Shown here: positions 1 to 14,327 of the stretch, one piece after another | How positions within the stretch are numbered: position 1 is the stretch's first letter | How the letters are laid out: each line of letters begins with the position of its first letter | IMG/VR virus record: IMGVR_UViG_2690316148_000011 | Direction: 5' to 3' (one strand) | Length of the DNA stretch: 14,327 bases | Source: a virus | Taxonomy: Duplodnaviria; Heunggongvirae; Uroviricota; Caudoviricetes | The notes under the pieces: model-generated | Database searches by the model: none | What the model saw: only the letters and a program-made list of their open reading frames with translations | Told to the model about the DNA's origin: nothing | Position numbers and translations under genes: made by a program

Positions 1-32
1 ATGGTAGTGTCCGCTATTGCCAGTACACCTCA
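1..32 (+). mobile_element. Terminal 32 nt of an IS3-family insertion sequence whose body lies left of the window
   Basis: Positions 1-32 are the exact reverse complement of 2822-2853, the orfB-proximal terminus (5'-TGAGGTGTACTGGCAATAGCGGACAC) of the IS3-family element at 2822-3959. Identity stops exactly at the terminal TG/CA dinucleotide (position 33 is not the complement of 2821). Confidence 0.6.
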
Positions 33-1400
33 AGTATCAGTTGCGCTCTGATTTGTTCCTTCATCTTCAAACACGCCCTTTGTAGTCAGGTATTCAGTAA
101 TGTATTTGTTCAGTGCCACAGGGTCTTTGTGAATGTCGATCGGACGTTCACGGACAAGGCCAAAAATAGTCTGGCGGTCGTAGCGAAGGGCATCAGGCTG
201 TTTGCGCATTGATGCCGAGATACGCTTCCAGTCTTCGCGGTCGTTGTCGATAACTTCATTTTTTGCCCAGCGATGGATGCTGCCGTCAATGTTTCCGGCA
301 TCCACATCACCAGGCCAGAGAGCGTAGGCCAGTTCGTCATCCAGTGTTTTCCATGTCTGCTTGTATTCGCGATGAATGGCAGCAATGGCCGGGCTGATTT
401 TTCCTGTTGAATTTTCAGTGTGCTGTTGATTGGCTCTGGCACGGGCGAGATCAACAACAGACGTGTATTTTCCGGTTTCCTTGCGTTCACCTTCGCGACA
501 TTTTTTCCAGATGCGCATCTCTGCCTGAATTTCTGGCCATTTTGCACCAGGCTTACATTTATGCTTAATCCACCCGATGGCATGCAGTTTAATCTCCGGA
601 CACATGGCGTTAACTTCTGGCATTTTCATCAACGCTTCAACGATATGTCCGTCGAATGTTGCCATGTCTTCCTGCAACAGTTCCTGCGCGCTAATCACCA
701 TATCAACGGTGATGTTTTCACATGTGTCGAACTTAACCATGACAGCGTTCTGTACTTCAGGGGCCAGCTTGTCAAAAGTGACGTTCATCGGTTCGGATTC
801 AGTCTCAACCGGGACAAAGGAAGCAGACTCCTCATCCCAGCGGTTTTCCTGCATATATTCAGCATCCCAGGAATCGAGGGCAGGGCGGGGTATACCAGGT
901 TTATCCTCGCAGACAATAAATTTATAAGCGCAGTCCTGAGCAGCCGGATAATGTTCCAGGAATTGCCAGTGAAATTTTGCGCGGGCGCGGNNNNNNNNNN
1001 NNNNNNNNNNNNNNNNNNNNNNNNNNNNNNNNNNNNNNNNNNNNNNNNNNNNNNNNNNNNNNNNNNNNNNNNNNNNNNNNNNNNNNNNNNNNNNNNNNNN
1101 NNNNNNNNNNNNNNNNNNNNNNNNNNNNNNNNNNNNNNNNNNNNNNNNNNNNNNNNNNNNNNNNNNNNNNNNNNNNNNNNNNNNNNNNNNNNNNNNNNNN
1201 NNNNNNNNNNNNNNNNNNNNNNNNNNNNNNNNNNNNNNNNNNNNNNNNNNNNNNNNNNNNNNNNNNCAGTTACCGGGAATTTTCTGTTCAGCTGCAGCAG
1301 CCACGCATTCTTTCATGGAGTTGTATACTCCGGTAACCAGTTCAGCTGGTTCGCCCGTATTAAGAATAACGGTCAGAACGAGTGCAAATGCTGTATTCAT
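30..1400 (-). CDS. Hypothetical phage protein; continuity across the N run is unverified, so this may be one gene or two
   Basis: Minus-strand ORF with protein-like composition, whereas the antisense ORF 420-1616 is F/L/S/C/H-rich. Start ATG 1398-1400 overlaps the stop of the upstream 62-aa ORF (ATGA). N-terminus is hydrophobic (MNTAFALVLTVILNTG). Stop codon TGA at 30-32 is supplied by the IS terminus. No family recognised. Confidence 0.5.
   Translation of the reverse strand: MNTAFALVLTVILNTGEPAELVTGVYNSMKECVAAAAEQKIPGNXXXXXXXXXXXXXXXXXXXXXXXXXXXXXXXXXXXXXXXXXXXXXXXXXXXXXXXXXXXXXXXXXXXXXXXXXXXXXXXXXXXXXXXXXXXXXRARAKFHWQFLEHYPAAQDCAYKFIVCEDKPGIPRPALDSWDAEYMQENRWDEESASFVPVETESEPMNVTFDKLAPEVQNAVMVKFDTCENITVDMVISAQELLQEDMATFDGHIVEALMKMPEVNAMCPEIKLHAIGWIKHKCKPGAKWPEIQAEMRIWKKCREGERKETGKYTSVVDLARARANQQHTENSTGKISPAIAAIHREYKQTWKTLDDELAYALWPGDVDAGNIDGSIHRWAKNEVIDNDREDWKRISASMRKQPDALRYDRQTIFGLVRERPIDIHKDPVALNKYITEYLTTKGVFEDEGTNQSATDT
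991..1266. other. Run of 276 N (assembly gap or masked sequence)
   Basis: Literal n characters. Length is a multiple of 3, so the apparent reading-frame continuity across it is not informative. Confidence 1.
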
Positions 1401-1585
1401 CGCCAGCATCCTTTTTGCATCAGACGCAAACGAGCCAGCATTGAAACAATGCATATTTTATTTAATGACTCCCGTTCGTGTTTTCTCTTGTTAATGGCAT
1501 CTTCAGTAAATACCGTGTTACTGATAGTGACACCAATTTCAAAACAACCTTCAGTCGTATTAACGTTTGGTAATAACGTTTCCAT
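1397..1585 (-). CDS. Hypothetical small protein (62 aa), third cistron-linker of the Rha operon
   Basis: ATG at 1583-1585 preceded by GAGGA with about 8 nt spacing, 10 nt after the Rha stop. Its stop overlaps the next start (ATGA). No recognisable domain. Confidence 0.4.
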   Translation of the reverse strand: METLLPNVNTTEGCFEIGVTISNTVFTEDAINKRKHERESLNKICIVSMLARLRLMQKGCWR

Positions 1586-1595
1586 TATCGCGTCC

Positions 1596-2153
1596 TCAAC
1601 AATGAATTTTGAGTAATTGCTCTACAGTCATATTTTTAATTGCGCCCCGGTTAACAAGAGTCCATCCCTGTTCTTCCAGATAAAACCGGAAAGTCTCCAT
1701 GGTACAGACCCGTGCGCCATCAGGAACGGTTTCGGTGAATCTGATGTTGCCGCGTTCGTCGAAGTGAACAACCAGGGTGCGGCCATCGCCTGGAATTATT
1801 TTGTCAGTGGGTGGGGTGTTATTCTGGCGCAGTTCGGCCTCCATGCGATCGAACTCAGCAATGTAGGCTTCTTTAAATGCAGCGGCTTTTTTGCCAGTGA
1901 ATCCCATCACCAGGAAAACGAAGCCGTTTTTGGTGATTTGGTACATCGGGCGTTTTTCGCCTTTGGCGTCAGTGTAGGTGACGTCCTCAAAATTGAGGGC
2001 GTTAAATTCAGGTGAGCATTCAGTATTTGCGATGGCACGTAACACATTGTCGTGACGCTTGCCAAAGAACTCTGCGATCGCAATAGACGTAGTGACAGCG
2101 CGACCATTTTCGATGGTTACGTCAGGGTGAGAAAGGGCAGGGATAGTAGCCAT
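1596..2153 (-). CDS. Rha-family phage regulatory protein (antirepressor-like)
   Basis: N-terminal region MATIPALSHPDVTIENGRAVTTSIAIAEFFGKRHDNVLRAIANT matches the Rha N-terminal domain signature (TTS..IAE.FGK.H.NVLR). ATG at 2151-2153 preceded by GAGGA. The ORF-track start at 2450 is rejected (see noticed_but_rejected). Confidence 0.8.
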   Translation of the reverse strand: MATIPALSHPDVTIENGRAVTTSIAIAEFFGKRHDNVLRAIANTECSPEFNALNFEDVTYTDAKGEKRPMYQITKNGFVFLVMGFTGKKAAAFKEAYIAEFDRMEAELRQNNTPPTDKIIPGDGRTLVVHFDERGNIRFTETVPDGARVCTMETFRFYLEEQGWTLVNRGAIKNMTVEQLLKIHC

Positions 2154-2320
2154 GATGGCATCCTCGAGTGATAAGTTAATTAACTCACCACCGAGGTTTT
2201 CCACGACCATAAGGGTGGTGAGACGTACAGGGGTGGAAATACCGGTCATCACGGAACCCGGCCAGCCTTGCGGTTGCCCTGCACGCCCCACCATAATGCG
2301 AATGTGGCTGTGCTTAACGC

Positions 2321-2345
2321 ATAAAAAAACCGCCTGAGCGCGGTT
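2321..2345 (-). terminator. Rho-independent terminator (minus strand)
   Basis: Minus-strand AACCGC-GCUCAG-GCGGUU hairpin (6-bp stem) followed by a U7 run (plus-strand A-run 2323-2329). Confidence 0.5.
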
Positions 2346-2397
2346 ATGCGCCGTGAATGATTTCGGGTTTCCACGCCCGGCACCCGTTTTATGAGGT
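2323..2397 (-). ncRNA. Candidate ~75-nt small RNA or leader transcript upstream of the Rha antirepressor gene (c4/sar-like position); unverified
   Basis: Promoter (2405-2433) and intrinsic terminator (2321-2345) on the same strand about 75 nt apart. The hairpin stem is preserved in the paralogous copy although loop and body bases differ. A UCAC-UUCG-GUGA tetraloop hairpin lies just upstream. Confidence 0.35.
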
Positions 2398-2404
2398 GCA
2401 GGTG

Positions 2405-2433
2405 CACTATAATTCCACCCGTTCTGGTTTTCA
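2405..2433 (-). promoter_or_regulatory. Sigma70-like promoter on the minus strand (-35 TTGAAA, 17-bp spacer, -10 TATAGT)
   Basis: Plus-strand tttcaa at 2428-2433 and actata at 2405-2410, separated by 17 nt. Identical in the second copy (4125-4153). Confidence 0.4.
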
Positions 2434-2864
2434 ATAGCTACATTCAACATTTTCTCTCACCTTTCATCACCGAAGTGAATTTTGTTGATGCGGTGCCTGG
2501 TGCCTCCAGGTGACGTTAACCAGTTAACAATTACAGTTGGCTTTCCCACCCAAACCAATAAGGACTAACATGACTTTTAACTGTGCCGCGTGCGCATAGC
2601 CGCATTCACCGCATCACAAAATTCACTTTAAAAAGGGCGGACATCAGCCAGCAATTAAACCGATGCCGCCAACTGGTACTTCACACAGCAATGTCGTTAT
2701 TTACAACCGGAAGCGCACTCCCACCATTTAAATTTCACAGACAAGACCGACTCTTTATGGATACCGGAAATGCGCCTTCGTGTTGTGCCCGGTTTTATTT
2801 CACCACCTCCGGGCTTTGGTATGAGGTGTACTGGCAATAGCGGACACTACCATTTGTTCTTTTT

Positions 2865-3683
2865 TTAAGCAGCCATCTGATGATATTTTTCCCTGAAGGC
2901 TGCCGGGGAGATATTCCCCAGACGAGAGTGACAACGCTGACGATTGTAGAAAATCTCAATGTATTCCCGTATTACTGAGATGGCTTCATCCCGGTTATTA
3001 AAACGATAGTGGCTCAGGCTCTCATTTTTCAGCGTTCCCCAGAAGCTTTCCATCGGAGCGTTGTCGTAACAGTTACCTTTACGCGACATTGATGTTTTCA
3101 GACCAGACTGCTCCTGTATGACCCGGTAATCGTATGCGCAGTACTGTGAACCTCGATCAGAGTGGTGGATTAGCCCGGCAGGTGGGCGCTGGCTCCTGAG
3201 CGCCATAAACAGGGCTTTACCTGTCAGCTCTTTTGTCATGCGCTCTCCCATGGCGTAGCCGACAATTTCGCACGTATAAACATCTTTGATGCCAGCGAGG
3301 TACAACCATCCCTCCTGTGTGGCAACATACGTCAGGTCCGCCACCCAGACCTGATTTGGTGCTGTAGGAGCGAACGTCTGGTTCAGCAGATTTGGCGCAA
3401 CTGGCAGATTGTGGTTCGAGTTCGTAGTCGCTCTGAACTTGCGTTTCTGCTTACAGCGTAGCCTTAGCTCCTTACGAAGACGTGCCAGTCGGTCACGACC
3501 AACGATGATGCCATTCTCTGCCAGCTCCGTCTGGAGCCGCCGGGTTCCATATGTTTCGCGAGTGCGGATATGTGCCACCTTAATCTCCAGTTTTAGCCGC
3601 TCATCACTTTGTTTTCTGTCTGAGGGTTCATGCTGTACCCAGTTGTAATAACCGCTCCTGGATACACCAAATACCTGACACAT
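2865..3683 (-). CDS. IS3-family transposase OrfB (DDE/integrase core), probably expressed as an OrfAB fusion by -1 frameshifting
   Basis: Motifs typical of the IS3 transposase catalytic domain (LIHHSDRGSQYCAYDY, SRKGNCYDNAPMESFW). I translated the orfB frame upstream of the first ATG by hand: it stays open to the A7G slippery run (about 3764-3772) inside orfA and is the -1 frame relative to orfA. Confidence 0.85.
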   Translation of the reverse strand: MCQVFGVSRSGYYNWVQHEPSDRKQSDERLKLEIKVAHIRTRETYGTRRLQTELAENGIIVGRDRLARLRKELRLRCKQKRKFRATTNSNHNLPVAPNLLNQTFAPTAPNQVWVADLTYVATQEGWLYLAGIKDVYTCEIVGYAMGERMTKELTGKALFMALRSQRPPAGLIHHSDRGSQYCAYDYRVIQEQSGLKTSMSRKGNCYDNAPMESFWGTLKNESLSHYRFNNRDEAISVIREYIEIFYNRQRCHSRLGNISPAAFREKYHQMAA

Positions 3684-3718
3684 CGCTTCAATGGGAAATT
3701 GTTGTCGCCATTGTTCGA

Positions 3719-3959
3719 TTAACGCGTATTTTTCAGCGACTCCTGTGCAAAATACGCTGTTGCTTTTTTTAATATATCTCGCTCAAGGCGAGCTTCATTT
3801 AACGCCTTACGCAGTTGCAGAATTTCAGATTCCAGTTCAGCCACCGTGCGGGAACCAGGAGTACCGAGCCCTTTTCTGGCGGCGGTAACCCATTGTCCTA
3901 AAGTGCCTTCAGGAAGAGATAATCGGGAAGCGCCTTCACTGATCGAAAGTTGATTTTCA
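3719..3959 (-). pseudogene. IS3-family OrfA, N-terminally truncated (HTH plus leucine-zipper region retained)
   Basis: Sequence ...LSISEGASRLSLPEGTLGQWV...ELESEILQLRKALNEARLERDILKKATAYF matches the C-terminal two-thirds of IS3-family OrfA. No start codon; the ORF runs into the n at 3960. Confidence 0.7.
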
Positions 3960-3960
3960 N

Positions 3961-4403
3961 ACCGGTCATCACGGAACCCGGCCAGCCTTGCGGTTGCCCT
4001 GCACATCCCACCATAATTTGAATGGAGCTGTGCATTACGCATAAAAAAACCGCTTCAGCGCGGCTATGCGCTCGAGTAACGTTCGGGTTTCCACGCCCGG
4101 CACCCGTTTTATAAGGTGCAGGTGCACTATAATTCCACCCGTTCTGGTTTTCAATAGCTACATTCAACATTTTCTCTCACCTTTCATCACCGAAGTGAAT
4201 TTTGTTGATGCGGTGCCTGGTGCCTCCAGGTGACGTTAACCAGTTAACAATTAACGCCGGATACAGGGAAACCCATAACCACCCGATACGGGGGAACTAA
4301 TCGCTTTTTAACTGTGCCGCGTGCGCTGAGCCGCATTCACCGCATCACAAAATTCACTTTAAAAAGGGCGGACATCAGCCAGCAATGAAACTGATGCCGC
4401 CAA
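3961..4403. repeat. Copy 2 of the ~430-bp duplicated module
   Basis: Aligns with 2241-2672 at a constant offset of 1720 for the first ~280 bp, then a divergent patch, then a second conserved block. Confidence 0.9.
4043..4117 (-). ncRNA. Second copy of the candidate small RNA; no downstream antirepressor gene because the truncated IS abuts it
   Basis: Same promoter hexamers (4125-4153) and a hairpin AGCCGC-GCUGAA-GCGGUU plus U-run at 4043-4065. Relative to copy 1 the changes fall in the loop and convert an A-U pair to G-U. Confidence 0.3.
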
Positions 4404-4601
4404 AGGTACCAATCAACATGGAGTGTTGTGGCGTGGTTGTCACTTAAGCGTATGGTCAACCTGACAACCCGGTGTCCTCAACGGGGAAGGAATAACTCCG
4501 CCATACTTACCGCCGCGTCATTTCGCGTTGTGTGCCTGCTTTTAACCACGTCAGGCGAGGTGGTATCCTTCTTATCCCGAATAACCAAGAAGGAAATCTA
4601 T

Positions 4602-4802
4602 ATGACTAAAGAAGAATTTGTCTCTTATATTTTTGATAAAACGGTTGAAATGTATGCCGCTACTTACGGGTCCTGTAATCCTCTGAATAAACCAGAGGGA
4701 AAAGATGATTTCGACAAAATTTACCGCTTCTTGGAGGACCGCTATATCAAAAGCTTAGAGGACGCAGGGATCAAATCCCCAGTGAAGTCACCATTGTCCT
4801 GA
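4602..4802 (+). CDS. Hypothetical small protein (66 aa)
   Basis: ATG at 4602 preceded by AAGGA with 7 nt spacing; AT-rich; its 3' end overlaps the convergent 125-aa ORF by about 30 nt. No recognisable domain. Confidence 0.45.
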   Translation: MTKEEFVSYIFDKTVEMYAATYGSCNPLNKPEGKDDFDKIYRFLEDRYIKSLEDAGIKSPVKSPLS

Positions 4803-5148
4803 GAACTTGCAGAACGTCATGATCATAACTTCCATCCAAACCGCGACGGCGAATTGCTTCTCGTATTACCGGAAGCAGTTCGCTGGAAATCTCGGTGCAT
4901 ATTTCACCTGATAATACGCTTGGCTCAAGTGAGAATATTGGTGAACTTACGGTCTTGGTCTCGACAGTTTCAGAGTCAGTGCCAACATTATAAAGCTCAA
5001 CGAAAGCGGTCTTGATTTTCCGGGCCAGATCTTTTGCTGGCTCGCTTGCAATATCTTTCCCGATTTCTCGCAGCACAGAATGCAATGTATGAGCTGCTGT
5101 TTTCTGTACATCAGACGGTAAATCTTTAAATTCCATCGTCAGCCTCAT
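4771..5148 (-). CDS. Hypothetical protein (125 aa), second gene of a leftward PL-position operon
   Basis: Start ATG overlaps the stop of the upstream small ORF (TGATG); AT-rich relative to flanking DNA. No recognisable domain. Confidence 0.55.
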   Translation of the reverse strand: MRLTMEFKDLPSDVQKTAAHTLHSVLREIGKDIASEPAKDLARKIKTAFVELYNVGTDSETVETKTVSSPIFSLEPSVLSGEICTEISSELLPVIREAIRRRGLDGSYDHDVLQVLRTMVTSLGI

Positions 5149-5300
5149 CAGTCAGTGTTTCTGGCTAACCAGCAACGCGCGCCAGATTCGGTTTTAAACG
5201 TTTTGCTTTTGGTATACGTCATGGCGGTAAACGTTCCATCCTGGTTAGGGAACACGCCGCACACCAGAGATTCGTTGTTGCCAAGATCGATAGTATCCAT
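5148..5300 (-). CDS. Hypothetical small protein (about 50 aa), first gene of the leftward PL-position operon
   Basis: ATG at 5298-5300 preceded by GGGGA with about 12 nt spacing. The ORF-track version begins further upstream at 5354. Confidence 0.4.
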   Translation of the reverse strand: MDTIDLGNNESLVCGVFPNQDGTFTAMTYTKSKTFKTESGARCWLARNTD

Positions 5301-5479
5301 GCTGACCTCATTTCCCCTTAACGCCGGGGTGGCGGAACAAAAAACCTGCTGCATAGTTAAAGATTGAACCCTGCCGTCATGTTCTTACGCCTCGGGCTGG
5401 CTACTTAACCCCTGACCACTGTCTGGTAACTCGAAGTATTGCCCTGCATTCTGTGGGGCGGGGTGGGTTGACGCCTGAA

Positions 5480-5522
5480 AAAATAGCATCATTATTTTTT
5501 GATGTAAATAGCATCGCTATTG
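5480..5522 (-). promoter_or_regulatory. OL-like region: two 17-bp operator-like palindromes (5481-5497, 5506-5522) overlapping a leftward sigma70-like promoter
   Basis: AAATAGCATCATTATTT and AAATAGCATCGCTATTG, centres 25 bp apart; minus-strand -35 TTTACA (plus 5503-5508) and -10 TATTTT (plus 5480-5485) with 17-nt spacer. Confidence 0.5.
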
Positions 5523-5535
5523 TTTTTGTTGGGGC

Positions 5536-5560
5536 AAGAAAAAACCACCCTAAGGTGGTT
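5536..5560 (-). terminator. Rho-independent terminator downstream of the ParE-like gene (minus strand)
   Basis: Minus-strand AACCACC-UUAG-GGUGGUU hairpin (7-bp stem) followed by UUUUUUCUU, 17 nt after the toxin stop codon. Confidence 0.55.
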
Positions 5561-5576
5561 CTGTCGGCGGGAATAA

Positions 5577-5867
5577 TTAACTGTTTTTGCCTGGATACTG
5601 TCTTCGAGAATGCACAATATTTACTACTTCTATGCTTGATGCTGTTACTCGGTAAAGGATGATGTAGTTAGGATGAGTTACAATTTCACGAAGACCAAGA
5701 ACTCGCTCGCTTGGAGGATACAGGTAAGGATGCTCTGTGAGCGGCAAAACGGATGTTTCAATTCGAATTTTCATTCTGCGTGCTGCCGCGGGATTTTCTT
5801 TAGCTATGTAGGCTACGATCTGGCGCAAATCATCACGAGCAGATGGTAGCCATAAAACGGGTAACAT
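5577..5867 (-). CDS. ParE/RelE-family type II toxin (ParE2-like)
   Basis: 96-aa protein with ParE/RelE-like N-terminus (MLPVLWLPSARDDLRQIVAYI) and C-terminus (IILYRVTASSIEVVNIVHSRRQYP); start overlaps the antitoxin stop (TAATG). Confidence 0.85.
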   Translation of the reverse strand: MLPVLWLPSARDDLRQIVAYIAKENPAAARRMKIRIETSVLPLTEHPYLYPPSERVLGLREIVTHPNYIILYRVTASSIEVVNIVHSRRQYPGKNS

Positions 5868-6061
5868 TATTCACCTCTGTGAGTTGCAGCAGCAATTTGG
5901 GCAATAATTTGTTCCATTTCCGCCATTACCTCATCATGCGGAATCGCCGGGCGGGGATCCGCGAGGCTTGCTGCTACTTTGGCCCGCAGCCATTCGTTGT
6001 AACTATTTTCTTGCTCAACTGTCTCAAATTCTGAAACCATTGGGGAAAGGACTGTACTCAT
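5867..6061 (-). CDS. Small antitoxin, PaaA2-like
   Basis: 64-aa acidic protein immediately upstream of, and translationally coupled to, the ParE-like gene; AGGAG RBS 9 nt upstream. N-terminal SPMVSEFETVEQENSYNEWLRAKVAASLADPRPAIPHDEV resembles the PaaA2 antitoxin of E. coli O157 as I recall it. Confidence 0.75.
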   Translation of the reverse strand: MSTVLSPMVSEFETVEQENSYNEWLRAKVAASLADPRPAIPHDEVMAEMEQIIAQIAAATHRGE

Positions 6062-6080
6062 TTTACATATCTCCTCTGAT

Positions 6081-6581
6081 TTAGGCGCGACGGCCTTTTT
6101 GTGCAGCTAACCACCGCGCAACCGTACGATCCATTGATTCTTTTTTATCTTTCATCTCCTGAAGCATGTGTTCTTGATCTTCTTTCGGAAAAGCTCTGAA
6201 CGTATGGATTAAATCTCGTTCCATCGGCTCTACGGCAAACGGTAGTTCATCCTCTGTTTGTTCTGTGTCTGCTGGTAATGCGACTATGTTATCTTGCTGT
6301 GGTTCTCGACAATACATCCTTGCAATTTGCAGCAAATCTACCATGTCTGGCCTGATTGACTCAGGGGGAACTTTCAGTAAGCCAGCAAACTTTAGAACAG
6401 CCTCAAGGTTTAGTGGGGTTTGACCATTTAGGTAGTGACTTACCGCCCCTTGTGTTGAAAACCCCATAATTTCCGCCGCACGTTCCTGAGTCAATCCCAA
6501 CTGAGATTTCTTTGCCATCCAGATTTCTTTCAGTCTTCTGGCGGCGTTGAGGTCGGTGTCTGACAATGATTTTCTTTTCAT
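6081..6581 (-). CDS. HTH (XRE/cI-like) transcriptional repressor, PaaR2/RacR-like; probable prophage immunity repressor
   Basis: HTH motif LTQERAAEIMGFSTQGAVSHYLNG; no peptidase S24 domain; first gene of the repressor-antitoxin-toxin operon; divergent from a Cro-like gene across an operator-bearing intergenic region. The ORF-track start at 6611 is GTG without an SD, so ATG 6579-6581 was chosen. Confidence 0.75.
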   Translation of the reverse strand: MKRKSLSDTDLNAARRLKEIWMAKKSQLGLTQERAAEIMGFSTQGAVSHYLNGQTPLNLEAVLKFAGLLKVPPESIRPDMVDLLQIARMYCREPQQDNIVALPADTEQTEDELPFAVEPMERDLIHTFRAFPKEDQEHMLQEMKDKKESMDRTVARWLAAQKGRRA

Positions 6582-6615
6582 ACATCCAATTCTAATAAGA
6601 TTGCTAATCACTTTG

Positions 6616-6657
6616 AAATAGCATCACTATTTACTTTTAAAAATAACAGTGCTATTA
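6616..6657. promoter_or_regulatory. OR-like region: two operator-like palindromes (6616-6632; inverted degenerate copy 6641-6657) between the divergent repressor and Cro-like genes
   Basis: AAATAGCATCACTATTT (perfect 6-bp arms) and, on the other strand, AATAGCACTGTTATTTT; centres 25 bp apart, the same spacing as the OL-like pair. Promoter hexamers are only weakly recognisable (for example TTTACT ... ATTAAT). Confidence 0.5.
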
Positions 6658-6692
6658 ATTATGCATTGGTAACACATCACATAGGGCGGATT

Positions 6693-6956
6693 ATGAATCT
6701 TGGAGAATATTTGCATCATTTTCATATAACCCAGAGTTCATTTGCTGAGATTGTTGGCGCATCCCAAGGGATGGTCAGCCACGTTATAACGGGGCGTGCA
6801 AAACTTACAGGAGAAAAAATATTACGTTGGTGTGAAGCAACGGGATGGGTGGTGACCCCACATGAGATTGACAGTAAAACCTACCCCAACCCAACTGACG
6901 GCTTGCCTGCTGAGTTTCAGGCTAACACACAACCATCGGCGGGGGTTGATTCATGA
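6693..6956 (+). CDS. Cro-like HTH regulator (YdaS family)
   Basis: 87-aa protein with HTH (SQGMVSHVITGRAKLTGEKILRW); ATG at 6693 with AGGG RBS; divergent from the repressor; overlaps the next gene (ATGA). Confidence 0.7.
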   Translation: MNLGEYLHHFHITQSSFAEIVGASQGMVSHVITGRAKLTGEKILRWCEATGWVVTPHEIDSKTYPNPTDGLPAEFQANTQPSAGVDS

Positions 6957-7378
6957 AAATCAAGCATGAACACATCCGCATGGCGATGAAAGCCTGGGCG
7001 CATCCGGACGGTGAAAAAGTTCCGGCAGCTGAAATAACCAGGGTTTATTTCGAACTGGGAATGACGTTTCCGGTTCTGCATAACGACAGCAAGCACAACA
7101 CGCTTTATCTCAACACCCAAAAGATTTTCCGTTGGCTGGATAAAGACACCCCTGACGCTGTTGAAAAAATTCAGGCGTTGTTACCTGCGATCGAAAGGGC
7201 AATGCCACCTCCGCTGGTGGCTCGAATGCGCAGCCACAGTTCAGCTTATTTTCGGGAACTGGTGGAGACGCATGAACGACTGGTGAGAGACGCTGATGAT
7301 TTTGTCGCAGTGGCAATCGCCGGTTTCAATCAGATGAACCGTGGTGGCCCGGCAGGAAATGCTGTGGCAGTACATTGA
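6953..7378 (+). CDS. YdaT-like protein (Rac-type early-region protein, reported as toxic in Rac)
   Basis: 141 aa, N-terminus MKIKHEHI...; position directly downstream of the Cro/YdaS-like gene matches the Rac racR-ydaS-ydaT arrangement. Family assignment is from memory of that locus. Confidence 0.55.
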   Translation: MKIKHEHIRMAMKAWAHPDGEKVPAAEITRVYFELGMTFPVLHNDSKHNTLYLNTQKIFRWLDKDTPDAVEKIQALLPAIERAMPPPLVARMRSHSSAYFRELVETHERLVRDADDFVAVAIAGFNQMNRGGPAGNAVAVH

Positions 7379-7449
7379 CTGACAATAGCCATATCGAATC
7401 GCTCCCGGCAACTCGTGAGTAAAAAGATTCGGTATCAGAAGAGGTGAGT

Positions 7450-8514
7450 ATGGCTAACGCCTGGCTCAGATTATGGCATGACATGCCAAATGACCCTAAG
7501 TGGCGAACAATTGCCAGGGTGTCAGGGCAGCCAATTGCAACAGTGATGGCAGTGTATATCCACCTCCTGGTGAGCGCGTCACGAAATGTCACGCGAGGTC
7601 ACATTGATGTCACGACAGAAGATTTGGCAAGTGCGCTCGACGTGACAGAAGAGGTAATTGATTCAATTTTGCAGACGATGCAGGGGCGGGTACTTGATGG
7701 TGATTTAATCACTGGATGGGAAAAACGCCAGGTGCTTAAAGAGGACAACGGCAATATTTCGCAAACCGCAAAATCTCCTGCAGAGCGCAAGAGGGCGCAG
7801 CGAGAGAGGGAAAGAAAGCGGGAACAAAATGGCGATTGTCACGGCGCGTCACGAAATGTCACGCACATGTCACGACGAGTCACGACAGATACAGATAAAG
7901 ATACAGATAAAGAAGATCAAAACACTATGGTCCATGGCGTAAAAAACGCCACGAACCAGGCAGGGGATGTTCAGACCGTCAATCCTGGTCAGCCAGCAGG
8001 CTCGACACCGGAAGCCGATTCAGCGTATGCGCTGAAAGCCGATTCGGGCGCTGTGCAGCAGGTGATGACCGCAAGGCCGGAGCAATCACTCCAACTGCAG
8101 CAGCCTGAAGCCGATTCCGCCATTCAGCGGGAAGCCGATCGGGTAGCCCCGGAAAACACCGGGCAGCCTGTGGGACGAGTGGATTATCCGGATGTGTTCG
8201 AACAGGTCTGGCGGGAATACCCGTTGCGTGCCGGGGCAAACCCGAAGAAATCCGCATTCAGTGCCTGGAAGGCCAGATTGCGCGAGGGGGTGCCACCAGA
8301 GACCATGCTGGATGGTGTGAGGCGTTACGCGAGATACCTGGCGGCGACCGGGAAAGCGGGAACGGAATTTGTTCAGCGAGCGACGACGTTTTTTGGGCCG
8401 GACCGGAATTTTGAAAACCCCTGGTTGCTCCCGGTAAGCGGCACGAACAACCAGCGTTGTGTGAATCATATTTCTGAACCGGATACCGAAATTCCGCCGG
8501 GATTCAGGGGGTGA
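7450..8514 (+). CDS. Phage replication initiation protein (lambda O-like / YdaU-like replisome organiser)
   Basis: ATG at 7450 with AGAGGTGAG RBS; contains two iteron clusters within its coding sequence (as ori-lambda lies within O); C-terminal region YPDVFEQVWREYPLRAGANPKKSAFSAWKARL resembles phage replication-protein C-terminal domains; followed immediately by the DnaC-like gene. Confidence 0.6.
   Translation: MANAWLRLWHDMPNDPKWRTIARVSGQPIATVMAVYIHLLVSASRNVTRGHIDVTTEDLASALDVTEEVIDSILQTMQGRVLDGDLITGWEKRQVLKEDNGNISQTAKSPAERKRAQRERERKREQNGDCHGASRNVTHMSRRVTTDTDKDTDKEDQNTMVHGVKNATNQAGDVQTVNPGQPAGSTPEADSAYALKADSGAVQQVMTARPEQSLQLQQPEADSAIQREADRVAPENTGQPVGRVDYPDVFEQVWREYPLRAGANPKKSAFSAWKARLREGVPPETMLDGVRRYARYLAATGKAGTEFVQRATTFFGPDRNFENPWLLPVSGTNNQRCVNHISEPDTEIPPGFRG
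7578..7614. repeat. Iteron cluster A: four GTCAC(G/A) repeats phased at 10-11 bp
   Basis: GTCACG at 7578, 7588, 7609 and GTCACA at 7598. Confidence 0.6.
7838..7912. repeat. Iteron cluster B: five GTCACG repeats phased at 10-11 bp, followed by a tandem ATACAGATAAAG x2; candidate replication origin
   Basis: GTCACG at 7838, 7848, 7858, 7869, 7879. The 19-mer gcgtcacgaaatgtcacgc is shared exactly with cluster A. Tandem 12-mer at 7889-7912. Confidence 0.6.
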
Positions 8515-8520
8515 TGTGGC

Positions 8521-9267
8521 ATGAAAAACATTGCGGCAGCCGGGGTTCTTGAACGTATTCACAGACTTGCACCACAGGGGGCGGTTCCACCGTACCGGAC
8601 GGTGGAGGAGTGGCGGGAATGGCAACTTGCTGAAGGACGAAAACGCAGCGAGGAGATTAACCGCCAGAATCGCCAGTTGCGGGTGGAAAAAATCCTGAAT
8701 CGTTCGGGCATCCAGCCTCTGCACAGCAAATGCTCGTTTGCGAATTATCAGGTGCAGAACGACGGGCAAAAATACGCGCTGAGCCAGGCCAAATCCATAG
8801 CTGACGAACTGATGACCGGGTGCACGAATTTTGTGTTCAGCGGTAAAACCGGCACCGGGAAAAATCACCTTGCAGCGGCGATGGGTAACTGGCTGATGGC
8901 GAAGGGGCGCAGCGTGATTATCGTCACCGTGTCTGATGTCATGAGCGTGTTGCATGACAGCTACGACAACGGCAAATCCGGTGAAAAATTTTTACAGGAG
9001 CTTTGCGGGGTTGATTTGCTGGTCCTGGATGAAATAGGCATTCAGCGGGAGACGAAAAACGAGCAGGTGGTATTGCACCAGATAATTGATCGCCGGACAG
9101 CATCACTGTGCAGTGTCGGGATGTTAACAAACCTGAATCATGCCGCAATGAGCACGCTTCTTGGTGAGAGGATTATGGACCGCATGACCATGAACGGTTG
9201 TCGGTGGGTGACGTTTAACTGGGATAGCTGGCGTTCAAATGTCAGCTTTCCGGGAGTTGTGAAGTAA
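8521..9267 (+). CDS. DnaC-like replicative helicase loader (IstB-like AAA+ ATPase; YdaV-like)
   Basis: Walker A GKTGTGKNHLAAAM and Walker B LLVLDEIG; 248 aa; positioned directly after the O-like gene. Confidence 0.85.
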   Translation: MKNIAAAGVLERIHRLAPQGAVPPYRTVEEWREWQLAEGRKRSEEINRQNRQLRVEKILNRSGIQPLHSKCSFANYQVQNDGQKYALSQAKSIADELMTGCTNFVFSGKTGTGKNHLAAAMGNWLMAKGRSVIIVTVSDVMSVLHDSYDNGKSGEKFLQELCGVDLLVLDEIGIQRETKNEQVVLHQIIDRRTASLCSVGMLTNLNHAAMSTLLGERIMDRMTMNGCRWVTFNWDSWRSNVSFPGVVK

Positions 9268-9288
9268 TTTTTGTTGGAGGATGTTTTA

Positions 9289-10014
9289 ATGGAAACTGTA
9301 TTTGACGCACTGAAAGCACTGAAAAGAGCCTCTTCACATGTGGTGGCGTCCCGCCTTGGAATCAGCCGTGAAGATGCGGTCAACGAACTGTGGAAACTGA
9401 AGCGCCGTGGTGAAGCGGATAACAAGGGTTCGATGTGGTGGCTGATTCAGGCTGGTGAAAGTGAACCAGTGTCACCGGTACCGAAAGTGACAGCGCAAAT
9501 GCTGACTGAGGCGATTGAACAACATGGCCCACAAACGGCGGATGAGCTGGCACTGATGTTCGGGATTACCTCCCGCCGGGCGAATTCATCGCTGGCCATG
9601 GCAATCAGCAAAGGGCGTCTGATTCGCGTGAATCAGGGCGGTAAATTTCGGTACTGCATACCGGGCGCTGATTTACCGGCAGAGCCGAAAGCCGCATCCA
9701 TAGCGGAAACGGATGGTAAAGTCTTTCCTCAGCCAGCAGGTGTTGCGTTACCGGTACAGGAAGCTGCAACACAGGAAGAAATTAAAACAGAAACTGTGGC
9801 GGACATTGTGCAGTCGTTGCCATCGTTCACCGAAACGCAAGCGGATGACCTGGTTTTACCATCGCTGCATATGGCAAACCGCGAACTGCGTCGGGCGAAA
9901 AGTCATGTCCAGAAGTGGGAGCGTGTCTGCGCCGCGTTGCGGGAGCTGAACAAGCACCGGGATATTGTTCGACAGATTGTCGATTCCTCCGGTCGTATTG
10001 TGTCGGAAAAGTGA
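9289..10014 (+). CDS. Hypothetical phage protein (241 aa), possibly with two winged-helix-like segments
   Basis: ATG at 9289 preceded by GGAGGA with 7 nt spacing (the ORF-track start at 9271 is TTG); protein-like composition. No confident family. Confidence 0.55.
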
Positions 10015-10029
10015 TTGCCGGGGGCGCTT

Positions 10030-10452
10030 ATGGCAAAAGTATTTACACAGGAAGAGCGGGAAAAAATTAAGGGGCAGGTTGTTGAACTCGTACGCCAGAG
10101 TGGGCGCGAGACGTTACGACAACTGGAAGCTAAAACCGGGGCGACAAGATATTTAATAAGCGTTCTCGCCAGAGAGCTGGTTGCCAGTGGGGATGTATAC
10201 AACTCTGGCTACGGGTTATTCCCGTCTGAACAGGCTCGTAAGGACTGGCAAAACGCCCGCAAAAAACTCTCGAGGGCAAAGCTGAAGAAACCATCTGTGG
10301 TTGATCCGGACCTTATCTGGTCATTACCAGACGGAGAAATACGCCGCTACGACAGACATCAGAACATAATCTGTCGCGAGTGCCGGAAGAGTGAAGTTAT
10401 GCAGCGTGTACCGGCTTTCTATCAGGGTGATTTTCAGGAGGCGGTACTGTGA
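10030..10452 (+). CDS. Hypothetical phage protein (140 aa)
   Basis: ATG at 10030 (the ORF-track start at 10015 is TTG); tightly packed in the rightward operon. No recognisable domain. Confidence 0.5.
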   Translation: MAKVFTQEEREKIKGQVVELVRQSGRETLRQLEAKTGATRYLISVLARELVASGDVYNSGYGLFPSEQARKDWQNARKKLSRAKLKKPSVVDPDLIWSLPDGEIRRYDRHQNIICRECRKSEVMQRVPAFYQGDFQEAVL

Positions 10453-10509
10453 GTGAAATTAGCTATCAGGCTTCAATTACCGCTGGCATTCGCATCAAAG
10501 GAGAGGAGC

Positions 10510-11019
10510 ATGGAAATAAAACCAGAAGATGAGTTAAGCAATATTGTTTTATTTCCGGTAAAAGAGGATAACCCTCGTAATCAGGTTAATTTTCTTTATG
10601 AGCCATCGGAAAGACCATATTGCCATCACGCTTCTGTCCGGGTTGACGAAAAAGAGCGTCAGGTCCGCTGTAAAATNNNNNNNNNNNNNNNNNNNNNNNN
10701 NNNNNNNNNNNNNNNNNNNNNNNNNNNNNNNNNNNNNNNNNNNNNNNNNNNNNNNNNNNNNNNNNNNNNNNNNNNNNNNNNNNNNNNNNNNNNNNNNNNN
10801 NNNNNNNNNNNNNNNNNNNNNNNNNNNNNNNNNNNNNNNNNNNNNNNNNNNTTTGACTGGATGCTCTCTGTGGCGAAAAGAGAAACCAGACTGGCAGATG
10901 ATGTAAGGCTCTTGCGCCAGGAGGAGCGGGAAAGGCGAAAAAATATAGAAAAGCTAATCCAGATTGAGCGTAATGCGAAAGCGCGGATACGCAGGGTGAC
11001 AAAATATAGCCCCGAATAA
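10510..11019 (+). CDS. Hypothetical protein interrupted by an N run; possible Cys/His-containing N-terminal segment
   Basis: ATG at 10510 preceded by AAGGAGAGGAG. The 175-nt N run (10677-10851) is not a multiple of 3, so frame continuity across it is unknown. C-terminal part is charged and coiled-coil-like. Confidence 0.4.
   Translation: MEIKPEDELSNIVLFPVKEDNPRNQVNFLYEPSERPYCHHASVRVDEKERQVRCKXXXXXXXXXXXXXXXXXXXXXXXXXXXXXXXXXXXXXXXXXXXXXXXXXXXXXXXXXXXFDWMLSVAKRETRLADDVRLLRQEERERRKNIEKLIQIERNAKARIRRVTKYSPE
10677..10851. other. Run of 175 N (assembly gap or masked sequence)
   Basis: Literal n characters. Confidence 1.
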
Positions 11020-11158
11020 TCAAGGTTATTTCTGGAAGTCAAGTCGTGAGTGATGAGGACTAACAAATACGGTGAACTCGATAAAGAGATTCAGGACGAA
11101 CTGGAGGCCAGGAATGATTGACAAATCACCAAGTGAGTTCAGCTACAAAGATTTATTG

Positions 11159-11174
11159 TCATAACGGGTTATGA
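11159..11174. promoter_or_regulatory. Perfect 7-bp inverted repeat with 2-bp spacer (TCATAAC-GG-GTTATGA) about 60 bp upstream of the methyltransferase gene; candidate operator
   Basis: Read directly from the sequence; overlaps a weak promoter-like stretch (TTATGA ... TGaTATTCT). The loop is too tight for an RNA hairpin, so a protein-binding site is more likely. Confidence 0.3.
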
Positions 11175-11233
11175 GATCGACTTGGTGCGTGATATTCTTC
11201 GGGCCAGTTTGCTATGCGCCACCATGAGATGTT

Positions 11234-13066
11234 ATGGCCCGCATGTTTGATACATTAGGATTTTACATTATGAATGTGCAACATTTTGATTTTTTTACAG
11301 ATAATGAGTTTTCTAATCTGGAAAGATATCAAACTTGTAAAGCCATGGCCAAAGGTTATGCGGGCAATTACAAAACCGGGCAGTCAAGGTTGATGCATGC
11401 CCGCTCATACTGCTTCAGCATCGTAGCTGCATATTGGGATACCCTTGCAAAAAAGCAAAAAAGCAGCATTAAAATGAGGGCAGTACCGCACACTGTTTAC
11501 ATAGAAGACATTCCATGTGATGCACGCGAGCTCGCTGAACGAACAGGTGAGCTTATTGCTCAATTTCCGGCGGAGGACGCTGGATATCTGATTGGGTCAA
11601 TTTATACGGTAATGCTGCCATCCGCTTACCGTTCGGAATTGGGGGCTTACTATACCCCCCCACCTTTGGTAGCGCGTCTCTTGGACCTGGCTGAAAAGTC
11701 TGGTGTTGATTTTTCTCATGCATCGGTTATTGATCCTGCGTGTGGTGGCGGTGCATTTTTGGCACCAGTAGCCATTCGAATGTTAAAAAAAGACAAGGGG
11801 TCTTCCCCTGAATGGATGTTGAGGAGAATCAGTCGTCGTTTAAAGGGGATAGAAATCGATCCATTTGCGGCTTGGATGAGTTTGGTATTGCTCGAATCTG
11901 TACTAATGCCACTATGTGTAAAGGTAAAACGTAGATTGCCTGAAGATACAATTATTGTTGCTGATGCGCTTCAGCAAGATAAATTTTCTGGTTATGATCT
12001 TGTGGTAGGGAATCCGCCTTACGGACGTGTCACTCTCGATATTAAAACGAGAGAAAAATATTCTCGTTCGTTATTTGGTCATGCAAATCTATATGGATTG
12101 TTCACCGACTTAGCTGTTCGCATGGTTAAAGAGAAAACAGGAGTTATTGCATTTCTTACGCCAACTTCTTTTCTTGGTGGGCAGTATTTCACCGCGCTGC
12201 GAACCCTTTTGACCGAAAAAACTACTCCGTATGCCCTTGATTTCGTCACTGACAGGGATGGGGTCTTTGACGATGTTCTCCAGGAAACAATGTTGACAGC
12301 ATTCAAGGCGGGAGAACATAAAGTTCGGGCCCAGGTATCCTCACTTGTCCCTAAGGGGTTGAACAAAGCAAAAATTGAGAAAATAGGTAATGTTGATATA
12401 GAAAAAGGTGGAGCAACGTGGCTTTTGCCACGCGTTAAAGATGATGCCTGTTTTCTTAATGTATTAAAACAGATGTCTACGCGTTTAGCTGATCTGGGAT
12501 ACTCAGTCTCTACAGGTCAGTTAGTCTGGAATCGATTTAAGTCGCAGTTGCGTACGACGAAAGGAAAAAATAGCTACCCATTAGTCTGGGCGGAATCAAT
12601 AACTTCAGCTGGTTTTCGTTTTAGTGCAGACAGAAAAAATCATGTTCCCTATATCGATATAACCCCACAACAGGGTTTCCTTGTGACAAAATCTGAATGT
12701 GTGCTTGTTCAGCGGACAACATCGAAGGAACAGGACAGAAGGATTTTAGCGGCAATTTTACCTCAGGGATTTATAGATGAAACTGGTGGCGTAGTAGTTG
12801 AAAACCATATTAATATTGTATATTCAAACGGATTGTTCTCTGCGGTTCGCCCTGATGTTATTGATATGCTACTTAATTCGCATGTTGTCGATCGGGCGTT
12901 CAGGTGTATAAGCGGAAGTGTTGCTGTTTCGGCCTATGAATTGAATTCAATCCCGTTGCCTTCTCTGGAGCAGGTGATGGAGATTCAATCGTTAATTGAT
13001 GCTGGCGTCCACAGACGGATTATTGAGAGAACTATCGCTGGTTTCTATGGAGTGATGATTGCATGA
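11234..13066 (+). CDS. N6-adenine DNA methyltransferase, gamma-class (motif I before motif IV), Type II R-M modification subunit
   Basis: Motif X/I YYTPPPLVARLLDLA ... VIDPACGGGAFL followed by motif IV VVGNPPYGRV; long C-terminal region consistent with a target-recognition domain. AT-rich compared with the prophage core. Start uncertain: ATG 11234 (weak SD) or ATG 11269 (AGGA upstream). Confidence 0.85.
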   Translation: MARMFDTLGFYIMNVQHFDFFTDNEFSNLERYQTCKAMAKGYAGNYKTGQSRLMHARSYCFSIVAAYWDTLAKKQKSSIKMRAVPHTVYIEDIPCDARELAERTGELIAQFPAEDAGYLIGSIYTVMLPSAYRSELGAYYTPPPLVARLLDLAEKSGVDFSHASVIDPACGGGAFLAPVAIRMLKKDKGSSPEWMLRRISRRLKGIEIDPFAAWMSLVLLESVLMPLCVKVKRRLPEDTIIVADALQQDKFSGYDLVVGNPPYGRVTLDIKTREKYSRSLFGHANLYGLFTDLAVRMVKEKTGVIAFLTPTSFLGGQYFTALRTLLTEKTTPYALDFVTDRDGVFDDVLQETMLTAFKAGEHKVRAQVSSLVPKGLNKAKIEKIGNVDIEKGGATWLLPRVKDDACFLNVLKQMSTRLADLGYSVSTGQLVWNRFKSQLRTTKGKNSYPLVWAESITSAGFRFSADRKNHVPYIDITPQQGFLVTKSECVLVQRTTSKEQDRRILAAILPQGFIDETGGVVVENHINIVYSNGLFSAVRPDVIDMLLNSHVVDRAFRCISGSVAVSAYELNSIPLPSLEQVMEIQSLIDAGVHRRIIERTIAGFYGVMIA

Positions 13067-14145
13067 ATCTGCCTGTTGTTCCCCCATTGAATGTTATCCG
13101 GGAAAGATTACAATTAATTTTCCCTGAAGGGACTGAGAATCGTGGATATTTAATTCGGGAAATAGCTGCAAAAACAATTTTTGTCATGTTTTATGCTGGT
13201 GCGGTTGAGGGGCTGGGGCGATGGATAAGGCCCAGCCAGGTTGTAAGTATGGGAGATTCGCAGGCTGCTCTTACTGATGATGCGTCCAGAGAAAGCTGGG
13301 TAAAGATGACTTTCTCTAAACAAAAGATAAGGCCTGCTGATGCATGGTATGCGGAAAATACGCGTGAGCCAATACGTGATGAAACTATAAAAAATGGCCT
13401 AATACCTTGCAATGCAATTGTTGAGCGTAAAGGTATACCCACCACATCCTCTCGTCCTCGTTACAGTTTGAATCGCTCTTTTGCAGCACTCTTTGATGCC
13501 GGGCTTGAAGGAGATTCGCTGCTGAGTGCAATAAGTTCCTGGCAAGAAAATCATTTGAACAAAGCCGCTCTTGCTAGGTTGCGTTTATTGAAATCAGGGG
13601 CAGTGATTGCTGCTGATGCCGTAGTCGTCACTTTCCCAAATGGAGAGAAGAGAACTTTAGCTCCGGGCCCGTCAAGTACAATAGCTAAGGCCGTCATCGA
13701 AGTTTTTGCTCCTAATTTTCTTAAGAATCCAACTGTGCTCTGGTTGTCTGAATCCGGGAATAAAGTTGTTGCTCAGGATGATGTATTGGCAAAAGCATTG
13801 GGGCTGAATATTGATGCCTCAAAAGCACTTCCAGATATTATTTTGATTGATTTGGGAGAGGACCGAACGGGTTCGGACATGCTTGTAGTTTTCACTGAAG
13901 TAGTTGCGACAGATGGGCCTATAAACAGGGAACGAAAAGTTACTCTCACTCATTTGGCTATTGACGCTGGGTTCAGCGAGAAAAATCTTGCATTCCTTAC
14001 GGCATTTATGGACAGAAGTGCTCTGCCTTTTAAAAAGGCAATACCAGAATTGGCGTGGGGATCTTATGCATGGTTTGCTTCTGAACCGGAGCACTTAATT
14101 GATCTTCGGGATGGTTATCCGGTAAAGATCAGCCAGAGAAAATGA
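13063..14145 (+). CDS. Putative restriction endonuclease partner of the methyltransferase (possibly BsuBI/PstI-like; unverified)
   Basis: 360-aa ORF whose ATG overlaps the methyltransferase stop (ATGA) with GGAG upstream; same AT-rich composition; size and position typical of a Type II endonuclease. No catalytic motif could be assigned confidently by eye. Confidence 0.5.
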   Translation: MNLPVVPPLNVIRERLQLIFPEGTENRGYLIREIAAKTIFVMFYAGAVEGLGRWIRPSQVVSMGDSQAALTDDASRESWVKMTFSKQKIRPADAWYAENTREPIRDETIKNGLIPCNAIVERKGIPTTSSRPRYSLNRSFAALFDAGLEGDSLLSAISSWQENHLNKAALARLRLLKSGAVIAADAVVVTFPNGEKRTLAPGPSSTIAKAVIEVFAPNFLKNPTVLWLSESGNKVVAQDDVLAKALGLNIDASKALPDIILIDLGEDRTGSDMLVVFTEVVATDGPINRERKVTLTHLAIDAGFSEKNLAFLTAFMDRSALPFKKAIPELAWGSYAWFASEPEHLIDLRDGYPVKISQRK

Positions 14146-14297
14146 CCAAAGTTTGATATCCGCCACGCCCTGAAGGATGGGGGTTTTACGGTGCACTGGA
14201 TAAAAAATCGGTTTCATAGATTTGCCCACCGTGGTATACGCCTGCGATAAAAACTTTATTGTCATCAACGGCAAAAGCAATAATTGTTCTGTGGCGG

Positions 14298-14327
14298 GGT
14301 GATGCTGCCAACTTACTGATTTAGTGT
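14298..14327 (+). mobile_element. IS1: First 30 nt of the IS1 left terminal inverted repeat (element continues beyond the window end)
   Basis: GGTGATGCTGCCAACTTACTGATTTAGTGT matches the canonical IS1 end as I recall it. Confidence 0.75.

Follow-up and report, generated by a model that had tools for sequence, protein, structure and literature searches.

In a Shigella chromosome, prophage remnants cut by insertion sequences are to be expected. IS600, an IS3-family element present in multiple copies in Shigella and in some E. coli, has TG...CA ends, an orfB with an rve domain and frameshifted orfA/orfB genes. Among prophage regulatory modules, the immI-type system of P1/P7 combines a c4 antisense RNA with an antirepressor, and Gifsy-1 carries the IsrK-AnrP module. 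The authors of a Velvet/SSPACE/GapFiller pipeline, which was applied to 299 S. sonnei genomes, noted that false joins may result from greedy tools of this kind (Page et al. 2016, PMC5320598). In the stretch of DNA analysed here (14,327 nt, hereafter the window) a 2.8-kb segment with a Rha antirepressor-type gene appears to be bracketed by inverted IS600 ends. The bracketed segment is most likely not a real feature and comes from a jump of a short-read scaffold between near-identical copies: we put at about 0.8 the probability that the window reflects a mis-assembly superimposed on the ordinary decay of Shigella prophages by IS600 and IS1. Its parts were traced to two loci, designated Q (beside ynfE) and R (near ddlA/phoA).

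A repeat search of the window found positions 1-32 and 2822-2853 to be inverted arms of 32 nt with 100 % complementarity; the second-longest inverted pair, of 37 nt, is just 70 % complementary. By our own arithmetic, a perfect 32-nt inverted match is expected in 14.3 kb by chance about 5e-12 times (~1e8/4^32). A complete 1,264-bp copy of IS600 (L001, 601-1864) was used as the reference. Both arms are the first 32 nt of its IRR, the end beside the orfB stop, and the identity ends precisely at the terminal TG/CA. IRL and IRR each start with TGAGGT and match at 20/32 positions, in keeping with the imperfect terminal inverted repeats of the IS3 family; IRR occurs twice in the window and IRL lies outside it. 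The first-pass annotation, made from the sequence alone, had proposed an exact reverse complement ending at TG/CA and one end of the same IS3-family element present twice in opposite orientation, and in all of this it was correct.

The right-hand copy (2822-3959, minus strand) corresponds to nt 1-1138 of IS600 counted from IRR and is 99.8-100 % identical to it (1138/1138 against the copies in the finished chromosome L032, 99.8 % against E. coli copies annotated as IS600). It comprises the complete orfB (2865-3683), with Pfam matches to rve, rve_2, rve_3 and HTH_21, and orfA cut at 3959, so that its first ~20 codons are missing. In relatives orfA/orfB are annotated with a 'programmed frameshift', as expected from the -1 frameshift of the IS3 family, and PGAP names the product 'IS3-like element IS600 family transposase'. 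The window copy lacks 126 nt including IRL because the contig stops that far before the IRL end; it is biologically no different from IS600 and is incomplete only for this reason. The left-hand arm (1-32, plus strand) is the IRR tip of a copy running leftward past the scaffold end. IS600 is flanked by a 3-bp target-site duplication in the reference copy (AAC/AAC). No such duplication was found at the relevant copies, which are flanked by ...ACT/ATA... at Q and by ATC/TAC (left) and TTT/GGG (right) at R; among the copies examined, a near-duplication (CAC/TAC) surrounds IS600 in L035 only. The absence of target duplications indicates later IS-IS recombination or deletion and not another family. 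In having no target duplications and in bordering DNA that was deleted or rearranged, the copies resemble those known from IS-driven prophage decay in Shigella.

The whole window is one short-read draft scaffold of Shigella sonnei, CXDF01000117.1 (L006; 14,327 bp; assembly GCA_001253095.1), built of four contigs separated by N. A run of 276 N (991-1266) interrupts the segment 33-2821, a single n at 3960 links contig 1267-3959 to contig 3961-10676, and a third gap of 175 N occupies 10677-10851. In L022, a finished S. sonnei chromosome, the true spacings at the two long runs are 252 and 22 nt. Masking by the data provider was considered as the origin of the N runs and rejected, since NCBI's copy of the record has them too and they do not match the true distances in length. 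The window thus covers an entire scaffold whose ends lie in multicopy repeats, the left one 32 nt inside IS600 and the right one 30 nt inside IS1. The IS1 tip (14298-14327) is the same as the opening 30 nt of IRR in two IS1 copies of L022, and to the right of the corresponding point L022 has a full 768-bp IS1 followed by a mannitol-dehydrogenase gene. The base at which the window begins also terminates seven sister-draft contigs (given as L007 and L010-L014), and two further ones end 5 or 10 nt deeper into the left IS600. An attempt to deduce a single k-mer size from the repeat tips was dropped, as tips of 32, 30 and 44 nt (the two scaffold ends and the start of contig 3961-10676) are inconsistent with one size.

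Locus Q has the order ynfE'-IS600-exonuclease'-DUF1482-dicB-Rha_Q-...-PstI-like restriction-modification system-IS1. To the left of the window sequence L022 carries a full 1,264-bp IS600 (14916-16179) and then a truncated ynfE-like gene; a complete copy beyond position 1, in this orientation, is what the first-pass annotation had predicted. The 5' part of a YdfE-type exonuclease gene cut by IS600 (33-990, minus strand) follows, for which the stop codon (30-32) is provided by the IS600 end. The gene is annotated as an exonuclease in E. coli relatives, and the called 274-aa product matches Pfam YdfE_C. An IS600 in the same gene of E. coli was considered as the same insertion and rejected, its site being offset by 2 nt. 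Next come a DUF1482 gene (1267-1454, minus strand; PF07358, E=1.2e-12), with its 3' end lost in the gap, dicB (1397-1585, minus strand; Pfam DicB, E=1.7e-36) and the body and 3' end of the Rha/Ash antirepressor-type gene (1596-2240, minus strand; Pfam Phage_pRha and Phage_ASH). The window is 100 % identical to L022 over 1-990 (L022 13958-14947), 1267-1693, which includes the whole DUF1482/dicB region 1267-1585, and 1684-2240.

At Q the window sequence 1-2240 runs straight into that of 3961 onward in three finished chromosomes (L022, L016 and L018) and in the sister draft L007. In the three chromosomes 1684-2240 is identical over 557/557 positions, and the homologue of 3961 abuts 2240 without a gap. 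The locus Q continuation (3961-4647, minus strand) consists of a 44-nt repeat, the Q-type Rha 5' end (to 4170), an IsrK-like RNA (4043-4119, minus strand; Rfam isrK, 61.2 bits) and the upstream region of Q type. From 4005 to 4647 the identity to L022 is 99.4 %, and in L022 this part directly adjoins the homologue of 2240. The true 5' end of the locus-Q Rha/Ash gene therefore lies at 3961-4170, and with 1596-2240 and 3961-4170 joined the frame is open over 284 codons. No exact copy of this joined Q-type protein was present in a collection of ~15 billion proteins. In finished genomes the Q Rha gene has either an IS1 that divides it or a frameshift, and IS1 insertions and deletions at Q vary among finished S. 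sonnei genomes. The Shigella flexneri homologues all couple the Q-type N-terminus to the Rha body of the window. A homology search with the 70 N-terminal Rha residues matched only short partial proteins; its best match, P0010, led to E. coli prophages just ~82 % identical and was uninformative.

Locus R, as found in the finished chromosomes CP180280.1 (L032) and CP179997.1 (L033), is a Rha_R module of 1,212 bp enclosed by two complete IS600 copies in inverted orientation, each of 1,264 bp and 99.7-99.8 % identical to the reference. Window positions 2179-3959 are identical to R of L032 at 1,781/1,781 positions, and the same architecture is present in L033. The part at 2285-2821 (minus strand) contains the first Rha_R codons, an IsrK-like RNA (2323-2399, minus strand; Rfam isrK, 67.7 bits) and a Rac-type upstream region reaching to the IS600 insertion point; it is identical to L032 at 537/537 positions but only 85-90 % identical to Q. 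The Rha body at R in L032 and L033 is a different paralogue, ~84 % identical to window 1684-2178. In uninterrupted Rac-type relatives the homology with the window stops at 2820 and the site reads ...CTTTGGT|GGTATC...; E. coli complete genomes gave only such uninterrupted relatives of 2285-2820 and the IS600 in the exonuclease gene. In a sister draft the upstream R IS600 lies in its native Rac-type context with the near-duplication CAC/TAC, and it therefore arose by simple insertion. The IS600 at the Rha_R 3' end replaces the last codons and adjoins gam, much as the scar of a deletion would. The native R protein, of 295 aa and with its gene fused to the IS600 end, was found on 7 contigs, including 2 complete chromosomes.

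The passage from Q to R within contig 1267-3959 takes place in a stretch of 106 nt (2179-2284) that is identical in Q and R of this strain. The last Q-specific differences from R lie at or before 2178; 2179-2284 is identical to R of L032 at 106/106 positions and its part 2179-2240 matches Q of L022 as well. Most of a C4-like antisense RNA gene (2211-2298, minus strand; Rfam C4, 76.3 bits) falls within it. Q and R also have in common a near-identical block, longer than the 106-nt stretch, that covers the IsrK-like RNA. The 44 nt that open contig 3961-10676 (3961-4004) are an exact copy of 2241-2284, and the two window copies first differ at 2285/4005. Past 3960 IS600 would read ...TTTTCA-AGAACCG; the window instead has ACCGGTCATC, found in the Rha gene at position 2241. 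These 44 nt are R-type and just 87 % identical to Q of finished genomes, and therefore some genuine Q/R gene conversion occurred in the ancestry of the strain. The hybrid 284-aa Rha protein produced by the switch is found, among ~15 billion proteins, on CXDF01000117.1 only.

The most probable history is the following. S. sonnei carries two or more decayed remnants of lambdoid prophages whose Rha-antirepressor modules are paralogous. In building contig 1267-3959 the assembler probably followed the 106-nt repeat out of Q into R and went on into the IS600 there, and the true continuation of Q would then have been attached behind the single n, with 44 nt duplicated. The junctions at the left IS600 tip, in Q, and at the right IS600, in R, are both real, but the two would not be neighbours and nothing would be bracketed. 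Three observations agree with this: the window is a whole contig with ends in IS600 and IS1, its adjacencies are contradicted by finished and sister assemblies (L022, L016, L018 and L007 for Q, L032 and L033 for R), and the switch lies within the exact repeat 2179-2284. The first-pass annotation had taken 33-2821 as one segment, a composite-transposon passenger or an invertible segment, and this is not supported by the finished genomes, which have its left junction in Q and its right one in R. Its other suggestion, that the left copy is an artefact of a contig ending inside a repeat, holds as to the contig end; the left junction is nevertheless real, and the artefact probably lies in the Q-to-R switch and the n-join at 3960. 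We infer, for this strain, both a computational rather than a recombinational switch and the program responsible for the join. Assemblies of the Velvet/SSPACE/GapFiller kind (PMC5320598) are similar in having ends inside IS600/IS1, estimated N runs, one duplicating join and a break base shared among sisters. Unlike the usual repeat breaks of such assemblies, the mis-threading here would have gone through a 106-nt paralogous stretch and not through an IS, and the software of record is conjecture. A similar single-N join is present in the sister scaffold L031 (identical to L034), where 220 nt of IS600 are duplicated around a foreign fragment.

Of the other explanations the least improbable, though still unlikely, is a real recombinant: in this isolate the Rha 5' regions of the two loci, being paralogous, would have undergone homologous recombination that joined Q-left to R-right. 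Contig 1267-3959 is unbroken across the switch, the R-type 44 nt opening contig 3961-10676 show Q/R exchange in the lineage, and both loci vary between finished S. sonnei genomes through IS-associated deletions and rearrangements. If it were true, the 2.8-kb exo'-dicB-Rha segment would be enclosed by two IS600 copies in inverted orientation, recombination between these copies could invert or remove it, and, with the 106-nt C4-RNA repeat as the site of exchange, short conserved regulatory-RNA genes would serve as recombination anchors between prophage remnants. Against this, Q-right follows at once in the scaffold and has 44 nt in common with the switch region, which is the picture of two branches leaving one repeat. 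The switch points, before 2249 in contig 1267-3959 and at 2284/2285 in contig 3961-10676, are unlike one reciprocal crossover. Moreover, Q is intact in four other assemblies, the hybrid protein was found on no other contig, and an exchange between a ynfE-flanked and a ddlA/phoA-flanked locus would need a large chromosomal rearrangement.

Much less probable is a composite transposon in which two IS600 copies mobilise the antirepressor module, either as the 2.8-kb window unit or as the 1.2-kb R unit. The two complete inverted copies around 1,212 bp at R, present in two finished chromosomes, do have the required appearance. The whole R unit, with outer flanks ...GCATC and GGGAT..., is however not surrounded by a 3-bp duplication (ATC, GGG; the corresponding flanks of the 2.8-kb unit lie outside the window), neither IS has an intact duplication of its own, and the upstream copy is a simple insertion whereas the 3' copy resembles a deletion scar. 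A unit with its IRR ends inward would have two IRL ends outside, and IS3-family transposition, as in IS911 and IS3, takes one IRL and one IRR. For the 2.8-kb unit the finished genomes place the two IS junctions in different loci, and a flanking IS pair exists only at the 1.2-kb R unit. The first-pass annotation had suggested looking for the segment at another locus, and no second location came to light: none of 72,556 plasmids and 50,697 phages contained it (coverage of 1267-2821) at ≥~85 % identity over >75 % of its length, and none of 5,426 E. coli genomes had it flanked by IS600 or showed the window arrangement. Only the native prophage orientation, with Rha transcribed toward the exonuclease/int side, was seen in the window and in a few finished genomes (L022, L032 and L033). 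A literally correct scaffold is just as hard to accept: a 5'-truncated IS600 would end at its nt 1138 and pass straight into a second, incomplete Rha copy at codon 70, giving a 1.7-kb local duplication-insertion, the n being an uncalled base. A single ambiguous base separates the parts, and truncated IS copies are frequent in Shigella and E. coli annotations. The fusion, though, falls exactly where the 44-nt copy of 2241-2284 begins, which would be a coincidence if the join were illegitimate, IS600 shares no homology with the Rha gene at that point, and the arrangement occurs in no E. coli complete genome. Outside the window the 2821/2822 junction was found only in the sister draft L031 and at locus R: an exact scan with the pattern 2806-2845 gave no match in species-representative genomes or JGI metagenomes and one among viral contigs, the S. 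sonnei draft scaffold L031, and two finished S. sonnei chromosomes have the junction at R.

A mis-threaded scaffold remains the preferred reading, and the regulatory modules may account for the repeat through which it would have arisen. As in P1/P7 immI-type and Gifsy-1 IsrK-AnrP modules, C4 and IsrK RNAs lie at the 5' end of each Rha/Ash gene (Rfam, Pfam); the likeness consists of sequence and structure matches and has limited relevance. Conservation of the C4/IsrK RNA modules suggests, as a conjecture, why Q and R share exact repeats.

The case calls for caution, since real IS junctions lying close together on a draft scaffold may belong to different chromosomal neighbourhoods in finished genomes. 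In practice, a join made by a single N, or a contig that ends some tens of bases inside an IS, should serve as a warning. Protein databases already list the product of the hybrid gene as an entry of its own, a 'Rha family phage regulatory protein' of S. sonnei (WP_053007936.1). Loci Q and R themselves are remnants cut by IS600 and IS1, like other decaying Shigella prophages, and the biology is nothing past the known IS600/IS1-driven decay of these prophages.

The window starts with ATGGTAGTGTCCGCTATTGCCAGTACACCTCA, the exact reverse complement of 2822-2853, and a repeat search returned the two arms (1-32 and 2822-2853) at 100 % identity; by calculation, an inverted match this perfect over 32 nt would be expected approximately 5e-12 times by chance in 14.3 kb. 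Segment 2822-3959 was 99.8 % identical to thousands of E. coli loci annotated as 'IS3-like element IS600 family transposase'. Against a complete 1,264-bp IS600 copy used as the reference (601-1864 of locus L001), both arms corresponded to the first 32 nt of IRR, the end beside the orfB stop. Since IRL and IRR of IS600 itself agree at only 20 of 32 positions, the first-pass annotation correctly deduced that the same IS end is present twice in opposite orientation. The IS600 copy of the window (orfB on the minus strand) ends at 3959, 126 nt before IRL.

The window corresponds to the whole of record CXDF01000117.1 (14,327 bp) of the Shigella sonnei assembly GCA_001253095.1 and comprises four contigs (1-990, 1267-3959, 3961-10676 and 10852-14327); 276 N, one n and 175 N lie between them in the public record itself. 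The two N runs are gap estimates, since the true distances in a finished genome are 252 and 22 nt. On the right the scaffold closes with the initial 30 nt of an IS1 end, so both scaffold ends, the left one in IS600, stop just inside multicopy insertion sequences. The minus-strand 5' fragment of a YdfE-type prophage exonuclease gene at the left end, whose stop codon is supplied by the IS end, was also found on ~1-kb contigs of eight sister assemblies (accessions CXBJ to CXDK); six stop at the identical base, 32 nt into IS600, and two stop 5 or 10 nt deeper.

DUF1482 and dicB (minus strand), an Ash+Rha orf of 284 codons (1596-2450, minus strand) and IS600 are followed rightward by the early region of a lambdoid prophage, comprising a DUF1391 gene, a ParE toxin/PaaA2 antitoxin pair (5577-6061, minus strand) directly adjoining a cI-like repressor gene, a cro-like gene, a YdaT gene, a replication gene (356-aa orf) and IstB/DnaC-like, DUF1627 and DUF977 genes. 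The replication orf carries GTCACG(N4) repeat clusters at 7578-7616 and 7838-7886, which resemble the iterons of phage replication origins. The prophage remnant also carries a PstI/BsuBI-type restriction-modification pair (11234-14145, plus strand) that was conserved in every S. sonnei Q locus seen; its methylase (610 aa, Eco57I/N6_Mtase domains) is of the N6-adenine type and its restriction endonuclease (360 aa) of the BsuBI/PstI type.

Locus Q, a prophage remnant beside ynfE, was reached through the exact 121-aa protein encoded by 4771-5136, found on complete Shigella chromosomes such as CP000038.1 (which we take to be S. sonnei Ss046) and CP026802.1 (L022). In the orientation of the window L022 contains ynfF and a truncated ynfE-like gene, a full IS600, the truncated exonuclease gene with DUF1482 and dicB, IS1, rha, IS1, the 121-aa gene through to the PstI-like restriction-modification pair, and IS1 followed by a mannitol-dehydrogenase gene. 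Segments 1-990 and 1267-1693 were 100 % identical to L022, and the left junction is the same base for base, with a complete IS600 behind it in the predicted orientation. The left IS600 copy is therefore real, and the suggestion that it was only an assembly artefact was not borne out. A complete IS600 in the same orientation also truncates the homologous exonuclease gene in E. coli 2013C-4830 (L002, 5769-7032) and 2012C-4227, 2 nt from the S. sonnei site; either a preferred target was hit independently, or the two descend from one old insertion that later changed.

Segment 1684-2240 was identical (557/557) to L022 and two further finished Q loci, L016 and L018, and in all three the base after the homologue of 2240 is the homologue of 3961; the sister draft contig L007 is likewise unbroken across this point. 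The identity of 4005-4647 to these loci was 99.4 %, that of 2241-2672 to locus Q only 85-88 %. Joining 2240 to 3961 leaves the reading frame of Rha_Q, the paralogue of this locus, intact. In the finished S. sonnei genomes IS1 has inserted at 4639-4647 and ~1684-1693, with duplications AAACGGTTG and AACCGGAAA; the window isolate has neither, and its Q locus has accordingly decayed less.

Searched for in viral contigs, the right junction turned up in a single scaffold, the sister draft CXDK01000186.1 (L031), in which sequence matching 2179-2860 with 2 mismatches is joined to another Rha body, with ~90 differences relative to window 1612-2178. The product, Rha_R, has 295 aa with the last residues read from the IS600 end (WP_052974466.1, S. 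sonnei); it is encoded on 7 contigs, two of them the complete chromosomes CP180280.1 (L032) and CP179997.1 (L033). There, locus R is a prophage remnant adjoining gam-xis-int and genes with ddlA-, iraP- and phoA-type domains. Two complete IS600 copies (6366-7629 and, inverted, 8842-10105 in L032) with IRR ends pointing inward, in L033 as well, enclose 1,212 bp with Rha_R and its upstream region. Segment 2179-3959 was identical to L032 at 1,781/1,781 positions. The replication-to-Q gene block left of the Rha_R module is inverted relative to the gam-xis-int side in both chromosomes, which suggests an IS600-mediated inversion.

The contig 1267-3959 therefore holds Q sequence as far as 2178, sequence shared by the two loci at 2179-2240, and R-type sequence from 2241. 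Beyond the single n, sequence resumes with ACCGGTCATC..., which opens another, diverged copy of 2241-2672 (90-99 % identity); the first 44 nt of this copy equal 2241-2284, and it is Q-type from 4005. From the make-up of these two contigs, loci Q and R of the window strain share 106 identical bases (2179-2284). This repeat overlaps a C4-like antisense RNA gene (2211-2298, Rfam, 76 bits); IsrK-like RNAs were found at 2323-2399 (68 bits) and 4043-4119 (61 bits), all on the minus strand, which accounts for the previously annotated putative sRNA. The conserved RNA genes coincide with exact Q/R repeats and overlap each Ash+Rha orf over its first ~80 codons, so the start called at 2450 may be over-extended. 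By sequence and structure the arrangement resembles the P1 c4-ant and Gifsy-1 IsrK-AnrP modules.

Most probably, the bracket around 33-2821 is artefactual and reflects wrong threading of a draft scaffold whose ends lie in repeats. In the simplest reading the 106-nt repeat would have carried the assembler from locus Q over into locus R, the contig would have run on into the IS600 of locus R, and the true Q continuation would have been attached behind as a separate contig with one n. In support, Q-right comes directly next in the scaffold itself; the hybrid 284-aa Rha was found on the window contig only; the S. flexneri homologues all have a Q-type N-terminus on the Rha body of the window; and L031 has single-N joins and a 220-nt IS600 duplication around a foreign fragment. 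Its joins lie at 1044, 3595 and 9606; one joins IS600 nt 772 to a piece of another transposase-like gene, after which comes IS600 nt 553-1264, and a third Rha paralogue is attached in front. A true Q x R exchange in the isolate is unlikely: the R-type 44 nt heading the third contig differ from the Q locus of finished genomes and indicate that gene conversion between the paralogues occurred at some time, but the two apparent switch points do not fit a single reciprocal crossover, which also favours mis-threading.

Nor was 33-2821 supported as a composite-transposon passenger or invertible segment, as had been proposed: its junctions lie in different loci and share no DNA stretch in any finished genome, so no pair of IS600 copies flanks the 2.8-kb unit there, as a composite transposon would need. 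At locus R, complete IS600 copies in inverted orientation do enclose the 1.2-kb unit, but the data speak against movement of the whole. Neither the unit nor either IS600 is flanked by a 3-bp duplication. The upstream IS600 is a simple insertion, since a sister draft shows it in native Rac-type context with the near-duplication CAC/TAC, and the other takes the place of the final Rha_R codons and borders gam, a junction that looks like a deletion scar. No copy of such a unit was found on plasmids, in phages or elsewhere, and the native orientation alone was observed among the few finished genomes.

Mis-threading is further supported by the description of the Sanger Velvet/SSPACE/GapFiller pipeline, from which we infer that the record came: it was applied to 299 S. 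sonnei genomes, whose assemblies averaged 405 contigs, and SSPACE and GapFiller are noted to be greedy, so that false joins are possible (PMC5320598). GapFiller lengthens contig edges base by base into gaps (PMC3446322), which would explain the long unambiguous walk into IS600. The hybrid orf has the RefSeq accession WP_053007936.1 (two S. sonnei entries), probably an assembly artefact recorded as a protein. L031 is also an IMG/VR 'viral' contig; the same kind of jumble has spread into a viral database. The inverted 32-nt repeat is real, and what remains beyond the probable artefact is ordinary IS600/IS1 erosion of Shigella prophages.

Follow-up and report, generated by a model that had tools for sequence, protein, structure and literature searches.

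The minus strand of a 14,327-bp stretch of prophage DNA, hereafter the window, very probably carries an RNA immunity cassette of the P4/P1 type ahead of its Rha gene. A DicF-like RNA lies on one side of the module and dicB on the other, and the surrounding operon is the early-left one of a Rac/Qin-like lambdoid prophage. Its RNA gene is real but already known from phages P4, P1 and Gifsy-1, and the finding opens no new kind of system. As the cassette precedes rha and the toxic division inhibitor gene dicB, its state would determine whether the constitutive internal promoter reaches both genes. The window is the entire contig CXDF01000117.1 of draft assembly GCA_001253095.1, and contains the following elements:

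1397-1585, minus strand: dicB, 62 aa, next gene of the rha transcription unit (Pfam DicB, E = 1.7e-36)
1596-2153, minus strand: rha, short form, 185 aa, with its ATG at 2153-2151 (Pfam Phage_pRha, E = 2e-32)
1596-2450, minus strand: extended 284-aa ORF ("Ash" plus Rha; eta-like), from Pfam Phage_ASH, PGAP and openness of the frame
2154-2210, minus strand: rha leader with the C4 target sites, read from the sequence and from three-way covariation of b1, b′ and b2
2211-2298, minus strand: C4-type antisense RNA, copy 1 (Rfam RF01695, 76.3 bits, threshold 45)
2323-2399, minus strand: IsrK copy 1, 77 nt (Rfam RF01394, 67.7 bits, threshold 50, model positions 1-77 of 77)
2406-2434, minus strand: promoter PisrK, copy 1 (−35 TTGAAA at 2434-2429, 17-nt spacer, −10 TATAGT at 2411-2406)
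2635-2685, minus strand: DicF-like RNA, copy 1 (Rfam RF00039, 28.6 bits, below the threshold of 48)
2823-3959, minus strand: IS600 (IS3 family), 1,137 bp, from PGAP names under BLAST hits and terminal-repeat comparison
3961-4018, minus strand: C4 copy 2, first 58 nt (Rfam 26.7 bits, below the threshold of 45)
4043-4119, minus strand: IsrK copy 2 (Rfam RF01394, 61.2 bits, threshold 50, model positions 1-77 of 77)
4126-4154, minus strand: PisrK copy 2, identical to copy 1
4366-4414, minus strand: DicF-like RNA, copy 2 (Rfam RF00039, 38.8 bits, below the threshold of 48, E = 2.7e-6)

Promoter, IsrK and C4 RNA

A preliminary description of this DNA had proposed that each of two repeated segments encodes a small RNA running from a promoter to a terminator. 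Both signals were recovered. The promoter TTGAAA-17-TATAGT, with 10 of the 12 consensus positions, is present on the minus strand of both copies, and a 6-bp GC-rich hairpin followed by a T-run is found at 2345-2323 and 4065-4043, including the reported change from A-U to G-U in the stem (AACCGCG / AGCCGCG). Promoter and intrinsic terminator delimit a predicted transcript of ~77 nt, and the sequence of both copies supports a discrete small RNA of this kind. This candidate RNA is IsrK, a catalogued prophage small RNA, matched over the whole length of its Rfam model. Another Rfam family, c4-a1b1 (RF03163), belongs to the C4 clan. Its model overlaps the isrK matches with 25.7 and 24.8 bits, below the threshold of 46.7, where Gifsy-1 passes at 48.1 bits and P4 falls just under at 44.1; judged by these scores, the isrK model is the better fit to the two candidate RNAs.

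PisrK copy 1 is situated within the 284-aa ORF. A promoter scan of the whole window did not rise above shuffled sequences (6 sites versus 4.8 expected), so that the case for promoter function is one of conservation. The pattern TTGnnn-17-TAnnnT is kept at a constant distance from the RNA start in homologues whose surroundings have diverged, and it is also found at the matching position in P4 and Gifsy-1, the counterparts of PisrK being PLE and the isrK promoter, respectively.

IsrK copy 1 is made of hairpin 1, hairpin 2, a single-stranded linker and the intrinsic terminator. Conservation of the hairpin stem had been taken as the trace of selection on RNA structure. Five compensatory pairs were counted among homologues, a figure reached by none of 500 shuffles, but the terminator stem was only 79% paired in a MAFFT alignment, and hairpin 2, being invariant, is uninformative on pairing. 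The signal is weaker than for C4.

C4 copy 1 lies directly downstream of IsrK copy 1, ahead of rha. The suggestion that the C4 family of Rfam would be found here thus proved right for the adjacent element, at 2298-2211, and wrong for the candidate RNA itself, which is not C4. The C4 RNA folds into a 17-bp closing stem and two hairpins, the first of which is interrupted by an A·C mismatch in each copy. Over 20 homologues, 99.3% of cells were paired and 11 of the 27 pairs had compensatory changes, which was matched in 0 of 500 shuffles; when the partners were slid along the sequence, only 33-46% were paired. Family membership, structure, covariation and the complementarity of the sites presented below were all established in this analysis. 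The element at 2211-2298 is equivalent to P4 CI and to Salmonella STnc1160/orf45, and an orf45-like AUG (2294-2292) is placed at its 5′ edge, in the rha frame. For P1 c4, P4 CI and Salmonella STnc1160, the stable C4 RNA is known to be processed out of a longer transcript.

Target sites and the proposed circuit

Three elements of the cassette share a set of short sites. IsrK copy 1 has a1, GUGGAAA (2374-2368), in the loop of hairpin 2, and b1, UCAUUCACGG (2360-2351), in the linker. C4 has b′, GUUCCGUGAUGA (2257-2246), in a loop and a′, AUUUCCAC (2240-2233), at a junction. The rha leader has a2, GUGGAAA (2204-2198), and b2, UCACUCGAGGA (2171-2161), the latter overlapping the Shine-Dalgarno sequence GAGGA (2165-2161). 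Across about 32 distinct homologous loci, b1, b′ and b2 change in concert, which leads us to read IsrK as a copy of the C4 target. The a sites, too, change jointly, as GUGGAAA / UUUCCAC or as UUGGAAC / GUUCCAA. Duplex energies of whole RNAs were uninformative even for true partners, because they ignore intramolecular structure, and duplexes restricted to the sites were used instead, for 32 distinct b1/b′/b2 combinations from IMG/VR loci. Between IsrK linker and C4 loop, cognate duplexes had a mean of −14.2 kcal/mol, versus −7.1 kcal/mol for non-cognate ones; between leader and C4 loop, the means were −17.6 and −9.2 kcal/mol.

For expression, processing, direction of regulation and read-through translation we draw on the homologous systems, by analogy with which the cassette may work as follows. 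The sigma-70 promoter within the long ORF would initiate at about 2399, most transcripts would end at the intrinsic terminator to give the 77-nt IsrK, and those reading through would contain the C4 RNA. C4 would present junction a′ and loop b′ in single-stranded form and, in a matched cassette, these would pair with a2 and b2; given the overlap of b2 with the downstream Shine-Dalgarno sequence, such pairing would stop translation of that gene. Free IsrK, with its sense copies a1 and b1, would compete both for C4 and for the stretch of the long transcript that holds C4, thereby turning translation on, as Gifsy-1 IsrK does. Finally, on transcripts from farther upstream, all 284 codons could be translated straight across the RNA genes, as for P4 eta, and expression would then be insensitive to the RNA repressor.

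An RNA circuit controlling a downstream antirepressor-type gene had been foreseen in the preliminary description, and the sites described above support it, with the candidate RNA as a probable part. The role given to that RNA was another one: it was to be itself the antisense repressor of rha, similar to c4 or sar, by pairing with the Rha ribosome-binding region. An antirepressor-type gene does follow, and a genuine C4 family member is nearby. We nevertheless consider this role very improbable. The a1 and b1 sites of IsrK have the same sense as a2 and b2 of the leader and are not complementary to them, and whole-RNA duplexes between IsrK and the leader, where the proposed complementarity should appear, were no better than shuffles (z = 0.32 and 0.00). 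All that IsrK copy 2 and the leader share as complement is the 6-bp palindrome CUCGAG, and a pairing through it was rejected as too short. Moreover, the published role of Gifsy-1 IsrK is activation, its supply in trans lifting anrP translation more than 100 fold (PMC4825925, Table 1). The parallel with P22 sar also had to be abandoned: sar is a cis-antisense RNA, transcribed on the other strand and covering the ant ribosome-binding site, whereas promoter, terminator and both RNA family matches are here all on the rha strand, with no opposite-strand transcription. The two systems, each with a small RNA limiting antirepressor synthesis, resemble each other in outcome only. IsrK looks like a copy of the C4 target, acting as decoy and activator, rather than like an antisense repressor of the Rha ribosome-binding site.

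It is also quite unlikely that the main function of IsrK is to act in trans, in an Hfq-dependent way, on host mRNAs, its variable linker serving as a seed, in which case a duplicate with another linker would widen the target range. Rfam describes the isrK family as Hfq-binding, and the linker is single-stranded and hypervariable, but its variation is fully explained by the matching changes of C4 loop and leader at the same locus. Hfq binding and trans activation of the downstream gene are known for IsrK of Gifsy-1 only (PMC4825925). An action on host targets would be compatible with a cassette function.

In the window itself, junction a′ and a2 are complementary over 7 bp (UUUCCAC/GUGGAAA). 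The match between b′ and b2, present in 30 of the 32 homologous combinations, is absent from the window: the duplex has −10.9 kcal/mol, inside the non-cognate range, versus −20.5 kcal/mol for the same leader with a T2-type loop. Copy 1 of IsrK fits C4, with 7 bp between a1 and a′ and −12.9 kcal/mol between b1 and b′, equal to matched T1 loci. Copy 2 has a b1 of a different specificity type, T2 (UUACUCGAG, 4079-4071), which has the same sequence and the same sense as the b2 site of rha. It keeps the a1/a′ contact, and its b1 gives −17.8 kcal/mol with a T2 loop and −11.4 kcal/mol, at the edge of the non-cognate range, with the T1 loop available here. Both copies appear to be specificity chimeras. 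The C4 ahead of rha has a T1 loop and rha a T2 b2 site, so that loop-to-Shine-Dalgarno pairing is predicted to be lost and the 7-bp a′/a2 contact alone to be left. The assignment to the C4 family stands; the copy in the window is, by its pairing energies, a putative mismatched recombinant, in which the repressing half of the circuit may be inactive. Since the scaffold is a draft, which C4 truly precedes this rha cannot be fully guaranteed. If the mismatch between repressor and target is real, it is a natural case of recombination within a 250-bp cassette altering or breaking RNA immunity. There is a slim chance of a broader meaning: the b1/b′/b2 triads may form an RNA "immunity barcode" of many specificities in lambdoid prophages, reassorted here, rha and dicB having escaped C4 and the T2 IsrK, left with no cognate C4, being a free decoy that would strip C4 from incoming or co-resident T2 prophages and trigger their antirepressor. 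This would amount to an anti-immunity weapon between prophages, acting at the RNA level.

Related cassettes and the 284-codon frame

The predicted product of rha is of the antirepressor type and belongs to the Bro network. The gene matches the Rha-like and anti-repressor families of PHROGs, shows codon periodicity, and occupies the slot of P4 kil and of Gifsy-1 anrP. The isrK-orf45(STnc1160)-anrP locus of Salmonella phage Gifsy-1 (Hershko-Shalev et al. 2016, PMC4825925) contains both Rfam families, with the order and spacing seen here. Gifsy-1 and the window have in common the internal promoter and an IsrK whose middle and linker are complementary to the C4/orf45 region. In both, the 5′ edge of C4 has an orf45-like AUG, and the Shine-Dalgarno sequence of a Bro-network gene is overlapped by a b2 site; by analogy, the IsrK terminator of the window may be leaky as it is in Gifsy-1. 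In Gifsy-1, the target on which IsrK acts in trans is its own read-through transcript, and the effect is to activate translation of orf45-anrP (PMC4825925). The two loci differ in the downstream protein (Rha in the window, an ORF6N protein in Gifsy-1), in the b′/b2 pair (mismatched and matched, respectively) and in their site. The Gifsy-1 locus is near antQ in the late region, and that of the window is in the early-left operon, from DicF-like RNA to dicB, with neither isrJ nor antQ present. In addition, orf45 of Gifsy-1 is a separate frame of 45 codons ending in AUGA, whereas the orf45-like frame of the window is fused in frame to rha and reaches upstream of the promoter. The Gifsy-1 model being one of translational coupling from a separate orf45, details may differ here.

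The immI locus of P1/P7 (a1 b1 - c4 - a2 b2 - icd - ant) has an RNA of the same family as the window C4 (RF01695) and the same logic, namely two antisense elements with target copies on both flanks, a target at the ribosome-binding site of a gene preceding or encoding the antirepressor, and a specificity set by few bases. In the literature used for comparison, P1/P7 c4 is described as pairing with the surroundings of the ribosome-binding site that precedes ant. The regulated frame is icd, coupled to ant, in P1/P7, and rha itself is the first frame in the window. No separately terminated small RNA is known from the a1/b1 segment of P1. The antisense elements, the targets and the few-base specificity of P1/P7 c4 were reportedly described by Citron and Schuster in 1990.

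For P4 (PLE-seqA-CI(seqB)-seqC), the Rfam isrK model matches the seqA region and the C4 model matches CI, again with the order and spacing of the window. Both have their promoter within a long ORF, matched by Pfam Phage_ASH, that crosses the RNAs and enters the first translated gene without a change of frame. Eta, nested with kil, has been experimentally described; a summary of it, of the logic of the upstream promoter and of the CI/seqA circuit is given in PMC10111431. P4 differs in being a satellite, in having kil (65 aa) and not rha as downstream gene, and in its described output, premature Rho-dependent termination.

The long frame of the window starts at an ATG at 2450, upstream of PisrK and preceded by GGTGAGAG, and its codons 1-99 are the DNA of the promoter, IsrK, C4 and the leader. 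Could the region be merely the N-terminal "Ash" domain of a 284-aa Rha, with incidental promoter-like and terminator-like sites and no functional RNA? PGAP does annotate the homologous ORF at 284 aa, Pfam Phage_ASH (PF10554) matches residues 14-109 with 61.4 bits (cut-off 26), and PHROGs families span the full ORF. The frame is also free of stops in 56 of 66 unique homologous loci, where in-frame insertions are multiples of 3, and its variable segments contain 0 stops in 1,486 codons versus 145 in the other two frames. However, codon periodicity is absent from the first 99 codons (entropy 0.385/0.412/0.444, 53 sequences), whereas the adjoining Rha codons show it (0.58/0.44/1.03). Differences between the two copies, reported earlier as numerous, indeed affect 11 of 70 residues, and the 22 base differences are spread as 7/7/8 over the codon positions. 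RNA pairing is kept through substitutions, and a protein does not account for three sites whose changes stay complementary. As for Phage_ASH, it matches the old conceptual "cI gene product" ORF of P4, whose CI is an RNA, and the real P4 derepression protein, epsilon, falls in another family; the Ash part finds no match among solved structures. On codon statistics and RNA covariation we rejected a purely protein reading of the Ash region, which is scarcely credible.

The opposite statement of the preliminary description, that the ORF is unlikely to be coding, is correct as regards the lack of constraint at the amino-acid level, but too strong for a frame that is stop-free in most loci. The 284-aa ORF is apparently not simply non-coding. 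Its layout, a frame opening upstream of the internal promoter and crossing the putative RNA genes into rha, is that of the P4 eta/kil nested genes, and the pattern matches them. Automatic annotation here gives a "Rha family" protein of 284 aa containing an "Ash domain", when the first 99 codons are really a promoter, two RNA genes and targets; the Pfam Ash model is largely a translated RNA cassette.

The second copy and the scaffold joint

The existence of two copies of ~430 bp was verified: in the alignment of 2241-2672 with 3961-4403, 398 positions are identical, 23 are mismatched and 33 columns are gaps, giving 94.5% identity over aligned bases and 87.7% with gaps counted. Copy 2 had been viewed as an orphan, cut from its downstream gene by a truncated IS. 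This view could not be confirmed, as it rests on a scaffold joint: a lone N at 3960 falls exactly on the IS600/copy-2 boundary, which indicates that the junction is not read-through sequence. The IS600 segment has one terminal inverted repeat (2823-2853), the other end being absent at the joint, and this repeat recurs, inverted, at positions 2-32 of the window.

The chances are about even that the copy 1-IS600-copy 2 tandem is a product of scaffolding and gap filling. The copies would then come from two distinct DicF-IsrK-C4 regions, which probably belong to different prophages; copy 2 would have a complete C4 and its own downstream gene, and IS600 would be full length. The draft contig contains a gap of 276 N besides the single N right at the boundary, and its first bases are an IS600 end. 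Copy 2 ends 43 nt past the last difference with copy 1, as expected for a repeat boundary, and the DNA upstream of the two DicF-like RNAs is unrelated between copies. The tandem layout was found in none of 5,426 complete E. coli genomes, none of which exceeded 97% identity over the copy-1 cassette either, and an exact search for the copy-1/IS600 junction in a representative genome collection gave no match. On the other hand, tandem IsrK-C4-Rha modules occur elsewhere, with three in series at one locus (L119), the scaffold is presumably backed by mate-pair or read-pair linkage, and IS-mediated truncation is frequent in IS600-rich genomes.

The low score of C4 copy 2 is due to its missing 3′ part, the sequence ending at the N at 3960. 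Its 5′ stem is T2-like, and its hairpin 1 and b′ loop are identical to those of copy 1. Identity between the copies is highly patchy along their length: it is 100% across 2400-2533, IsrK in its 3′ half, with one block of 10 nt exchanged, has only 28 of 41 positions identical, and a stretch rich in indels is found at 2534-2574. Similarity ends upstream at 2672/4403. The DicF-like RNAs, despite scores under the threshold, match the full-length model, have a terminator hairpin and are placed upstream of dicB as in Qin; the one of copy 1, with a terminator-like hairpin at 2667-2640, marks the upstream end of the repeated module.

Small RNAs of the repeated module

The module at 2241-2672 (copy 1) recurs as a direct repeat at 3961-4403 (copy 2), as claimed in the preliminary description; aligned, the two share 398 identical positions and differ by 23 mismatches and 33 gap columns. 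Identity between the copies is a mosaic: it is 100% at 2400-2533, which comprises the promoter and the start of a long ORF, 28/41 in the candidate RNA's 3′ half, which includes a replaced block of 10 nt, and 37/45 in the stretch that follows, and the copies are identical again over the final 43 nt before the copy-2 end. The promoter and terminator described earlier are found in each copy, as a minus-strand TTGAAA-17-TATAGT and, about 75 nt downstream, a GC hairpin with a T-run. An Rfam scan of the window at curated thresholds gave three matches:

2399-2323, minus strand: isrK (RF01394), copy 1, 67.7 bits (threshold 50)
4119-4043, minus strand: isrK (RF01394), copy 2, 61.2 bits (threshold 50)
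2298-2211, minus strand: C4 antisense RNA (RF01695), 76.3 bits (threshold 45)

The proposed small RNA is therefore real, and is IsrK in both copies. The suggestion that it might belong to the C4 family was half right: C4 is present above threshold, but the candidate itself is IsrK. The IsrK terminator is followed after 24 nt by C4, and from C4 it is 57 nt to the rha ATG (2153-2151). In copy 2, only the first 58 nt of C4 are present, followed by N. Hairpin 1 of C4 (GCAACC...GGCUG) is interrupted at 2272-2274 / 2264-2266, and equivalently in copy 2, by an A·C mismatch that is common to both copies and one IMG/VR locus (L065), all remaining homologues being paired there.

This system is already known in its RNA families, architecture and mechanism from Gifsy-1, P4 and P1/P7; all that is added here is a chimera of specificities and a point of annotation, both reported below. 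Phage P4 gave an isrK match over the seqA region (8692-8615), and its CI immunity RNA (8507-8420) was matched by the C4 model. Gifsy-1, the prophage in which IsrK has been characterised, has isrK at 34316-34240, and there a C4 match of 69 bits (34214-34131) covers orf45/STnc1160, directly before anrP. The Gifsy-1 downstream operon is driven from the isrK promoter by terminator read-through, and the long transcript is kept translationally silent by pairing between the middle part of IsrK and some 30 nt in the orf45 region. This silencing is lifted by short IsrK provided in trans, which activates anrP translation more than 100 fold (Hershko-Shalev et al., PMC4825925). The same authors described IsrK and P4 seqA as structural homologues, and proposed that STnc1160 may correspond to CI (PMC4825925). 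The window counterpart of the orf45 start, an AUG at 2294-2292 (minus strand), is in frame with rha without intervening stop, and initiation there would yield Rha with a 47-residue N-terminal extension, not a coupled upstream peptide.

Target sites and mixed specificities

IMG/VR loci were fetched by an IsrK core pattern, and the segment from IsrK to the start codon was taken from each. The C4 fold is strongly supported by covariation: over 20 distinct sequences, 99.3% of cells were paired and 11/27 pairs had changed on both sides, which was reached by 0/500 shuffles, slid controls giving 33-46% pairing. Support for IsrK was weaker (five compensatory pairs, mostly in hairpin 1). Three sites change jointly from locus to locus, namely b1 (the linker of IsrK), b′ (the 12-nt loop of C4) and b2, whose end lies in the Shine-Dalgarno of the gene downstream. 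Examples of such triads are UUACUCGAG / CUCGAGUGA / UCACUCGAGGA; UCACCAAAG / CUUUGGUGA / UCACCAAAGAGG; and UGCAUACGG / CCGUAUGCG / UGCAUACGGAGG. Duplex energies computed over the 32 distinct combinations clearly separate cognate pairs, taken from one locus, from non-cognate ones.

Table. Mean duplex energies (kcal/mol) over 32 distinct b1/b′/b2 combinations.
Duplex; cognate; non-cognate
Leader b2 : C4 loop; -17.6; -9.2
IsrK linker b1 : C4 loop; -14.2; -7.1

A second trio, consisting of the IsrK hairpin-2 loop (GUGGAAA), the C4 junction (UUUCCAC) and the leader (GUGGAAA), switches likewise between two types. This is the a1b1 / a′b′ / a2b2 logic of P1/P7 c4, and that of seqA/seqB/seqC in P4; the Rfam family c4-a1b1, made of upstream target copies of C4, overlaps the isrK matches. 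The c4-like circuit postulated before an antirepressor-type gene was thus borne out, with isrK, C4 and covarying sites ahead of rha, but the role assigned to the small RNA was wrong. IsrK carries the target sequence in sense orientation and mimics the ribosome-binding region of rha, and a search for complementarity between the two was negative (z about 0).

The two copies were then compared with matched reference cassettes of specificity types T1 (e.g. L025) and T2 (e.g. L080, L002). Copy 1 has a T2 backbone (identities to T2 of 117/120 upstream, 21/21 for b2 and Shine-Dalgarno, and 54/54 at the rha start), with an inserted T1 patch that begins at IsrK nt 37 and ends at C4 nt 178. Copy 2 stays T2 as far as C4 nt 122, and is identical to copy 1 from there. 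Both C4 loops of the contig are therefore T1, and the sole leader is T2. The duplex between the window's own C4 loop and leader reaches -10.9 kcal/mol, in the non-cognate range, when a T2 loop would give -20.5 kcal/mol with this leader. The copy-2 IsrK linker has the sequence of the rha b2 site. Judging from these sequences, C4 control of rha, and of transcription into dicB, would be weakened, with only the 7-bp a′/a2 contact left. Similar chimeras were found in 2/32 combinations (L067 and the second module of L119), and none of the complete E. coli genomes searched had more than 97% identity over the cassette.

L067 is a chimera of another kind: its IsrK linker is of one type, its C4 loop and leader are of another, and linker and loop form a duplex of -7.3 kcal/mol, where cognate pairs average -14.2. 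In the last cassette of L119, the leader differs in specificity type from the C4 loop.

The long frame and the Ash model

A frame of 284 codons (2450-1596, minus strand) starts upstream of the internal promoter and continues across IsrK, C4 and the leader into rha; homologous ORFs of this length are annotated by PGAP. It had been judged unlikely to be coding, which goes too far. Its first 99 codons have no codon periodicity (0.385/0.412/0.444, 53 ungapped homologues), contrary to the adjoining Rha codons (0.58/0.44/1.03), and base differences between the window copies fall 7/7/8 by codon position. We concluded that the sequence is shaped by the RNAs rather than by a protein. Nevertheless, the frame is stop-free in 56/66 unique loci, where insertions are multiples of three, and its hypervariable segments contain 0 stops in 1,486 codons versus 145 in the other two frames, counts which, coming from related sequences, are an indication and not a probability. 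In the IMG/VR contig L119, three Ash-Rha ORFs follow one another with ATGA overlaps, and each contains its own IsrK and C4; these tandem cassettes, one per ORF, occupy 3038-5537.

The open long frame fits the pattern of P4 eta. According to the summary in PMC10111431, eta contains a constitutive promoter and the CI/seqA sites, is nested with kil, is translated only from an upstream promoter, and prevents termination by being translated. Small RNA and ORF are therefore not alternatives, and translation of the 284 codons would not speak against the RNA, contrary to what had been supposed.

The Pfam model Phage_ASH (PF10554, "Ash protein family") matches residues 14-109, exactly the RNA cassette, and also the old conceptual "cI gene product" ORF of P4 over CI RNA. 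The cassette translation corresponds to 2154-2450 (minus strand), and the P4 match to 8171-8584 (minus strand; L123). No solved structure was found for the Ash part. Papers using PF10554 sometimes equate Ash with the P4 derepression protein epsilon, which belongs to a different family, PF25738. PF10554 searches for epsilon homologues would therefore find RNA immunity cassettes in their place.

Assembly and operon context

The window corresponds to contig CXDF01000117.1 of the draft assembly GCA_001253095.1 in its full length. It opens at an IS600 terminal repeat (1-35), has a 276-N gap at 991-1266, inside the exonuclease/YdfE-like region, and a single N at 3960, with 1,137 bp of IS600 immediately on one side of it and, immediately on the other, the position at which copy 2 becomes indistinguishable from copy 1. 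A scaffold joint thus underlies the "truncated IS", the 1.7-kb spacing and the status of copy 2 as an orphan, and the preliminary description went wrong in what it said of copy 2. That the copy-2 C4 is a hybrid is more secure, since only about 10 nt separate its T2-specific from its copy-1-specific bases. The two DicF-like RNAs have unrelated upstream sequences, and the copies may therefore stem from separate regions in two prophages or from different parts of prophage DNA.

The module belongs to the early-left operon of a Rac/Qin-like prophage, which runs in the order HTH repressor, PaaA2/ParE, DUF1391 (ydfA-like), a 125-aa ORF, DicF-like RNA, STnc100-like stretch, Ash-Rha with IsrK and C4, dicB, DUF1482 and exonuclease. 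Each copy opens with a diverged DicF-like RNA and terminator hairpin (2635-2685, 28.6 bits; 4366-4414, 38.8 bits; both minus strand, Rfam threshold 48). This position ahead of dicB is that of the Qin prophage, except that here the IsrK-C4-rha cassette intervenes. Sub-threshold STnc100 matches (2481-2623, 29.9 bits; 4201-4354, 31.6 bits; both minus strand, threshold 47) sit between the DicF-like RNA and the long-ORF start. The PaaA2/ParE type II toxin-antitoxin pair (5580-6061, minus strand) is flanked by the prophage repressor gene and the ydfA-like gene, and shares the strand of the operon.

Follow-up and report, generated by a model that had tools for sequence, protein, structure and literature searches.

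Genes for host takeover, exclusion and anti-defence are known to reside in the early-left operons of lambdoid prophages. In the Qin prophage of Escherichia coli K-12, this position is taken by the DicA-repressed dicBF operon (ydfA-ydfB-ydfC-dicF-dicB-ydfD-ydfE). The related prophage CP-933P of E. coli O157:H7 carries an HTH repressor, PaaA2, ParE2, operators, a leftward promoter and uncharacterised small ORFs, to which the study of that locus assigned no function; the promoter, PL933P, lies downstream of paaR2-paaA2-parE2 and is repressed ∼100-fold by PaaR2 and YdaS (Jurenas et al. 2021, PMC8630535).

We analysed a cassette of three small ORFs (positions 4602 to 5300) in a window of 14,327 nt, the whole stretch of DNA under study. 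This segment forms the promoter-proximal end of an early-left operon of the dicBF type, in a lambdoid E. coli prophage resembling Qin and CP-933P. Reading leftward, a PL-like promoter is followed by a homologue of ydfA, a gene for a 121-residue protein (w121), a candidate DicF-like small RNA and dicB, while a 66-residue gene (w66) faces the operon head-on. Operon type and position are those of K-12 Qin, and E. coli B strains have the cassette within Qin itself, adjoining rspAB-ynfA. It differs from K-12 in that ydfB-ydfC are replaced by the unrelated w121 and the antisense w66: no similarity to ydfB or ydfC was found between ydfA and dicF at either the protein or the DNA level, w121 showed none to YdfB, YdfC or YdaG in pairwise comparisons, and K-12 has no annotated opposite-strand gene at the w66 slot. 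The repressor is also different, being PaaR2-like and accompanied by ParE2/PaaA2 as in CP-933P, whereas K-12 Qin has DicA.

Operators, promoter and genomic context

Two OL-like operators with the motif AATAGC-N3-GCTATT occupy 5482-5496 and 5507-5521; two further copies of the motif stand in the intergenic region between the repressor and a cro-like gene (6617-6631 and 6642-6656). Both pairs are spaced by 25 nt, and none of 200 shuffles reached the four matches present in the window. A candidate sigma-70 promoter on the minus strand (5480-5508; TTTACA-17 nt-TATTTT, with a TG before the -10), recognised by consensus match alone, overlaps the left operators. Both the operators and the PL-like promoter proposed by an earlier sequence-only reading are present. 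Shared repeats and an overlapping leftward promoter-like site place the region with the operator-controlled PL of CP-933P, and the arrangement is analogous to OL/PL933P, for which promoter activity and its repression by the repressor and the Cro-like protein have been demonstrated (PMC8630535); the operator motif itself differs from the repeat consensus published for CP-933P, GTTTAGTAA. The repressor and the promoter are separated by toxin-antitoxin genes of the ParE2/PaaA2 type (5577-6061) and by a terminator-like hairpin, and YdaS/YdaT-like genes are found to the right. No LexA-box-like site (CTGT-N8-CAG) was detected near the cassette, the single match in the window being at 404-418.

Downstream in the leftward operon and outside the cassette, the candidate DicF-like RNA (4366-4414, minus strand) matched Rfam RF00039 with 38.8 bits (E 1.5e-6), a score below the gathering score of 48. 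This region shares 83% nucleotide identity with the K-12 dicF region and contains a terminator-like hairpin (4398-4371). Gene dicB (1406-1585, minus strand; 90% identity over 60 residues by tblastn) is ∼2.8 kb farther left than this RNA, beyond an insertion in which an IS element is accompanied by a Rha/Ash gene. The three ORFs that the sequence-only reading had placed downstream of a PL-like promoter are real genes, and the promoter, which bears operators, has the position of PL in lambdoid prophages. The AT-richness noted by that reading is marginal: the GC content of the cassette is 0.445 (whole window, 0.478), which ranks at the 19th percentile among 699-nt segments and equals that of the neighbouring repressor and toxin-antitoxin genes (0.45), and the 66-residue gene alone is noticeably lower, at 0.40.

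Among 5,426 complete E. coli genomes, 391 (∼7%) carry the cassette at 97 to 98% identity, with BL21 and E. coli C among them; the functional phage mEp460 has it too, and its annotation is hypothetical everywhere. The immunity and toxin-antitoxin segment of the window is found at 99% identity in two complete E. coli genomes alone. Within the operon, the block containing w66 and w121 (4528-5156) has no K-12 counterpart and is bounded by mosaic junctions at ∼4527 and ∼5157, with flanks (ydfA and the dicF region) common to K-12. The contents of this slot vary: K-12 has ydfB-ydfC, RMDEC465 a different convergent gene of 116 residues, and Rac sieB.

The three small genes

The first gene after the PL-like promoter (5148-5300, minus strand, 50 residues) matched the DUF1391 family (Pfam PF07151) over model positions 1-47 of 48, with 97.5 bits (cut-off 27.3) and an E value of 3.3e-28, and its product is 90% identical to YdfA of K-12 Qin. 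The ATG at 5300 is preceded by a GAGG Shine-Dalgarno (SD) sequence, and a 68-residue reading from 5354 has none. The full-length match, the size of about 50 residues and an early-left position equivalent to that of ydfA in Qin and ydaF in Rac all place it in DUF1391, and RefSeq annotates ydfA at the homologous loci as "DUF1391 family protein". The sequence-only reading had assigned none of the ORFs to a family, which fails for this clear YdfA/YdaF homologue, and it had named homology to YdaF-like proteins with known roles as grounds for abandoning its claim; the homology exists, but DUF1391 has no known role, so that family membership identifies the ORF and does not explain its function. YdfA belongs to a known and unstudied family, for which the literature yielded one GWAS paper alone; the "ydfA" of PMC12111858 is a gene of Salmonella plasmid pUA1135, co-transcribed with ibfA, and is not a member of this prophage family. 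An N-like antiterminator role for this first early-left gene was considered and set aside, as the sequence has no arginine-rich motif.

The second minus-strand ORF had been read as 125 residues (4771-5148), translationally coupled to ydfA through a TGATG overlap. The ORF is real (phrog_33007, E 4.9e-80) and the stop/start overlap is there (5146-5150), but coupling needs a start that is probably not used. Because all homologues begin at MEFK[DE]LP and RefSeq annotates 121 residues, translation likely starts 12 nt further in, at 5136 (4771-5136), 11 nt past the ydfA stop and with its own GAGG SD. The AlphaFold2 (AF2) model of w121 has four helices forming two hairpins with a disordered linker between them (pLDDT 72.8); an N-domain (residues 1-53; 4978-5136, minus strand) precedes the linker and a C-domain (residues ∼67-121; 4774-4938, minus strand) follows it. 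The N-terminal 55 residues also match phrog_9419, 1363, 2151 and 6937, and members of this N-domain family have variable C-termini and are always the first or second early-left gene. At two loci (L010 and L011) such a member is overlapped by a different convergent gene, and the convergent slot genes of these loci and of L017 matched no known family. A resemblance of the N-domain to the archaeal histone HMfB was rejected, the matches being not significant (NCBIfam E 0.044, PDB profile E 0.13) and local (EIGKDIASEPAKDLAR versus EMGRDIASEAIKLAR), with the AF2 helix broken where that of the histone is continuous. The C-domain is an acidic, predicted helical hairpin of roughly 50 residues without catalytic or membrane features. 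It is under purifying selection, with a dN of 0.29 and saturation of synonymous sites, and the other two frames show stops and ratios above 1.

On sequence evidence w66 is a real gene (4602-4802, plus strand; phrog_34441, E 2e-49). It has a conserved AAGGA SD 8 nt upstream, its ORF length is conserved among homologues of 54 to 71% identity, and dN/dS against these homologues is 0.13 to 0.28, which also holds for codons 1-56 outside the overlap with w121. AF2 predicts helices at residues 3-21 and 31-54, giving a soluble, acidic hairpin with no DNA-binding domain. The AF2 models are of medium confidence, built from shallow alignments (pLDDT 73-75, pTM 0.35-0.44). No transmembrane segment is predicted in w66 or w121, and the maximum 19-residue hydropathies of the pair, 0.31 and 1.02, indicate no hydrophobic segment. 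When the w66 profile was compared with 1.84 billion representative proteins, 10 family members alone were found at E ≤1e-10; the remaining matches, long repetitive proteins, were discarded. The suggested Foldseek comparison of w66 with BFVD and the PDB gave nothing with an E value below 1 and no fold match. A Rop-like RNA-binding hairpin, considered for w66 in view of the architecture of Rop, was dropped, Rop being absent from the structure search matches.

Upstream of w66, which is antisense to all of its neighbouring genes, an element at 4545-4594 (plus strand) is conserved in an alignment of five lineages, including a differently placed copy in Cedecea. It comprises a hairpin, ACCAC-N10-GTGGT (4545-4564; inverted repeat I6), an invariant TGGTATCCT (4561-4569) that is a possible extended -10, and a TCCTTCTT/AAGAAGGA pairing (4566-4573 with 4587-4594) that could sequester the w66 SD, all on the plus strand. 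RNAalifold folds the element with 17 pairs, 3 of them with compensatory changes. Two incompatible readings could apply to this conservation, a -10 promoter element or a 5' UTR structure. The candidate promoter is a weak consensus match, absent from a generic promoter scan; at locus L013 a consensus TATAAT is found upstream of the w66 homologue instead. No intrinsic terminator for w66 was found before PL.

Searches of all three proteins in Pfam, NCBIfam, PHROGs and PADLOC were informative for DUF1391 alone. Nothing in PADLOC-DB matched at E values up to 0.1, matches to Dynein_light and Zn_ribbon_16 were sub-threshold and rejected, and a literature search by RefSeq protein accessions returned nothing. 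The suggestion that this is a place of undescribed function was borne out to this extent, the PHROG matches being unannotated and PDB and fold matches absent.

A conserved convergent pair

Genes w66 and w121 share 32 nt at their 3' ends (4771-4802), close to the ∼30 nt reported before. One strand of the overlap reads ...VKSPLS* and the opposite strand ...TMVTSLGI*, and no other residues of either family are as well conserved. A convergent C-domain with the same overlap was present in all 64 informative loci having a w66 homologue, and recurs in L005 to L008, L015 and L016. The conserved pair, whose members are convergent, overlap at their 3' ends and are inherited together, consists of w66 and the C-domain of w121. 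The pairing envisaged earlier, between the 50- and 125-residue ORFs, is not the conserved one. Each of these two genes is found without the other, YdfA in K-12 and RMDEC465 and the 121-residue gene at no fewer than six loci. As a first gene of operons of this kind, YdfA stands apart from the pair and is more widespread.

Since most of the 64 loci are close relatives, near-identical to each other, the independent evidence amounts to ∼5 lineages. In the divergent ones (L007/L008, L015 and L016) w66 is 49 to 65% and the C-domain 33 to 44% identical, and the pair is kept. The Cedecea loci (L005/L006) contain an uncalled ORF, preceded by an AGGAG SD of its own, for the C-domain alone at 61% identity. 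This ORF sits between cro and a cII-like gene, in the early-right operon, again overlapping w66, and the conserved upstream element accompanies w66 into this context. The divergence of both partners orders the lineages identically, and the pair is retained with four different repressor types. In L013/L014 the gene facing the w66 homologue encodes 63 residues in which no resemblance to the C-domain was detected (hhalign E 0.13), and profiles of the C-domain and w66 showed no similarity to each other. As overlapping genes are physically hard to separate, co-inheritance alone is no proof of a functional link. The pair appears to have been described by nobody before.

Possible roles and comparison with known systems

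The explanation we tentatively prefer, at a probability clearly short of even, is that w66 is a small protein expressed in the lysogen and that w121, made immediately early, is its partner or antagonist, the two being mutually exclusive through head-on transcription. Under this scheme w66 would have a promoter of its own that is active in the repressed prophage, as suggested by its being antisense to its neighbours and by the upstream element moving along with it to Cedecea, and w121 would be made only when PL fires, upon induction or infection. The two expression states would be kept mutually exclusive by transcription from opposite directions and by the complementarity of the 3' ends. The two small helical-hairpin proteins would bind each other, and the immediate-early protein would neutralise w66 of the lysogen state, allowing the phage's own lytic growth to escape the w66 effect. 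The likeliest output would be an accessory "moron" function, for instance phage exclusion or host modulation by a logic of the sieB/esc or rex/ren kind. An exclusion, kil or anti-defence role for the cassette, as the sequence-only reading had proposed, is a guess.

The same observations may be read in other ways. The three could be unrelated accessory genes, with w66 and w121 independent in function and travelling together only through their overlap and their place in one exchangeable cassette at a recombination hotspot, which we consider possible and rather improbable. The highly mosaic slot of K-12, RMDEC465 and Rac with its two junctions, the near-identity of most co-occurring loci and a partner in L013/L014 that is not detectably a C-domain would all suit such hitchhiking. 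The pair nevertheless persists where identity has fallen to 49% for w66 and 33% for the C-domain, and across the four repressor types, and after relocation to the early-right operon the C-domain was retained and the N-domain shed; linkage alone is not expected to suffice for a pair that survives such rearrangements. The conservation of the pair would serve equally well an unlikely reading as a toxin-antitoxin-like module. Here w121, through its C-domain, would be an immediate-early host-takeover inhibitor of the Kil or DicB kind, w66 a lysogen antidote against leaky PL, and the 3' antisense an RNA brake. The early-left operon of Rac carries the RalR/RalA pair, and the N-domain family, with a conserved head, a variable effector and a cognate-like partner in L010 and L011, has the appearance of such systems. 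The dicBF operon itself has the toxic products DicF, DicB and YdfD (PMC5069750, PMC10448788). Against this, scans of Pfam, NCBIfam and PADLOC linked neither w66 nor w121 to any family of toxins or antitoxins, the C-domain hairpin has neither catalytic nor membrane features, and w66 has no DNA-binding domain. As convergent genes, w66 and w121 are also not the co-transcribed bicistron of type II systems, and w66, a protein-coding gene under selection with no hydrophobic peptide, does not belong with type I or antisense systems.

Much less probable is that w66 acts mainly as a transcription unit, its head-on promoter and antisense RNA damping PL read-through into the toxic dicF and dicB in the lysogen. 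The convergent orientation with complementary 3' ends, the lack of a detected w66 terminator before PL and the position of w66 just upstream of DicF agree with this idea, as does the processing of K-12 dicBF transcripts by RNase III (PMC10448788). It does not account for the strong purifying selection on the w66 protein, including outside the overlap, or for the conserved length and SD, and in Cedecea neither dicF nor dicB lies downstream of the module. Returning to the lysogen-protein and early-antagonist explanation, a more elaborate version is a new kind of two-protein latch of temperate phages, portable between early-left and early-right operons and between immunity types, in which one small protein would mark lysogeny and the other would be immediate-early. 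Their antagonism through head-on promoters, complementary 3' ends and hairpin-hairpin binding, hence in transcription, RNA and protein, would control exclusion or commitment; we regard this as quite unlikely.

The operon studied here controls the toxic products DicF and DicB, and narrowing three uncharacterised ORFs to one conserved, portable, convergent pair provides a specific, modest but testable lead. Should the pair prove to be an exclusion/self-immunity or toxin/antidote module, the prophage repertoire would gain a small-protein system, and the phage sensitivity or stress behaviour of BL21 might be affected. If it has no phenotype, it would be ordinary prophage mosaic filler.

A matching architecture is that of Rac, racR-ydaG-ydaF(DUF1391)<->sieB-kilS-kilR, where a repressor, small ORFs including a DUF1391 member and a convergent gene on the plus strand, whose 3' end overlaps by 4 nt, are followed by a small RNA and a cell-division inhibitor. 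Protein w121 is dissimilar to YdaG. In convergent orientation and overlapping 3' ends, w66 occupies the slot of sieB. The two proteins differ, SieB being a membrane protein of 162 residues and w66 soluble with 66, and homology was not detected: hhalign gave an E value of 0.12 over 10 columns, and neither Pfam nor PHROG connects them. Lambdoid exclusion genes with phage self-immunity include sieB/esc of P22 and lambda and rexAB/ren of lambda, and esc arises from an internal start within sieB and is not a convergent gene. These systems share no sequence or fold similarity with w66 and w121; the logic proposed here is alike, combining a prophage-expressed function with an early product that would exempt the phage.

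Immunity region and early operon

The cassette, comprising a ydfA homologue, w121 (the middle minus-strand ORF) and w66 (the 66-aa plus-strand ORF), had been placed in the OL/PL position by the sequence-only reading. This was correct, since operator pairs and a PL-like site are found here and the PL933P promoter of prophage CP-933P (O157:H7) is repressed ∼100-fold by PaaR2 and YdaS (Jurenas et al., PMC8630535). The palindrome AATAGC-N3-GCTATT occurs in four copies in the window, as a left pair between parE2 and the cassette (5482-5521) and a right pair between the repressor and the cro-like gene (6617-6656), with the copies 25 nt apart in either pair; none of 200 shuffles reached four matches. 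A leftward promoter-like site, TTTACA-17-TATTTT with an upstream TG, overlaps the left pair. Right of the cassette, minus-strand genes for ParE (5577-5867; PF05016, E = 1.8e-17), PaaA2 (5867-6061; PF21217, E = 3e-23) and an HTH repressor (6081-6611) form a paaR-paaA-parE module of toxin, antitoxin and repressor (5577-6611), with the same three-component paaR2-paaA2-parE2 immunity layout as CP-933P; to the right of this module, the plus strand carries a YdaS-like cro equivalent and YdaT. A terminator-like hairpin follows parE (5538-5565). Only 2 of 5,426 complete E. coli genomes have this immunity/TA allele at 99% identity, the remaining listed matches being ∼80% identical.

By sequence, the operon is a variant of the dicBF operon of Qin, because a DicF-like sRNA (4366-4414, minus strand) and dicB (1406-1585, minus strand, 90% identical to K-12 DicB) lie to the left of the cassette. 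The sRNA scores 38.8 bits in Rfam, below the gathering score of 48, but its region shares 83% identity with the dicF region of K-12; the sRNA differs in the 5' part and the loop and may be a functional variant with changed targets. Left of it, also on the minus strand, are an IS3-family element (orfB, 2865-3683; orfA, 3719-4042, containing one N) and a Rha/Ash regulatory gene (1596-2450). Two copies of a 365-nt segment (2321-2672 and 4041-4403; 88.8% identity) flank the IS3-family element, with an isrK-like RNA at the start of each copy (2323-2399 and 4043-4119) and a C4 antisense RNA (2211-2298) and the Rha/Ash gene after the left copy; recombination between two prophages or an assembly artefact could account for it. 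The right end of the window (11234-14145, plus strand) carries a type II restriction-modification pair of genes with a 4-nt overlap of reading frames: first a methyltransferase of the Eco57I/N6_Mtase type (610 aa), then an endonuclease of the BsuBI/PstI family (360 aa).

The three reading frames

ORF listing and direct reading both recovered the three ORFs claimed from sequence alone: w66 (4602-4802, plus strand, 66 aa, AAGGA Shine-Dalgarno sequence), w121 (4771-5148, minus strand), which overlaps the 3' end of w66 by 32 nt, and a ydfA-type minus-strand ORF ending at 5148, which has 68 aa if read from 5354 and 50 aa if read from the ATG at 5300; the latter start alone is preceded by a GAGG Shine-Dalgarno sequence. 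The TGATG overlap proposed to couple the two minus-strand ORFs exists at 5146-5150 but requires the middle ORF to be read as 125 aa. Since every w121 homologue begins with MEFK[DE]LP and RefSeq annotates 121 aa, translation likely starts at 5136, 11 nt past the upstream stop and behind its own GAGG. The cassette is only mildly AT-rich (GC of 0.445, at the 19th percentile of same-size windows, versus 0.478 for the window as a whole), and the nearby repressor and TA genes equal it; w66 alone stands out (0.40). Runs of N (assembly gaps at 991-1266, 3960 and 10677-10851) explain the apparent dips in GC to 0.14-0.24 in the composition profile, and one of them breaks the exonuclease/ydfD region.

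No family had been assigned to any of the three ORFs from sequence alone, which does not hold for the 50-aa ORF: it matches Pfam DUF1391 with 97.5 bits (cut-off, 27.3), and at 90% identity to the K-12 protein it is identified by homology as YdfA. YdaF of Rac is another member of the family. The ydfABC genes were listed as uncharacterised in dicBF papers of 2016 (PMC5069750) and 2023 (PMC10448788).

w121 belongs to phrog_33007, and its residues 1 to 55 also match four families without a known function (phrog_9419, 1363, 2151 and 6937). In the AF2 prediction (mean pLDDT of 72.8), a disordered linker connects two helical hairpins, H8-25/H32-50 and H77-97/H104-118. The N-terminal 50-residue domain (MEFK[DE]LP...) defines a family with unrelated C-terminal fusions (L009 4001-4369, L010 4001-4294, L011 4001-4585 and L012 4001-4453), always encoded by the first or second early-left gene after the repressor in the four lineages checked; L010 and L011 each have another convergent gene overlapping its 3' end.

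w66 belongs to phrog_34441, and its family is tiny: when 1.84 billion representative proteins were searched with a profile, ten members were recovered at E values up to 1e-10. The protein is acidic (pI 5.0), lacks a hydrophobic segment and is predicted to form a helical hairpin that bears a short tail (pLDDT 75). Against homologues of 54 to 71% identity its dN/dS is 0.13-0.28, with synonymous sites saturated, and the signature of purifying selection extends to the 56 codons outside the overlap, so the substitution pattern marks w66 as a real gene. At four loci (L079-L082), the match spans residues 7 to 66 only, at 90% identity, and the loci start ∼15-60 nt upstream of it; the Shigella sonnei homologue P0029 has the same divergent N terminus (MSWSHYQTVE... 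instead of MTKEEFVSYIFDKTVE...). This suggests a lineage in which the 5' end of w66 was replaced or disrupted while the 121-aa gene and ydfA stayed intact.

w66 travels with the C-terminal half of w121

The pairing first proposed, of the 50-aa and 125-aa ORFs, was the wrong one. YdfA and w121 are no obligate pair, as each occurs without the other, YdfA with YdfB/YdfC in K-12 and RMDEC465, and w121 with w66 in six loci that have no YdfA. In contrast, all 64 informative loci, taken from IMG/VR and GTDB genomes and mostly close relatives, showed the same convergent overlap between w66 and the C-domain of w121. The arrangement is kept in L007/L008, L015 and L016, where w66 is 49 to 65% identical and its partner, of 123 to 129 aa, is 33 to 44% identical to w121 in the C-terminal half; here the genes overlap by 38 to 56 nt and adjoin S24-type repressors. 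In Cedecea (L005/L006), a w66 homologue (71% identity) lies antisense between cro and a cII-like gene, and tblastn revealed an uncalled overlapping ORF with an AGGAG Shine-Dalgarno sequence that encodes the C-domain only (61% identity). This ORF is under purifying selection, with a dN of 0.29 and saturated synonymous sites, against stops and ratios >1 in the other two frames. The order of lineages by divergence is the same for w66 and the C-domain. In both families the best-conserved residues are those encoded within the overlap, VKSPL on one strand and M-x-TSL on the other.

The exception is L013/L014 (L013 1860-2238, L014 314-692), in which the most divergent w66 homologue (46% identity, 73 aa, with a different C-terminal tail) converges, with a 35-nt overlap, on a 63-aa gene, the first early-left gene after the repressor. 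The 63-aa protein has no demonstrable similarity to the C-domain (hhalign E = 0.13) and represents either strong divergence of the partner or its replacement. A conserved, portable, convergent w66/C-domain module appears to be undescribed so far.

Being antisense to every neighbouring gene, w66 needs its own promoter. A conserved element accompanies it, also in the Cedecea context, consisting of a CCACC-loop-GGTGG hairpin followed by the invariant TGGTATCCT. This can be read as an extended -10 (TGn plus TATCCT) or as part of a 5' UTR with UCCUU pairing with the Shine-Dalgarno sequence, and the two readings are incompatible. RNAalifold gave 17 pairs, three with compensatory changes. In place of the element, L013 carries a consensus TATAAT upstream. 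No intrinsic terminator was found after w66, so transcription may continue towards PL, antisense to w121 and ydfA. An inverted repeat inside w121 (4849-4883; 17-nt arms, 82% complementary, 1 nt apart) lies 47 nt past the w66 stop, and the Cedecea copy can be folded into a similar hairpin; as a classical terminator it was rejected because no T-run follows.

Possible function and comparison with other prophages

PADLOC and PDB sequence searches gave no match for the cassette proteins and Foldseek against BFVD and PDB was empty, so sequence and fold space assign them no function. Both w66 and the C-domain are predicted to be small soluble helical hairpins. Located in the immediate-early operon, the C-domain partner would be silent in the lysogen and expressed upon induction or infection. 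We tentatively propose, as the best of the possible readings, that w66 is a lysogen-state protein and the C-domain its immediate-early partner or antagonist, that convergent transcription and 3' complementarity would keep the two mutually exclusive, and that the output would be an accessory function with self-immunity. That the two are unrelated accessory genes, linked by the overlap only, is somewhat unlikely, and a mirror-image toxin/antidote arrangement is unlikely. A role mainly as an RNA-level brake on read-through into dicF/dicB is improbable, the strong selection on the w66 protein speaking against it.

Of 5,426 complete E. coli genomes, 391 carry the cassette with 97 to 98% identity across at least 80% of its length, among them E. 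coli C and derivatives of B/BL21; the B-strain copy is located within Qin itself, adjoining rspAB-ynfA. Among 50,697 phage records the sole carrier is mEp460, a functional temperate phage (PMC10448788). As sequences they are not novel, since the genes are widespread and already annotated, the two non-DUF1391 genes everywhere as "hypothetical protein". The original observation was largely right, as was its location, and the module, although unsurprising in kind, is a concrete lead that is cheap to test in BL21, E. coli C and mEp460.

K-12 Qin shares homology with the window at ydfA (5157-5338) and the dicF region (4196-4527), whereas the 629 bp between these two regions, holding w66 and w121, replace ydfB-ydfC of K-12. 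Read head-on against the early operon, w66 occupies the slot of sieB, a prophage-expressed exclusion gene of Rac; there, sieB and the DUF1391 gene ydaF converge and overlap by 4 nt, and an sRNA and a division inhibitor come after sieB. E. coli RMDEC465 (L017) shares its immunity/TA allele with the window, yet its operon reads ydfA-ydfB-ydfC, and here another convergent gene, family-less and of 116 aa (L017 5061-5411, plus strand), meets ydfC in the same slot, which suggests a general hotspot for antisense accessory genes.

Follow-up and report, generated by a model that had tools for sequence, protein, structure and literature searches.

The closest described system is that of CP-933P (Sp12), a cryptic prophage of E. 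coli O157:H7 with the gene arrangement paaR2-paaA2-parE2 / ydaS-ydaT (Hallez 2010; Jurenas 2021, PMC8630535). There, footprints of PaaR2 and of YdaS were obtained at OR, and both proteins repress PR and PRM as well as PL933P, a PL promoter located downstream of the toxin-antitoxin genes, where repression is approximately 100-fold (PMC8630535). PRM activation at low repressor level, a leaderless paaR2 mRNA and PaaR2 octamers have also been reported for CP-933P (PMC8630535).

The viral DNA analysed here (the window, 14,327 nucleotides at its full length) had been read as a lambda-like switch with two pairs of repressor operators, and this architecture was offered as new. That layout is genuine yet unremarkable, as experiments on the related CP-933P had already established it (PaaR2/YdaS/YdaT; Jurenas 2021, PMC8630535). 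Judged from sequence, the four sites very probably serve as operators (OR and OL) in the PaaR/YdaS/YdaT-type immunity region of a lambdoid prophage, and the comparisons below support the proposal that the repressor would control both early operons.

Genes of the immunity region

The following genes and gene-junction elements were assigned.

5148..5354, minus strand: ydfA (DUF1391), the first leftward early gene past PL; Pfam DUF1391, E 3e-28
5577..5867, minus strand: ParE-family toxin, 96 aa; Pfam ParE_toxin, E 1.8e-17; PDB 5cw7 (ParE2), E 6.7e-37
5867..6061, minus strand: PaaA2-family antitoxin, 64 aa; Pfam PF21217 (PaaA2), E 3e-23; PDB 3zbe, E 1.4e-23
6081..6581, minus strand: repressor, 166 aa; lambda CI-like N-terminal HTH, linker and PaaR-type C-terminal domain
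6693..6956, plus strand: Cro/YdaS-like regulator, 87 aa; HTH_3, E 4e-4
6946..6963: binding site for YdaT (the CII analogue) at the cro/ydaT junction, TTGATTCATGAAAATCAA; exact, 0 mismatches
6953..7378, plus strand: YdaT-family protein (CII analogue), 141 aa; Pfam YdaT_toxin, E 5e-9

In a Pfam search at E <= 0.01, the repressor matched only HTH_3 (E 8e-9) and HTH_31, and no S24 peptidase (self-cleaving) domain was found in it. Residues 2-81 matched the lambda CI N-terminal domain (1lmb; E 2.9e-9), a homology that includes the N-terminal basic arm. The C-terminal 44 aa were 52% identical to PaaR2 (E 5e-15) and the DNA-binding domain was not homologous to that of PaaR2; a PDB sequence search with the repressor returned lambda CI entries only, with no PaaR2 match. 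The Cro-like protein was similar to the N-terminal domain of the repressor (38% over 48 aa, E 5e-7), and their recognition helices were alike (SQGMVSHVITG in the Cro-like protein, TQGAVSHYLNG in the repressor).

The proposed repressor-headed toxin-antitoxin operon was borne out by the Pfam and PDB matches, in the order repressor, PaaA2-family antitoxin, ParE toxin. The repressor-to-paaA gap is 19 nt and carries a GAGGAG Shine-Dalgarno sequence, and paaA and parE overlap. The YdaT site agrees in motif and position with the footprinted OM site of the CP-933P YdaT (PMC9986795). At consensus level, no PRE-like sigma-70 promoter was found near it, which is expected because such a promoter would be activator-dependent. 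The DUF1391 gene is annotated as ydfA in relatives. An IS element was observed in the leftward operon of the prophage, which may be cryptic.

Probable operator sites and promoters

The window contains four strong 17-bp pseudo-palindromes with the family consensus AAATAGCA-N-TGCTATTT, together with a weaker candidate.

5481..5497: OL1-like operator, AAATAGCATCATTATTT; 22.1 bits; left half overlaps the PL-like -10 and extended -10
5506..5522: OL2-like operator, AAATAGCATCGCTATTG; 23.2 bits; shares 3 bp with the PL-like -35
6593..6609: possible weak OR3-like site, TAATAAGATTGCTAATC; centre 23 bp from OR2; overlaps the PRM -10 and spacer
6616..6632: OR2-like operator, AAATAGCATCACTATTT; 23.6 bits; overlaps the PR -35 (6630-6635) and abuts the PRM -35
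6641..6657: OR1-like operator, AAATAACAGTGCTATTA; 22.1 bits; spans the PR spacer and -10

The pattern AAATAGCANNNYTATTK, as originally described, matched exactly at 5481-5497, 5506-5522 and 6616-6632, and the inverted, degenerate copy was recovered on the minus strand at 6641-6657 with 1 mismatch. All four copies of the described palindrome are thus present, but their symmetry is imperfect, with 5-6 of 8 symmetric pairs. At up to 2 mismatches, AAATAGCANNNYTATTK gave 7 strand-matches, compared to 0.43 +/- 0.62 in 200 dinucleotide-preserving shuffles, none of which reached 7. Site centres (5489/5514 and 6624/6649) are 25 bp apart in both pairs, and the OL-to-OR distance is 1135 bp. This two-pair arrangement of 17-bp sites far exceeds chance.

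With a half-site weight matrix, the four sites scored 22.1-23.6 bits and the next-best 17-mer of the window 9.2 bits; these scores are circular for the window because the matrix was derived from the same four sites, and the matrix is independent for the loci of relatives. The OR3-like candidate scored 7.6-8.2 bits (9th of approximately 13,800 17-mers) and is kept in relatives, although this conservation is confounded with that of PRM. No third OL site was found by matrix scan of the window.

Promoter and terminator signals around the sites were as follows.

5480..5508, minus strand: PL-like promoter; -35 TTTACA (5508..5503), 17-nt spacer, TGc-TATTTT -10 (5485..5480)
5535..5562, minus strand: intrinsic terminator closing the repressor-paaA-parE operon, with a 9-bp stem, a UUAG loop and a U-rich tail
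6589..6617, minus strand: PRM-like promoter; TTCAAA (6617..6612), 17-nt spacer, TAGAAT (6594..6589); found by the promoter scanner
6630..6658, plus strand: PR-like promoter; TTTACT (6630-6635), 17-nt spacer, TGc-TATTAA (6653-6658); found by eye

A leftward promoter had been claimed under the 5481-5522 pair, and the PL-like signal, a sigma-70-like TTTACA-17-TATTTT with TG before the -10, answers to it and is directed into ydfA. A rightward promoter-like match at 5468-5495 (TTGACG-16-CATTAT) was dropped, its -35 not being kept in relatives. The OL/PL pair sits just beyond the repressor-paaA-parE terminator, whose predicted fold has an energy of -15.1 kcal/mol (z = -3.1; 0/200 shuffles equal) and whose hairpin is kept in relatives. 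Likewise, the second pair (6616-6657) does lie between divergent genes, in the 111-bp gap between the repressor (minus strand) and the Cro/YdaS-like gene (plus strand). There it shares sequence with the PR-like promoter and borders on the PRM-like one, and the OL pair overlaps the PL-like promoter. The PR-like promoter falls below the rule of the promoter scanner because its -10 ends in A; it has the same layout as PL and was kept in 21 distinct OR sequences. For the PRM-like promoter, the -10 TAGAAT ends 7-8 nt before the repressor ATG, with no Shine-Dalgarno sequence, and the predicted start (around 6581/6582) falls on that ATG, so the repressor mRNA is predicted to be leaderless.

An independent repeat finder recovered the complete two-site module in two forms, a 48-nt direct repeat (5481-5528 / 6616-6663, 73%) and a 40-nt inverted repeat. 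The repeats could be mainly a duplicated PL/PR promoter module, with extended -10 and -35 elements that look palindromic by accident and no dedicated repressor. Repetition of the entire 48-bp module fits such an origin, as does the fact that in both PL and PR TGCTATT is a TGn-extended -10 and CTATTTAC a -35. However, half-sites lying off the promoter hexamers, such as the left one of OR2 and the right one of OL2, are equally conserved, dyad symmetry around a free centre base is a usual mark of dimer binding, and among relatives the motif is swapped along with the HTH domains while flanking DNA is kept. We therefore regard a pure promoter duplication as improbable, and favour repressor operators. 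Since the TGCTATT half-site is also the extended -10 of PL and PR, conservation of the sites could still partly reflect promoter function.

Conservation and exchange of the sites among relatives

The related loci (44 from IMG/VR and 4 from E. coli, 48 in total) encode repressors 77-100% identical to that of the window. In each, exactly four sites reached 14 bits, two of them before the repressor ATG (positions -76 and -51) and two approximately 550-590 bp beyond the repressor stop, and no further one was found elsewhere in about 230 kb. Half-site positions 2-5 (AATA) were invariant in 58/58 half-sites, and the central base was free (29 distinct 17-mers). The identical 25-bp spacing held in the window and at every OR examined, but not at the OL of relatives, where it ranged from 24 to 28 bp even among near-identical sequences; because of this variation, it is doubtful that cooperativity at OL depends strictly on spacing, unless some of the copies are in decay.

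A single-site scan of IMG/VR with AAATAGCNNNGCTATTT returned, among the 120 matches listed, mostly isolated chance sites in unrelated viral contigs. A repressor homologue was present in 5 of the 120 listed loci, and among the listed matches pairs of strong sites occurred only beside repressor homologues. In genome contigs, a repressor-based search for related loci found nothing, and a 31-nt two-site pattern identified one true relative (L299) among 120 listed loci, AT-rich chance matches dominating. Single exact copies of the consensus do turn up by chance in very large collections, and the four sites might likewise be chance matches in AT-rich intergenic DNA. Motif frequency in a host genome was gauged by analytic expectation and approximately 2 Mb of fetched DNA; the expectation of 0.08 sites of at least 22 bits per 5 Mb, the shuffle counts and the conservation at 48 loci together refute this explanation, to which we assign a negligible probability.

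Support for repressor operators also came from loci in which parts of the region are exchanged. Where another N-terminal domain is combined with the same C-terminal domain and toxin-antitoxin genes (L005/L006, L051-L057 and the true CP-933P locus, L058), the loci lacked the sites and carried their own OR/OL repeats. In L058, no site reached 12 bits and the repeats were of the TTTAGTAA/CACTAAAC type; for these reasons, the window is predicted to be heteroimmune to CP-933P. Conversely, 244-255-aa proteins with the same N-terminal domain and other cargo (none, or HipA_2+DUF3037) kept the same operator pairs, both at OR and at an OL located past the cargo. These are tandem double-HTH repressors, in which the N-terminal domain of the window precedes a second, different HTH. 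GCTATTT-type sites were also found upstream of an N-terminal domain that is 41% identical and shares the recognition helix. At least five types of N-terminal domain were seen. These comparisons support the view that the sites track the repressor's DNA-binding domain, appearing with it and disappearing where it has been replaced.

The same exchanges bear on whether the sites are instead autoregulatory operators of a PaaA-ParE complex, as in canonical type II toxin-antitoxin systems, since they flank the toxin-antitoxin operon. Relatives with the same toxin-antitoxin genes have other operators, however, and relatives without these genes keep the operators. PaaA2-family antitoxins moreover lack a DNA-binding domain (PMC8630535), and Pfam found only the 33-residue PaaA2 motif in the antitoxin of the window. 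Autoregulation by PaaA-ParE is thus very hard to sustain. Somewhat less remote, but still unlikely, is that the sites serve the Cro/YdaS-like protein only and that the 166-aa repressor uses other DNA. The sites co-vary with the Cro-like gene no less than with the repressor N-terminal domain, and the HTH of the Cro-like protein has a similar recognition helix. Near-identical recognition helices nevertheless argue for common rather than exclusive sites; the two proteins have a common binding region in lambda and in CP-933P, and the 111-bp intergenic region offers no other repeated motif for the repressor. We therefore retain the repressor as a probable ligand of all four sites.

Alignment with CP-933P places the edges of the exchanged segments. 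Homology ends at 5470, 10 bp left of OL1. It is regained across the toxin-antitoxin genes and the C-terminal domain of the repressor, is absent once more over 6210-6941 (N-terminal domain, OR and cro) and reappears at ydaT. This locates, to within a few bases, where the immunity cassette has its recombination boundaries (5470/5471 and ~6941/6942), which bears on the published idea that an embedded toxin-antitoxin pair guards the immunity region against replacement. The immunity type occurred in approximately 1.3% of complete E. coli genomes (72/5,426) and also in Shigella sonnei; none was found in deposited phage genomes, where the best match was lambda CI, at 31%.

Proposed switch and comparison with known systems

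In the switch that we propose, repressor dimers would read the half-site AATAGCA via the helix TQGAVSHYLNG and fill OR1+OR2 and OL1+OL2 as adjacent pairs, and the bound repressor would shut off the rightward (cro-ydaT-replication) and leftward (ydfA and beyond) early operons. The centre of the OR2-like site lies at about -42/-43 relative to the predicted PRM start and acidic residues of the repressor align to E34 and D38 of lambda CI, so a dimer at OR2 may stimulate transcription of the repressor's own gene and the toxin-antitoxin genes. Through the possible weak third site over PRM, the repressor may also limit its own synthesis. The recognition helix of the Cro-like protein is near-identical to that of the repressor, and this protein is probably a competitor for the same sites. 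The repressor C-terminal domain may bridge OL and OR; PaaR2 forms octamers. For looping and PRM activation the models are lambda and PaaR2, only the 44 C-terminal residues being common with the latter, and both may apply here. Induction by RecA-stimulated self-cleavage is not expected, given that the repressor has no S24 peptidase domain.

A testable operator-repressor pair (half-site and recognition helix) is thereby defined, and a heteroimmune counterpart is added to the only characterised PaaR-type switch, while understanding of such switches is unchanged. More tentatively, and with less than even confidence, the PaaR C-terminal domain and the cargo slot could be a constant chassis that receives unrelated DNA-binding domains by exchange, each along with two short matching DNA patches (OL/PL and OR/cro). 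If so, the window would be one specificity of a plug-and-play immunity system with the addiction module inside the swappable cassette, and the double-HTH forms might confer dual immunity.

The lambda-like two-operator layout holds in its main parts, with divergent repressor and cro-like genes, operators over divergent promoters and a second set at OL/PL. As in lambda, 17-bp pseudo-symmetric operators lie over the -10 and -35 of PR and PL, an OR2-like site sits near -42 of PRM, and non-essential cargo stands between the repressor gene and OL (rexAB in lambda, paaA-parE here). Adjacent lambda operators are 23-24 bp apart, compared to 25 bp here. Unlike lambda, the window has a short PaaR-type C-terminus in place of a self-cleavage domain, another operator sequence, two strong sites in each region where lambda and CP-933P have three, an OL-OR distance of 1.1 kb rather than 2.3 kb and YdaT as the CII analogue; an N or nut system was not identified. 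Rac (RacR/YdaS/YdaT) and Qin (DicA/DicC) of E. coli K-12 belong to the same lambdoid immunity family (PMC8630535), here likened by gene type, with YdaS/YdaT-type regulators in the right operon and ydfA-ydfB-ydfC-dicB-type left operons; by description, their repressors and operators are different ones, and toxin-antitoxin genes do not follow the repressor.

CP-933P is the nearest of these systems. Both loci have the repressor, antitoxin and toxin genes leftward and ydaS-ydaT rightward, PR and PRM overlapping within a short intergenic region, PL with a further set of operators just past the toxin-antitoxin genes, a leaderless repressor mRNA (predicted here) and a repressor without an S24 peptidase domain. 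The YdaT operator TTGATTN6AATCAA at the ydaS/ydaT junction is identical. The OL left flank is 93-96% identical, and a PL-type promoter with operators occupies the same place relative to this conserved flank in L058; the PL-like promoter is the counterpart of PL933P. At the nucleotide level, the toxin-antitoxin genes and the repressor C-terminus are approximately 76% identical; the toxin is 67% identical to ParE2 (tblastn) and nearer to a second O157:H7 copy. In contrast, the lambda CI-like N-terminal domain of the repressor (166 aa, compared to 123 aa) is unrelated in sequence to that of CP-933P, the Cro-like protein differs, and operators of the form AAATAGCA-N-TGCTATTT, two strong ones per region, stand where CP-933P has repeats of consensus GTTTAGTAA, forming three operators at OL and, from four inverted repeats, three at OR. 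Since the repressor N-terminal domain and the operators differ and only the last 44 residues are common with PaaR2, the window appears to hold a new immunity specificity of a known kind.

Paired sites and the promoters around them

The pattern AAATAGCANNNYTATTK of the sequence-only reading was matched exactly at 5481-5497, 5506-5522 and 6616-6632; its fourth match, at 6641-6657, is on the other strand and differs at one position. With up to two mismatches allowed on both strands, 7 matches were found in the window against 0.43 expected from 200 dinucleotide-preserving shuffles, none of which gave as many as 7; these matches bear out the four copies, and the motif observation is confirmed in the window. 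The site centres (5489/5514 and 6624/6649) are 25 bp apart within both pairs, the identical spacing that had been noticed. Palindromy is imperfect (5-6 of 8 symmetric pairs), and an independent repeat finder returned the two-site module (5481-5528 vs 6616-6663) as a direct and also an inverted repeat. Using a half-site weight matrix, the four sites scored 22.1-23.6 bits and the next best 17-mer of the window 9.2, a comparison that is circular within the window because the matrix was built from these four sites; a uniform background would yield 0.08 sites of at least 22 bits in every 5 Mb.

Features around the sites, with lambda-style names for predicted promoters

5148-5354: ydfA (DUF1391), into which PL reads
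5508..5480, minus strand: PL-like promoter, TTTACA-17-TATTTT (promoter scan)
5535-5562, minus strand: hairpin with U-tail, operon terminator (-15.1 kcal/mol, z -3.1)
5577-5867, minus strand: ParE toxin, 96 aa (PDB match to ParE2)
5867-6061, minus strand: PaaA2-family antitoxin, 64 aa (PDB match to PaaA2)
6081-6581, minus strand: HTH repressor, 166 aa, first in minus-strand order
6617..6589, minus strand: PRM-like promoter, TTCAAA-17-TAGAAT (promoter scan)
6630-6658, plus strand: PR-like promoter, TTTACT-17-TGcTATTAA (read by eye)
6693-6956, plus strand: Cro/YdaS-like HTH protein, 87 aa, divergent from the repressor
6953-7378, plus strand: YdaT-family protein, downstream of the Cro-like gene

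The minus-strand gene order (repressor, antitoxin, toxin) agrees with the claim that the repressor heads a toxin-antitoxin operon, and the OL-like pair with PL lies directly past the terminator of this operon. Scanning the window for promoters gave two on the minus strand near the sites. One pair indeed overlaps a leftward promoter, with the PL-like -10 within the left half of the site at 5481 and the -35 touching the site at 5506, and the other (6616-6657) sits between the divergent repressor and Cro-like genes, as had been proposed. The sites at 6616 and 6641 stand to the PR-like promoter as the OL-like pair stands to the PL-like promoter, and at PL and PR the half-site TGCTATT also forms the extended -10. 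In lambda terms, 6641-6657 would be OR1-like, 6616-6632 OR2-like, 5481-5497 OL1-like and 5506-5522 OL2-like. The predicted PRM start coincides with the repressor ATG at 6581, and the centre of the OR2-like site is at about -42/-43 relative to this start, as CI is placed at lambda OR2. Each region has only two strong sites; a candidate third OR site, TAATAAGATTGCTAATC (6593-6609), is centred 23 bp from OR2 over the PRM -10 and spacer and scores about 8 bits (top 0.07% of 17-mers), and its conservation is confounded with that of the overlapped promoter, which is conserved too.

Elsewhere on the prophage, a restriction-modification pair occupies 11234-14145 (Eco57I/N6_Mtase-type methyltransferase, 610 aa; BsuBI/PstI-family restriction endonuclease, 360 aa). 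Inside the leftward early operon lies an IS3-family element (2865-4042; HTH_Tnp_1 orfA 3719-4042, rve orfB 2865-3683), flanked by two copies of a ~440-bp segment (2241-2672 and 3961-4403, 90-99% identical); a single N stands at 3960. Three minus-strand segments (2211-2298, 2323-2399 and 4043-4119) match Rfam families above the gathering score, one as a C4 antisense RNA and two as isrK RNAs; downstream of them are an Ash/Rha-family gene (1596-2450) and a truncated Ash fragment (3898-4170), an arrangement that looks like a P1/P7-type c4-antirepressor module within the PL operon. Runs of N at 991-1266 (276 bases) and 10677-10851 (175 bases) break ORFs in the left and right arms, and gene calls around them are therefore unreliable.

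Sites and DNA-binding domains among relatives

Repressors 77-100% identical to that of the window were encoded in 44 IMG/VR and 4 E. coli loci. Each of these 48 loci has exactly four sites of at least 14 bits. They lie at positions -76 and -51 relative to the repressor ATG and ~550-590 bp beyond its stop, past paaA-parE, and no further such site was found in ~230 kb. Over 29 distinct 17-mers, AATA at half-site positions 2-5 never varies (58/58 half-sites), positions 6-8 usually read GCA and the centre is unconstrained, giving the consensus AAATAGCA-N-TGCTATTT. In alignments of relatives, the outer site bases are fixed, while variation is seen at the centre of the sites and in the spacer between them. 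The OR spacing is invariant at 25 bp, whereas the OL spacing is 24, 25, 26, 27 or 28 bp depending on the relative, because a T-run changes length; identical spacing is thus true of the window and is not a conserved property of OL. This T-run between OL1 and OL2 (equivalent to window 5498-5505) differs in length even in L007-L015, loci with repressors 99-100% identical, and the variation could come from slippage at the homopolymer, from errors of assembly, or from a relaxed constraint on cryptic copies.

A second group has the same toxin-antitoxin genes and repressor C-terminal domain with another N-terminal domain: L005/L006 (one O157:H7 copy, repressor of 133 aa), L051-L057, and L058, taken as the true locus of the E. 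coli O157:H7 cryptic prophage CP-933P by the published PaaR2 N-terminus MQKKE and 97-bp intergenic region. Window-type sites are absent from all of these loci, which have other repeats at the OR and OL positions alike. Up to 5470, which is 10 bp to the left of OL1, nucleotide identity of the window to CP-933P-type loci is 93-96%; past this point homology stops, to be found again at ~76% in the toxin-antitoxin genes and repressor C-terminus. It is gone once more at ~6210-6941 (N-terminal domain, OR and cro) and returns at 6942, the ydaT start. The immunity-specific DNA thus forms two patches, with one operator pair in each. The ~115-bp PL-ydfA leader (5354-5470), which forms the left-hand limit for recombination of the immunity cassette, is 86-96% identical across wholly different immunity types (CP-933P, L051 and L053).

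In proteins of 244-255 aa, the lambda CI-like HTH domain of the window is followed by a second, different HTH and a PaaR-type C-terminus. Their loci carry no cargo, or HipA_2+DUF3037, instead of paaA-parE, and retain AATAGCA operator pairs. Spacing is 25 bp at OR and 24 or 26 bp at OL, whose pair follows the cargo and is separated from the repressor gene by ~0.2 or 2.2 kb. These double-HTH repressors (P0013-P0023) come from L179-L182 and L299, and their second HTH resembles 132-aa PaaR variants. In the window (5577-6061), paaA-parE fills the slot between repressor and OL; the slot is empty in L179/L180, L181/L182 have HipA_2+DUF3037 there, and L183/L184 have higB-higA. TATTAGCAATGCTATTT and AAATAGCACGGCTATTT occur upstream of a more distant N-terminal domain (41% identical) that shares this recognition helix. 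Together, the comparative results link the motif to this HTH domain and to the Cro-like protein that goes with it, rather than to the toxin-antitoxin genes, flanking DNA or chance. Alongside what is established here (site statistics and positions, gene content, and co-variation of sites with HTH domains), we consider it very probable that the four sites serve both early operons as operators for the repressor and Cro.

Repressor, Cro-like protein and predicted regulation

Repressor residues 2-81 align to 1lmb, the N-terminal domain of lambda CI (E 2.9e-9), including its basic N-terminal arm, with acidic residues at the places of E34 and D38 of CI. An S24 peptidase domain was not detected in the repressor. 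Over the final 44 residues it shares 52% identity with the PaaR2 C-terminus (E 5e-15), and outside these residues the two proteins did not align further. The N-terminal domain also matches the Cro-like neighbour (38% over 48 aa, E 5e-7), with nearly alike recognition helices (TQGAVSHYLNG vs SQGMVSHVITG), which would fit two proteins in competition for one set of sites.

Repressor dimers would read AATAGCA half-sites and, by filling the paired sites, would repress PL and PR. Stimulation of PRM via OR2 and weak autorepression via OR3 are possible, and the Cro-like protein probably competes for the same sites. The PaaR-type C-terminus may bridge OL and OR, and induction would proceed without RecA-stimulated self-cleavage.

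Comparison with known systems

A literature search found no paper on this operator/repressor specificity, and the repressor was not found in a deposited phage, the best match being lambda CI at 31%. The immunity type is no rarity: at least 80% of the 1.7-kb region is present in 72 of 5,426 complete E. coli genomes, and an identical repressor protein is annotated in Shigella sonnei.

In CP-933P, PaaR2 is the CI analogue at the head of paaR2-paaA2-parE2; it lacks a peptidase motif, forms octamers and is translated from a leaderless mRNA (Jurenas et al. 2021, PMC8630535). PaaR2 and YdaS both footprint the 97-bp intergenic region and repress PR and PRM, PRM being activated at low PaaR2; either protein also represses, ~100-fold, a PL promoter that carries matching operators and lies past the toxin-antitoxin genes (PMC8630535). 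The lambda-like two-operator architecture predicted by the sequence-only reading is thus supported by sites, promoters and comparison, but as a novelty it does not stand, since it had been published for CP-933P. The cargo slot between the repressor gene and OL parallels rexAB of lambda. YdaT has its binding site, TTGATTN6AATCAA, at the ydaS/ydaT junction (Prolic-Kalinsek et al. 2023, PMC9986795), and an exact copy spans the cro stop and ydaT start at 6946-6963 of the window. The window and CP-933P therefore share a YdaT-type operator at the cro/ydaT junction, where CP-933P-type homology resumes (6942), whereas the repressor DNA-binding domain, the Cro protein and the operator sequence of the window are different.

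Follow-up and report, generated by a model that had tools for sequence, protein, structure and literature searches.

In prophage CP-933P, PaaR2 has already been shown to be the immunity repressor (Jurenas 2021, PMC8630535). There the parts of CI, Cro and CII are played by PaaR2, YdaS and YdaT, respectively, and on the far side of parE2 from paaR2 a PL promoter with its OL sites occupies the position of lambda PL (PMC8630535). The CP-933P locus is addictive, as shown by plasmid stabilisation (PMC8630535), and no ParE2 activity was detected there in either expression state. The idea that the regulator of such an operon doubles as immunity repressor is not new. The repressor-antitoxin-toxin operon that we describe here is real but largely ordinary, being a variant of the paaR-paaA-parE systems already characterised in E. 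coli O157:H7, and the current understanding of these systems is left unchanged. The locus adds a second case, heteroimmune to the first, in which a prophage immunity switch carries a PaaA-ParE pair. We consider it very probable that a lambdoid prophage remnant at the Qin site has its immunity region here, with the regulator as the CI analogue and PaaA-ParE as addictive cargo.

In the window (the whole stretch of 14,327 nucleotides that was analysed), ORF calls gave three intact minus-strand genes in the order regulator, antitoxin, toxin, where an earlier note on this DNA had placed them. They are followed by a terminator, and two plus-strand genes diverge from them:

5534-5562, minus strand: intrinsic terminator of the repressor-antitoxin-toxin operon (hairpin at 5541-5562, then a U-tract)
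5867-5577, minus strand: toxin, ParE family, 96 aa
6061-5867, minus strand: antitoxin, PaaA family, 64 aa, with no DNA-binding domain in Pfam
6581-6081, minus strand: regulator, putative PaaR-type immunity repressor, 166 aa from ATG (ORF call, profile and PDB matches)
6693-6956, plus strand: Cro-like HTH protein in the YdaS position, 87 aa
6953-7378, plus strand: YdaT, CII-like activator, 141 aa (Pfam YdaT_toxin, 5e-9)

An alternative upstream GTG would make the regulator 176 aa long, but it falls inside the operator region. The toxin start and the antitoxin stop share one base (TAATG), and the regulator stop is separated from the antitoxin start by 19 nt that include a GAGGAG Shine-Dalgarno, which agrees with the head-to-tail trio with coupled stops and starts read earlier. 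The terminator claimed straight after the toxin was found as well. A simple terminator scan did not flag the parE hairpin and the region was therefore folded explicitly, giving -15.1 kcal/mol (z = -2.95) for the hairpin and U-run; the stem is kept in the relative loci L001 and L002.

The identities claimed for the two small proteins were borne out. The antitoxin matched PaaA2 in Pfam (3e-23) and in the PDB (3zbe, 1.4e-23), scored 94 bits against NCBIfam TA_RelB_antitoxin (cut-off 50) and is 75% identical to PaaA2 over 56 aa, a resemblance on which the earlier reading had been made to depend. The toxin, described as having a ParE/RelE fold, aligned in full length and without gaps with ParE2 in the PDB (5cw7_B, 6.7e-37) and matched Pfam ParE_toxin at 1.8e-17. 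Its identity to ParE2 is 62/92 (67%), against 79/92 to the other O157 paralogue, and the antitoxin shares 49 of 63 residues with the PaaA of that paralogue. By sequence the pair resembles that paralogue more closely than it does PaaA2-ParE2. A labile PaaA, devoid of a DNA-binding domain, would neutralise ParE; a cell that lost the region would be killed or arrested by the toxin so released, and the immunity region would thus be addictive. Toxicity and addiction are attributed to this allele by analogy with the experiments on its CP-933P homologue.

The regulator is built from a lambda-CI-like N-terminal HTH, a linker and a PaaR/DicA-type C-terminal module of about 45 aa. It matched Pfam HTH_3 (8e-9) and the N-terminal domain of lambda CI in the PDB (1lmb, 2.9e-9); 32 of 80 residues of its DNA-binding domain (40%) are identical in the alignment with lambda CI residues 3-81, and a search of 50,697 phage records gave lambda cI as the best match. 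In 13 relatives the recognition helix keeps the motif TQGAVSHYLN without change. Repressors with CI-like and DicA-like HTH in tandem occur as 244-aa forms. The earlier note had labelled this protein cI/RacR-like. The first half of the label stood; the second was dropped, since BLASTP against K-12 RacR gave a best E of 29, that is, no detectable similarity, and the regulator is therefore cI-like and not RacR-like.

Pfam returned no Peptidase_S24 match in the regulator, whose C-terminus is instead occupied by the PaaR/DicA module. Over 44 aa this module shares 52% identity with PaaR2 (E 5e-15), the N-terminal DNA-binding domain being without similarity; homology to PaaR2 is thus partial and modular. 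With the PaaR1-like regulator of O157, 56% identity extends over the last 64 aa, and the C-terminal region of DicA aligns with the module at 29% over 51 aa (E 2e-6). The curated cut-off for the DicA family was not reached (NCBIfam NF007257, 32.4 bits against 101), only model positions 74-130 being matched. The PaaR2 sequence used was taken from a ParE2-encoding contig and verified by the published N-terminus MQKKE; no PaaR2 structure was found in the PDB by sequence, lambda CI entries being the only ones matched. The parallel with paaR2-paaA2-parE2 drawn earlier holds for the architecture and for all three identities (PaaA 75%, ParE 67%), with the qualification that the regulator is homologous in its C-terminal module only and that the pair is nearer the other paralogue. 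The C-terminal module common to PaaR1, PaaR2 and DicA probably mediates oligomerisation; PaaR2 forms an octamer. The module is a portable unit joined to different DNA-binding domains. Such modular repressors may record exchanges of immunity specificity around a constant oligomerisation module, which is combined with a CI-like HTH, a DicA-like HTH or both in tandem. The kinship of the repressor to lambda CI, which for PaaR2 was argued from function and HHpred, is directly readable in the sequence here.

The two non-coding regions flanking the operon hold all four sites that match the 17-bp palindrome AAATAG-N5-CTATTT with at most two mismatches. The chance expectation is 0.73 sites, and four were reached in 3 of 200 shuffles; at three mismatches the search was uninformative (9 matches against 6.7 expected). 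The candidate operators of each flanking pair are 25 bp apart. The regulatory sites are as follows:

5481-5497: candidate OL operator, AAATAGCATCATTATTT, containing the -10 of a PL-like promoter (TGcTATTTT, minus strand, 5480-5485)
5506-5522: candidate OL operator, AAATAGCATCGCTATTG, overlapping the -35 of the leftward PL-like promoter
6589-6617, minus strand: PRM-like promoter, -35 TTCAAA, 17-nt spacer, -10 TAGAAT (promoter scan)
6593-6609: weak OR3-like site, TAATAAGATTGCTAATC, 8 of 12 half-site positions, overlapping the PRM -10, read by eye
6616-6632: OR2-like operator, AAATAGCATCACTATTT, a perfect palindrome overlapping the PR -35 (TTTACT, 6630-6635) and abutting the PRM -35
6641-6657: candidate OR1-like operator, AAATAACAGTGCTATTA, covering the spacer and -10 of a PR-like promoter (TGcTATTAA, 6650-6658)
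6946-6963: YdaT operator, TTGATTCATGAAAATCAA, an exact match at the junction of the ydaS stop and the ydaT start, in the PRE-analogue region

There are thus two strong sites and one weak site at OR, and two visible sites at OL. The PRM and PL hexamers that overlap operators come from the promoter scan; those of PR, which the scan did not flag, were read by eye. The PL-like promoter is directed towards ydfA, Rha and dicB. The OR3-like site, suggested by its conservation in loci L001, L002 and L019, is put forward without statistical support. Across loci whose regulators are 47-99% identical, including loci with different cargo, the operator half-sites are invariant and the central 5 bp are variable. 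The claim that the regulator is flanked by operators is supported by these predicted sites, with the OR and OL pairs lying on either side of the repressor-toxin-antitoxin unit. The centre of the OR2-like site lies 43 bp upstream of the regulator ATG and the PRM -10 ends 7 nt before it, which predicts a leaderless mRNA; all relatives, among them PaaR2, whose mRNA is leaderless by experiment, have a -10 hexamer 6-7 nt upstream of the regulator ATG.

The divergent cro-like gene expected from the earlier description was found in the ydaS position. Its product is unrelated in sequence to the YdaS of CP-933P and to DicC. YdaT matched the PHROG family of CII-like activators (3e-40) and shares 87% identity with its phage Evi homologue. 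The exact match at the ydaS-ydaT junction corresponds to the published YdaT site, TTGATT-N6-AATCAA, which has the same junction location (PMC9986795).

Gene identities, homologies, the anatomy of operators and promoters and their conservation in relatives were all observed directly, and from them a lambda-like switch can be proposed. The regulator would be a PaaR-type, non-cleavable repressor acting as a dimer or higher oligomer, and would bind the two strong and one weak OR sites and both OL sites listed above. Once bound, it would shut PR (ydaS, ydaT and replication genes) and PL (ydfA, Rha/antirepressor and dicB), while it would probably stimulate its own leaderless PRM transcript and repress PRM at high level. 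That transcript would also carry paaA and parE and end at the hairpin just before OL, which would leave the toxin-antitoxin genes in the rexAB position and have them expressed while repression (the "lysogenic" state) lasts. The repressor operators would also be contested by the cro-like YdaS, and YdaT acting on its site would drive a PRE-like leftward transcript. For DNA binding and leaderless initiation the proposal leans on experiments with the CP-933P homologue; none of the N-terminal domain, the operators and the cro-like gene is related to its CP-933P counterpart, and this transfer rests on architecture and not on identity of the DNA-binding part.

The dual role of the regulator advanced in the earlier note is favoured by the divergent cro-like gene, the flanking OR and OL and the lambda-like promoter geometry. 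The HTH protein might instead be a dedicated toxin-antitoxin regulator (a "split antitoxin"), with a self-contained module having landed in the prophage and immunity coming from elsewhere. The lack of a DNA-binding domain in PaaA would suit such a regulator, as would the original three-component description of paaR-paaA-parE (Hallez 2010), as relayed in PMC4803016. We regard this as very improbable. Past the terminator, too, there are candidate operators, which belong to a distinct PL-like promoter directed leftward; this repressor type recurs with an identical OR/OL layout next to other cargo (HigBA, HipA-like); regulators of Citrobacter, Yersinia and Rouxiella are not followed by paaA-parE; and the DNA-binding domain shares ancestry with that of lambda CI. 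Neither a second cI-like gene nor any other repressor candidate, which the earlier note had named as the finding to look for, was detected in the window or in the whole remnant, and the experiments on CP-933P contradict a dedicated regulator.

With the regulator taken as the immunity repressor, the interval between repressor and terminator/OL, in which paaA-parE sit, is indeed the rexAB-like position proposed for them. Among relatives, this slot holds varied toxin-antitoxin or defence cargo. In a Salmonella locus with the same repressor type and operators it holds HigB/HigA matching PD-Lambda-2 A/B of PADLOC, and in a metagenomic locus, again with the same repressor type and operators, it holds HipA_2 and DUF3037, matching the candidate PDC-M66 A/B of PADLOC. 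A scan of species-representative genomes gave six relatives of the regulator, none with paaA-parE downstream. It is conceivable, if rather unlikely, that the repressor-OL/PL interval is a swappable cargo bay served by a leaderless PRM, and that PaaA-ParE is an unrecognised defence expressed by the lysogen, instead of or besides addiction. In its stricter form this explanation makes PaaA-ParE mainly a defence against phages instead of an addiction module, working like rexAB, transcribed together with the repressor and triggered by infection; it shares the anatomy of the preferred explanation and departs from it solely in what the toxin-antitoxin pair is for. The different cargo of same-repressor relatives speaks for it, together with a type II restriction-modification system within the same remnant and the fact that lambda rexAB sits in the same position, between the repressor and OL. 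Nevertheless, PADLOC has no model that matches PaaA, ParE or the regulator, the papers retrieved report, by their titles and abstracts, no defence by PaaA-ParE, and the published plasmid stabilisation for the CP-933P system points to addiction. We therefore hold a primarily defensive role to be doubtful, and retain addictive cargo as the preferred reading.

The host element is a Qin-site prophage remnant riddled with IS1 and IS600-like insertions, in a Shigella sonnei-type chromosome. Integrase, lysis and structural/morphogenesis genes are absent from the remnant, and the residual PL/PR genes comprise dicB, a DUF1482/ydfD-like lysis protein and replication genes; the DicF sRNA was not detected. 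What looks like a 175-bp insertion at 10677-10851 consists of a stretch of N and has no biological meaning; the interval contains no tandem repeat. Six chromosomes carry nearly identical copies of the locus. As the host lineage is clonal, its identity across many genomes is not evidence of selection. Searches of E. coli genomes with the toxin-antitoxin genes gave 6 records by megablast and 842 genomes with homologues in distant mode.

The state of the remnant raises the question of whether the locus is an inert relic, with genes intact only because the host clone is young and with switch and toxin-antitoxin no longer functional. The gene losses and insertions throughout would fit, and near-identity in six chromosomes is expected from clonality alone. 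Against this, all five regulatory and toxin-antitoxin ORFs are full-length and free of frameshifts, the promoters, operators, terminator and YdaT site are intact, and dicB, the DUF1482/ydfD-like lysis protein and the replication genes still need silencing; in K-12, by analogy, dicA and racR remain needed. An inert relic is in our view improbable. Under the preferred reading of a working immunity switch, "prophage maintenance" here means the silencing of residual toxic early genes and the retention of the remnant, not the lysogeny of a live phage. Thousands of genomes of the Shigella sonnei type, and a subset of those of E. coli, carry genes annotated only as helix-turn-helix protein, RelB or RelE-ParE, which this reading explains.

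Compared with lambda cI-rexA-rexB, the present locus has a homologous repressor N-terminal domain and a divergent cro-like gene, predicted 17-bp operators with lambda-like spacing (23-25 bp) and an OR2-like site centred at about -43 of PRM. The promoter geometry likewise predicts a leaderless repressor mRNA, lambda cI mRNA being leaderless. In both, cargo that is not essential separates the repressor gene from a terminator, here the counterpart of lambda tImm, just ahead of OL/PL. The locus departs from lambda in that its repressor lacks an S24 peptidase or RecA-cleavable C-terminal domain, a ParE toxin-antitoxin pair takes the place of RexAB as cargo, only two OL sites are clear, and the role of CII is filled by the unrelated YdaT. 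With DicA/DicC of the K-12 Qin prophage the locus shares the chromosomal site (ydfI side, ynf genes) and downstream ydfA and dicB, plus a ydfD-like gene; Qin has no toxin-antitoxin genes after dicA, and the DicA N-terminal domain and DicC are unrelated to the present proteins.

The other paralogue of O157:H7 (locus L003, at 1.25 Mb in strain ATCC 43894) has a toxin-antitoxin pair closer to the present one than PaaA2-ParE2, and shares the flanking genes ydfA, dicB, exonuclease and ydaT. The L003 regulator, of 133 aa, differs in its HTH domain, and identity between the cro-like genes is only 24/65. L003 is presumably paaR1-paaA1-parE1, a name of "system 1" given by elimination because it is not PaaR2/ParE2.

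The paaR2-paaA2-parE2 system of CP-933P/Sp12 in E. coli O157:H7 shares gene order and strand logic with the present locus (Hallez 2010; Jurenas 2021, PMC8630535). Both lie between the ydaS-ydaT operon and the PL/OL region, followed by ydfA, and in both the -10 at 6-7 nt from the regulator ATG fits a leaderless start like that of PaaR2, as we infer here. The YdaT operator is identical as well. The regulator has 166 aa here and 123 aa in PaaR2, with unrelated N-terminal DNA-binding domains; the operators are AAATAG-N5-CTATTT here and GTTTAGTAA repeats in CP-933P; and the cro-like genes are unrelated. With a different DNA-binding domain, operators and cro-like gene, the immunity type differs from that of CP-933P. 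The cultivated temperate phage Evi carries the CP-933P-type module, PaaR2 (98%)-PaaA2-ParE2, in which PaaR2 is the only repressor candidate of the Evi immunity region.

The three open reading frames on the minus strand were found exactly where the earlier note had placed them:

6581..6081, minus: regulator, 166 aa counted from the ATG
6061..5867, minus: antitoxin, 64 aa
5867..5577, minus: toxin, 96 aa

The coupling of their stops and starts was confirmed as well, since the toxin start overlaps the antitoxin stop (TAATG) and only 19 nt, including a GAGGAG ribosome-binding site, separate the regulator stop from the antitoxin start. Folding also recovered the terminator expected straight after the toxin, a hairpin with a 9-bp stem (5541-5562) followed by a U-tract (-15.1 kcal/mol, z = -2.95).

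The antitoxin had been described as PaaA2-like and the toxin as having a ParE/RelE fold, and both assignments hold. The former matches Pfam PaaA2 (3e-23), the NCBIfam "RelB family" (94 bits against a cut-off of 50) and the solved structure of PaaA2 (3zbe, 1.4e-23), and the latter matches Pfam ParE_toxin (1.8e-17) and, over its full length, the structure of ParE2 (5cw7, 6.7e-37). The regulator (Pfam HTH_3, 8e-9) had been called cI/RacR-like, of which only the first half stands: the N-terminal domain of lambda CI is its sole match among solved structures (1lmb, 2.9e-9; 32/80 identical), and a direct comparison with RacR showed no similarity. Its C-terminus gives a partial, sub-threshold match to NCBIfam DicA, and the Pfam search revealed no S24 peptidase domain.

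The definition of paaR-paaA-parE loci as three-component systems, together with the finding that the two O157:H7 paralogues do not cross-react, goes back to Hallez et al. 2010 (as summarised in PMC4803016). Against the paralogue with PaaA2 and ParE2, PaaA is 75% identical to PaaA2 and ParE 67% identical to ParE2, whereas the regulator aligns with PaaR2 only over the last 44 residues (52% identical, E 5e-15). The PaaR2 sequence was taken from the contig encoding ParE2 and confirmed by the N-terminus reported in the literature (MQKKE). With the regulator of the second O157 paralogue, presumably PaaR1 by elimination, the alignment covers the last 64 residues (56% identical), and with K-12 DicA the C-terminal 51 residues (29%, E 2e-6). 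ParE and PaaA share 79/92 and 49/63 residues with their counterparts in the second paralogue; on these identity figures the toxin-antitoxin pair is nearer to that paralogue than to PaaA2-ParE2.

The regulator was also said to be divergent from cro and flanked by operators, and candidate operator palindromes do lie on both sides, two at OR and two at OL. At two mismatches or fewer, the window has four copies of this 17-bp palindrome, AAATAG-N5-CTATTT (0.73 expected by chance), with a spacing of 25 bp within each pair. The predicted sites and promoters are:

6616-6632: OR site between regulator and cro-like gene, perfect palindrome
6641-6657: OR site between regulator and cro-like gene
6593-6609: third, weaker candidate OR site, overlapping the regulator promoter, identified by eye
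5506-5522 and 5481-5497: OL sites just past the terminator
leftward, TTCAAA-17-TAGAAT: PRM-like promoter from the promoter scan, -10 ending 7 nt before the regulator ATG
leftward, TTTACA-17-TGcTATTTT: PL-like promoter from the promoter scan, embedded in the OL pair
rightward, TTTACT-17-TGcTATTAA: PR-like promoter within the OR pair, found by eye, absent from the scan output

From the centre of the perfect OR site to the regulator ATG downstream is 43 bp, the geometry that lets lambda CI at OR2 activate PRM. A C/T polymorphism at 6622 falls on the first central base of this OR2-like operator; over the 1.1-kb segment of repressor, toxin-antitoxin genes and OR, four of six near-identical chromosomes differ from the window at this base alone, and the immunity and toxin-antitoxin segment shows a single-base difference among the six.

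The divergent gene in the ydaS/cro position encodes an 87-aa HTH protein, unrelated in sequence comparison to DicC and to the YdaS of CP-933P, the cryptic O157:H7 prophage carrying paaR2-paaA2-parE2. The other divergent product, YdaT, shares 87% identity with its counterpart in phage Evi, and one exact copy of the published YdaT operator (TTGATT-N6-AATCAA) spans the junction between the ydaS stop and the ydaT start, as has been reported for CP-933P (PMC9986795).

Loci with regulators 99%, 80%, 75%, about 60% (244-aa forms) and 47% identical to that of the window were compared. Their predicted operator half-sites are conserved, with central bases that differ between loci; the 2 + 2 operator arrangement around the repressor plus downstream genes is retained, and 13 relatives share the recognition-helix motif TQGAVSHYLN without variation. 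A -10 hexamer lies 6-7 nt before the regulator ATG in every relative and in the experimentally leaderless PaaR2, and the bases between hexamer and ATG vary from locus to locus. The cargo between repressor and OL differs:

E. coli and Shigella-type genomes: PaaA-ParE
Salmonella locus (L015:4612-5339): HigB/HigA, PADLOC PD-Lambda-2 A/B-like
metagenomic contigs (L017:4787-6360): HipA_2 + DUF3037, PADLOC candidate PDC-M66 A/B-like

The same OR/OL operator pairs flank the HigB/HigA and HipA_2 + DUF3037 slots, and paaA-parE does not follow the regulator in representatives of Citrobacter, Yersinia and Rouxiella species. Conserved operators and promoters around differing cargo argue that the regulator serves in its own right as repressor of the element and that the toxin-antitoxin pair is cargo of a rexAB-like slot. 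By eye, the slot of a Pseudohongiella MAG (L027:4424-5019) holds a HicB/HicA-like pair.

Regulators of 240-255 aa (P0013-P0023; e.g. L017:4001-4735 and, in another relative, L022:3471-4223) have two HTHs each, the lambda-CI-like one of the window regulator and a PaaR1/DicA-like one, followed by the shared C-terminal module. They could represent fusions of the 166-aa and 132-aa regulators or forms ancestral to these. One E. coli assembly carries tandem PaaR genes before paaA-parE (L005:3977-5288), a 123-aa PaaR2-like gene followed by a 153-aa PaaR1-like one. In another (L004:1319-2871), paaA2 is separated from parE2 by the insertion of a 121-aa ORF and an IS91-family transposase, which gives the parE2 call an altered N-terminus (MILSV...; 108 aa).

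The element is a prophage remnant. Over most of its length the window is at least 99.85% identical to 4.8-5.0 Mb chromosomes, in which copies of its proteins are labelled Shigella sonnei, and it occupies the site of the K-12 Qin prophage, between ydfG-ydfH-ydfZ-ydfI and ynf/dmsD/clcB. The remnant keeps an exonuclease fragment, DUF1482, DicB, Rha modules, ydfA, the immunity region, replication genes and a type II restriction-modification system, while integrase, lysis and structural genes are missing. IS1 and IS600-like elements mark its borders and break it up. It contains no second cI-like gene, which speaks against the separate immunity repressor considered in the earlier note. The exact toxin-antitoxin allele is rare (2/5,426 complete E. 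coli genomes at 99% identity or more), 842 of the 5,426 carry a homologous PaaA-ParE pair, and in 72 genomes at least 80% of the length of the 2-kb immunity region is present with an identity of 81% or more. Other features are:

1596-2450, minus: intact Ash+pRha ORF
3898-4170, minus: second, truncated Ash ORF
2211-2298, 2323-2399 and 4043-4119, minus: one C4 antisense RNA and two IsrK RNAs (Rfam), in the 5' parts of the two Ash ORFs
2865-3683 and 3719-4042, minus: ORFs of an IS3-family element (about 2822-3959) that interrupts the second Ash/Rha gene and is 99.4% identical to the IS600 copy of a relative (L001)
11234-13066, plus: m6A methyltransferase, type II restriction-modification (PADLOC MTase_II, 1.8e-300)
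13063-14145, plus: BsuBI/PstI-family endonuclease, type II restriction-modification (PADLOC, 2.8e-128)

The restriction-modification system forms the right end of the remnant, with IS1 and then ydfI beyond it in related chromosomes. At the left edge, an IS end (1-32) appears to truncate the exonuclease gene, and the ORF at 30-1454 resembles a fusion of DUF1482 (ydfD-like) with the exonuclease. A run of 175 N (10677-10851), a masked stretch or assembly gap, corresponds to 23 bp in related chromosomes, and the 188-aa ORF spanning it (10453-11019) is therefore an artefact.

From these gene identities and this regulatory anatomy, we infer how the locus may function. The repressor would bind OR and OL, silencing PR and PL, and from a leaderless PRM would transcribe itself and paaA-parE up to the terminator before OL, with Cro-like input from the protein in the YdaS position and CII-like input from YdaT. 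Labile PaaA would neutralise ParE, so that loss or replacement of the immunity region would be penalised. As the repressor would not be RecA-cleavable, derepression would have to take another route; the Ash/Rha genes with C4 and IsrK RNAs, which look like a duplicated antirepressor module of the P1 immI / Gifsy IsrK-AnrP kind within the PL operon, are a speculative candidate.

In CP-933P, paaR2 takes the cI/dicA position and is translated from a leaderless mRNA; PaaR2, which is without a RecA-cleavage domain and octamerises, binds repeated operators at OR, and on the far side of parE2 from paaR2, where lambda has PL, there is a PL promoter with OL sites. PaaR2 is opposed to the Cro-like YdaS, the CII-like YdaT activates a PRE, and the locus shows both bistability and addiction (Jurenas et al. 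2021, PMC8630535). The central proposal of the earlier note, that the regulator doubles as the immunity repressor, had therefore already been published. In Evi, a temperate phage in cultivation, the immunity region holds PaaR2 (98%)-PaaA2-ParE2; complete phages, too, use repressors of this type. Systems of this kind are already known. What is new, and unlikely to surprise a specialist greatly, is a heteroimmune, uncharacterised member with a DNA-binding domain genuinely homologous to that of lambda CI, the modular build of PaaR/DicA-type repressors, with double-HTH forms of 244 aa and tandem PaaR genes among them, and the variable cargo of the slot between repressor and OL.

Follow-up and report, generated by a model that had tools for sequence, protein, structure and literature searches.

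Within the window, by which we mean the whole 14,327-nucleotide stretch of phage DNA that was analysed, a gene for a putative replication initiator was found to contain two arrays of short direct repeats (iterons), and a gene for a DnaC-like helicase loader lies next to it. The features of this region are listed in Table 1.

Table 1. Features of the initiator gene and its downstream neighbour, with positions in the window.
Feature	Position	Strand	Details
Initiator/replisome-organizer gene	7450..8514	+	354 aa; ORF with translation; PHROG 3729; holds the candidate origin
Winged-helix N-domain coding region	7450..7728	+	aa 1-93
Iteron cluster A	7578..7614	+	GTCACG, GTCACG, GTCACA, GTCACG; encodes aa 43-55 (end of helix 3 and loop)
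Single inverted GTCACG	7641..7646	-	27 bp downstream of cluster A
Basic helix coding region	7771..7842	+	aa 108-131, KSPAERKRAQRERERKREQ...; immediately precedes cluster B; AF2 helix 110-131
Iteron cluster B	7838..7884	+	Five GTCACG, spacings 10/10/11/10 bp; encodes aa 130-145, start of disordered interdomain linker
Disordered linker coding region	7852..8121	+	aa 135-224; AF2 pLDDT <50 for 135-224
Purine/AT-rich tract, candidate DNA-unwinding element	7885..7925	+	ACAGATACAGATAAAGATACAGATAAAGAAGATCAAAACAC; contains 12-bp tandem at 7887-7910
C-terminal tail, candidate partner-docking motif	8455..8511	+	RCVNHISEPDTEIPPGFRG
DnaC-like helicase loader gene	8521..9267	+	Immediately downstream of initiator gene

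The product of the initiator gene matched the 'replication initiation protein' family PHROG 3729 with E=3e-250, and its relatives carry the public names 'phage replisome organizer', 'replication protein O' and 'primosomal protein I'. Neither this protein nor any of nine diverse homologs matched a Pfam family at E<=0.01. The fold of the N-domain is a winged helix closest to the N-terminal domain (NTD) of DnaD and to a RepA_N initiator; a sequence profile searched against PDB chains gave no match at E<=1. The C-terminal tail is shared with YdaU of the Rac prophage (13 of 19 residues identical, E=7e-6), resembles the C-terminus of DnaT (NF002770 positions 156-179, E=0.0016) and recurs in homologs with otherwise unrelated C-domains; it may serve in partner docking. 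Identification of the whole protein as DnaT was rejected, as only its last 24 residues match NF002770, with 18 bits against a cut-off of 201. The DNA-binding domain of DnaT (PF17948) is absent here but occurs in relatives whose C-domain differs (P0013). The loader showed matches to NCBIfam PRK12377 (E=1e-150), to the DnaC equivalog (E=2e-89) and to Pfam IstB_IS21, and in other hosts a gene for a DnaB-family helicase follows the initiator gene instead (loci L014, L030, and L046). The initiator family comprises 2,270 clusters at 50% identity and occurs in about half of the complete E. coli genomes. Our literature search found no experimental study of it, the 24 phage records with the N-domain included no studied model phage, and a literal search for the repeat sequence in papers gave no hit.

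Sequence reading and pattern search located GTCACG at 7578, 7588, and 7609 and GTCACA at 7598 in cluster A (spacings of 10, 10, and 11 bp), and GTCACG at 7838, 7848, 7858, 7869, and 7879 in cluster B, with all nine copies on the + strand. The four and five GTCAC(G/A) repeats at intervals of 10-11 bp described in the original prediction were thereby confirmed. Nine of the 11 exact GTCACG sites in the window (both strands) fall within 7578-7884, compared to 0.11 expected in 307 bp from shuffled sequences (P of at least nine sites ~6e-15). Clusters A and B were the only 5-mer arrays phased at 10-11 bp in the whole 14.3 kb, and a chain of at least four phased 5-mers was seen in 0 of 300 shuffles. 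The core is the 6-bp GTCACG without dyad symmetry, separated by unconserved spacers of 4-5 bp. Both clusters contain the 21-mer GCGCGTCACGAAATGTCACGC, at 7574 and 7844, which had been reported as a 19-mer, and a second common 11-mer, GTCACGACAGA, is found at 7609 and 7879. The tandem noted after cluster B was shown to be two copies of AGATACAGATAA, and the repeated peptides attributed to the arrays, SRNVTRGHIDVTT and SRNVTHMSRRVTT, are both present in the translated product. Of the 20 GTCAC-type loci that were analysed, 16 have an inverted copy corresponding to the one downstream of cluster A (GTGAC at offset 192, or 193 in two loci), for which the codons give only moderate support.

The hexamer occurs in all three codon phases, in which it is read as S-R, V-T, and G-H or C-H. 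Among 19 GTCAC-type loci with a median nucleotide identity of 69%, codon entropy at conserved residues was 0.15 bit within the hexamers vs. 1.55 bit outside them (Mann-Whitney p=7e-6), and a second set, of 11 CGAACGC-type loci, showed the same contrast (0.09 vs. 1.18, p=2.4e-4). The cluster A codons are fixed as GCG-TCA, GTC-ACG, GGT-CAC, and GTC-ACG, a synonymous constraint as strong as anything in the initiator gene, and the rare codons TCA, GGT, and TGT are retained even at a host GC of 60-63%. As judged from these synonymous sites, the repeats are under direct purifying selection at the DNA level, and since the same hexamer is read as unrelated dipeptides across the frames, the repeated peptides are, on the same grounds, a by-product of the DNA repeats.

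Comparison with homologous loci, found in Proteobacteria, Acidobacteria, and a Planctomycete, showed a single phased 5-mer shared by both zones in 34 out of 55 loci and in none of 1,528 flank controls. The core is GTCACG, GTAACG, or CGAACGC depending on the subfamily and is switched in both clusters together. Cluster A offsets of 128, 138, 148, and 159 were identical in 16 of 20 GTCAC-type homologs, the remainder having 3, 5, or 6 copies, and they are kept from Entomomonas to Stenotrophomonas, over a range of host GC of 34-63%. Phased cluster B contains 3-7 copies in the homologs that have it, and insertions and deletions come in units of 21 bp, equal to seven codons or two repeats. Five iterons in cluster B were found in all 79 viral contigs scanned, which are near-identical E. 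coli relatives and thus informative on copy-number variation, not on diversity. The comparison of repeat number with homologous genes that had been suggested thus upheld the positions of the arrays; the number varies, and cluster A is missing in some loci. Of the two possibilities raised earlier for the paired clusters, a duplicated or a bipartite origin, the family-wide layout and the joint switching of the cores favour the second; on this comparative evidence the two-cluster layout is ancestral and not the result of a local duplication.

Directly after the last cluster B iteron, a sequence of the form (C)AGATA(A/C)AGATA... was found in 45 of 45 loci, with a mean GC of 0.29 compared to 0.56 for the locus and a purine content of 79%. 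This tract is the GC minimum of the gene in 41 of these 45 loci, and it is translated in differing frames (DKDKD vs. QIREE). In the gene studied here its GC is 32.5%, the lowest value within the gene. A hairpin at 7928-7958, considered by analogy with the lambda palindrome, was rejected as an origin element; its 13 pairs form only with G-T pairing, and as DNA it has 7-8 pairs. Hairpins after the tract in the 45 loci showed no advantage over controls (6.9 vs. 6.5 pairs).

We consider that the region at ~7578-7925 is probably (at a probability of about 80%) a bipartite iteron-type replication origin lying within the gene of its own initiator, a reading derived from sequence comparison. The general features of iteron origins are present, namely direct repeats selected at the DNA level, an adjoining AT-rich tract and an N-domain protein encoded in cis. 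The candidate ori-lambda-style origin proposed from the phased repeats in the initiator gene is supported by the frozen synonymous sites, the positions kept in homologs, the AT-rich tract and the helicase or loader module. We infer the following course of initiation. The protein, through its winged-helix N-domain or the adjacent basic helix, would bind the GTCACG cores at the five sites of cluster B and at the four sites and single inverted site of cluster A; as the cores recur every helical turn, the bound sites would lie on one face of the DNA. The bound protein would oligomerise, perhaps drawing the intervening ~230 bp into a loop, and the oligomer would destabilise the adjoining (AGATAA)n tract, which would act as the unwinding element. 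The variable C-terminal domain and its tail would then recruit the DnaC-like loader and, via the loader, the host DnaB helicase, so that replication would start at this site. An Rfam search gave no match in the initiator gene.

A narrower version of this reading confines the origin proper to cluster B and the AT-rich tract, as the equivalent of ori-lambda, with cluster A as a separate regulatory array for the same protein. Through handcuffing or titration, cluster A might then set copy number or timing in the manner of the inc iterons of plasmids; alternatively, it might be a roadblock within the gene by which the initiator and loader genes are transcriptionally autoregulated. Cluster B with its tract is more universal than cluster A: phased cluster B is present in 47 of 55 loci, and in nine of the 55 it stands alone, cluster A being absent or degenerate (for example in L032 and in L035, a natural chimera that keeps cluster B without cluster A), which suggests that cluster A may be auxiliary rather than essential. 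The distance from A to B varies from 241 to 339 bp across homologs without strict helical phasing, which weakens a rigid looping model, and lambda requires in vitro just the iterons nearest to the AT-rich region (PMC7466680). Against this stand the synonymous constraint and the exactly kept offsets of cluster A described above. We regard the confinement to cluster B as possible though rather unlikely, and it would refine the bipartite-origin explanation, not replace it.

The tract is also a site of exchange. In E. coli relatives a mosaic breakpoint was found at ~7907-7919, right after the tract, where partial matches stop (~7907) or start (~7919) and alignments diverge directly past DKDTDKE; C-domains are swapped among relatives, and the length of the tract is hypervariable, close relatives having anything between 5 and 12 hexamers. 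Its 17-mer AAAGATACAGATAAAGA is also present in Rac ydaU despite an unrelated N-domain. It could be argued from this that the tract and repeats mainly serve as a recombination 'linker' for the exchange of N- and C-modules in lambdoid replication genes. Such a function does not account for hexamers that are helically phased and frozen at their synonymous sites, nor for the concerted switching of the core in two clusters, and exchange at this place is expected anyway if specificity resides in the iterons and the N-domain as one unit, which is the case for lambdoid O genes. As a main function it is improbable; as a side effect it is compatible with an origin.

Binding of the arrays by another factor, such as the CII-like YdaT encoded nearby, a Cro- or CI-like regulator or a host protein, for transcription control (e.g., of an antisense promoter), partition or packaging, has a precedent in lambda CII, which binds direct repeats at 10 bp spacing within coding sequence. 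Cluster B is also overlapped, on the minus strand, by a sequence that weakly resembles a promoter (7862-7835). However, the promoter and terminator scan of 6000-9400 gave counts equal to chance expectation (3 promoter-like matches vs. 3.1 expected), no DnaA box was found within 7 kb of the site, and among 58 loci the arrays are accompanied by a YdaT-like gene in just five, a cro-like gene in three and a cI-like gene in two. The C-domain present here was found in one of these loci and the DnaC-like gene in two; the N-domain is the sole gene or domain that travels with the arrays, and their surroundings invariably include a helicase or loader gene. Besides, the iteron type varies among elements of related hosts and one type spans Gamma- and Betaproteobacteria, which argues against a host factor. 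Taken together, a role for another factor appears highly unlikely.

A requirement of the protein for the repeated motifs in its peptide (SRNVT...VT), with the periodicity of the DNA following from it, is effectively refuted by the synonymous-site tests despite the invariance of S44, V47, T48, R49, G50, V54, T55, H131, S134, V144, and T145 in the protein alignment, since one hexamer is read as SR, VT, and GH or CH, its synonymous positions are frozen next to saturated ones, cluster B encodes disordered linker (pLDDT <50), and another subfamily has a wholly different peptide (SNATERGRTQ) with equal DNA periodicity.

Speaking against the bipartite-origin reading, the predicted 'recognition' helix of the winged-helix domain (aa 67-77, EEVIDSILQTM) is acidic, and the NTD of DnaD, to which the fold is closest, is itself not a DNA binder (PMC7145576). 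N-domain phylogeny was rejected as a predictor of iteron type; once the residues encoded by iterons are set aside, the first 100 residues give no separation of types (identities 0.71, 0.63, and 0.64), and the signal is found in the basic helix. The best discriminators were residues 51, 47, 45, and 55 in the cluster A segment, together with two positions of the basic helix, 117 and 114. Position 117 is occupied by Q in 21 of 23 GTCACG-type loci vs. W, Y, or F in 23 of 24 AACG-type loci, and residue 114 is K in GTCACG-type loci vs. A, S, G, or V in AACG-type loci, with exceptions to the covariation (L023). The basic helix is thus a candidate iteron-specificity element. The covariation could also stem from shared ancestry and physical linkage, the latter because the region encoding the helix lies 15-60 bp from cluster B. 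The peptide encoded by cluster A (aa 44-55) reads SRNVTRGH.D.VT in the GTCACG type and SNATERGRTQ in the CGAACGC type; Arg, Asn, His, Thr, and Gln are abundant in it. There is a slim chance that it forms part of the iteron-reading surface. If so, a change in the repeat DNA would alter site and reader together, a self-referential coupling by which origin specificity and incompatibility could be made to switch rapidly.

Origins inside initiator genes are textbook knowledge for lambda, SPP1 and RepA_N plasmids. Documented in-gene origins with a shared anatomy are those of lambda and Stx phage O (PMC7466680), SPP1 G38P oriL (PMC5737612, PMC6316719) and pSK41 Rep (PMC5703833). As in lambda, where they are bound by the initiator, the direct repeats lie mid-gene in the initiator's own gene, in the part encoding the interdomain linker, at gene offset 388-434 for cluster B compared to 348-432 in lambda, and are at once followed by a purine/AT-rich tract. 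The N-domain and iterons would likewise form a specificity module, with the C-domain proposed to contact the loader, and within a rightward early operon the gene stands between cro/cII analogues and the gene for the helicase loader. Iteron copy number also differs among relatives in the lambda and Stx phages (4 vs. 6; PMC7466680). In contrast, lambda iterons are 18-19 bp long with internal dyad symmetry and a period of ~20-24 bp, compared to a 6-bp non-palindromic core and a period of 10-11 bp here; the partner is P in lambda and DnaC-like here; and a second cluster, ~230 bp further upstream, falls in the part of the gene that encodes the predicted folded DNA-binding domain. The gene had been called O-like, which holds by analogy (in-gene iterons) and not by homology, as BLASTP against lambda O gave E=0.15 and Pfam Phage_rep_O was not matched at E<=0.01.

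The RepA_N systems compared were Rep of pSK41 and pTZ2162 from Firmicutes and RepA of the Vibrio PLE. They share with the present gene a central position of the iterons (four Rep boxes in RepA_N rep), a DnaD-NTD-like winged-helix N-domain, iterons that encode the linker, a dispensable one in RepA_N initiators, between the NTD and a variable C-terminal domain (CTD; here aa 130-158, at the start of the disordered segment, are encoded by cluster B and the tract), and exchange of the NTD and origin segment as a module. Pfam RepA_N (PF06970) was not matched by the initiator or nine diverse homologs at E<=0.01. RepA_N elements are Gram-positive plasmids or satellites with a single cluster, unlike the two clusters found here in proteobacterial temperate phages, and the CTD of pSK41 binds the DnaG primase, whereas a gene for a DnaC-like loader or a DnaB helicase follows here. 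SPP1 oriL is 'embedded in gene 38' and contains AB-box direct repeats bound by G38P and an AT-rich DNA-unwinding element (DUE), and gene 38 is followed by helicase-loader and helicase genes (PMC5737612, PMC6316719). The present gene is similar in having repeats and a candidate DUE in an organizer-like gene with a loader or helicase gene next to it. It differs in that SPP1 has a Gram-positive host and a distant second origin copy (oriR), compared to two clusters within one gene here. The initiator did not match Pfam Phage_rep_org_N, and PHROGs labelled 'replisome organizer' were matched weakly (phrog_4880, E=2.4e-5; phrog_5968, E=4.2e-4), the strong matches being to 'replication initiation protein'; relatives bear the name 'phage replisome organizer' at NCBI.

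The Rac prophage of E. coli K-12, which carries an experimentally active origin (oriJ), has the same gene order of repressor, ydaS/cro-like gene, ydaT, initiator-like gene and the DnaC-like ydaV. Rac YdaU has internal repeats of its own, GATGTTCAAAC, followed by the identical 17-mer of the tract, and has a C-terminal tail (...PD..IPPGFRG) in common with the present protein. Its N-domain (DUF1376) is unrelated and its repeat sequence different, and YdaU was rejected as a homolog, only the tail and the AT-rich tract being shared. A link of the candidate origin to oriJ is a lead suggested by this analogy.

The locus looks like an origin inside an initiator gene, a known design, to which one more iteron cluster is added upstream; the gene family is widespread but unstudied. 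It would provide a testable origin map for these prophages, including ones in pathogenic E. coli and Shigella, consisting of a 6-bp core, two arrays, an unwinding tract and the candidate specificity residues 114 and 117. GTCACG, GTAACG, and CGAACGC form a natural specificity series for the co-evolution of initiator and origin. The gene is also a candidate for an unusually clean case of overlapping codes, in which the codons of a segment encoding a folded domain would be dictated by a DNA-binding array, with a bearing on gene annotation, codon-based selection tests and synthetic recoding.

Re-reading of the sequence together with shuffling confirmed, with minor corrections, the two phased GTCACG clusters of the original prediction, which had proposed them as a candidate replication origin inside an O-like gene. 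Nine of the 11 exact GTCACG hexamers of the window were found within 307 bp (0.11 expected, P ~6e-15). No other 5-mer chain phased at 10-11 bp was detected elsewhere in the 14.3 kb, and chains with at least four copies were seen in 0 of 300 shuffles. An identical word is indeed common to both clusters, but it is a 21-mer (at 7574 and 7844) instead of the 19-mer described; an 11-mer (at 7609 and 7879) is also shared. The tandem unit described after cluster B was present as well.

Coordinates of the repeat arrays, the adjoining tract and the neighboring genes in the window
Feature	Position	Strand	Remarks
HTH repressor, divergent	6081-6611	-	
cro-like gene	6666-6956		
YdaT/CII-like gene	6953-7378		
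ORF with repeats, 354 aa	7450-8514		PHROG 3729 'replication initiation protein', E=3e-250
Cluster A	GTCACG 7578, 7588, 7609; GTCACA 7598	+	10-11 bp spacing
Inverted GTCACG, single copy	7641-7646	-	
Cluster B	GTCACG 7838, 7848, 7858, 7869, 7879	+	10-11 bp spacing
AT-rich tract	7885-7925		32.5% GC
12-bp unit AGATACAGATAA, tandem	7887-7910		
DnaC-like helicase loader	8521-9267		PRK12377, E=1e-150

The genes around the repeat-bearing ORF, for whose product no Pfam family was found, make up a lambdoid module for immunity and replication. The window DNA is E. coli/Shigella prophage sequence with matches in 2,554 of 5,426 complete E. coli genomes, variously named 'phage replisome organizer', 'replication protein O', 'primosomal protein I' or 'hypothetical'; partial E. 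coli matches break at 7907-7919, right after cluster B and the AT-rich tract. On the minus strand, the HTH repressor gene and a small ORF (5867-6061), a candidate antitoxin gene, lie just upstream of a ParE-family toxin gene (5577-5867). This order resembles the paaR2-paaA2-parE2 module of an O157:H7 cryptic prophage, and the 'cI-like' repressor may therefore double as a toxin-antitoxin regulator. A C4 antisense RNA (2211-2298) and two isrK-like sRNA copies (2323-2399 and 4043-4119), all on the minus strand and scoring above the Rfam gathering thresholds, adjoin an Ash/Rha regulator gene (1596-2450, minus strand). The two isrK copies flank an IS3-family transposase pair (HTH_Tnp_1 and rve; 2865-4042, minus strand), as if the element had inserted into, or duplicated, the isrK region. 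A type II restriction-modification pair (11234-14145, plus strand) follows downstream of the replication module. Its two genes, for a 610-aa methyltransferase of the Eco57I/N6_Mtase type and a 360-aa endonuclease of the BsuBI/PstI family, overlap at their stop and start codons, and the pair represents defence cargo in the prophage early region.

The hexamers start at codon positions 3, 1, 2 and 1 in cluster A and 2, 3, 1, 3 and 1 in cluster B, and are therefore translated as S-R, V-T, G-H or C-H. Exactly these residues show no variation when homologs from Pseudomonas, Bordetella, Azotobacter, Klebsiella and others are aligned. Homologous DNA was sampled as 58 loci on contigs from one genome per species. 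Among 19 GTCAC-type loci (median pairwise nucleotide identity 69%, host GC 34-63%), the hexamer codons were essentially fixed (GCG-TCA, GTC-ACG, GGT-CAC, GTC-ACG) and the synonymous sites beside them saturated. Codon entropy at conserved residues was 0.15 bit within hexamers versus 1.55 bit outside (Mann-Whitney p=7e-6); the identical test in a second subfamily of 11 loci gave 0.09 versus 1.18 bit (p=2.4e-4). The iteron core comprises 6 bp, the 4-5 bp spacers are unconserved, and the indel unit is 21 bp, that is, seven codons or two repeats. Judged by codon usage, the repeats are selected as DNA and not as peptide.

In closer homologs, one set of GTCAC copies occupies gene offsets 128/138/148/159 and a second set lies at about 378-430. 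More distant ones, from hosts including Alphaproteobacteria, Acidobacteria and a Gemmataceae genome, lack GTCAC and contain phased CGAACGC or GTAACG instead, at both cluster positions. A motif-agnostic detector requiring one 5-mer phased at least three times in both zones found matching arrays in 34 of 55 loci versus 0 of 1,528 random 700-bp flank segments; at least cluster B was detected in 47/55, and cluster B only in nine. Two clusters, considered unusual in the original prediction, are therefore the family norm, which excludes the suggested duplicated origin in the sense of a recent duplication. Repeat number, for which a comparison among homologous genes had been proposed, varies family-wide (three to six copies in cluster A, three to seven in cluster B) but is stable in the E. 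coli lineage (A=4 in 76/79 loci, B=5 in 79/79). Across the sequences compared, the two-cluster layout is ancestral and the clusters co-vary in core; this concerted switching implies one common binder. Typing was based on k-mer chains, with L019, L021, L023-L025, L027, L039-L041, L043 and L055 mixed or unclassified. Distant members showed other repeats, namely two clusters of a palindromic unit resembling CTACGTAG (L040 and L055, offsets ~325-370 and ~650-690) and TGCAA repeats at 21-bp spacing (L041/L043/L048/L053, offsets 190/211/232), so further iteron specificities and layouts exist.

Wherever cluster B was defined (45 loci), its last iteron is directly followed by a (C)AGATA(A/C)AGATA... 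tract, a candidate DNA-unwinding element (DUE). It has a mean GC of 0.29 versus 0.56 for the locus, is 79% purine on the coding strand, constitutes the gene-wide GC minimum in 41/45 loci, and is kept regardless of iteron type. Since the reading frame across it varies (DKDKD versus QIREE), the tract too is a DNA-level element. Its 12-bp unit GATAAAGATACA, encoding DKDT in the window, behaves like a microsatellite: 79 near-identical E. coli viral contigs (L061-L140) contain 5, 6, 8, 10 or 12 GATA(A/C)A hexamers, with gene lengths of 1041-1107 bp. Tract length changes in 12-bp steps among near-identical relatives, with iteron numbers fixed; the window carries the short 5-hexamer allele, and the 6-hexamer allele is commonest (63/79). 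Just past the tract, a terminator-like signal on the minus strand was called at an inverted repeat (TGGTCCATGGCGT-AAAAA-ACGCCACGAACCA, 7928-7958); as DNA, this repeat forms only 7-8 perfect pairs, and it shows no conservation beyond the C-domain module of the window.

The N-domain of the initiator is the only gene product of the window that accompanies the arrays among the 58 loci (cI-like in 2, cro-like in 3, YdaT-like in 5, C-domain in 1, DnaC-like in 2). AlphaFold (AF2) models, based on alignments of 20-40 sequences, predicted with confidence an N-domain (aa 1-93) in which helices precede a beta-hairpin; beyond it lie a basic helix (110-131) and a disordered linker (135-224). Cluster A encodes aa 43-55, at the end of helix 3 and the next loop, and cluster B the linker start. 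With iteron-encoded residues excluded, the first 100 residues showed no separation by iteron type, in contrast to the basic helix. At its position 117, 21/23 GTCACG-type loci have Q, and 23/24 AACG-type loci have W, Y or F; position 114 is K in the former and a small residue in the latter, and a 9-residue insertion likewise tracks iteron type. This suggests that the basic helix helps to read the iteron core, with linkage and shared ancestry as confounders and L023 as an exception. A natural chimera was found in a Noviherbaspirillum MAG (L035, gene offsets 0-400): its first ~100 residues are similar to those of CGAACGC-type proteins, the GTCAC type is seen in both the basic helix (ERKRQQR) and cluster B, and cluster A is absent. 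It offers a natural experiment for locating the specificity determinant.

[quoted passage not shown] Closest of the three are pSK41-type RepA_N initiators (PMC5703833), which combine a DnaD-like wHTH NTD and a host-specific CTD with Rep boxes central in rep and an ori-encoded linker. Sequence comparison did not place the protein in any of the three families; moreover, the window iterons differ in their short non-palindromic core and one-turn spacing, and a second cluster within the coding sequence of a folded domain has no counterpart in these systems as described in those papers. An active origin, oriJ, has been reported for the Rac prophage (PMC3945230; reference 62 in PMC11014345). Rac ydaU (L059, E. 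coli K-12) encodes an unrelated DUF1376 N-domain and has different repeats (A/GGATGTTCAAACA, three or more copies; L059 3505-3563 and 3600-3620, with the tract), but these are followed by a matching AAAGATACAGATAAAGA tract (17-mer in common), and YdaU ends in the same PD..IPPGFRG tail. These similarities suggest that tract and tail belong to one shared module, with oriJ possibly located within ydaU.

The arrays are genuine and under functional constraint, and very probably constitute an origin. Comparative or predicted evidence establishes the selection on the arrays, their anatomy and covariation, the fold class of the N-domain and the gene neighborhood; binding, looping, melting and initiation are inferred. 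The initiator would bind the one-face arrays in B and A via its N-terminal region and oligomerize, the oligomer would melt the adjacent AGATAA-type tract, and the C-terminal part would recruit both the DnaC-like loader and the DnaB of the host. The main alternative is that cluster B and the tract constitute the origin proper and cluster A an auxiliary or regulatory array, as favored by the loci with cluster B only and by an A-to-B distance of 241-339 bp without helical phasing. Peptide-repeat, other-regulator, host-factor and pure recombination-linker readings were contradicted or insufficient.

In other hosts, the initiator gene is followed by a DnaB-family helicase gene (L014, L030, L046), by one for a weakly G39P-like protein (L004) or by genes for other small proteins. 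C-terminal domains are freely swapped, homolog P0013 for example having a DnaT DNA-binding domain, and the short ...PD..IPPGFRG tail recurs with different C-domains, also in DnaT. Grouping at 50% identity gave 2,270 clusters for the family (E<=1e-3, library of 1.84 billion proteins), which occurs in only 24 deposited phage genomes, none of them from a classical model phage. The candidate origin sits in an initiator family that is widespread but, in the open-access literature, unstudied.

Follow-up and report, generated by a model that had tools for sequence, protein, structure and literature searches.

What is the markedly AT-rich gene pair that lies between the replication genes of a Shigella sonnei lambdoid prophage and an insertion element at their right, and what would it do for its host? 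The 14,327-nucleotide stretch of DNA analysed here, hereafter the window, carries it at positions 11159-14145. The pair is an intact, ordinary two-gene restriction-modification (RM) system, an adenine methylase followed by a PstI/BsuBI-family nuclease whose target is most likely CTGCAG. We consider it very probable that it forms a complete, functional-looking and orthodox Type IIP RM operon of the PstI/BsuBI/SdaI family, within an XorKII/XphI-like subfamily, carried as a 3.0-kb moron at the junction of the replication module and the nin/Q region. The features on which this reading turns are the following.

11159-11174, no strand assigned: 16-bp inverted repeat TCATAAC-GG-GTTATGA at the left edge of the cassette
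11160-11269, plus strand: conserved non-coding leader, delimited by alignment with relatives
11190-11198, plus strand: candidate extended -10 element of the M-R operon, TGaTATTCT, proposed from its conservation
11270-13066, plus strand: gamma-class N6-adenine DNA methyltransferase, 598 aa, assigned from Pfam, PADLOC, AF2 fold and motifs
13063-13066, plus strand: ATGA stop/start overlap of methylase and nuclease, read from the sequence and preceded by GGAG at 13049-13052
13063-14145, plus strand: BsuBI/PstI-family Type IIP restriction endonuclease, 360 aa, assigned from Pfam, PADLOC and the match to SdaI
14186-14296, minus strand: truncated ParE/RelE toxin gene, of which the IS1 insertion leaves the last 36 codons (3' end); it neighbours the RM cassette without belonging to it
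14298-14327, no strand assigned: terminal inverted repeat GGTGATGCTGCCAACTTACTGATTTAGTGT of an element that we take to be IS1; the window ends inside it

The identity of the 360-aa protein, for which the original prediction had offered an endonuclease, with a PstI/BsuBI type as a guess, was settled by the HMM search. The protein consists of an N-terminal winged-helix DNA-binding domain and a C-terminal nuclease domain of the PD-(D/E)XK-variant type; it matches PF17728 over residues 10-172 (1.2e-30, 106.6 bits against a cutoff of 27), PF06616 (9.3e-45) and the PADLOC REase_II model PDLC03589 (2.8e-128). Of the solved structures, SdaI (2ixs) alone matches the protein significantly, both in sequence (1.8e-16) and in a Foldseek search of the PDB with the AF2 model of the protein (pLDDT 79.8), in which 2ixs_A was the single significant match (E 8e-16, probability 1.00, 359 columns). 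The residues P257-D258, E279-x-V281, G285-P286 and K234 are invariant in this nuclease, SdaI and the EcoGIII-type nuclease, that is across three clades, as is the segment Y96-A97...R101-E102..R105. Migration of the active-site lysine is documented in the SdaI subfamily (PMC2441816), and we infer that K234 is such a relocated lysine. The marks of the BsuBI/PstI/SdaI family, namely the PF17728 and PF06616 domains, an SdaI-equivalent fold and an adjacent N6-adenine methyltransferase, are all present.

The gene upstream is indeed the gamma-class N6-adenine methyltransferase that had been proposed. Motif I, DPACGGGAFL (11732-11761), precedes motif IV, NPPYG (12011-12025), which is the gamma-class order; the protein matches Eco57I (1.7e-13) and N6_Mtase (2.1e-09) in Pfam and, end to end, the PADLOC Type II MTase model PDLC03338 (3e-299). 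Its AF2 model (pLDDT 87, pTM 0.85) finds its best PDB folds in CamA, M.BseCI and M.TaqI, aligning throughout its length with the first two (E 1e-19 to 1e-17) and with M.TaqI in the core. The protein conforms to the gamma-class (TaqI/CamA/BseCI-like) enzymes, whose marks are the motif order X-I-...-IV, a target-recognition domain at the C-terminus and a monomeric TaqI-like fold. The N-terminus was considered as an autoregulatory HTH and rejected as such, since in the alignment it corresponds to the helical N-terminal region of CamA and M.BseCI. Neither ORF is truncated, and all of the conserved catalytic and SAM-binding residues are retained. The methylase ORF that begins at 11234 (11234-13066, plus strand, 610 aa) is open only in the Shigella/E. 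coli copy, which owes the longer frame to a single additional base; in Klebsiella, Citrobacter and Kluyvera, the homologues have 598 aa and the upstream ATG falls in another frame. Alignment with these relatives therefore places the conserved start at the ATG at 11270, and the 610-aa reading is an artefact of the extra base.

Translational coupling through ATGA, another element of the original prediction, is found as described. The overlap is kept in Klebsiella, Citrobacter and Kluyvera, and in 77 of 80 genome loci the end of the methylase homologue and the beginning of the nuclease gene lie no more than a few bases apart.

With respect to its origin, the pair was thought to be an AT-rich defence moron acquired horizontally and bounded on its right by IS1. 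The first part of this holds well. The cassette (11159-14145) has a GC content of 43.7%, the replication genes (7444-10452) have 53.2% and positions 1-11158 have 49.0%; comparison with relatives shows sharp edges of homology at about 11103-11160 and at 14138-14150. Copies with a DNA identity of 76-83% occupy the identical slot of lambdoid prophages in E. coli, Klebsiella, Citrobacter and Kluyvera; the pair is a cassette that has moved horizontally and keeps one place in such prophages across several genera. The dN/dS values (0.05-0.06 for the methylase, 0.05-0.07 for the nuclease) point to strong purifying selection on both genes. What the pair encodes, the family of the two proteins, their intactness, the coupling, the mobility of the cassette and the purifying selection can all be established directly from these data. 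The IS1 boundary has to be abandoned. A 40-bp spacer and the parE remnant separate the nuclease gene from the element, which is presumably IS1 to judge by its terminal repeat from 14298, and alignment with IS1-free relatives breaks off at 14297. The remnant, which has a Pfam ParE_toxin match, translates to the C-terminus of a 103-aa ParE of E. coli FDAARGOS_943, and it is parE, not the RM cassette, that is interrupted by IS1. Moreover, IS1 is irrelevant to the acquisition, because IS1-free prophages have the cassette at the same position. The last 30-60 bases of the window also match many unrelated E. coli sites and one phage.

The exact S. sonnei proteins are present in more than 1000 S. sonnei contigs, and a published PADLOC survey counted 982 Type II systems across 994 S. 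sonnei genomes (PMC13293514). Of the 5426 complete genomes of E. coli, only 2 have the cassette. At an identity of at least 60%, the subfamily occurs in 32 IMG/VR contigs and in none of 50,697 isolated phage genome records. The cassette is already annotated in public databases, RefSeq naming the nuclease as BsuBI/PstI family and PADLOC having dedicated models for both proteins, and it represents no new type of system.

The leader of the operon is strikingly well conserved, being 92-95% identical to those of Klebsiella and Kluyvera as against 80-83% for the coding DNA, and among the relatives it contains the indels that disrupt the frame of the upstream ATG. A structured RNA was considered for this segment and rejected: it has no Rfam match, its fold is unexceptional (z = -0.98 against shuffles) and covariation is absent. 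A standard -35/-10 scan found no canonical sigma-70 promoter in the leader. In 16 of 19 non-redundant leaders (methylase at least 64% identical) that are otherwise unalignable, a TGnTAT(T/C)CT element lies 57-71 nt 5' of the methylase start, a motif that by itself is fairly common (the window has 3, with 0.77 expected). The extended -10 element at 11190-11198, conserved in this way, is the likelier promoter. As originally noted, there is no C-protein gene, nor indeed any further ORF, either between the two genes or upstream inside the conserved cassette, and the combination of a small HTH controller and a C-box operator that marks C-protein-controlled RM systems is not found; the genes 5' of the cassette vary by host and are mutually unrelated.

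Three other ways of reading parts of this locus deserve consideration, and one concerns the 16-bp palindrome, for which a regulatory role had been suggested. The repeat does exist, 60 bp before the ATG at 11234, and it might act as an operator through the methylase itself or a host factor; lying at the left edge of the leader, with its centre about 30 bp 5' of the candidate -10, it would be placed like an operator in a -35 region. Nevertheless, the window holds 7 comparable inverted repeats against 4.1 +/- 2.2 in shuffles, which is within chance expectation; the left arm has one mismatch in Klebsiella and two in Citrobacter with no compensating change in the right arm; leaders at a greater distance retain the -10 element but not the repeat; and the methylase model shows no additional HTH domain, its N-terminus aligning with the helical part of CamA and M.BseCI. 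The palindrome is probably no operator, and we regard such a role as highly improbable. A somewhat stronger, if still rather unlikely, alternative is that the system is a PstI-family relative reading another site, either one in which the central TGCA and the 3'-overhang geometry are kept and the outer bases differ (for example ATGCAT, as for NsiI) or a different palindrome. The identity to the EcoGIII/PstI-type enzymes that read CTGCAG is only 25-27%, too low for their specificity to be transferred from the Stx-phage EcoGIII system, and this route was rejected. SdaI, of the same fold family, reads CCTGCAGG. Avoidance of sites gives no help to CTGCAG either. When observed/expected ratios under a maximal-order Markov model were calculated for all 64 six-base palindromes in 1.3 Mb of flanks from 80 subfamily-carrying genomes and in 78 non-redundant cassettes, in both cases without control genomes, CTGCAG was undepleted (0.89 in flanks, 1.1 in cassettes), ATGCAT was mildly low (0.62-0.86) and CTCGAG was lowest (0.42 and 0.28), this last only at alpha-proteobacterial loci, the enteric flanks being unaffected. 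Against another site stands the likeness to a chromosomal unit of Xanthomonas oryzae (L126), which encodes a methylase of 603 aa and a nuclease of 364 aa between inverted repeats of 65 nt with a complementarity of 92%. The S. sonnei nuclease shares 55% identity with its counterpart there over the full length (7e-135) and the methylase 47% (1e-176), and the putative recognition segment YAxN(T/S)REPxRDET is nearly the same in both nucleases. This unit matches XorKII by its fit to the published description of the repeats, rather than by the KACC10331 sequence itself; in PMC2853133, which cites Moon et al. 2008, the unit of that strain is given 60/65 repeats and the recognition sequence CTGCAG. 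An identity of 55% makes a shared specificity likely and falls short of proof. By this analogy, which lends it indirect experimental support, the specificity is most likely CTGCAG, now on a better foundation than the first guess. The window contains three such sites, at 1292, 7778 and 8095, the second of which had been overlooked.

The remaining alternative, that the S. sonnei cassette is unexpressed or in decay, the cryptic relic of an IS-ridden defective prophage that has lost both restriction and methylation, seems to us unlikely, though less so than either of the preceding two. The prophage has certainly suffered insertions (at 2865-4042 by a member of the IS3 family, in parE by IS1), the leader shows no canonical promoter, and S. 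sonnei is so clonal that more than a thousand identical contigs say little about selection within the species. Yet both reading frames are complete with their catalytic and SAM-binding residues, and the leader with its extended -10 is intact and identical to those of the E. coli copies; a cell with an active nuclease and an inactive methylase would die, and an inactive nuclease should accumulate lesions. The complete and functional-looking operon remains our preferred reading. The bolder extension of it, that the cassette functions in virtually every S. sonnei, unlike the situation in nearly all E. coli, with every genomic CTGCAG methylated and unmodified DNA restricted, and so constitutes a lineage-wide, prophage-borne barrier to gene flow controlled without a C protein by the extended -10 of the leader and translational coupling, we rate at about even chances. 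Such an active cassette might, by analogy with the RM system of the O104:H4 Stx phage, also modify gene expression epigenetically. The literature contained no methylome, cleavage or enzymology report on the S. sonnei system that we could find.

If the operon works as its sequence suggests, transcription would start from the short conserved leader at the extended -10 element, co-directionally with the phage early-right operon, and the 598-aa gamma-class methylase would be made first. Since the start of the nuclease gene overlaps the methylase stop, synthesis of the nuclease would be coupled to that of the methylase, probably at a lower level, and this coupling may be the safeguard that substitutes for a C protein. 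The product of the methylase would most likely be N6-methyladenine in CTGCAG. The nuclease would bind DNA via its N-terminal winged helix and its C-terminal domain would cut unmodified sites, most likely as CTGCA^G to leave 3' TGCA ends. A lysogen expressing the pair would restrict incoming unmodified phage or plasmid DNA, and loss of the prophage would be penalised. The consequences are modest: an active system would explain part of the barrier of S. sonnei to transformation and phages, and would add an m6A motif to its methylome. This would be of practical interest for the engineering or typing of S. sonnei, for instance with regard to resistance of the genomic DNA to PstI or the pre-methylation of plasmids.

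Among the known systems, the closest are XorKII and XphI of Xanthomonas, which belong to the same subfamily and share with the S. sonnei pair a methylase of about 600 aa, a nuclease of about 360 aa, the overlapping M-then-R order and the PADLOC models PDLC03338 and PDLC03589, the latter matched end to end by the Xanthomonas nuclease with 848 bits; the same 90% methylase cluster includes a protein annotated as "methyltransferase homolog M.XphI". They differ in their carriers. In X. oryzae the carrier is a transposon-like unit with 65-bp inverted repeats, and in X. phaseoli a conjugative plasmid, where an RHH gene overlaps the methylase start, whereas the S. sonnei cassette rides as a moron in a lambdoid prophage and lacks a small regulator gene. 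The subfamily is a clear case of one RM type using three kinds of vehicle, namely a moron of a lambdoid prophage, a plasmid capable of conjugation and a transposon-like unit. More distant is the EcoGIII-type CTGCAG system of the Stx2 phages of E. coli O104:H4 and O145:H28 (PMC3893438), which is homologous over almost its full length (methylase 25% over 363 aa, nuclease 26% over 276 aa). It too is prophage-borne in E. coli, with M-then-R order and an overlapping stop/start, and, as with PstI and BsuBI, it has the two Pfam nuclease domains and a gamma-class methylase with an Eco57I-type catalytic domain. These enzymes nevertheless do not share the PADLOC models; relative to the EcoGIII type, the S. 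sonnei methylase is about 110 aa longer at its N-terminus (598 against 489 aa) and the nuclease is 43 aa longer, and the EcoGIII-type genes adjoin cI in the Stx phages whereas the S. sonnei pair lies downstream of the replication genes. Finally, SdaI (2ixs) has the same two-domain layout of wHTH and nuclease, the PD...ExV variant and a lysine supplied from elsewhere (PMC2441816), but it is only 22-26% identical, reads an 8-bp site and orients its domains differently from our model (TM 0.39-0.44).

The stretch is part of a lambdoid prophage of Shigella sonnei, and more than 1000 contigs with S. sonnei in their name match both proteins of the cassette at 100% of residues. The features that concern us are:

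5577-6061, minus strand: a second, intact ParE-type toxin-antitoxin pair, beside 6081-6611
7444-10452: replication genes, GC 53.2%
upstream of the cassette: HTH repressor-like, Cro-like and YdaT-family genes; replisome-organiser and DnaC/IstB-like ATPase genes; DUF1627 and DUF977 genes
11159-14145, plus strand: the cassette, GC 43.7%
11234-13066, plus strand: methylase ORF as called
13063-14145, plus strand (that of the methylase): nuclease ORF as called
14186-14296, minus strand: parE toxin gene, of which only the last 36 codons lie on this side

The original prediction took the 360-aa ORF for an endonuclease and guessed at a PstI/BsuBI type, and profile searches place the protein in exactly this nuclease family. 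Both BsuBI/PstI-family Pfam domains score well over threshold (HTH 1.2e-30, nuclease 9.3e-45) and the PADLOC model PDLC03589 matches at 2.8e-128. Among solved structures SdaI alone matches significantly (2ixs; sequence 1.8e-16, Foldseek E 8e-16); beyond it, a Foldseek search of the nuclease model against solved structures gave no chain under E 0.1. In an alignment that included SdaI, the Stx2-phage CTGCAG nuclease and members of its own clade, no variation is seen at P257-D258, E279-x-V281, G285-P286 and K234, or at Y96-A97..R101-E102..R105 in the DNA-binding domain. The nuclease lacks the canonical lysine after the glutamate, as is known for the SdaI subfamily, where this lysine has been relocated (PMC2441816).

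The methylase is equally clear, with motifs (DPACGGGAFL at 11732-11761, NPPYG at 12011-12025, the gamma-class order), Pfam matches (Eco57I 1.7e-13, N6_Mtase 2.1e-09), the fold and a dedicated PADLOC Type II methyltransferase model (PDLC03338, end to end, 3e-299) all agreeing with the gamma-class N6-adenine methyltransferase read from the sequence. A confident AlphaFold model made from 37 homologues (pLDDT 87, pTM 0.85) superposes over its full length on CamA and M.BseCI, both gamma-class adenine methyltransferases, and over the core only on M.TaqI. By this full-length alignment the N-terminal 110 residues belong to the helical N-terminal part of the CamA/M.BseCI enzyme type and do not form an added DNA-binding regulator domain. 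Nearly all homologues are 598 aa long. One base is extra in the Shigella/E. coli copy, and for this reason the upstream ATG of the Klebsiella, Citrobacter and Kluyvera copies does not share the reading frame. The conserved start is therefore 11270, which is preceded by AGGA, and the 610-aa reading frame is spurious, a product of that extra base.

Comparative data show the pair to be a mobile cassette that occupies one fixed slot in prophages. Among 5426 complete E. coli genomes just 2 have it, each at 99% identity and at the same prophage position, with an intact parE/parD toxin-antitoxin pair after it. At 76-83% DNA identity it is also present in prophages of Klebsiella, Citrobacter and Kluyvera, between replication genes on one side and a DinI/DUF968/RusA/Q region on the other. 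Homology begins at 11103-11160 and ends at 14138-14150, with unrelated flanks; these sharp edges and the shared slot in other genera bear out the proposed horizontal acquisition, as the GC contents do the greater AT-richness relative to the prophage core. A dN/dS of 0.05-0.07 for both genes, with dS of at least 1, points to strong purifying selection. More widely, nucleases of the subfamily (the XorKII/XphI-like relatives) are spread at 50-89% identity over alpha-, beta- and gamma-proteobacteria; they also turn up on 88 plasmids, most of them conjugative, and on 32 contigs of IMG/VR. At 77 of 80 genome loci the end of the methylase homologue lies no more than a few bases from where the nuclease starts.

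On the right, contrary to what had been proposed, IS1 does not bound the pair: the nuclease stop is followed by 40 bp and then by the parE remnant, which encodes exactly the C-terminal end of the 103-aa ParE found in an IS1-free E. coli relative. The alignment with that relative ends at 14297, and from 14298 on (14298-14327) comes the IS1 terminal repeat. IS1 thus inactivated a neighbouring toxin gene, hitting the parE of the same parDE pair that follows the cassette in IS1-free relatives, and, lying off the cassette, is unrelated to its acquisition. In the other toxin-antitoxin pair (5577-6061) the toxin is ParE (PF05016, 1.8e-17) and the antitoxin PaaA2 (PF21217, 3e-23); with the adjoining HTH repressor-like gene, the layout resembles paaR2-paaA2-parE2 of E. 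coli prophages. Elsewhere, an IS3-family element (2865-4042, minus strand; rve integrase core, 8.8e-26) separates the gene of an Ash/Rha regulator from a near-copy, about 70 aa long, of its N-terminal part (1596-2450, 3898-4170), pointing to rearrangement or to a second, truncated copy. Several ORFs, among them the gene directly upstream of the cassette, are broken by stretches of N, masked or unresolved (991-1266, 3960, 10677-10851).

How is the nuclease controlled? The predicted absence of a C-protein gene holds for both the cassette and the region upstream, where the genes vary with the host and are unrelated. The 16-bp palindrome at the left edge is real, but its proposed operator role finds no favour: the window has 7 comparable repeats where shuffles have 4.1 +/- 2.2, the left arm is changed without compensation in Klebsiella and Citrobacter, and more distant leaders lack it. 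Most plausibly the nuclease is controlled by translational coupling; the ATGA in which the two ORFs overlap was read correctly and is retained in all four genera. The 110-nt non-coding leader (11160-11269) is better conserved between genera than coding DNA (92-95% versus 80-83%). Within it TGaTATTCT (11190-11198) is a candidate extended -10 promoter; it recurs as TGnTAT(T/C)CT, by itself not a rare sequence: of 19 non-redundant leaders, which reach down to 64% methylase identity and are otherwise unalignable, 16 have it 57-71 nt ahead of the methylase start. A standard two-hexamer promoter scan of the leader gave no match, and a search for RNA structure there found no support.

With respect to specificity, site avoidance gave the suggested CTGCAG no support (observed/expected 0.89 in 1.3 Mb of flanks of compared loci L003-L082 and 1.1 in 78 non-redundant methylase-nuclease cassettes of L003-L124, counted without control genomes). 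The most depleted six-base palindrome in these counts, likewise without control genomes, was CTCGAG (0.42 in flanks, 0.28 in cassettes), a depletion that is mainly alpha-proteobacterial (0.39) and absent from enteric prophage flanks. The EcoGIII-type CTGCAG system of Stx2 prophages (PMC3893438) has homologues of both genes, arranged in the same order, but at only 25-27% identity, so its specificity cannot be carried over.

Xanthomonas relatives are more informative. XphI is a PstI isoschizomer. The 364-aa nuclease of a X. phaseoli plasmid fits PDLC03589 (364 positions) end to end with 848 bits, about twice the S. sonnei score, and clustering at 90% identity groups this plasmid pair with X. oryzae pv. 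oryzae proteins encoded on the chromosome, including a methylase annotated "methyltransferase homolog M.XphI". In the copy on this plasmid, pA (L125), a ribbon-helix-helix gene, possibly a small regulator, overlaps the methylase start (2023-2217), whereas enteric prophage copies lack it. The X. oryzae chromosomal pair (L126; methylase 603 aa, nuclease 364 aa) lies between lipoyl-synthase (Pfam LIAS_N/Radical_SAM) and tail-specific protease (TSP_NTD/PDZ/Peptidase_S41) genes, bracketed by 65-nt inverted repeats, 92% complementary (4762-4826, 7938-8002), and by AGTGAGTG direct repeats, as a transposon-like unit with no transposase gene inside. It matches, through the published description rather than the KACC10331 sequence, the transposon-like Type II XorKII unit of KACC10331 (65-bp repeats, 60/65 identity, 8-bp duplication), whose recognition sequence is given as CTGCAG with reference to the characterisation of XorKII (PMC2853133). 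Given the identity of the S. sonnei proteins to this X. oryzae pair (nuclease 55% over 352 residues, methylase 47% over 559) and an almost unchanged putative recognition segment, the S. sonnei system quite probably also recognises CTGCAG.

No experimental study of the S. sonnei enzyme turned up in our literature search. A published survey of 994 S. sonnei genomes tallied 982 Type II systems and remarked on their uniformity (PMC13293514); it does not itself identify them, and presumably most are the system described here. RefSeq already names the nuclease a "BsuBI/PstI family type II restriction endonuclease" and PADLOC detects both proteins; with kind, family and probable specificity all known, the finding is an ordinary one, correctly interpreted.
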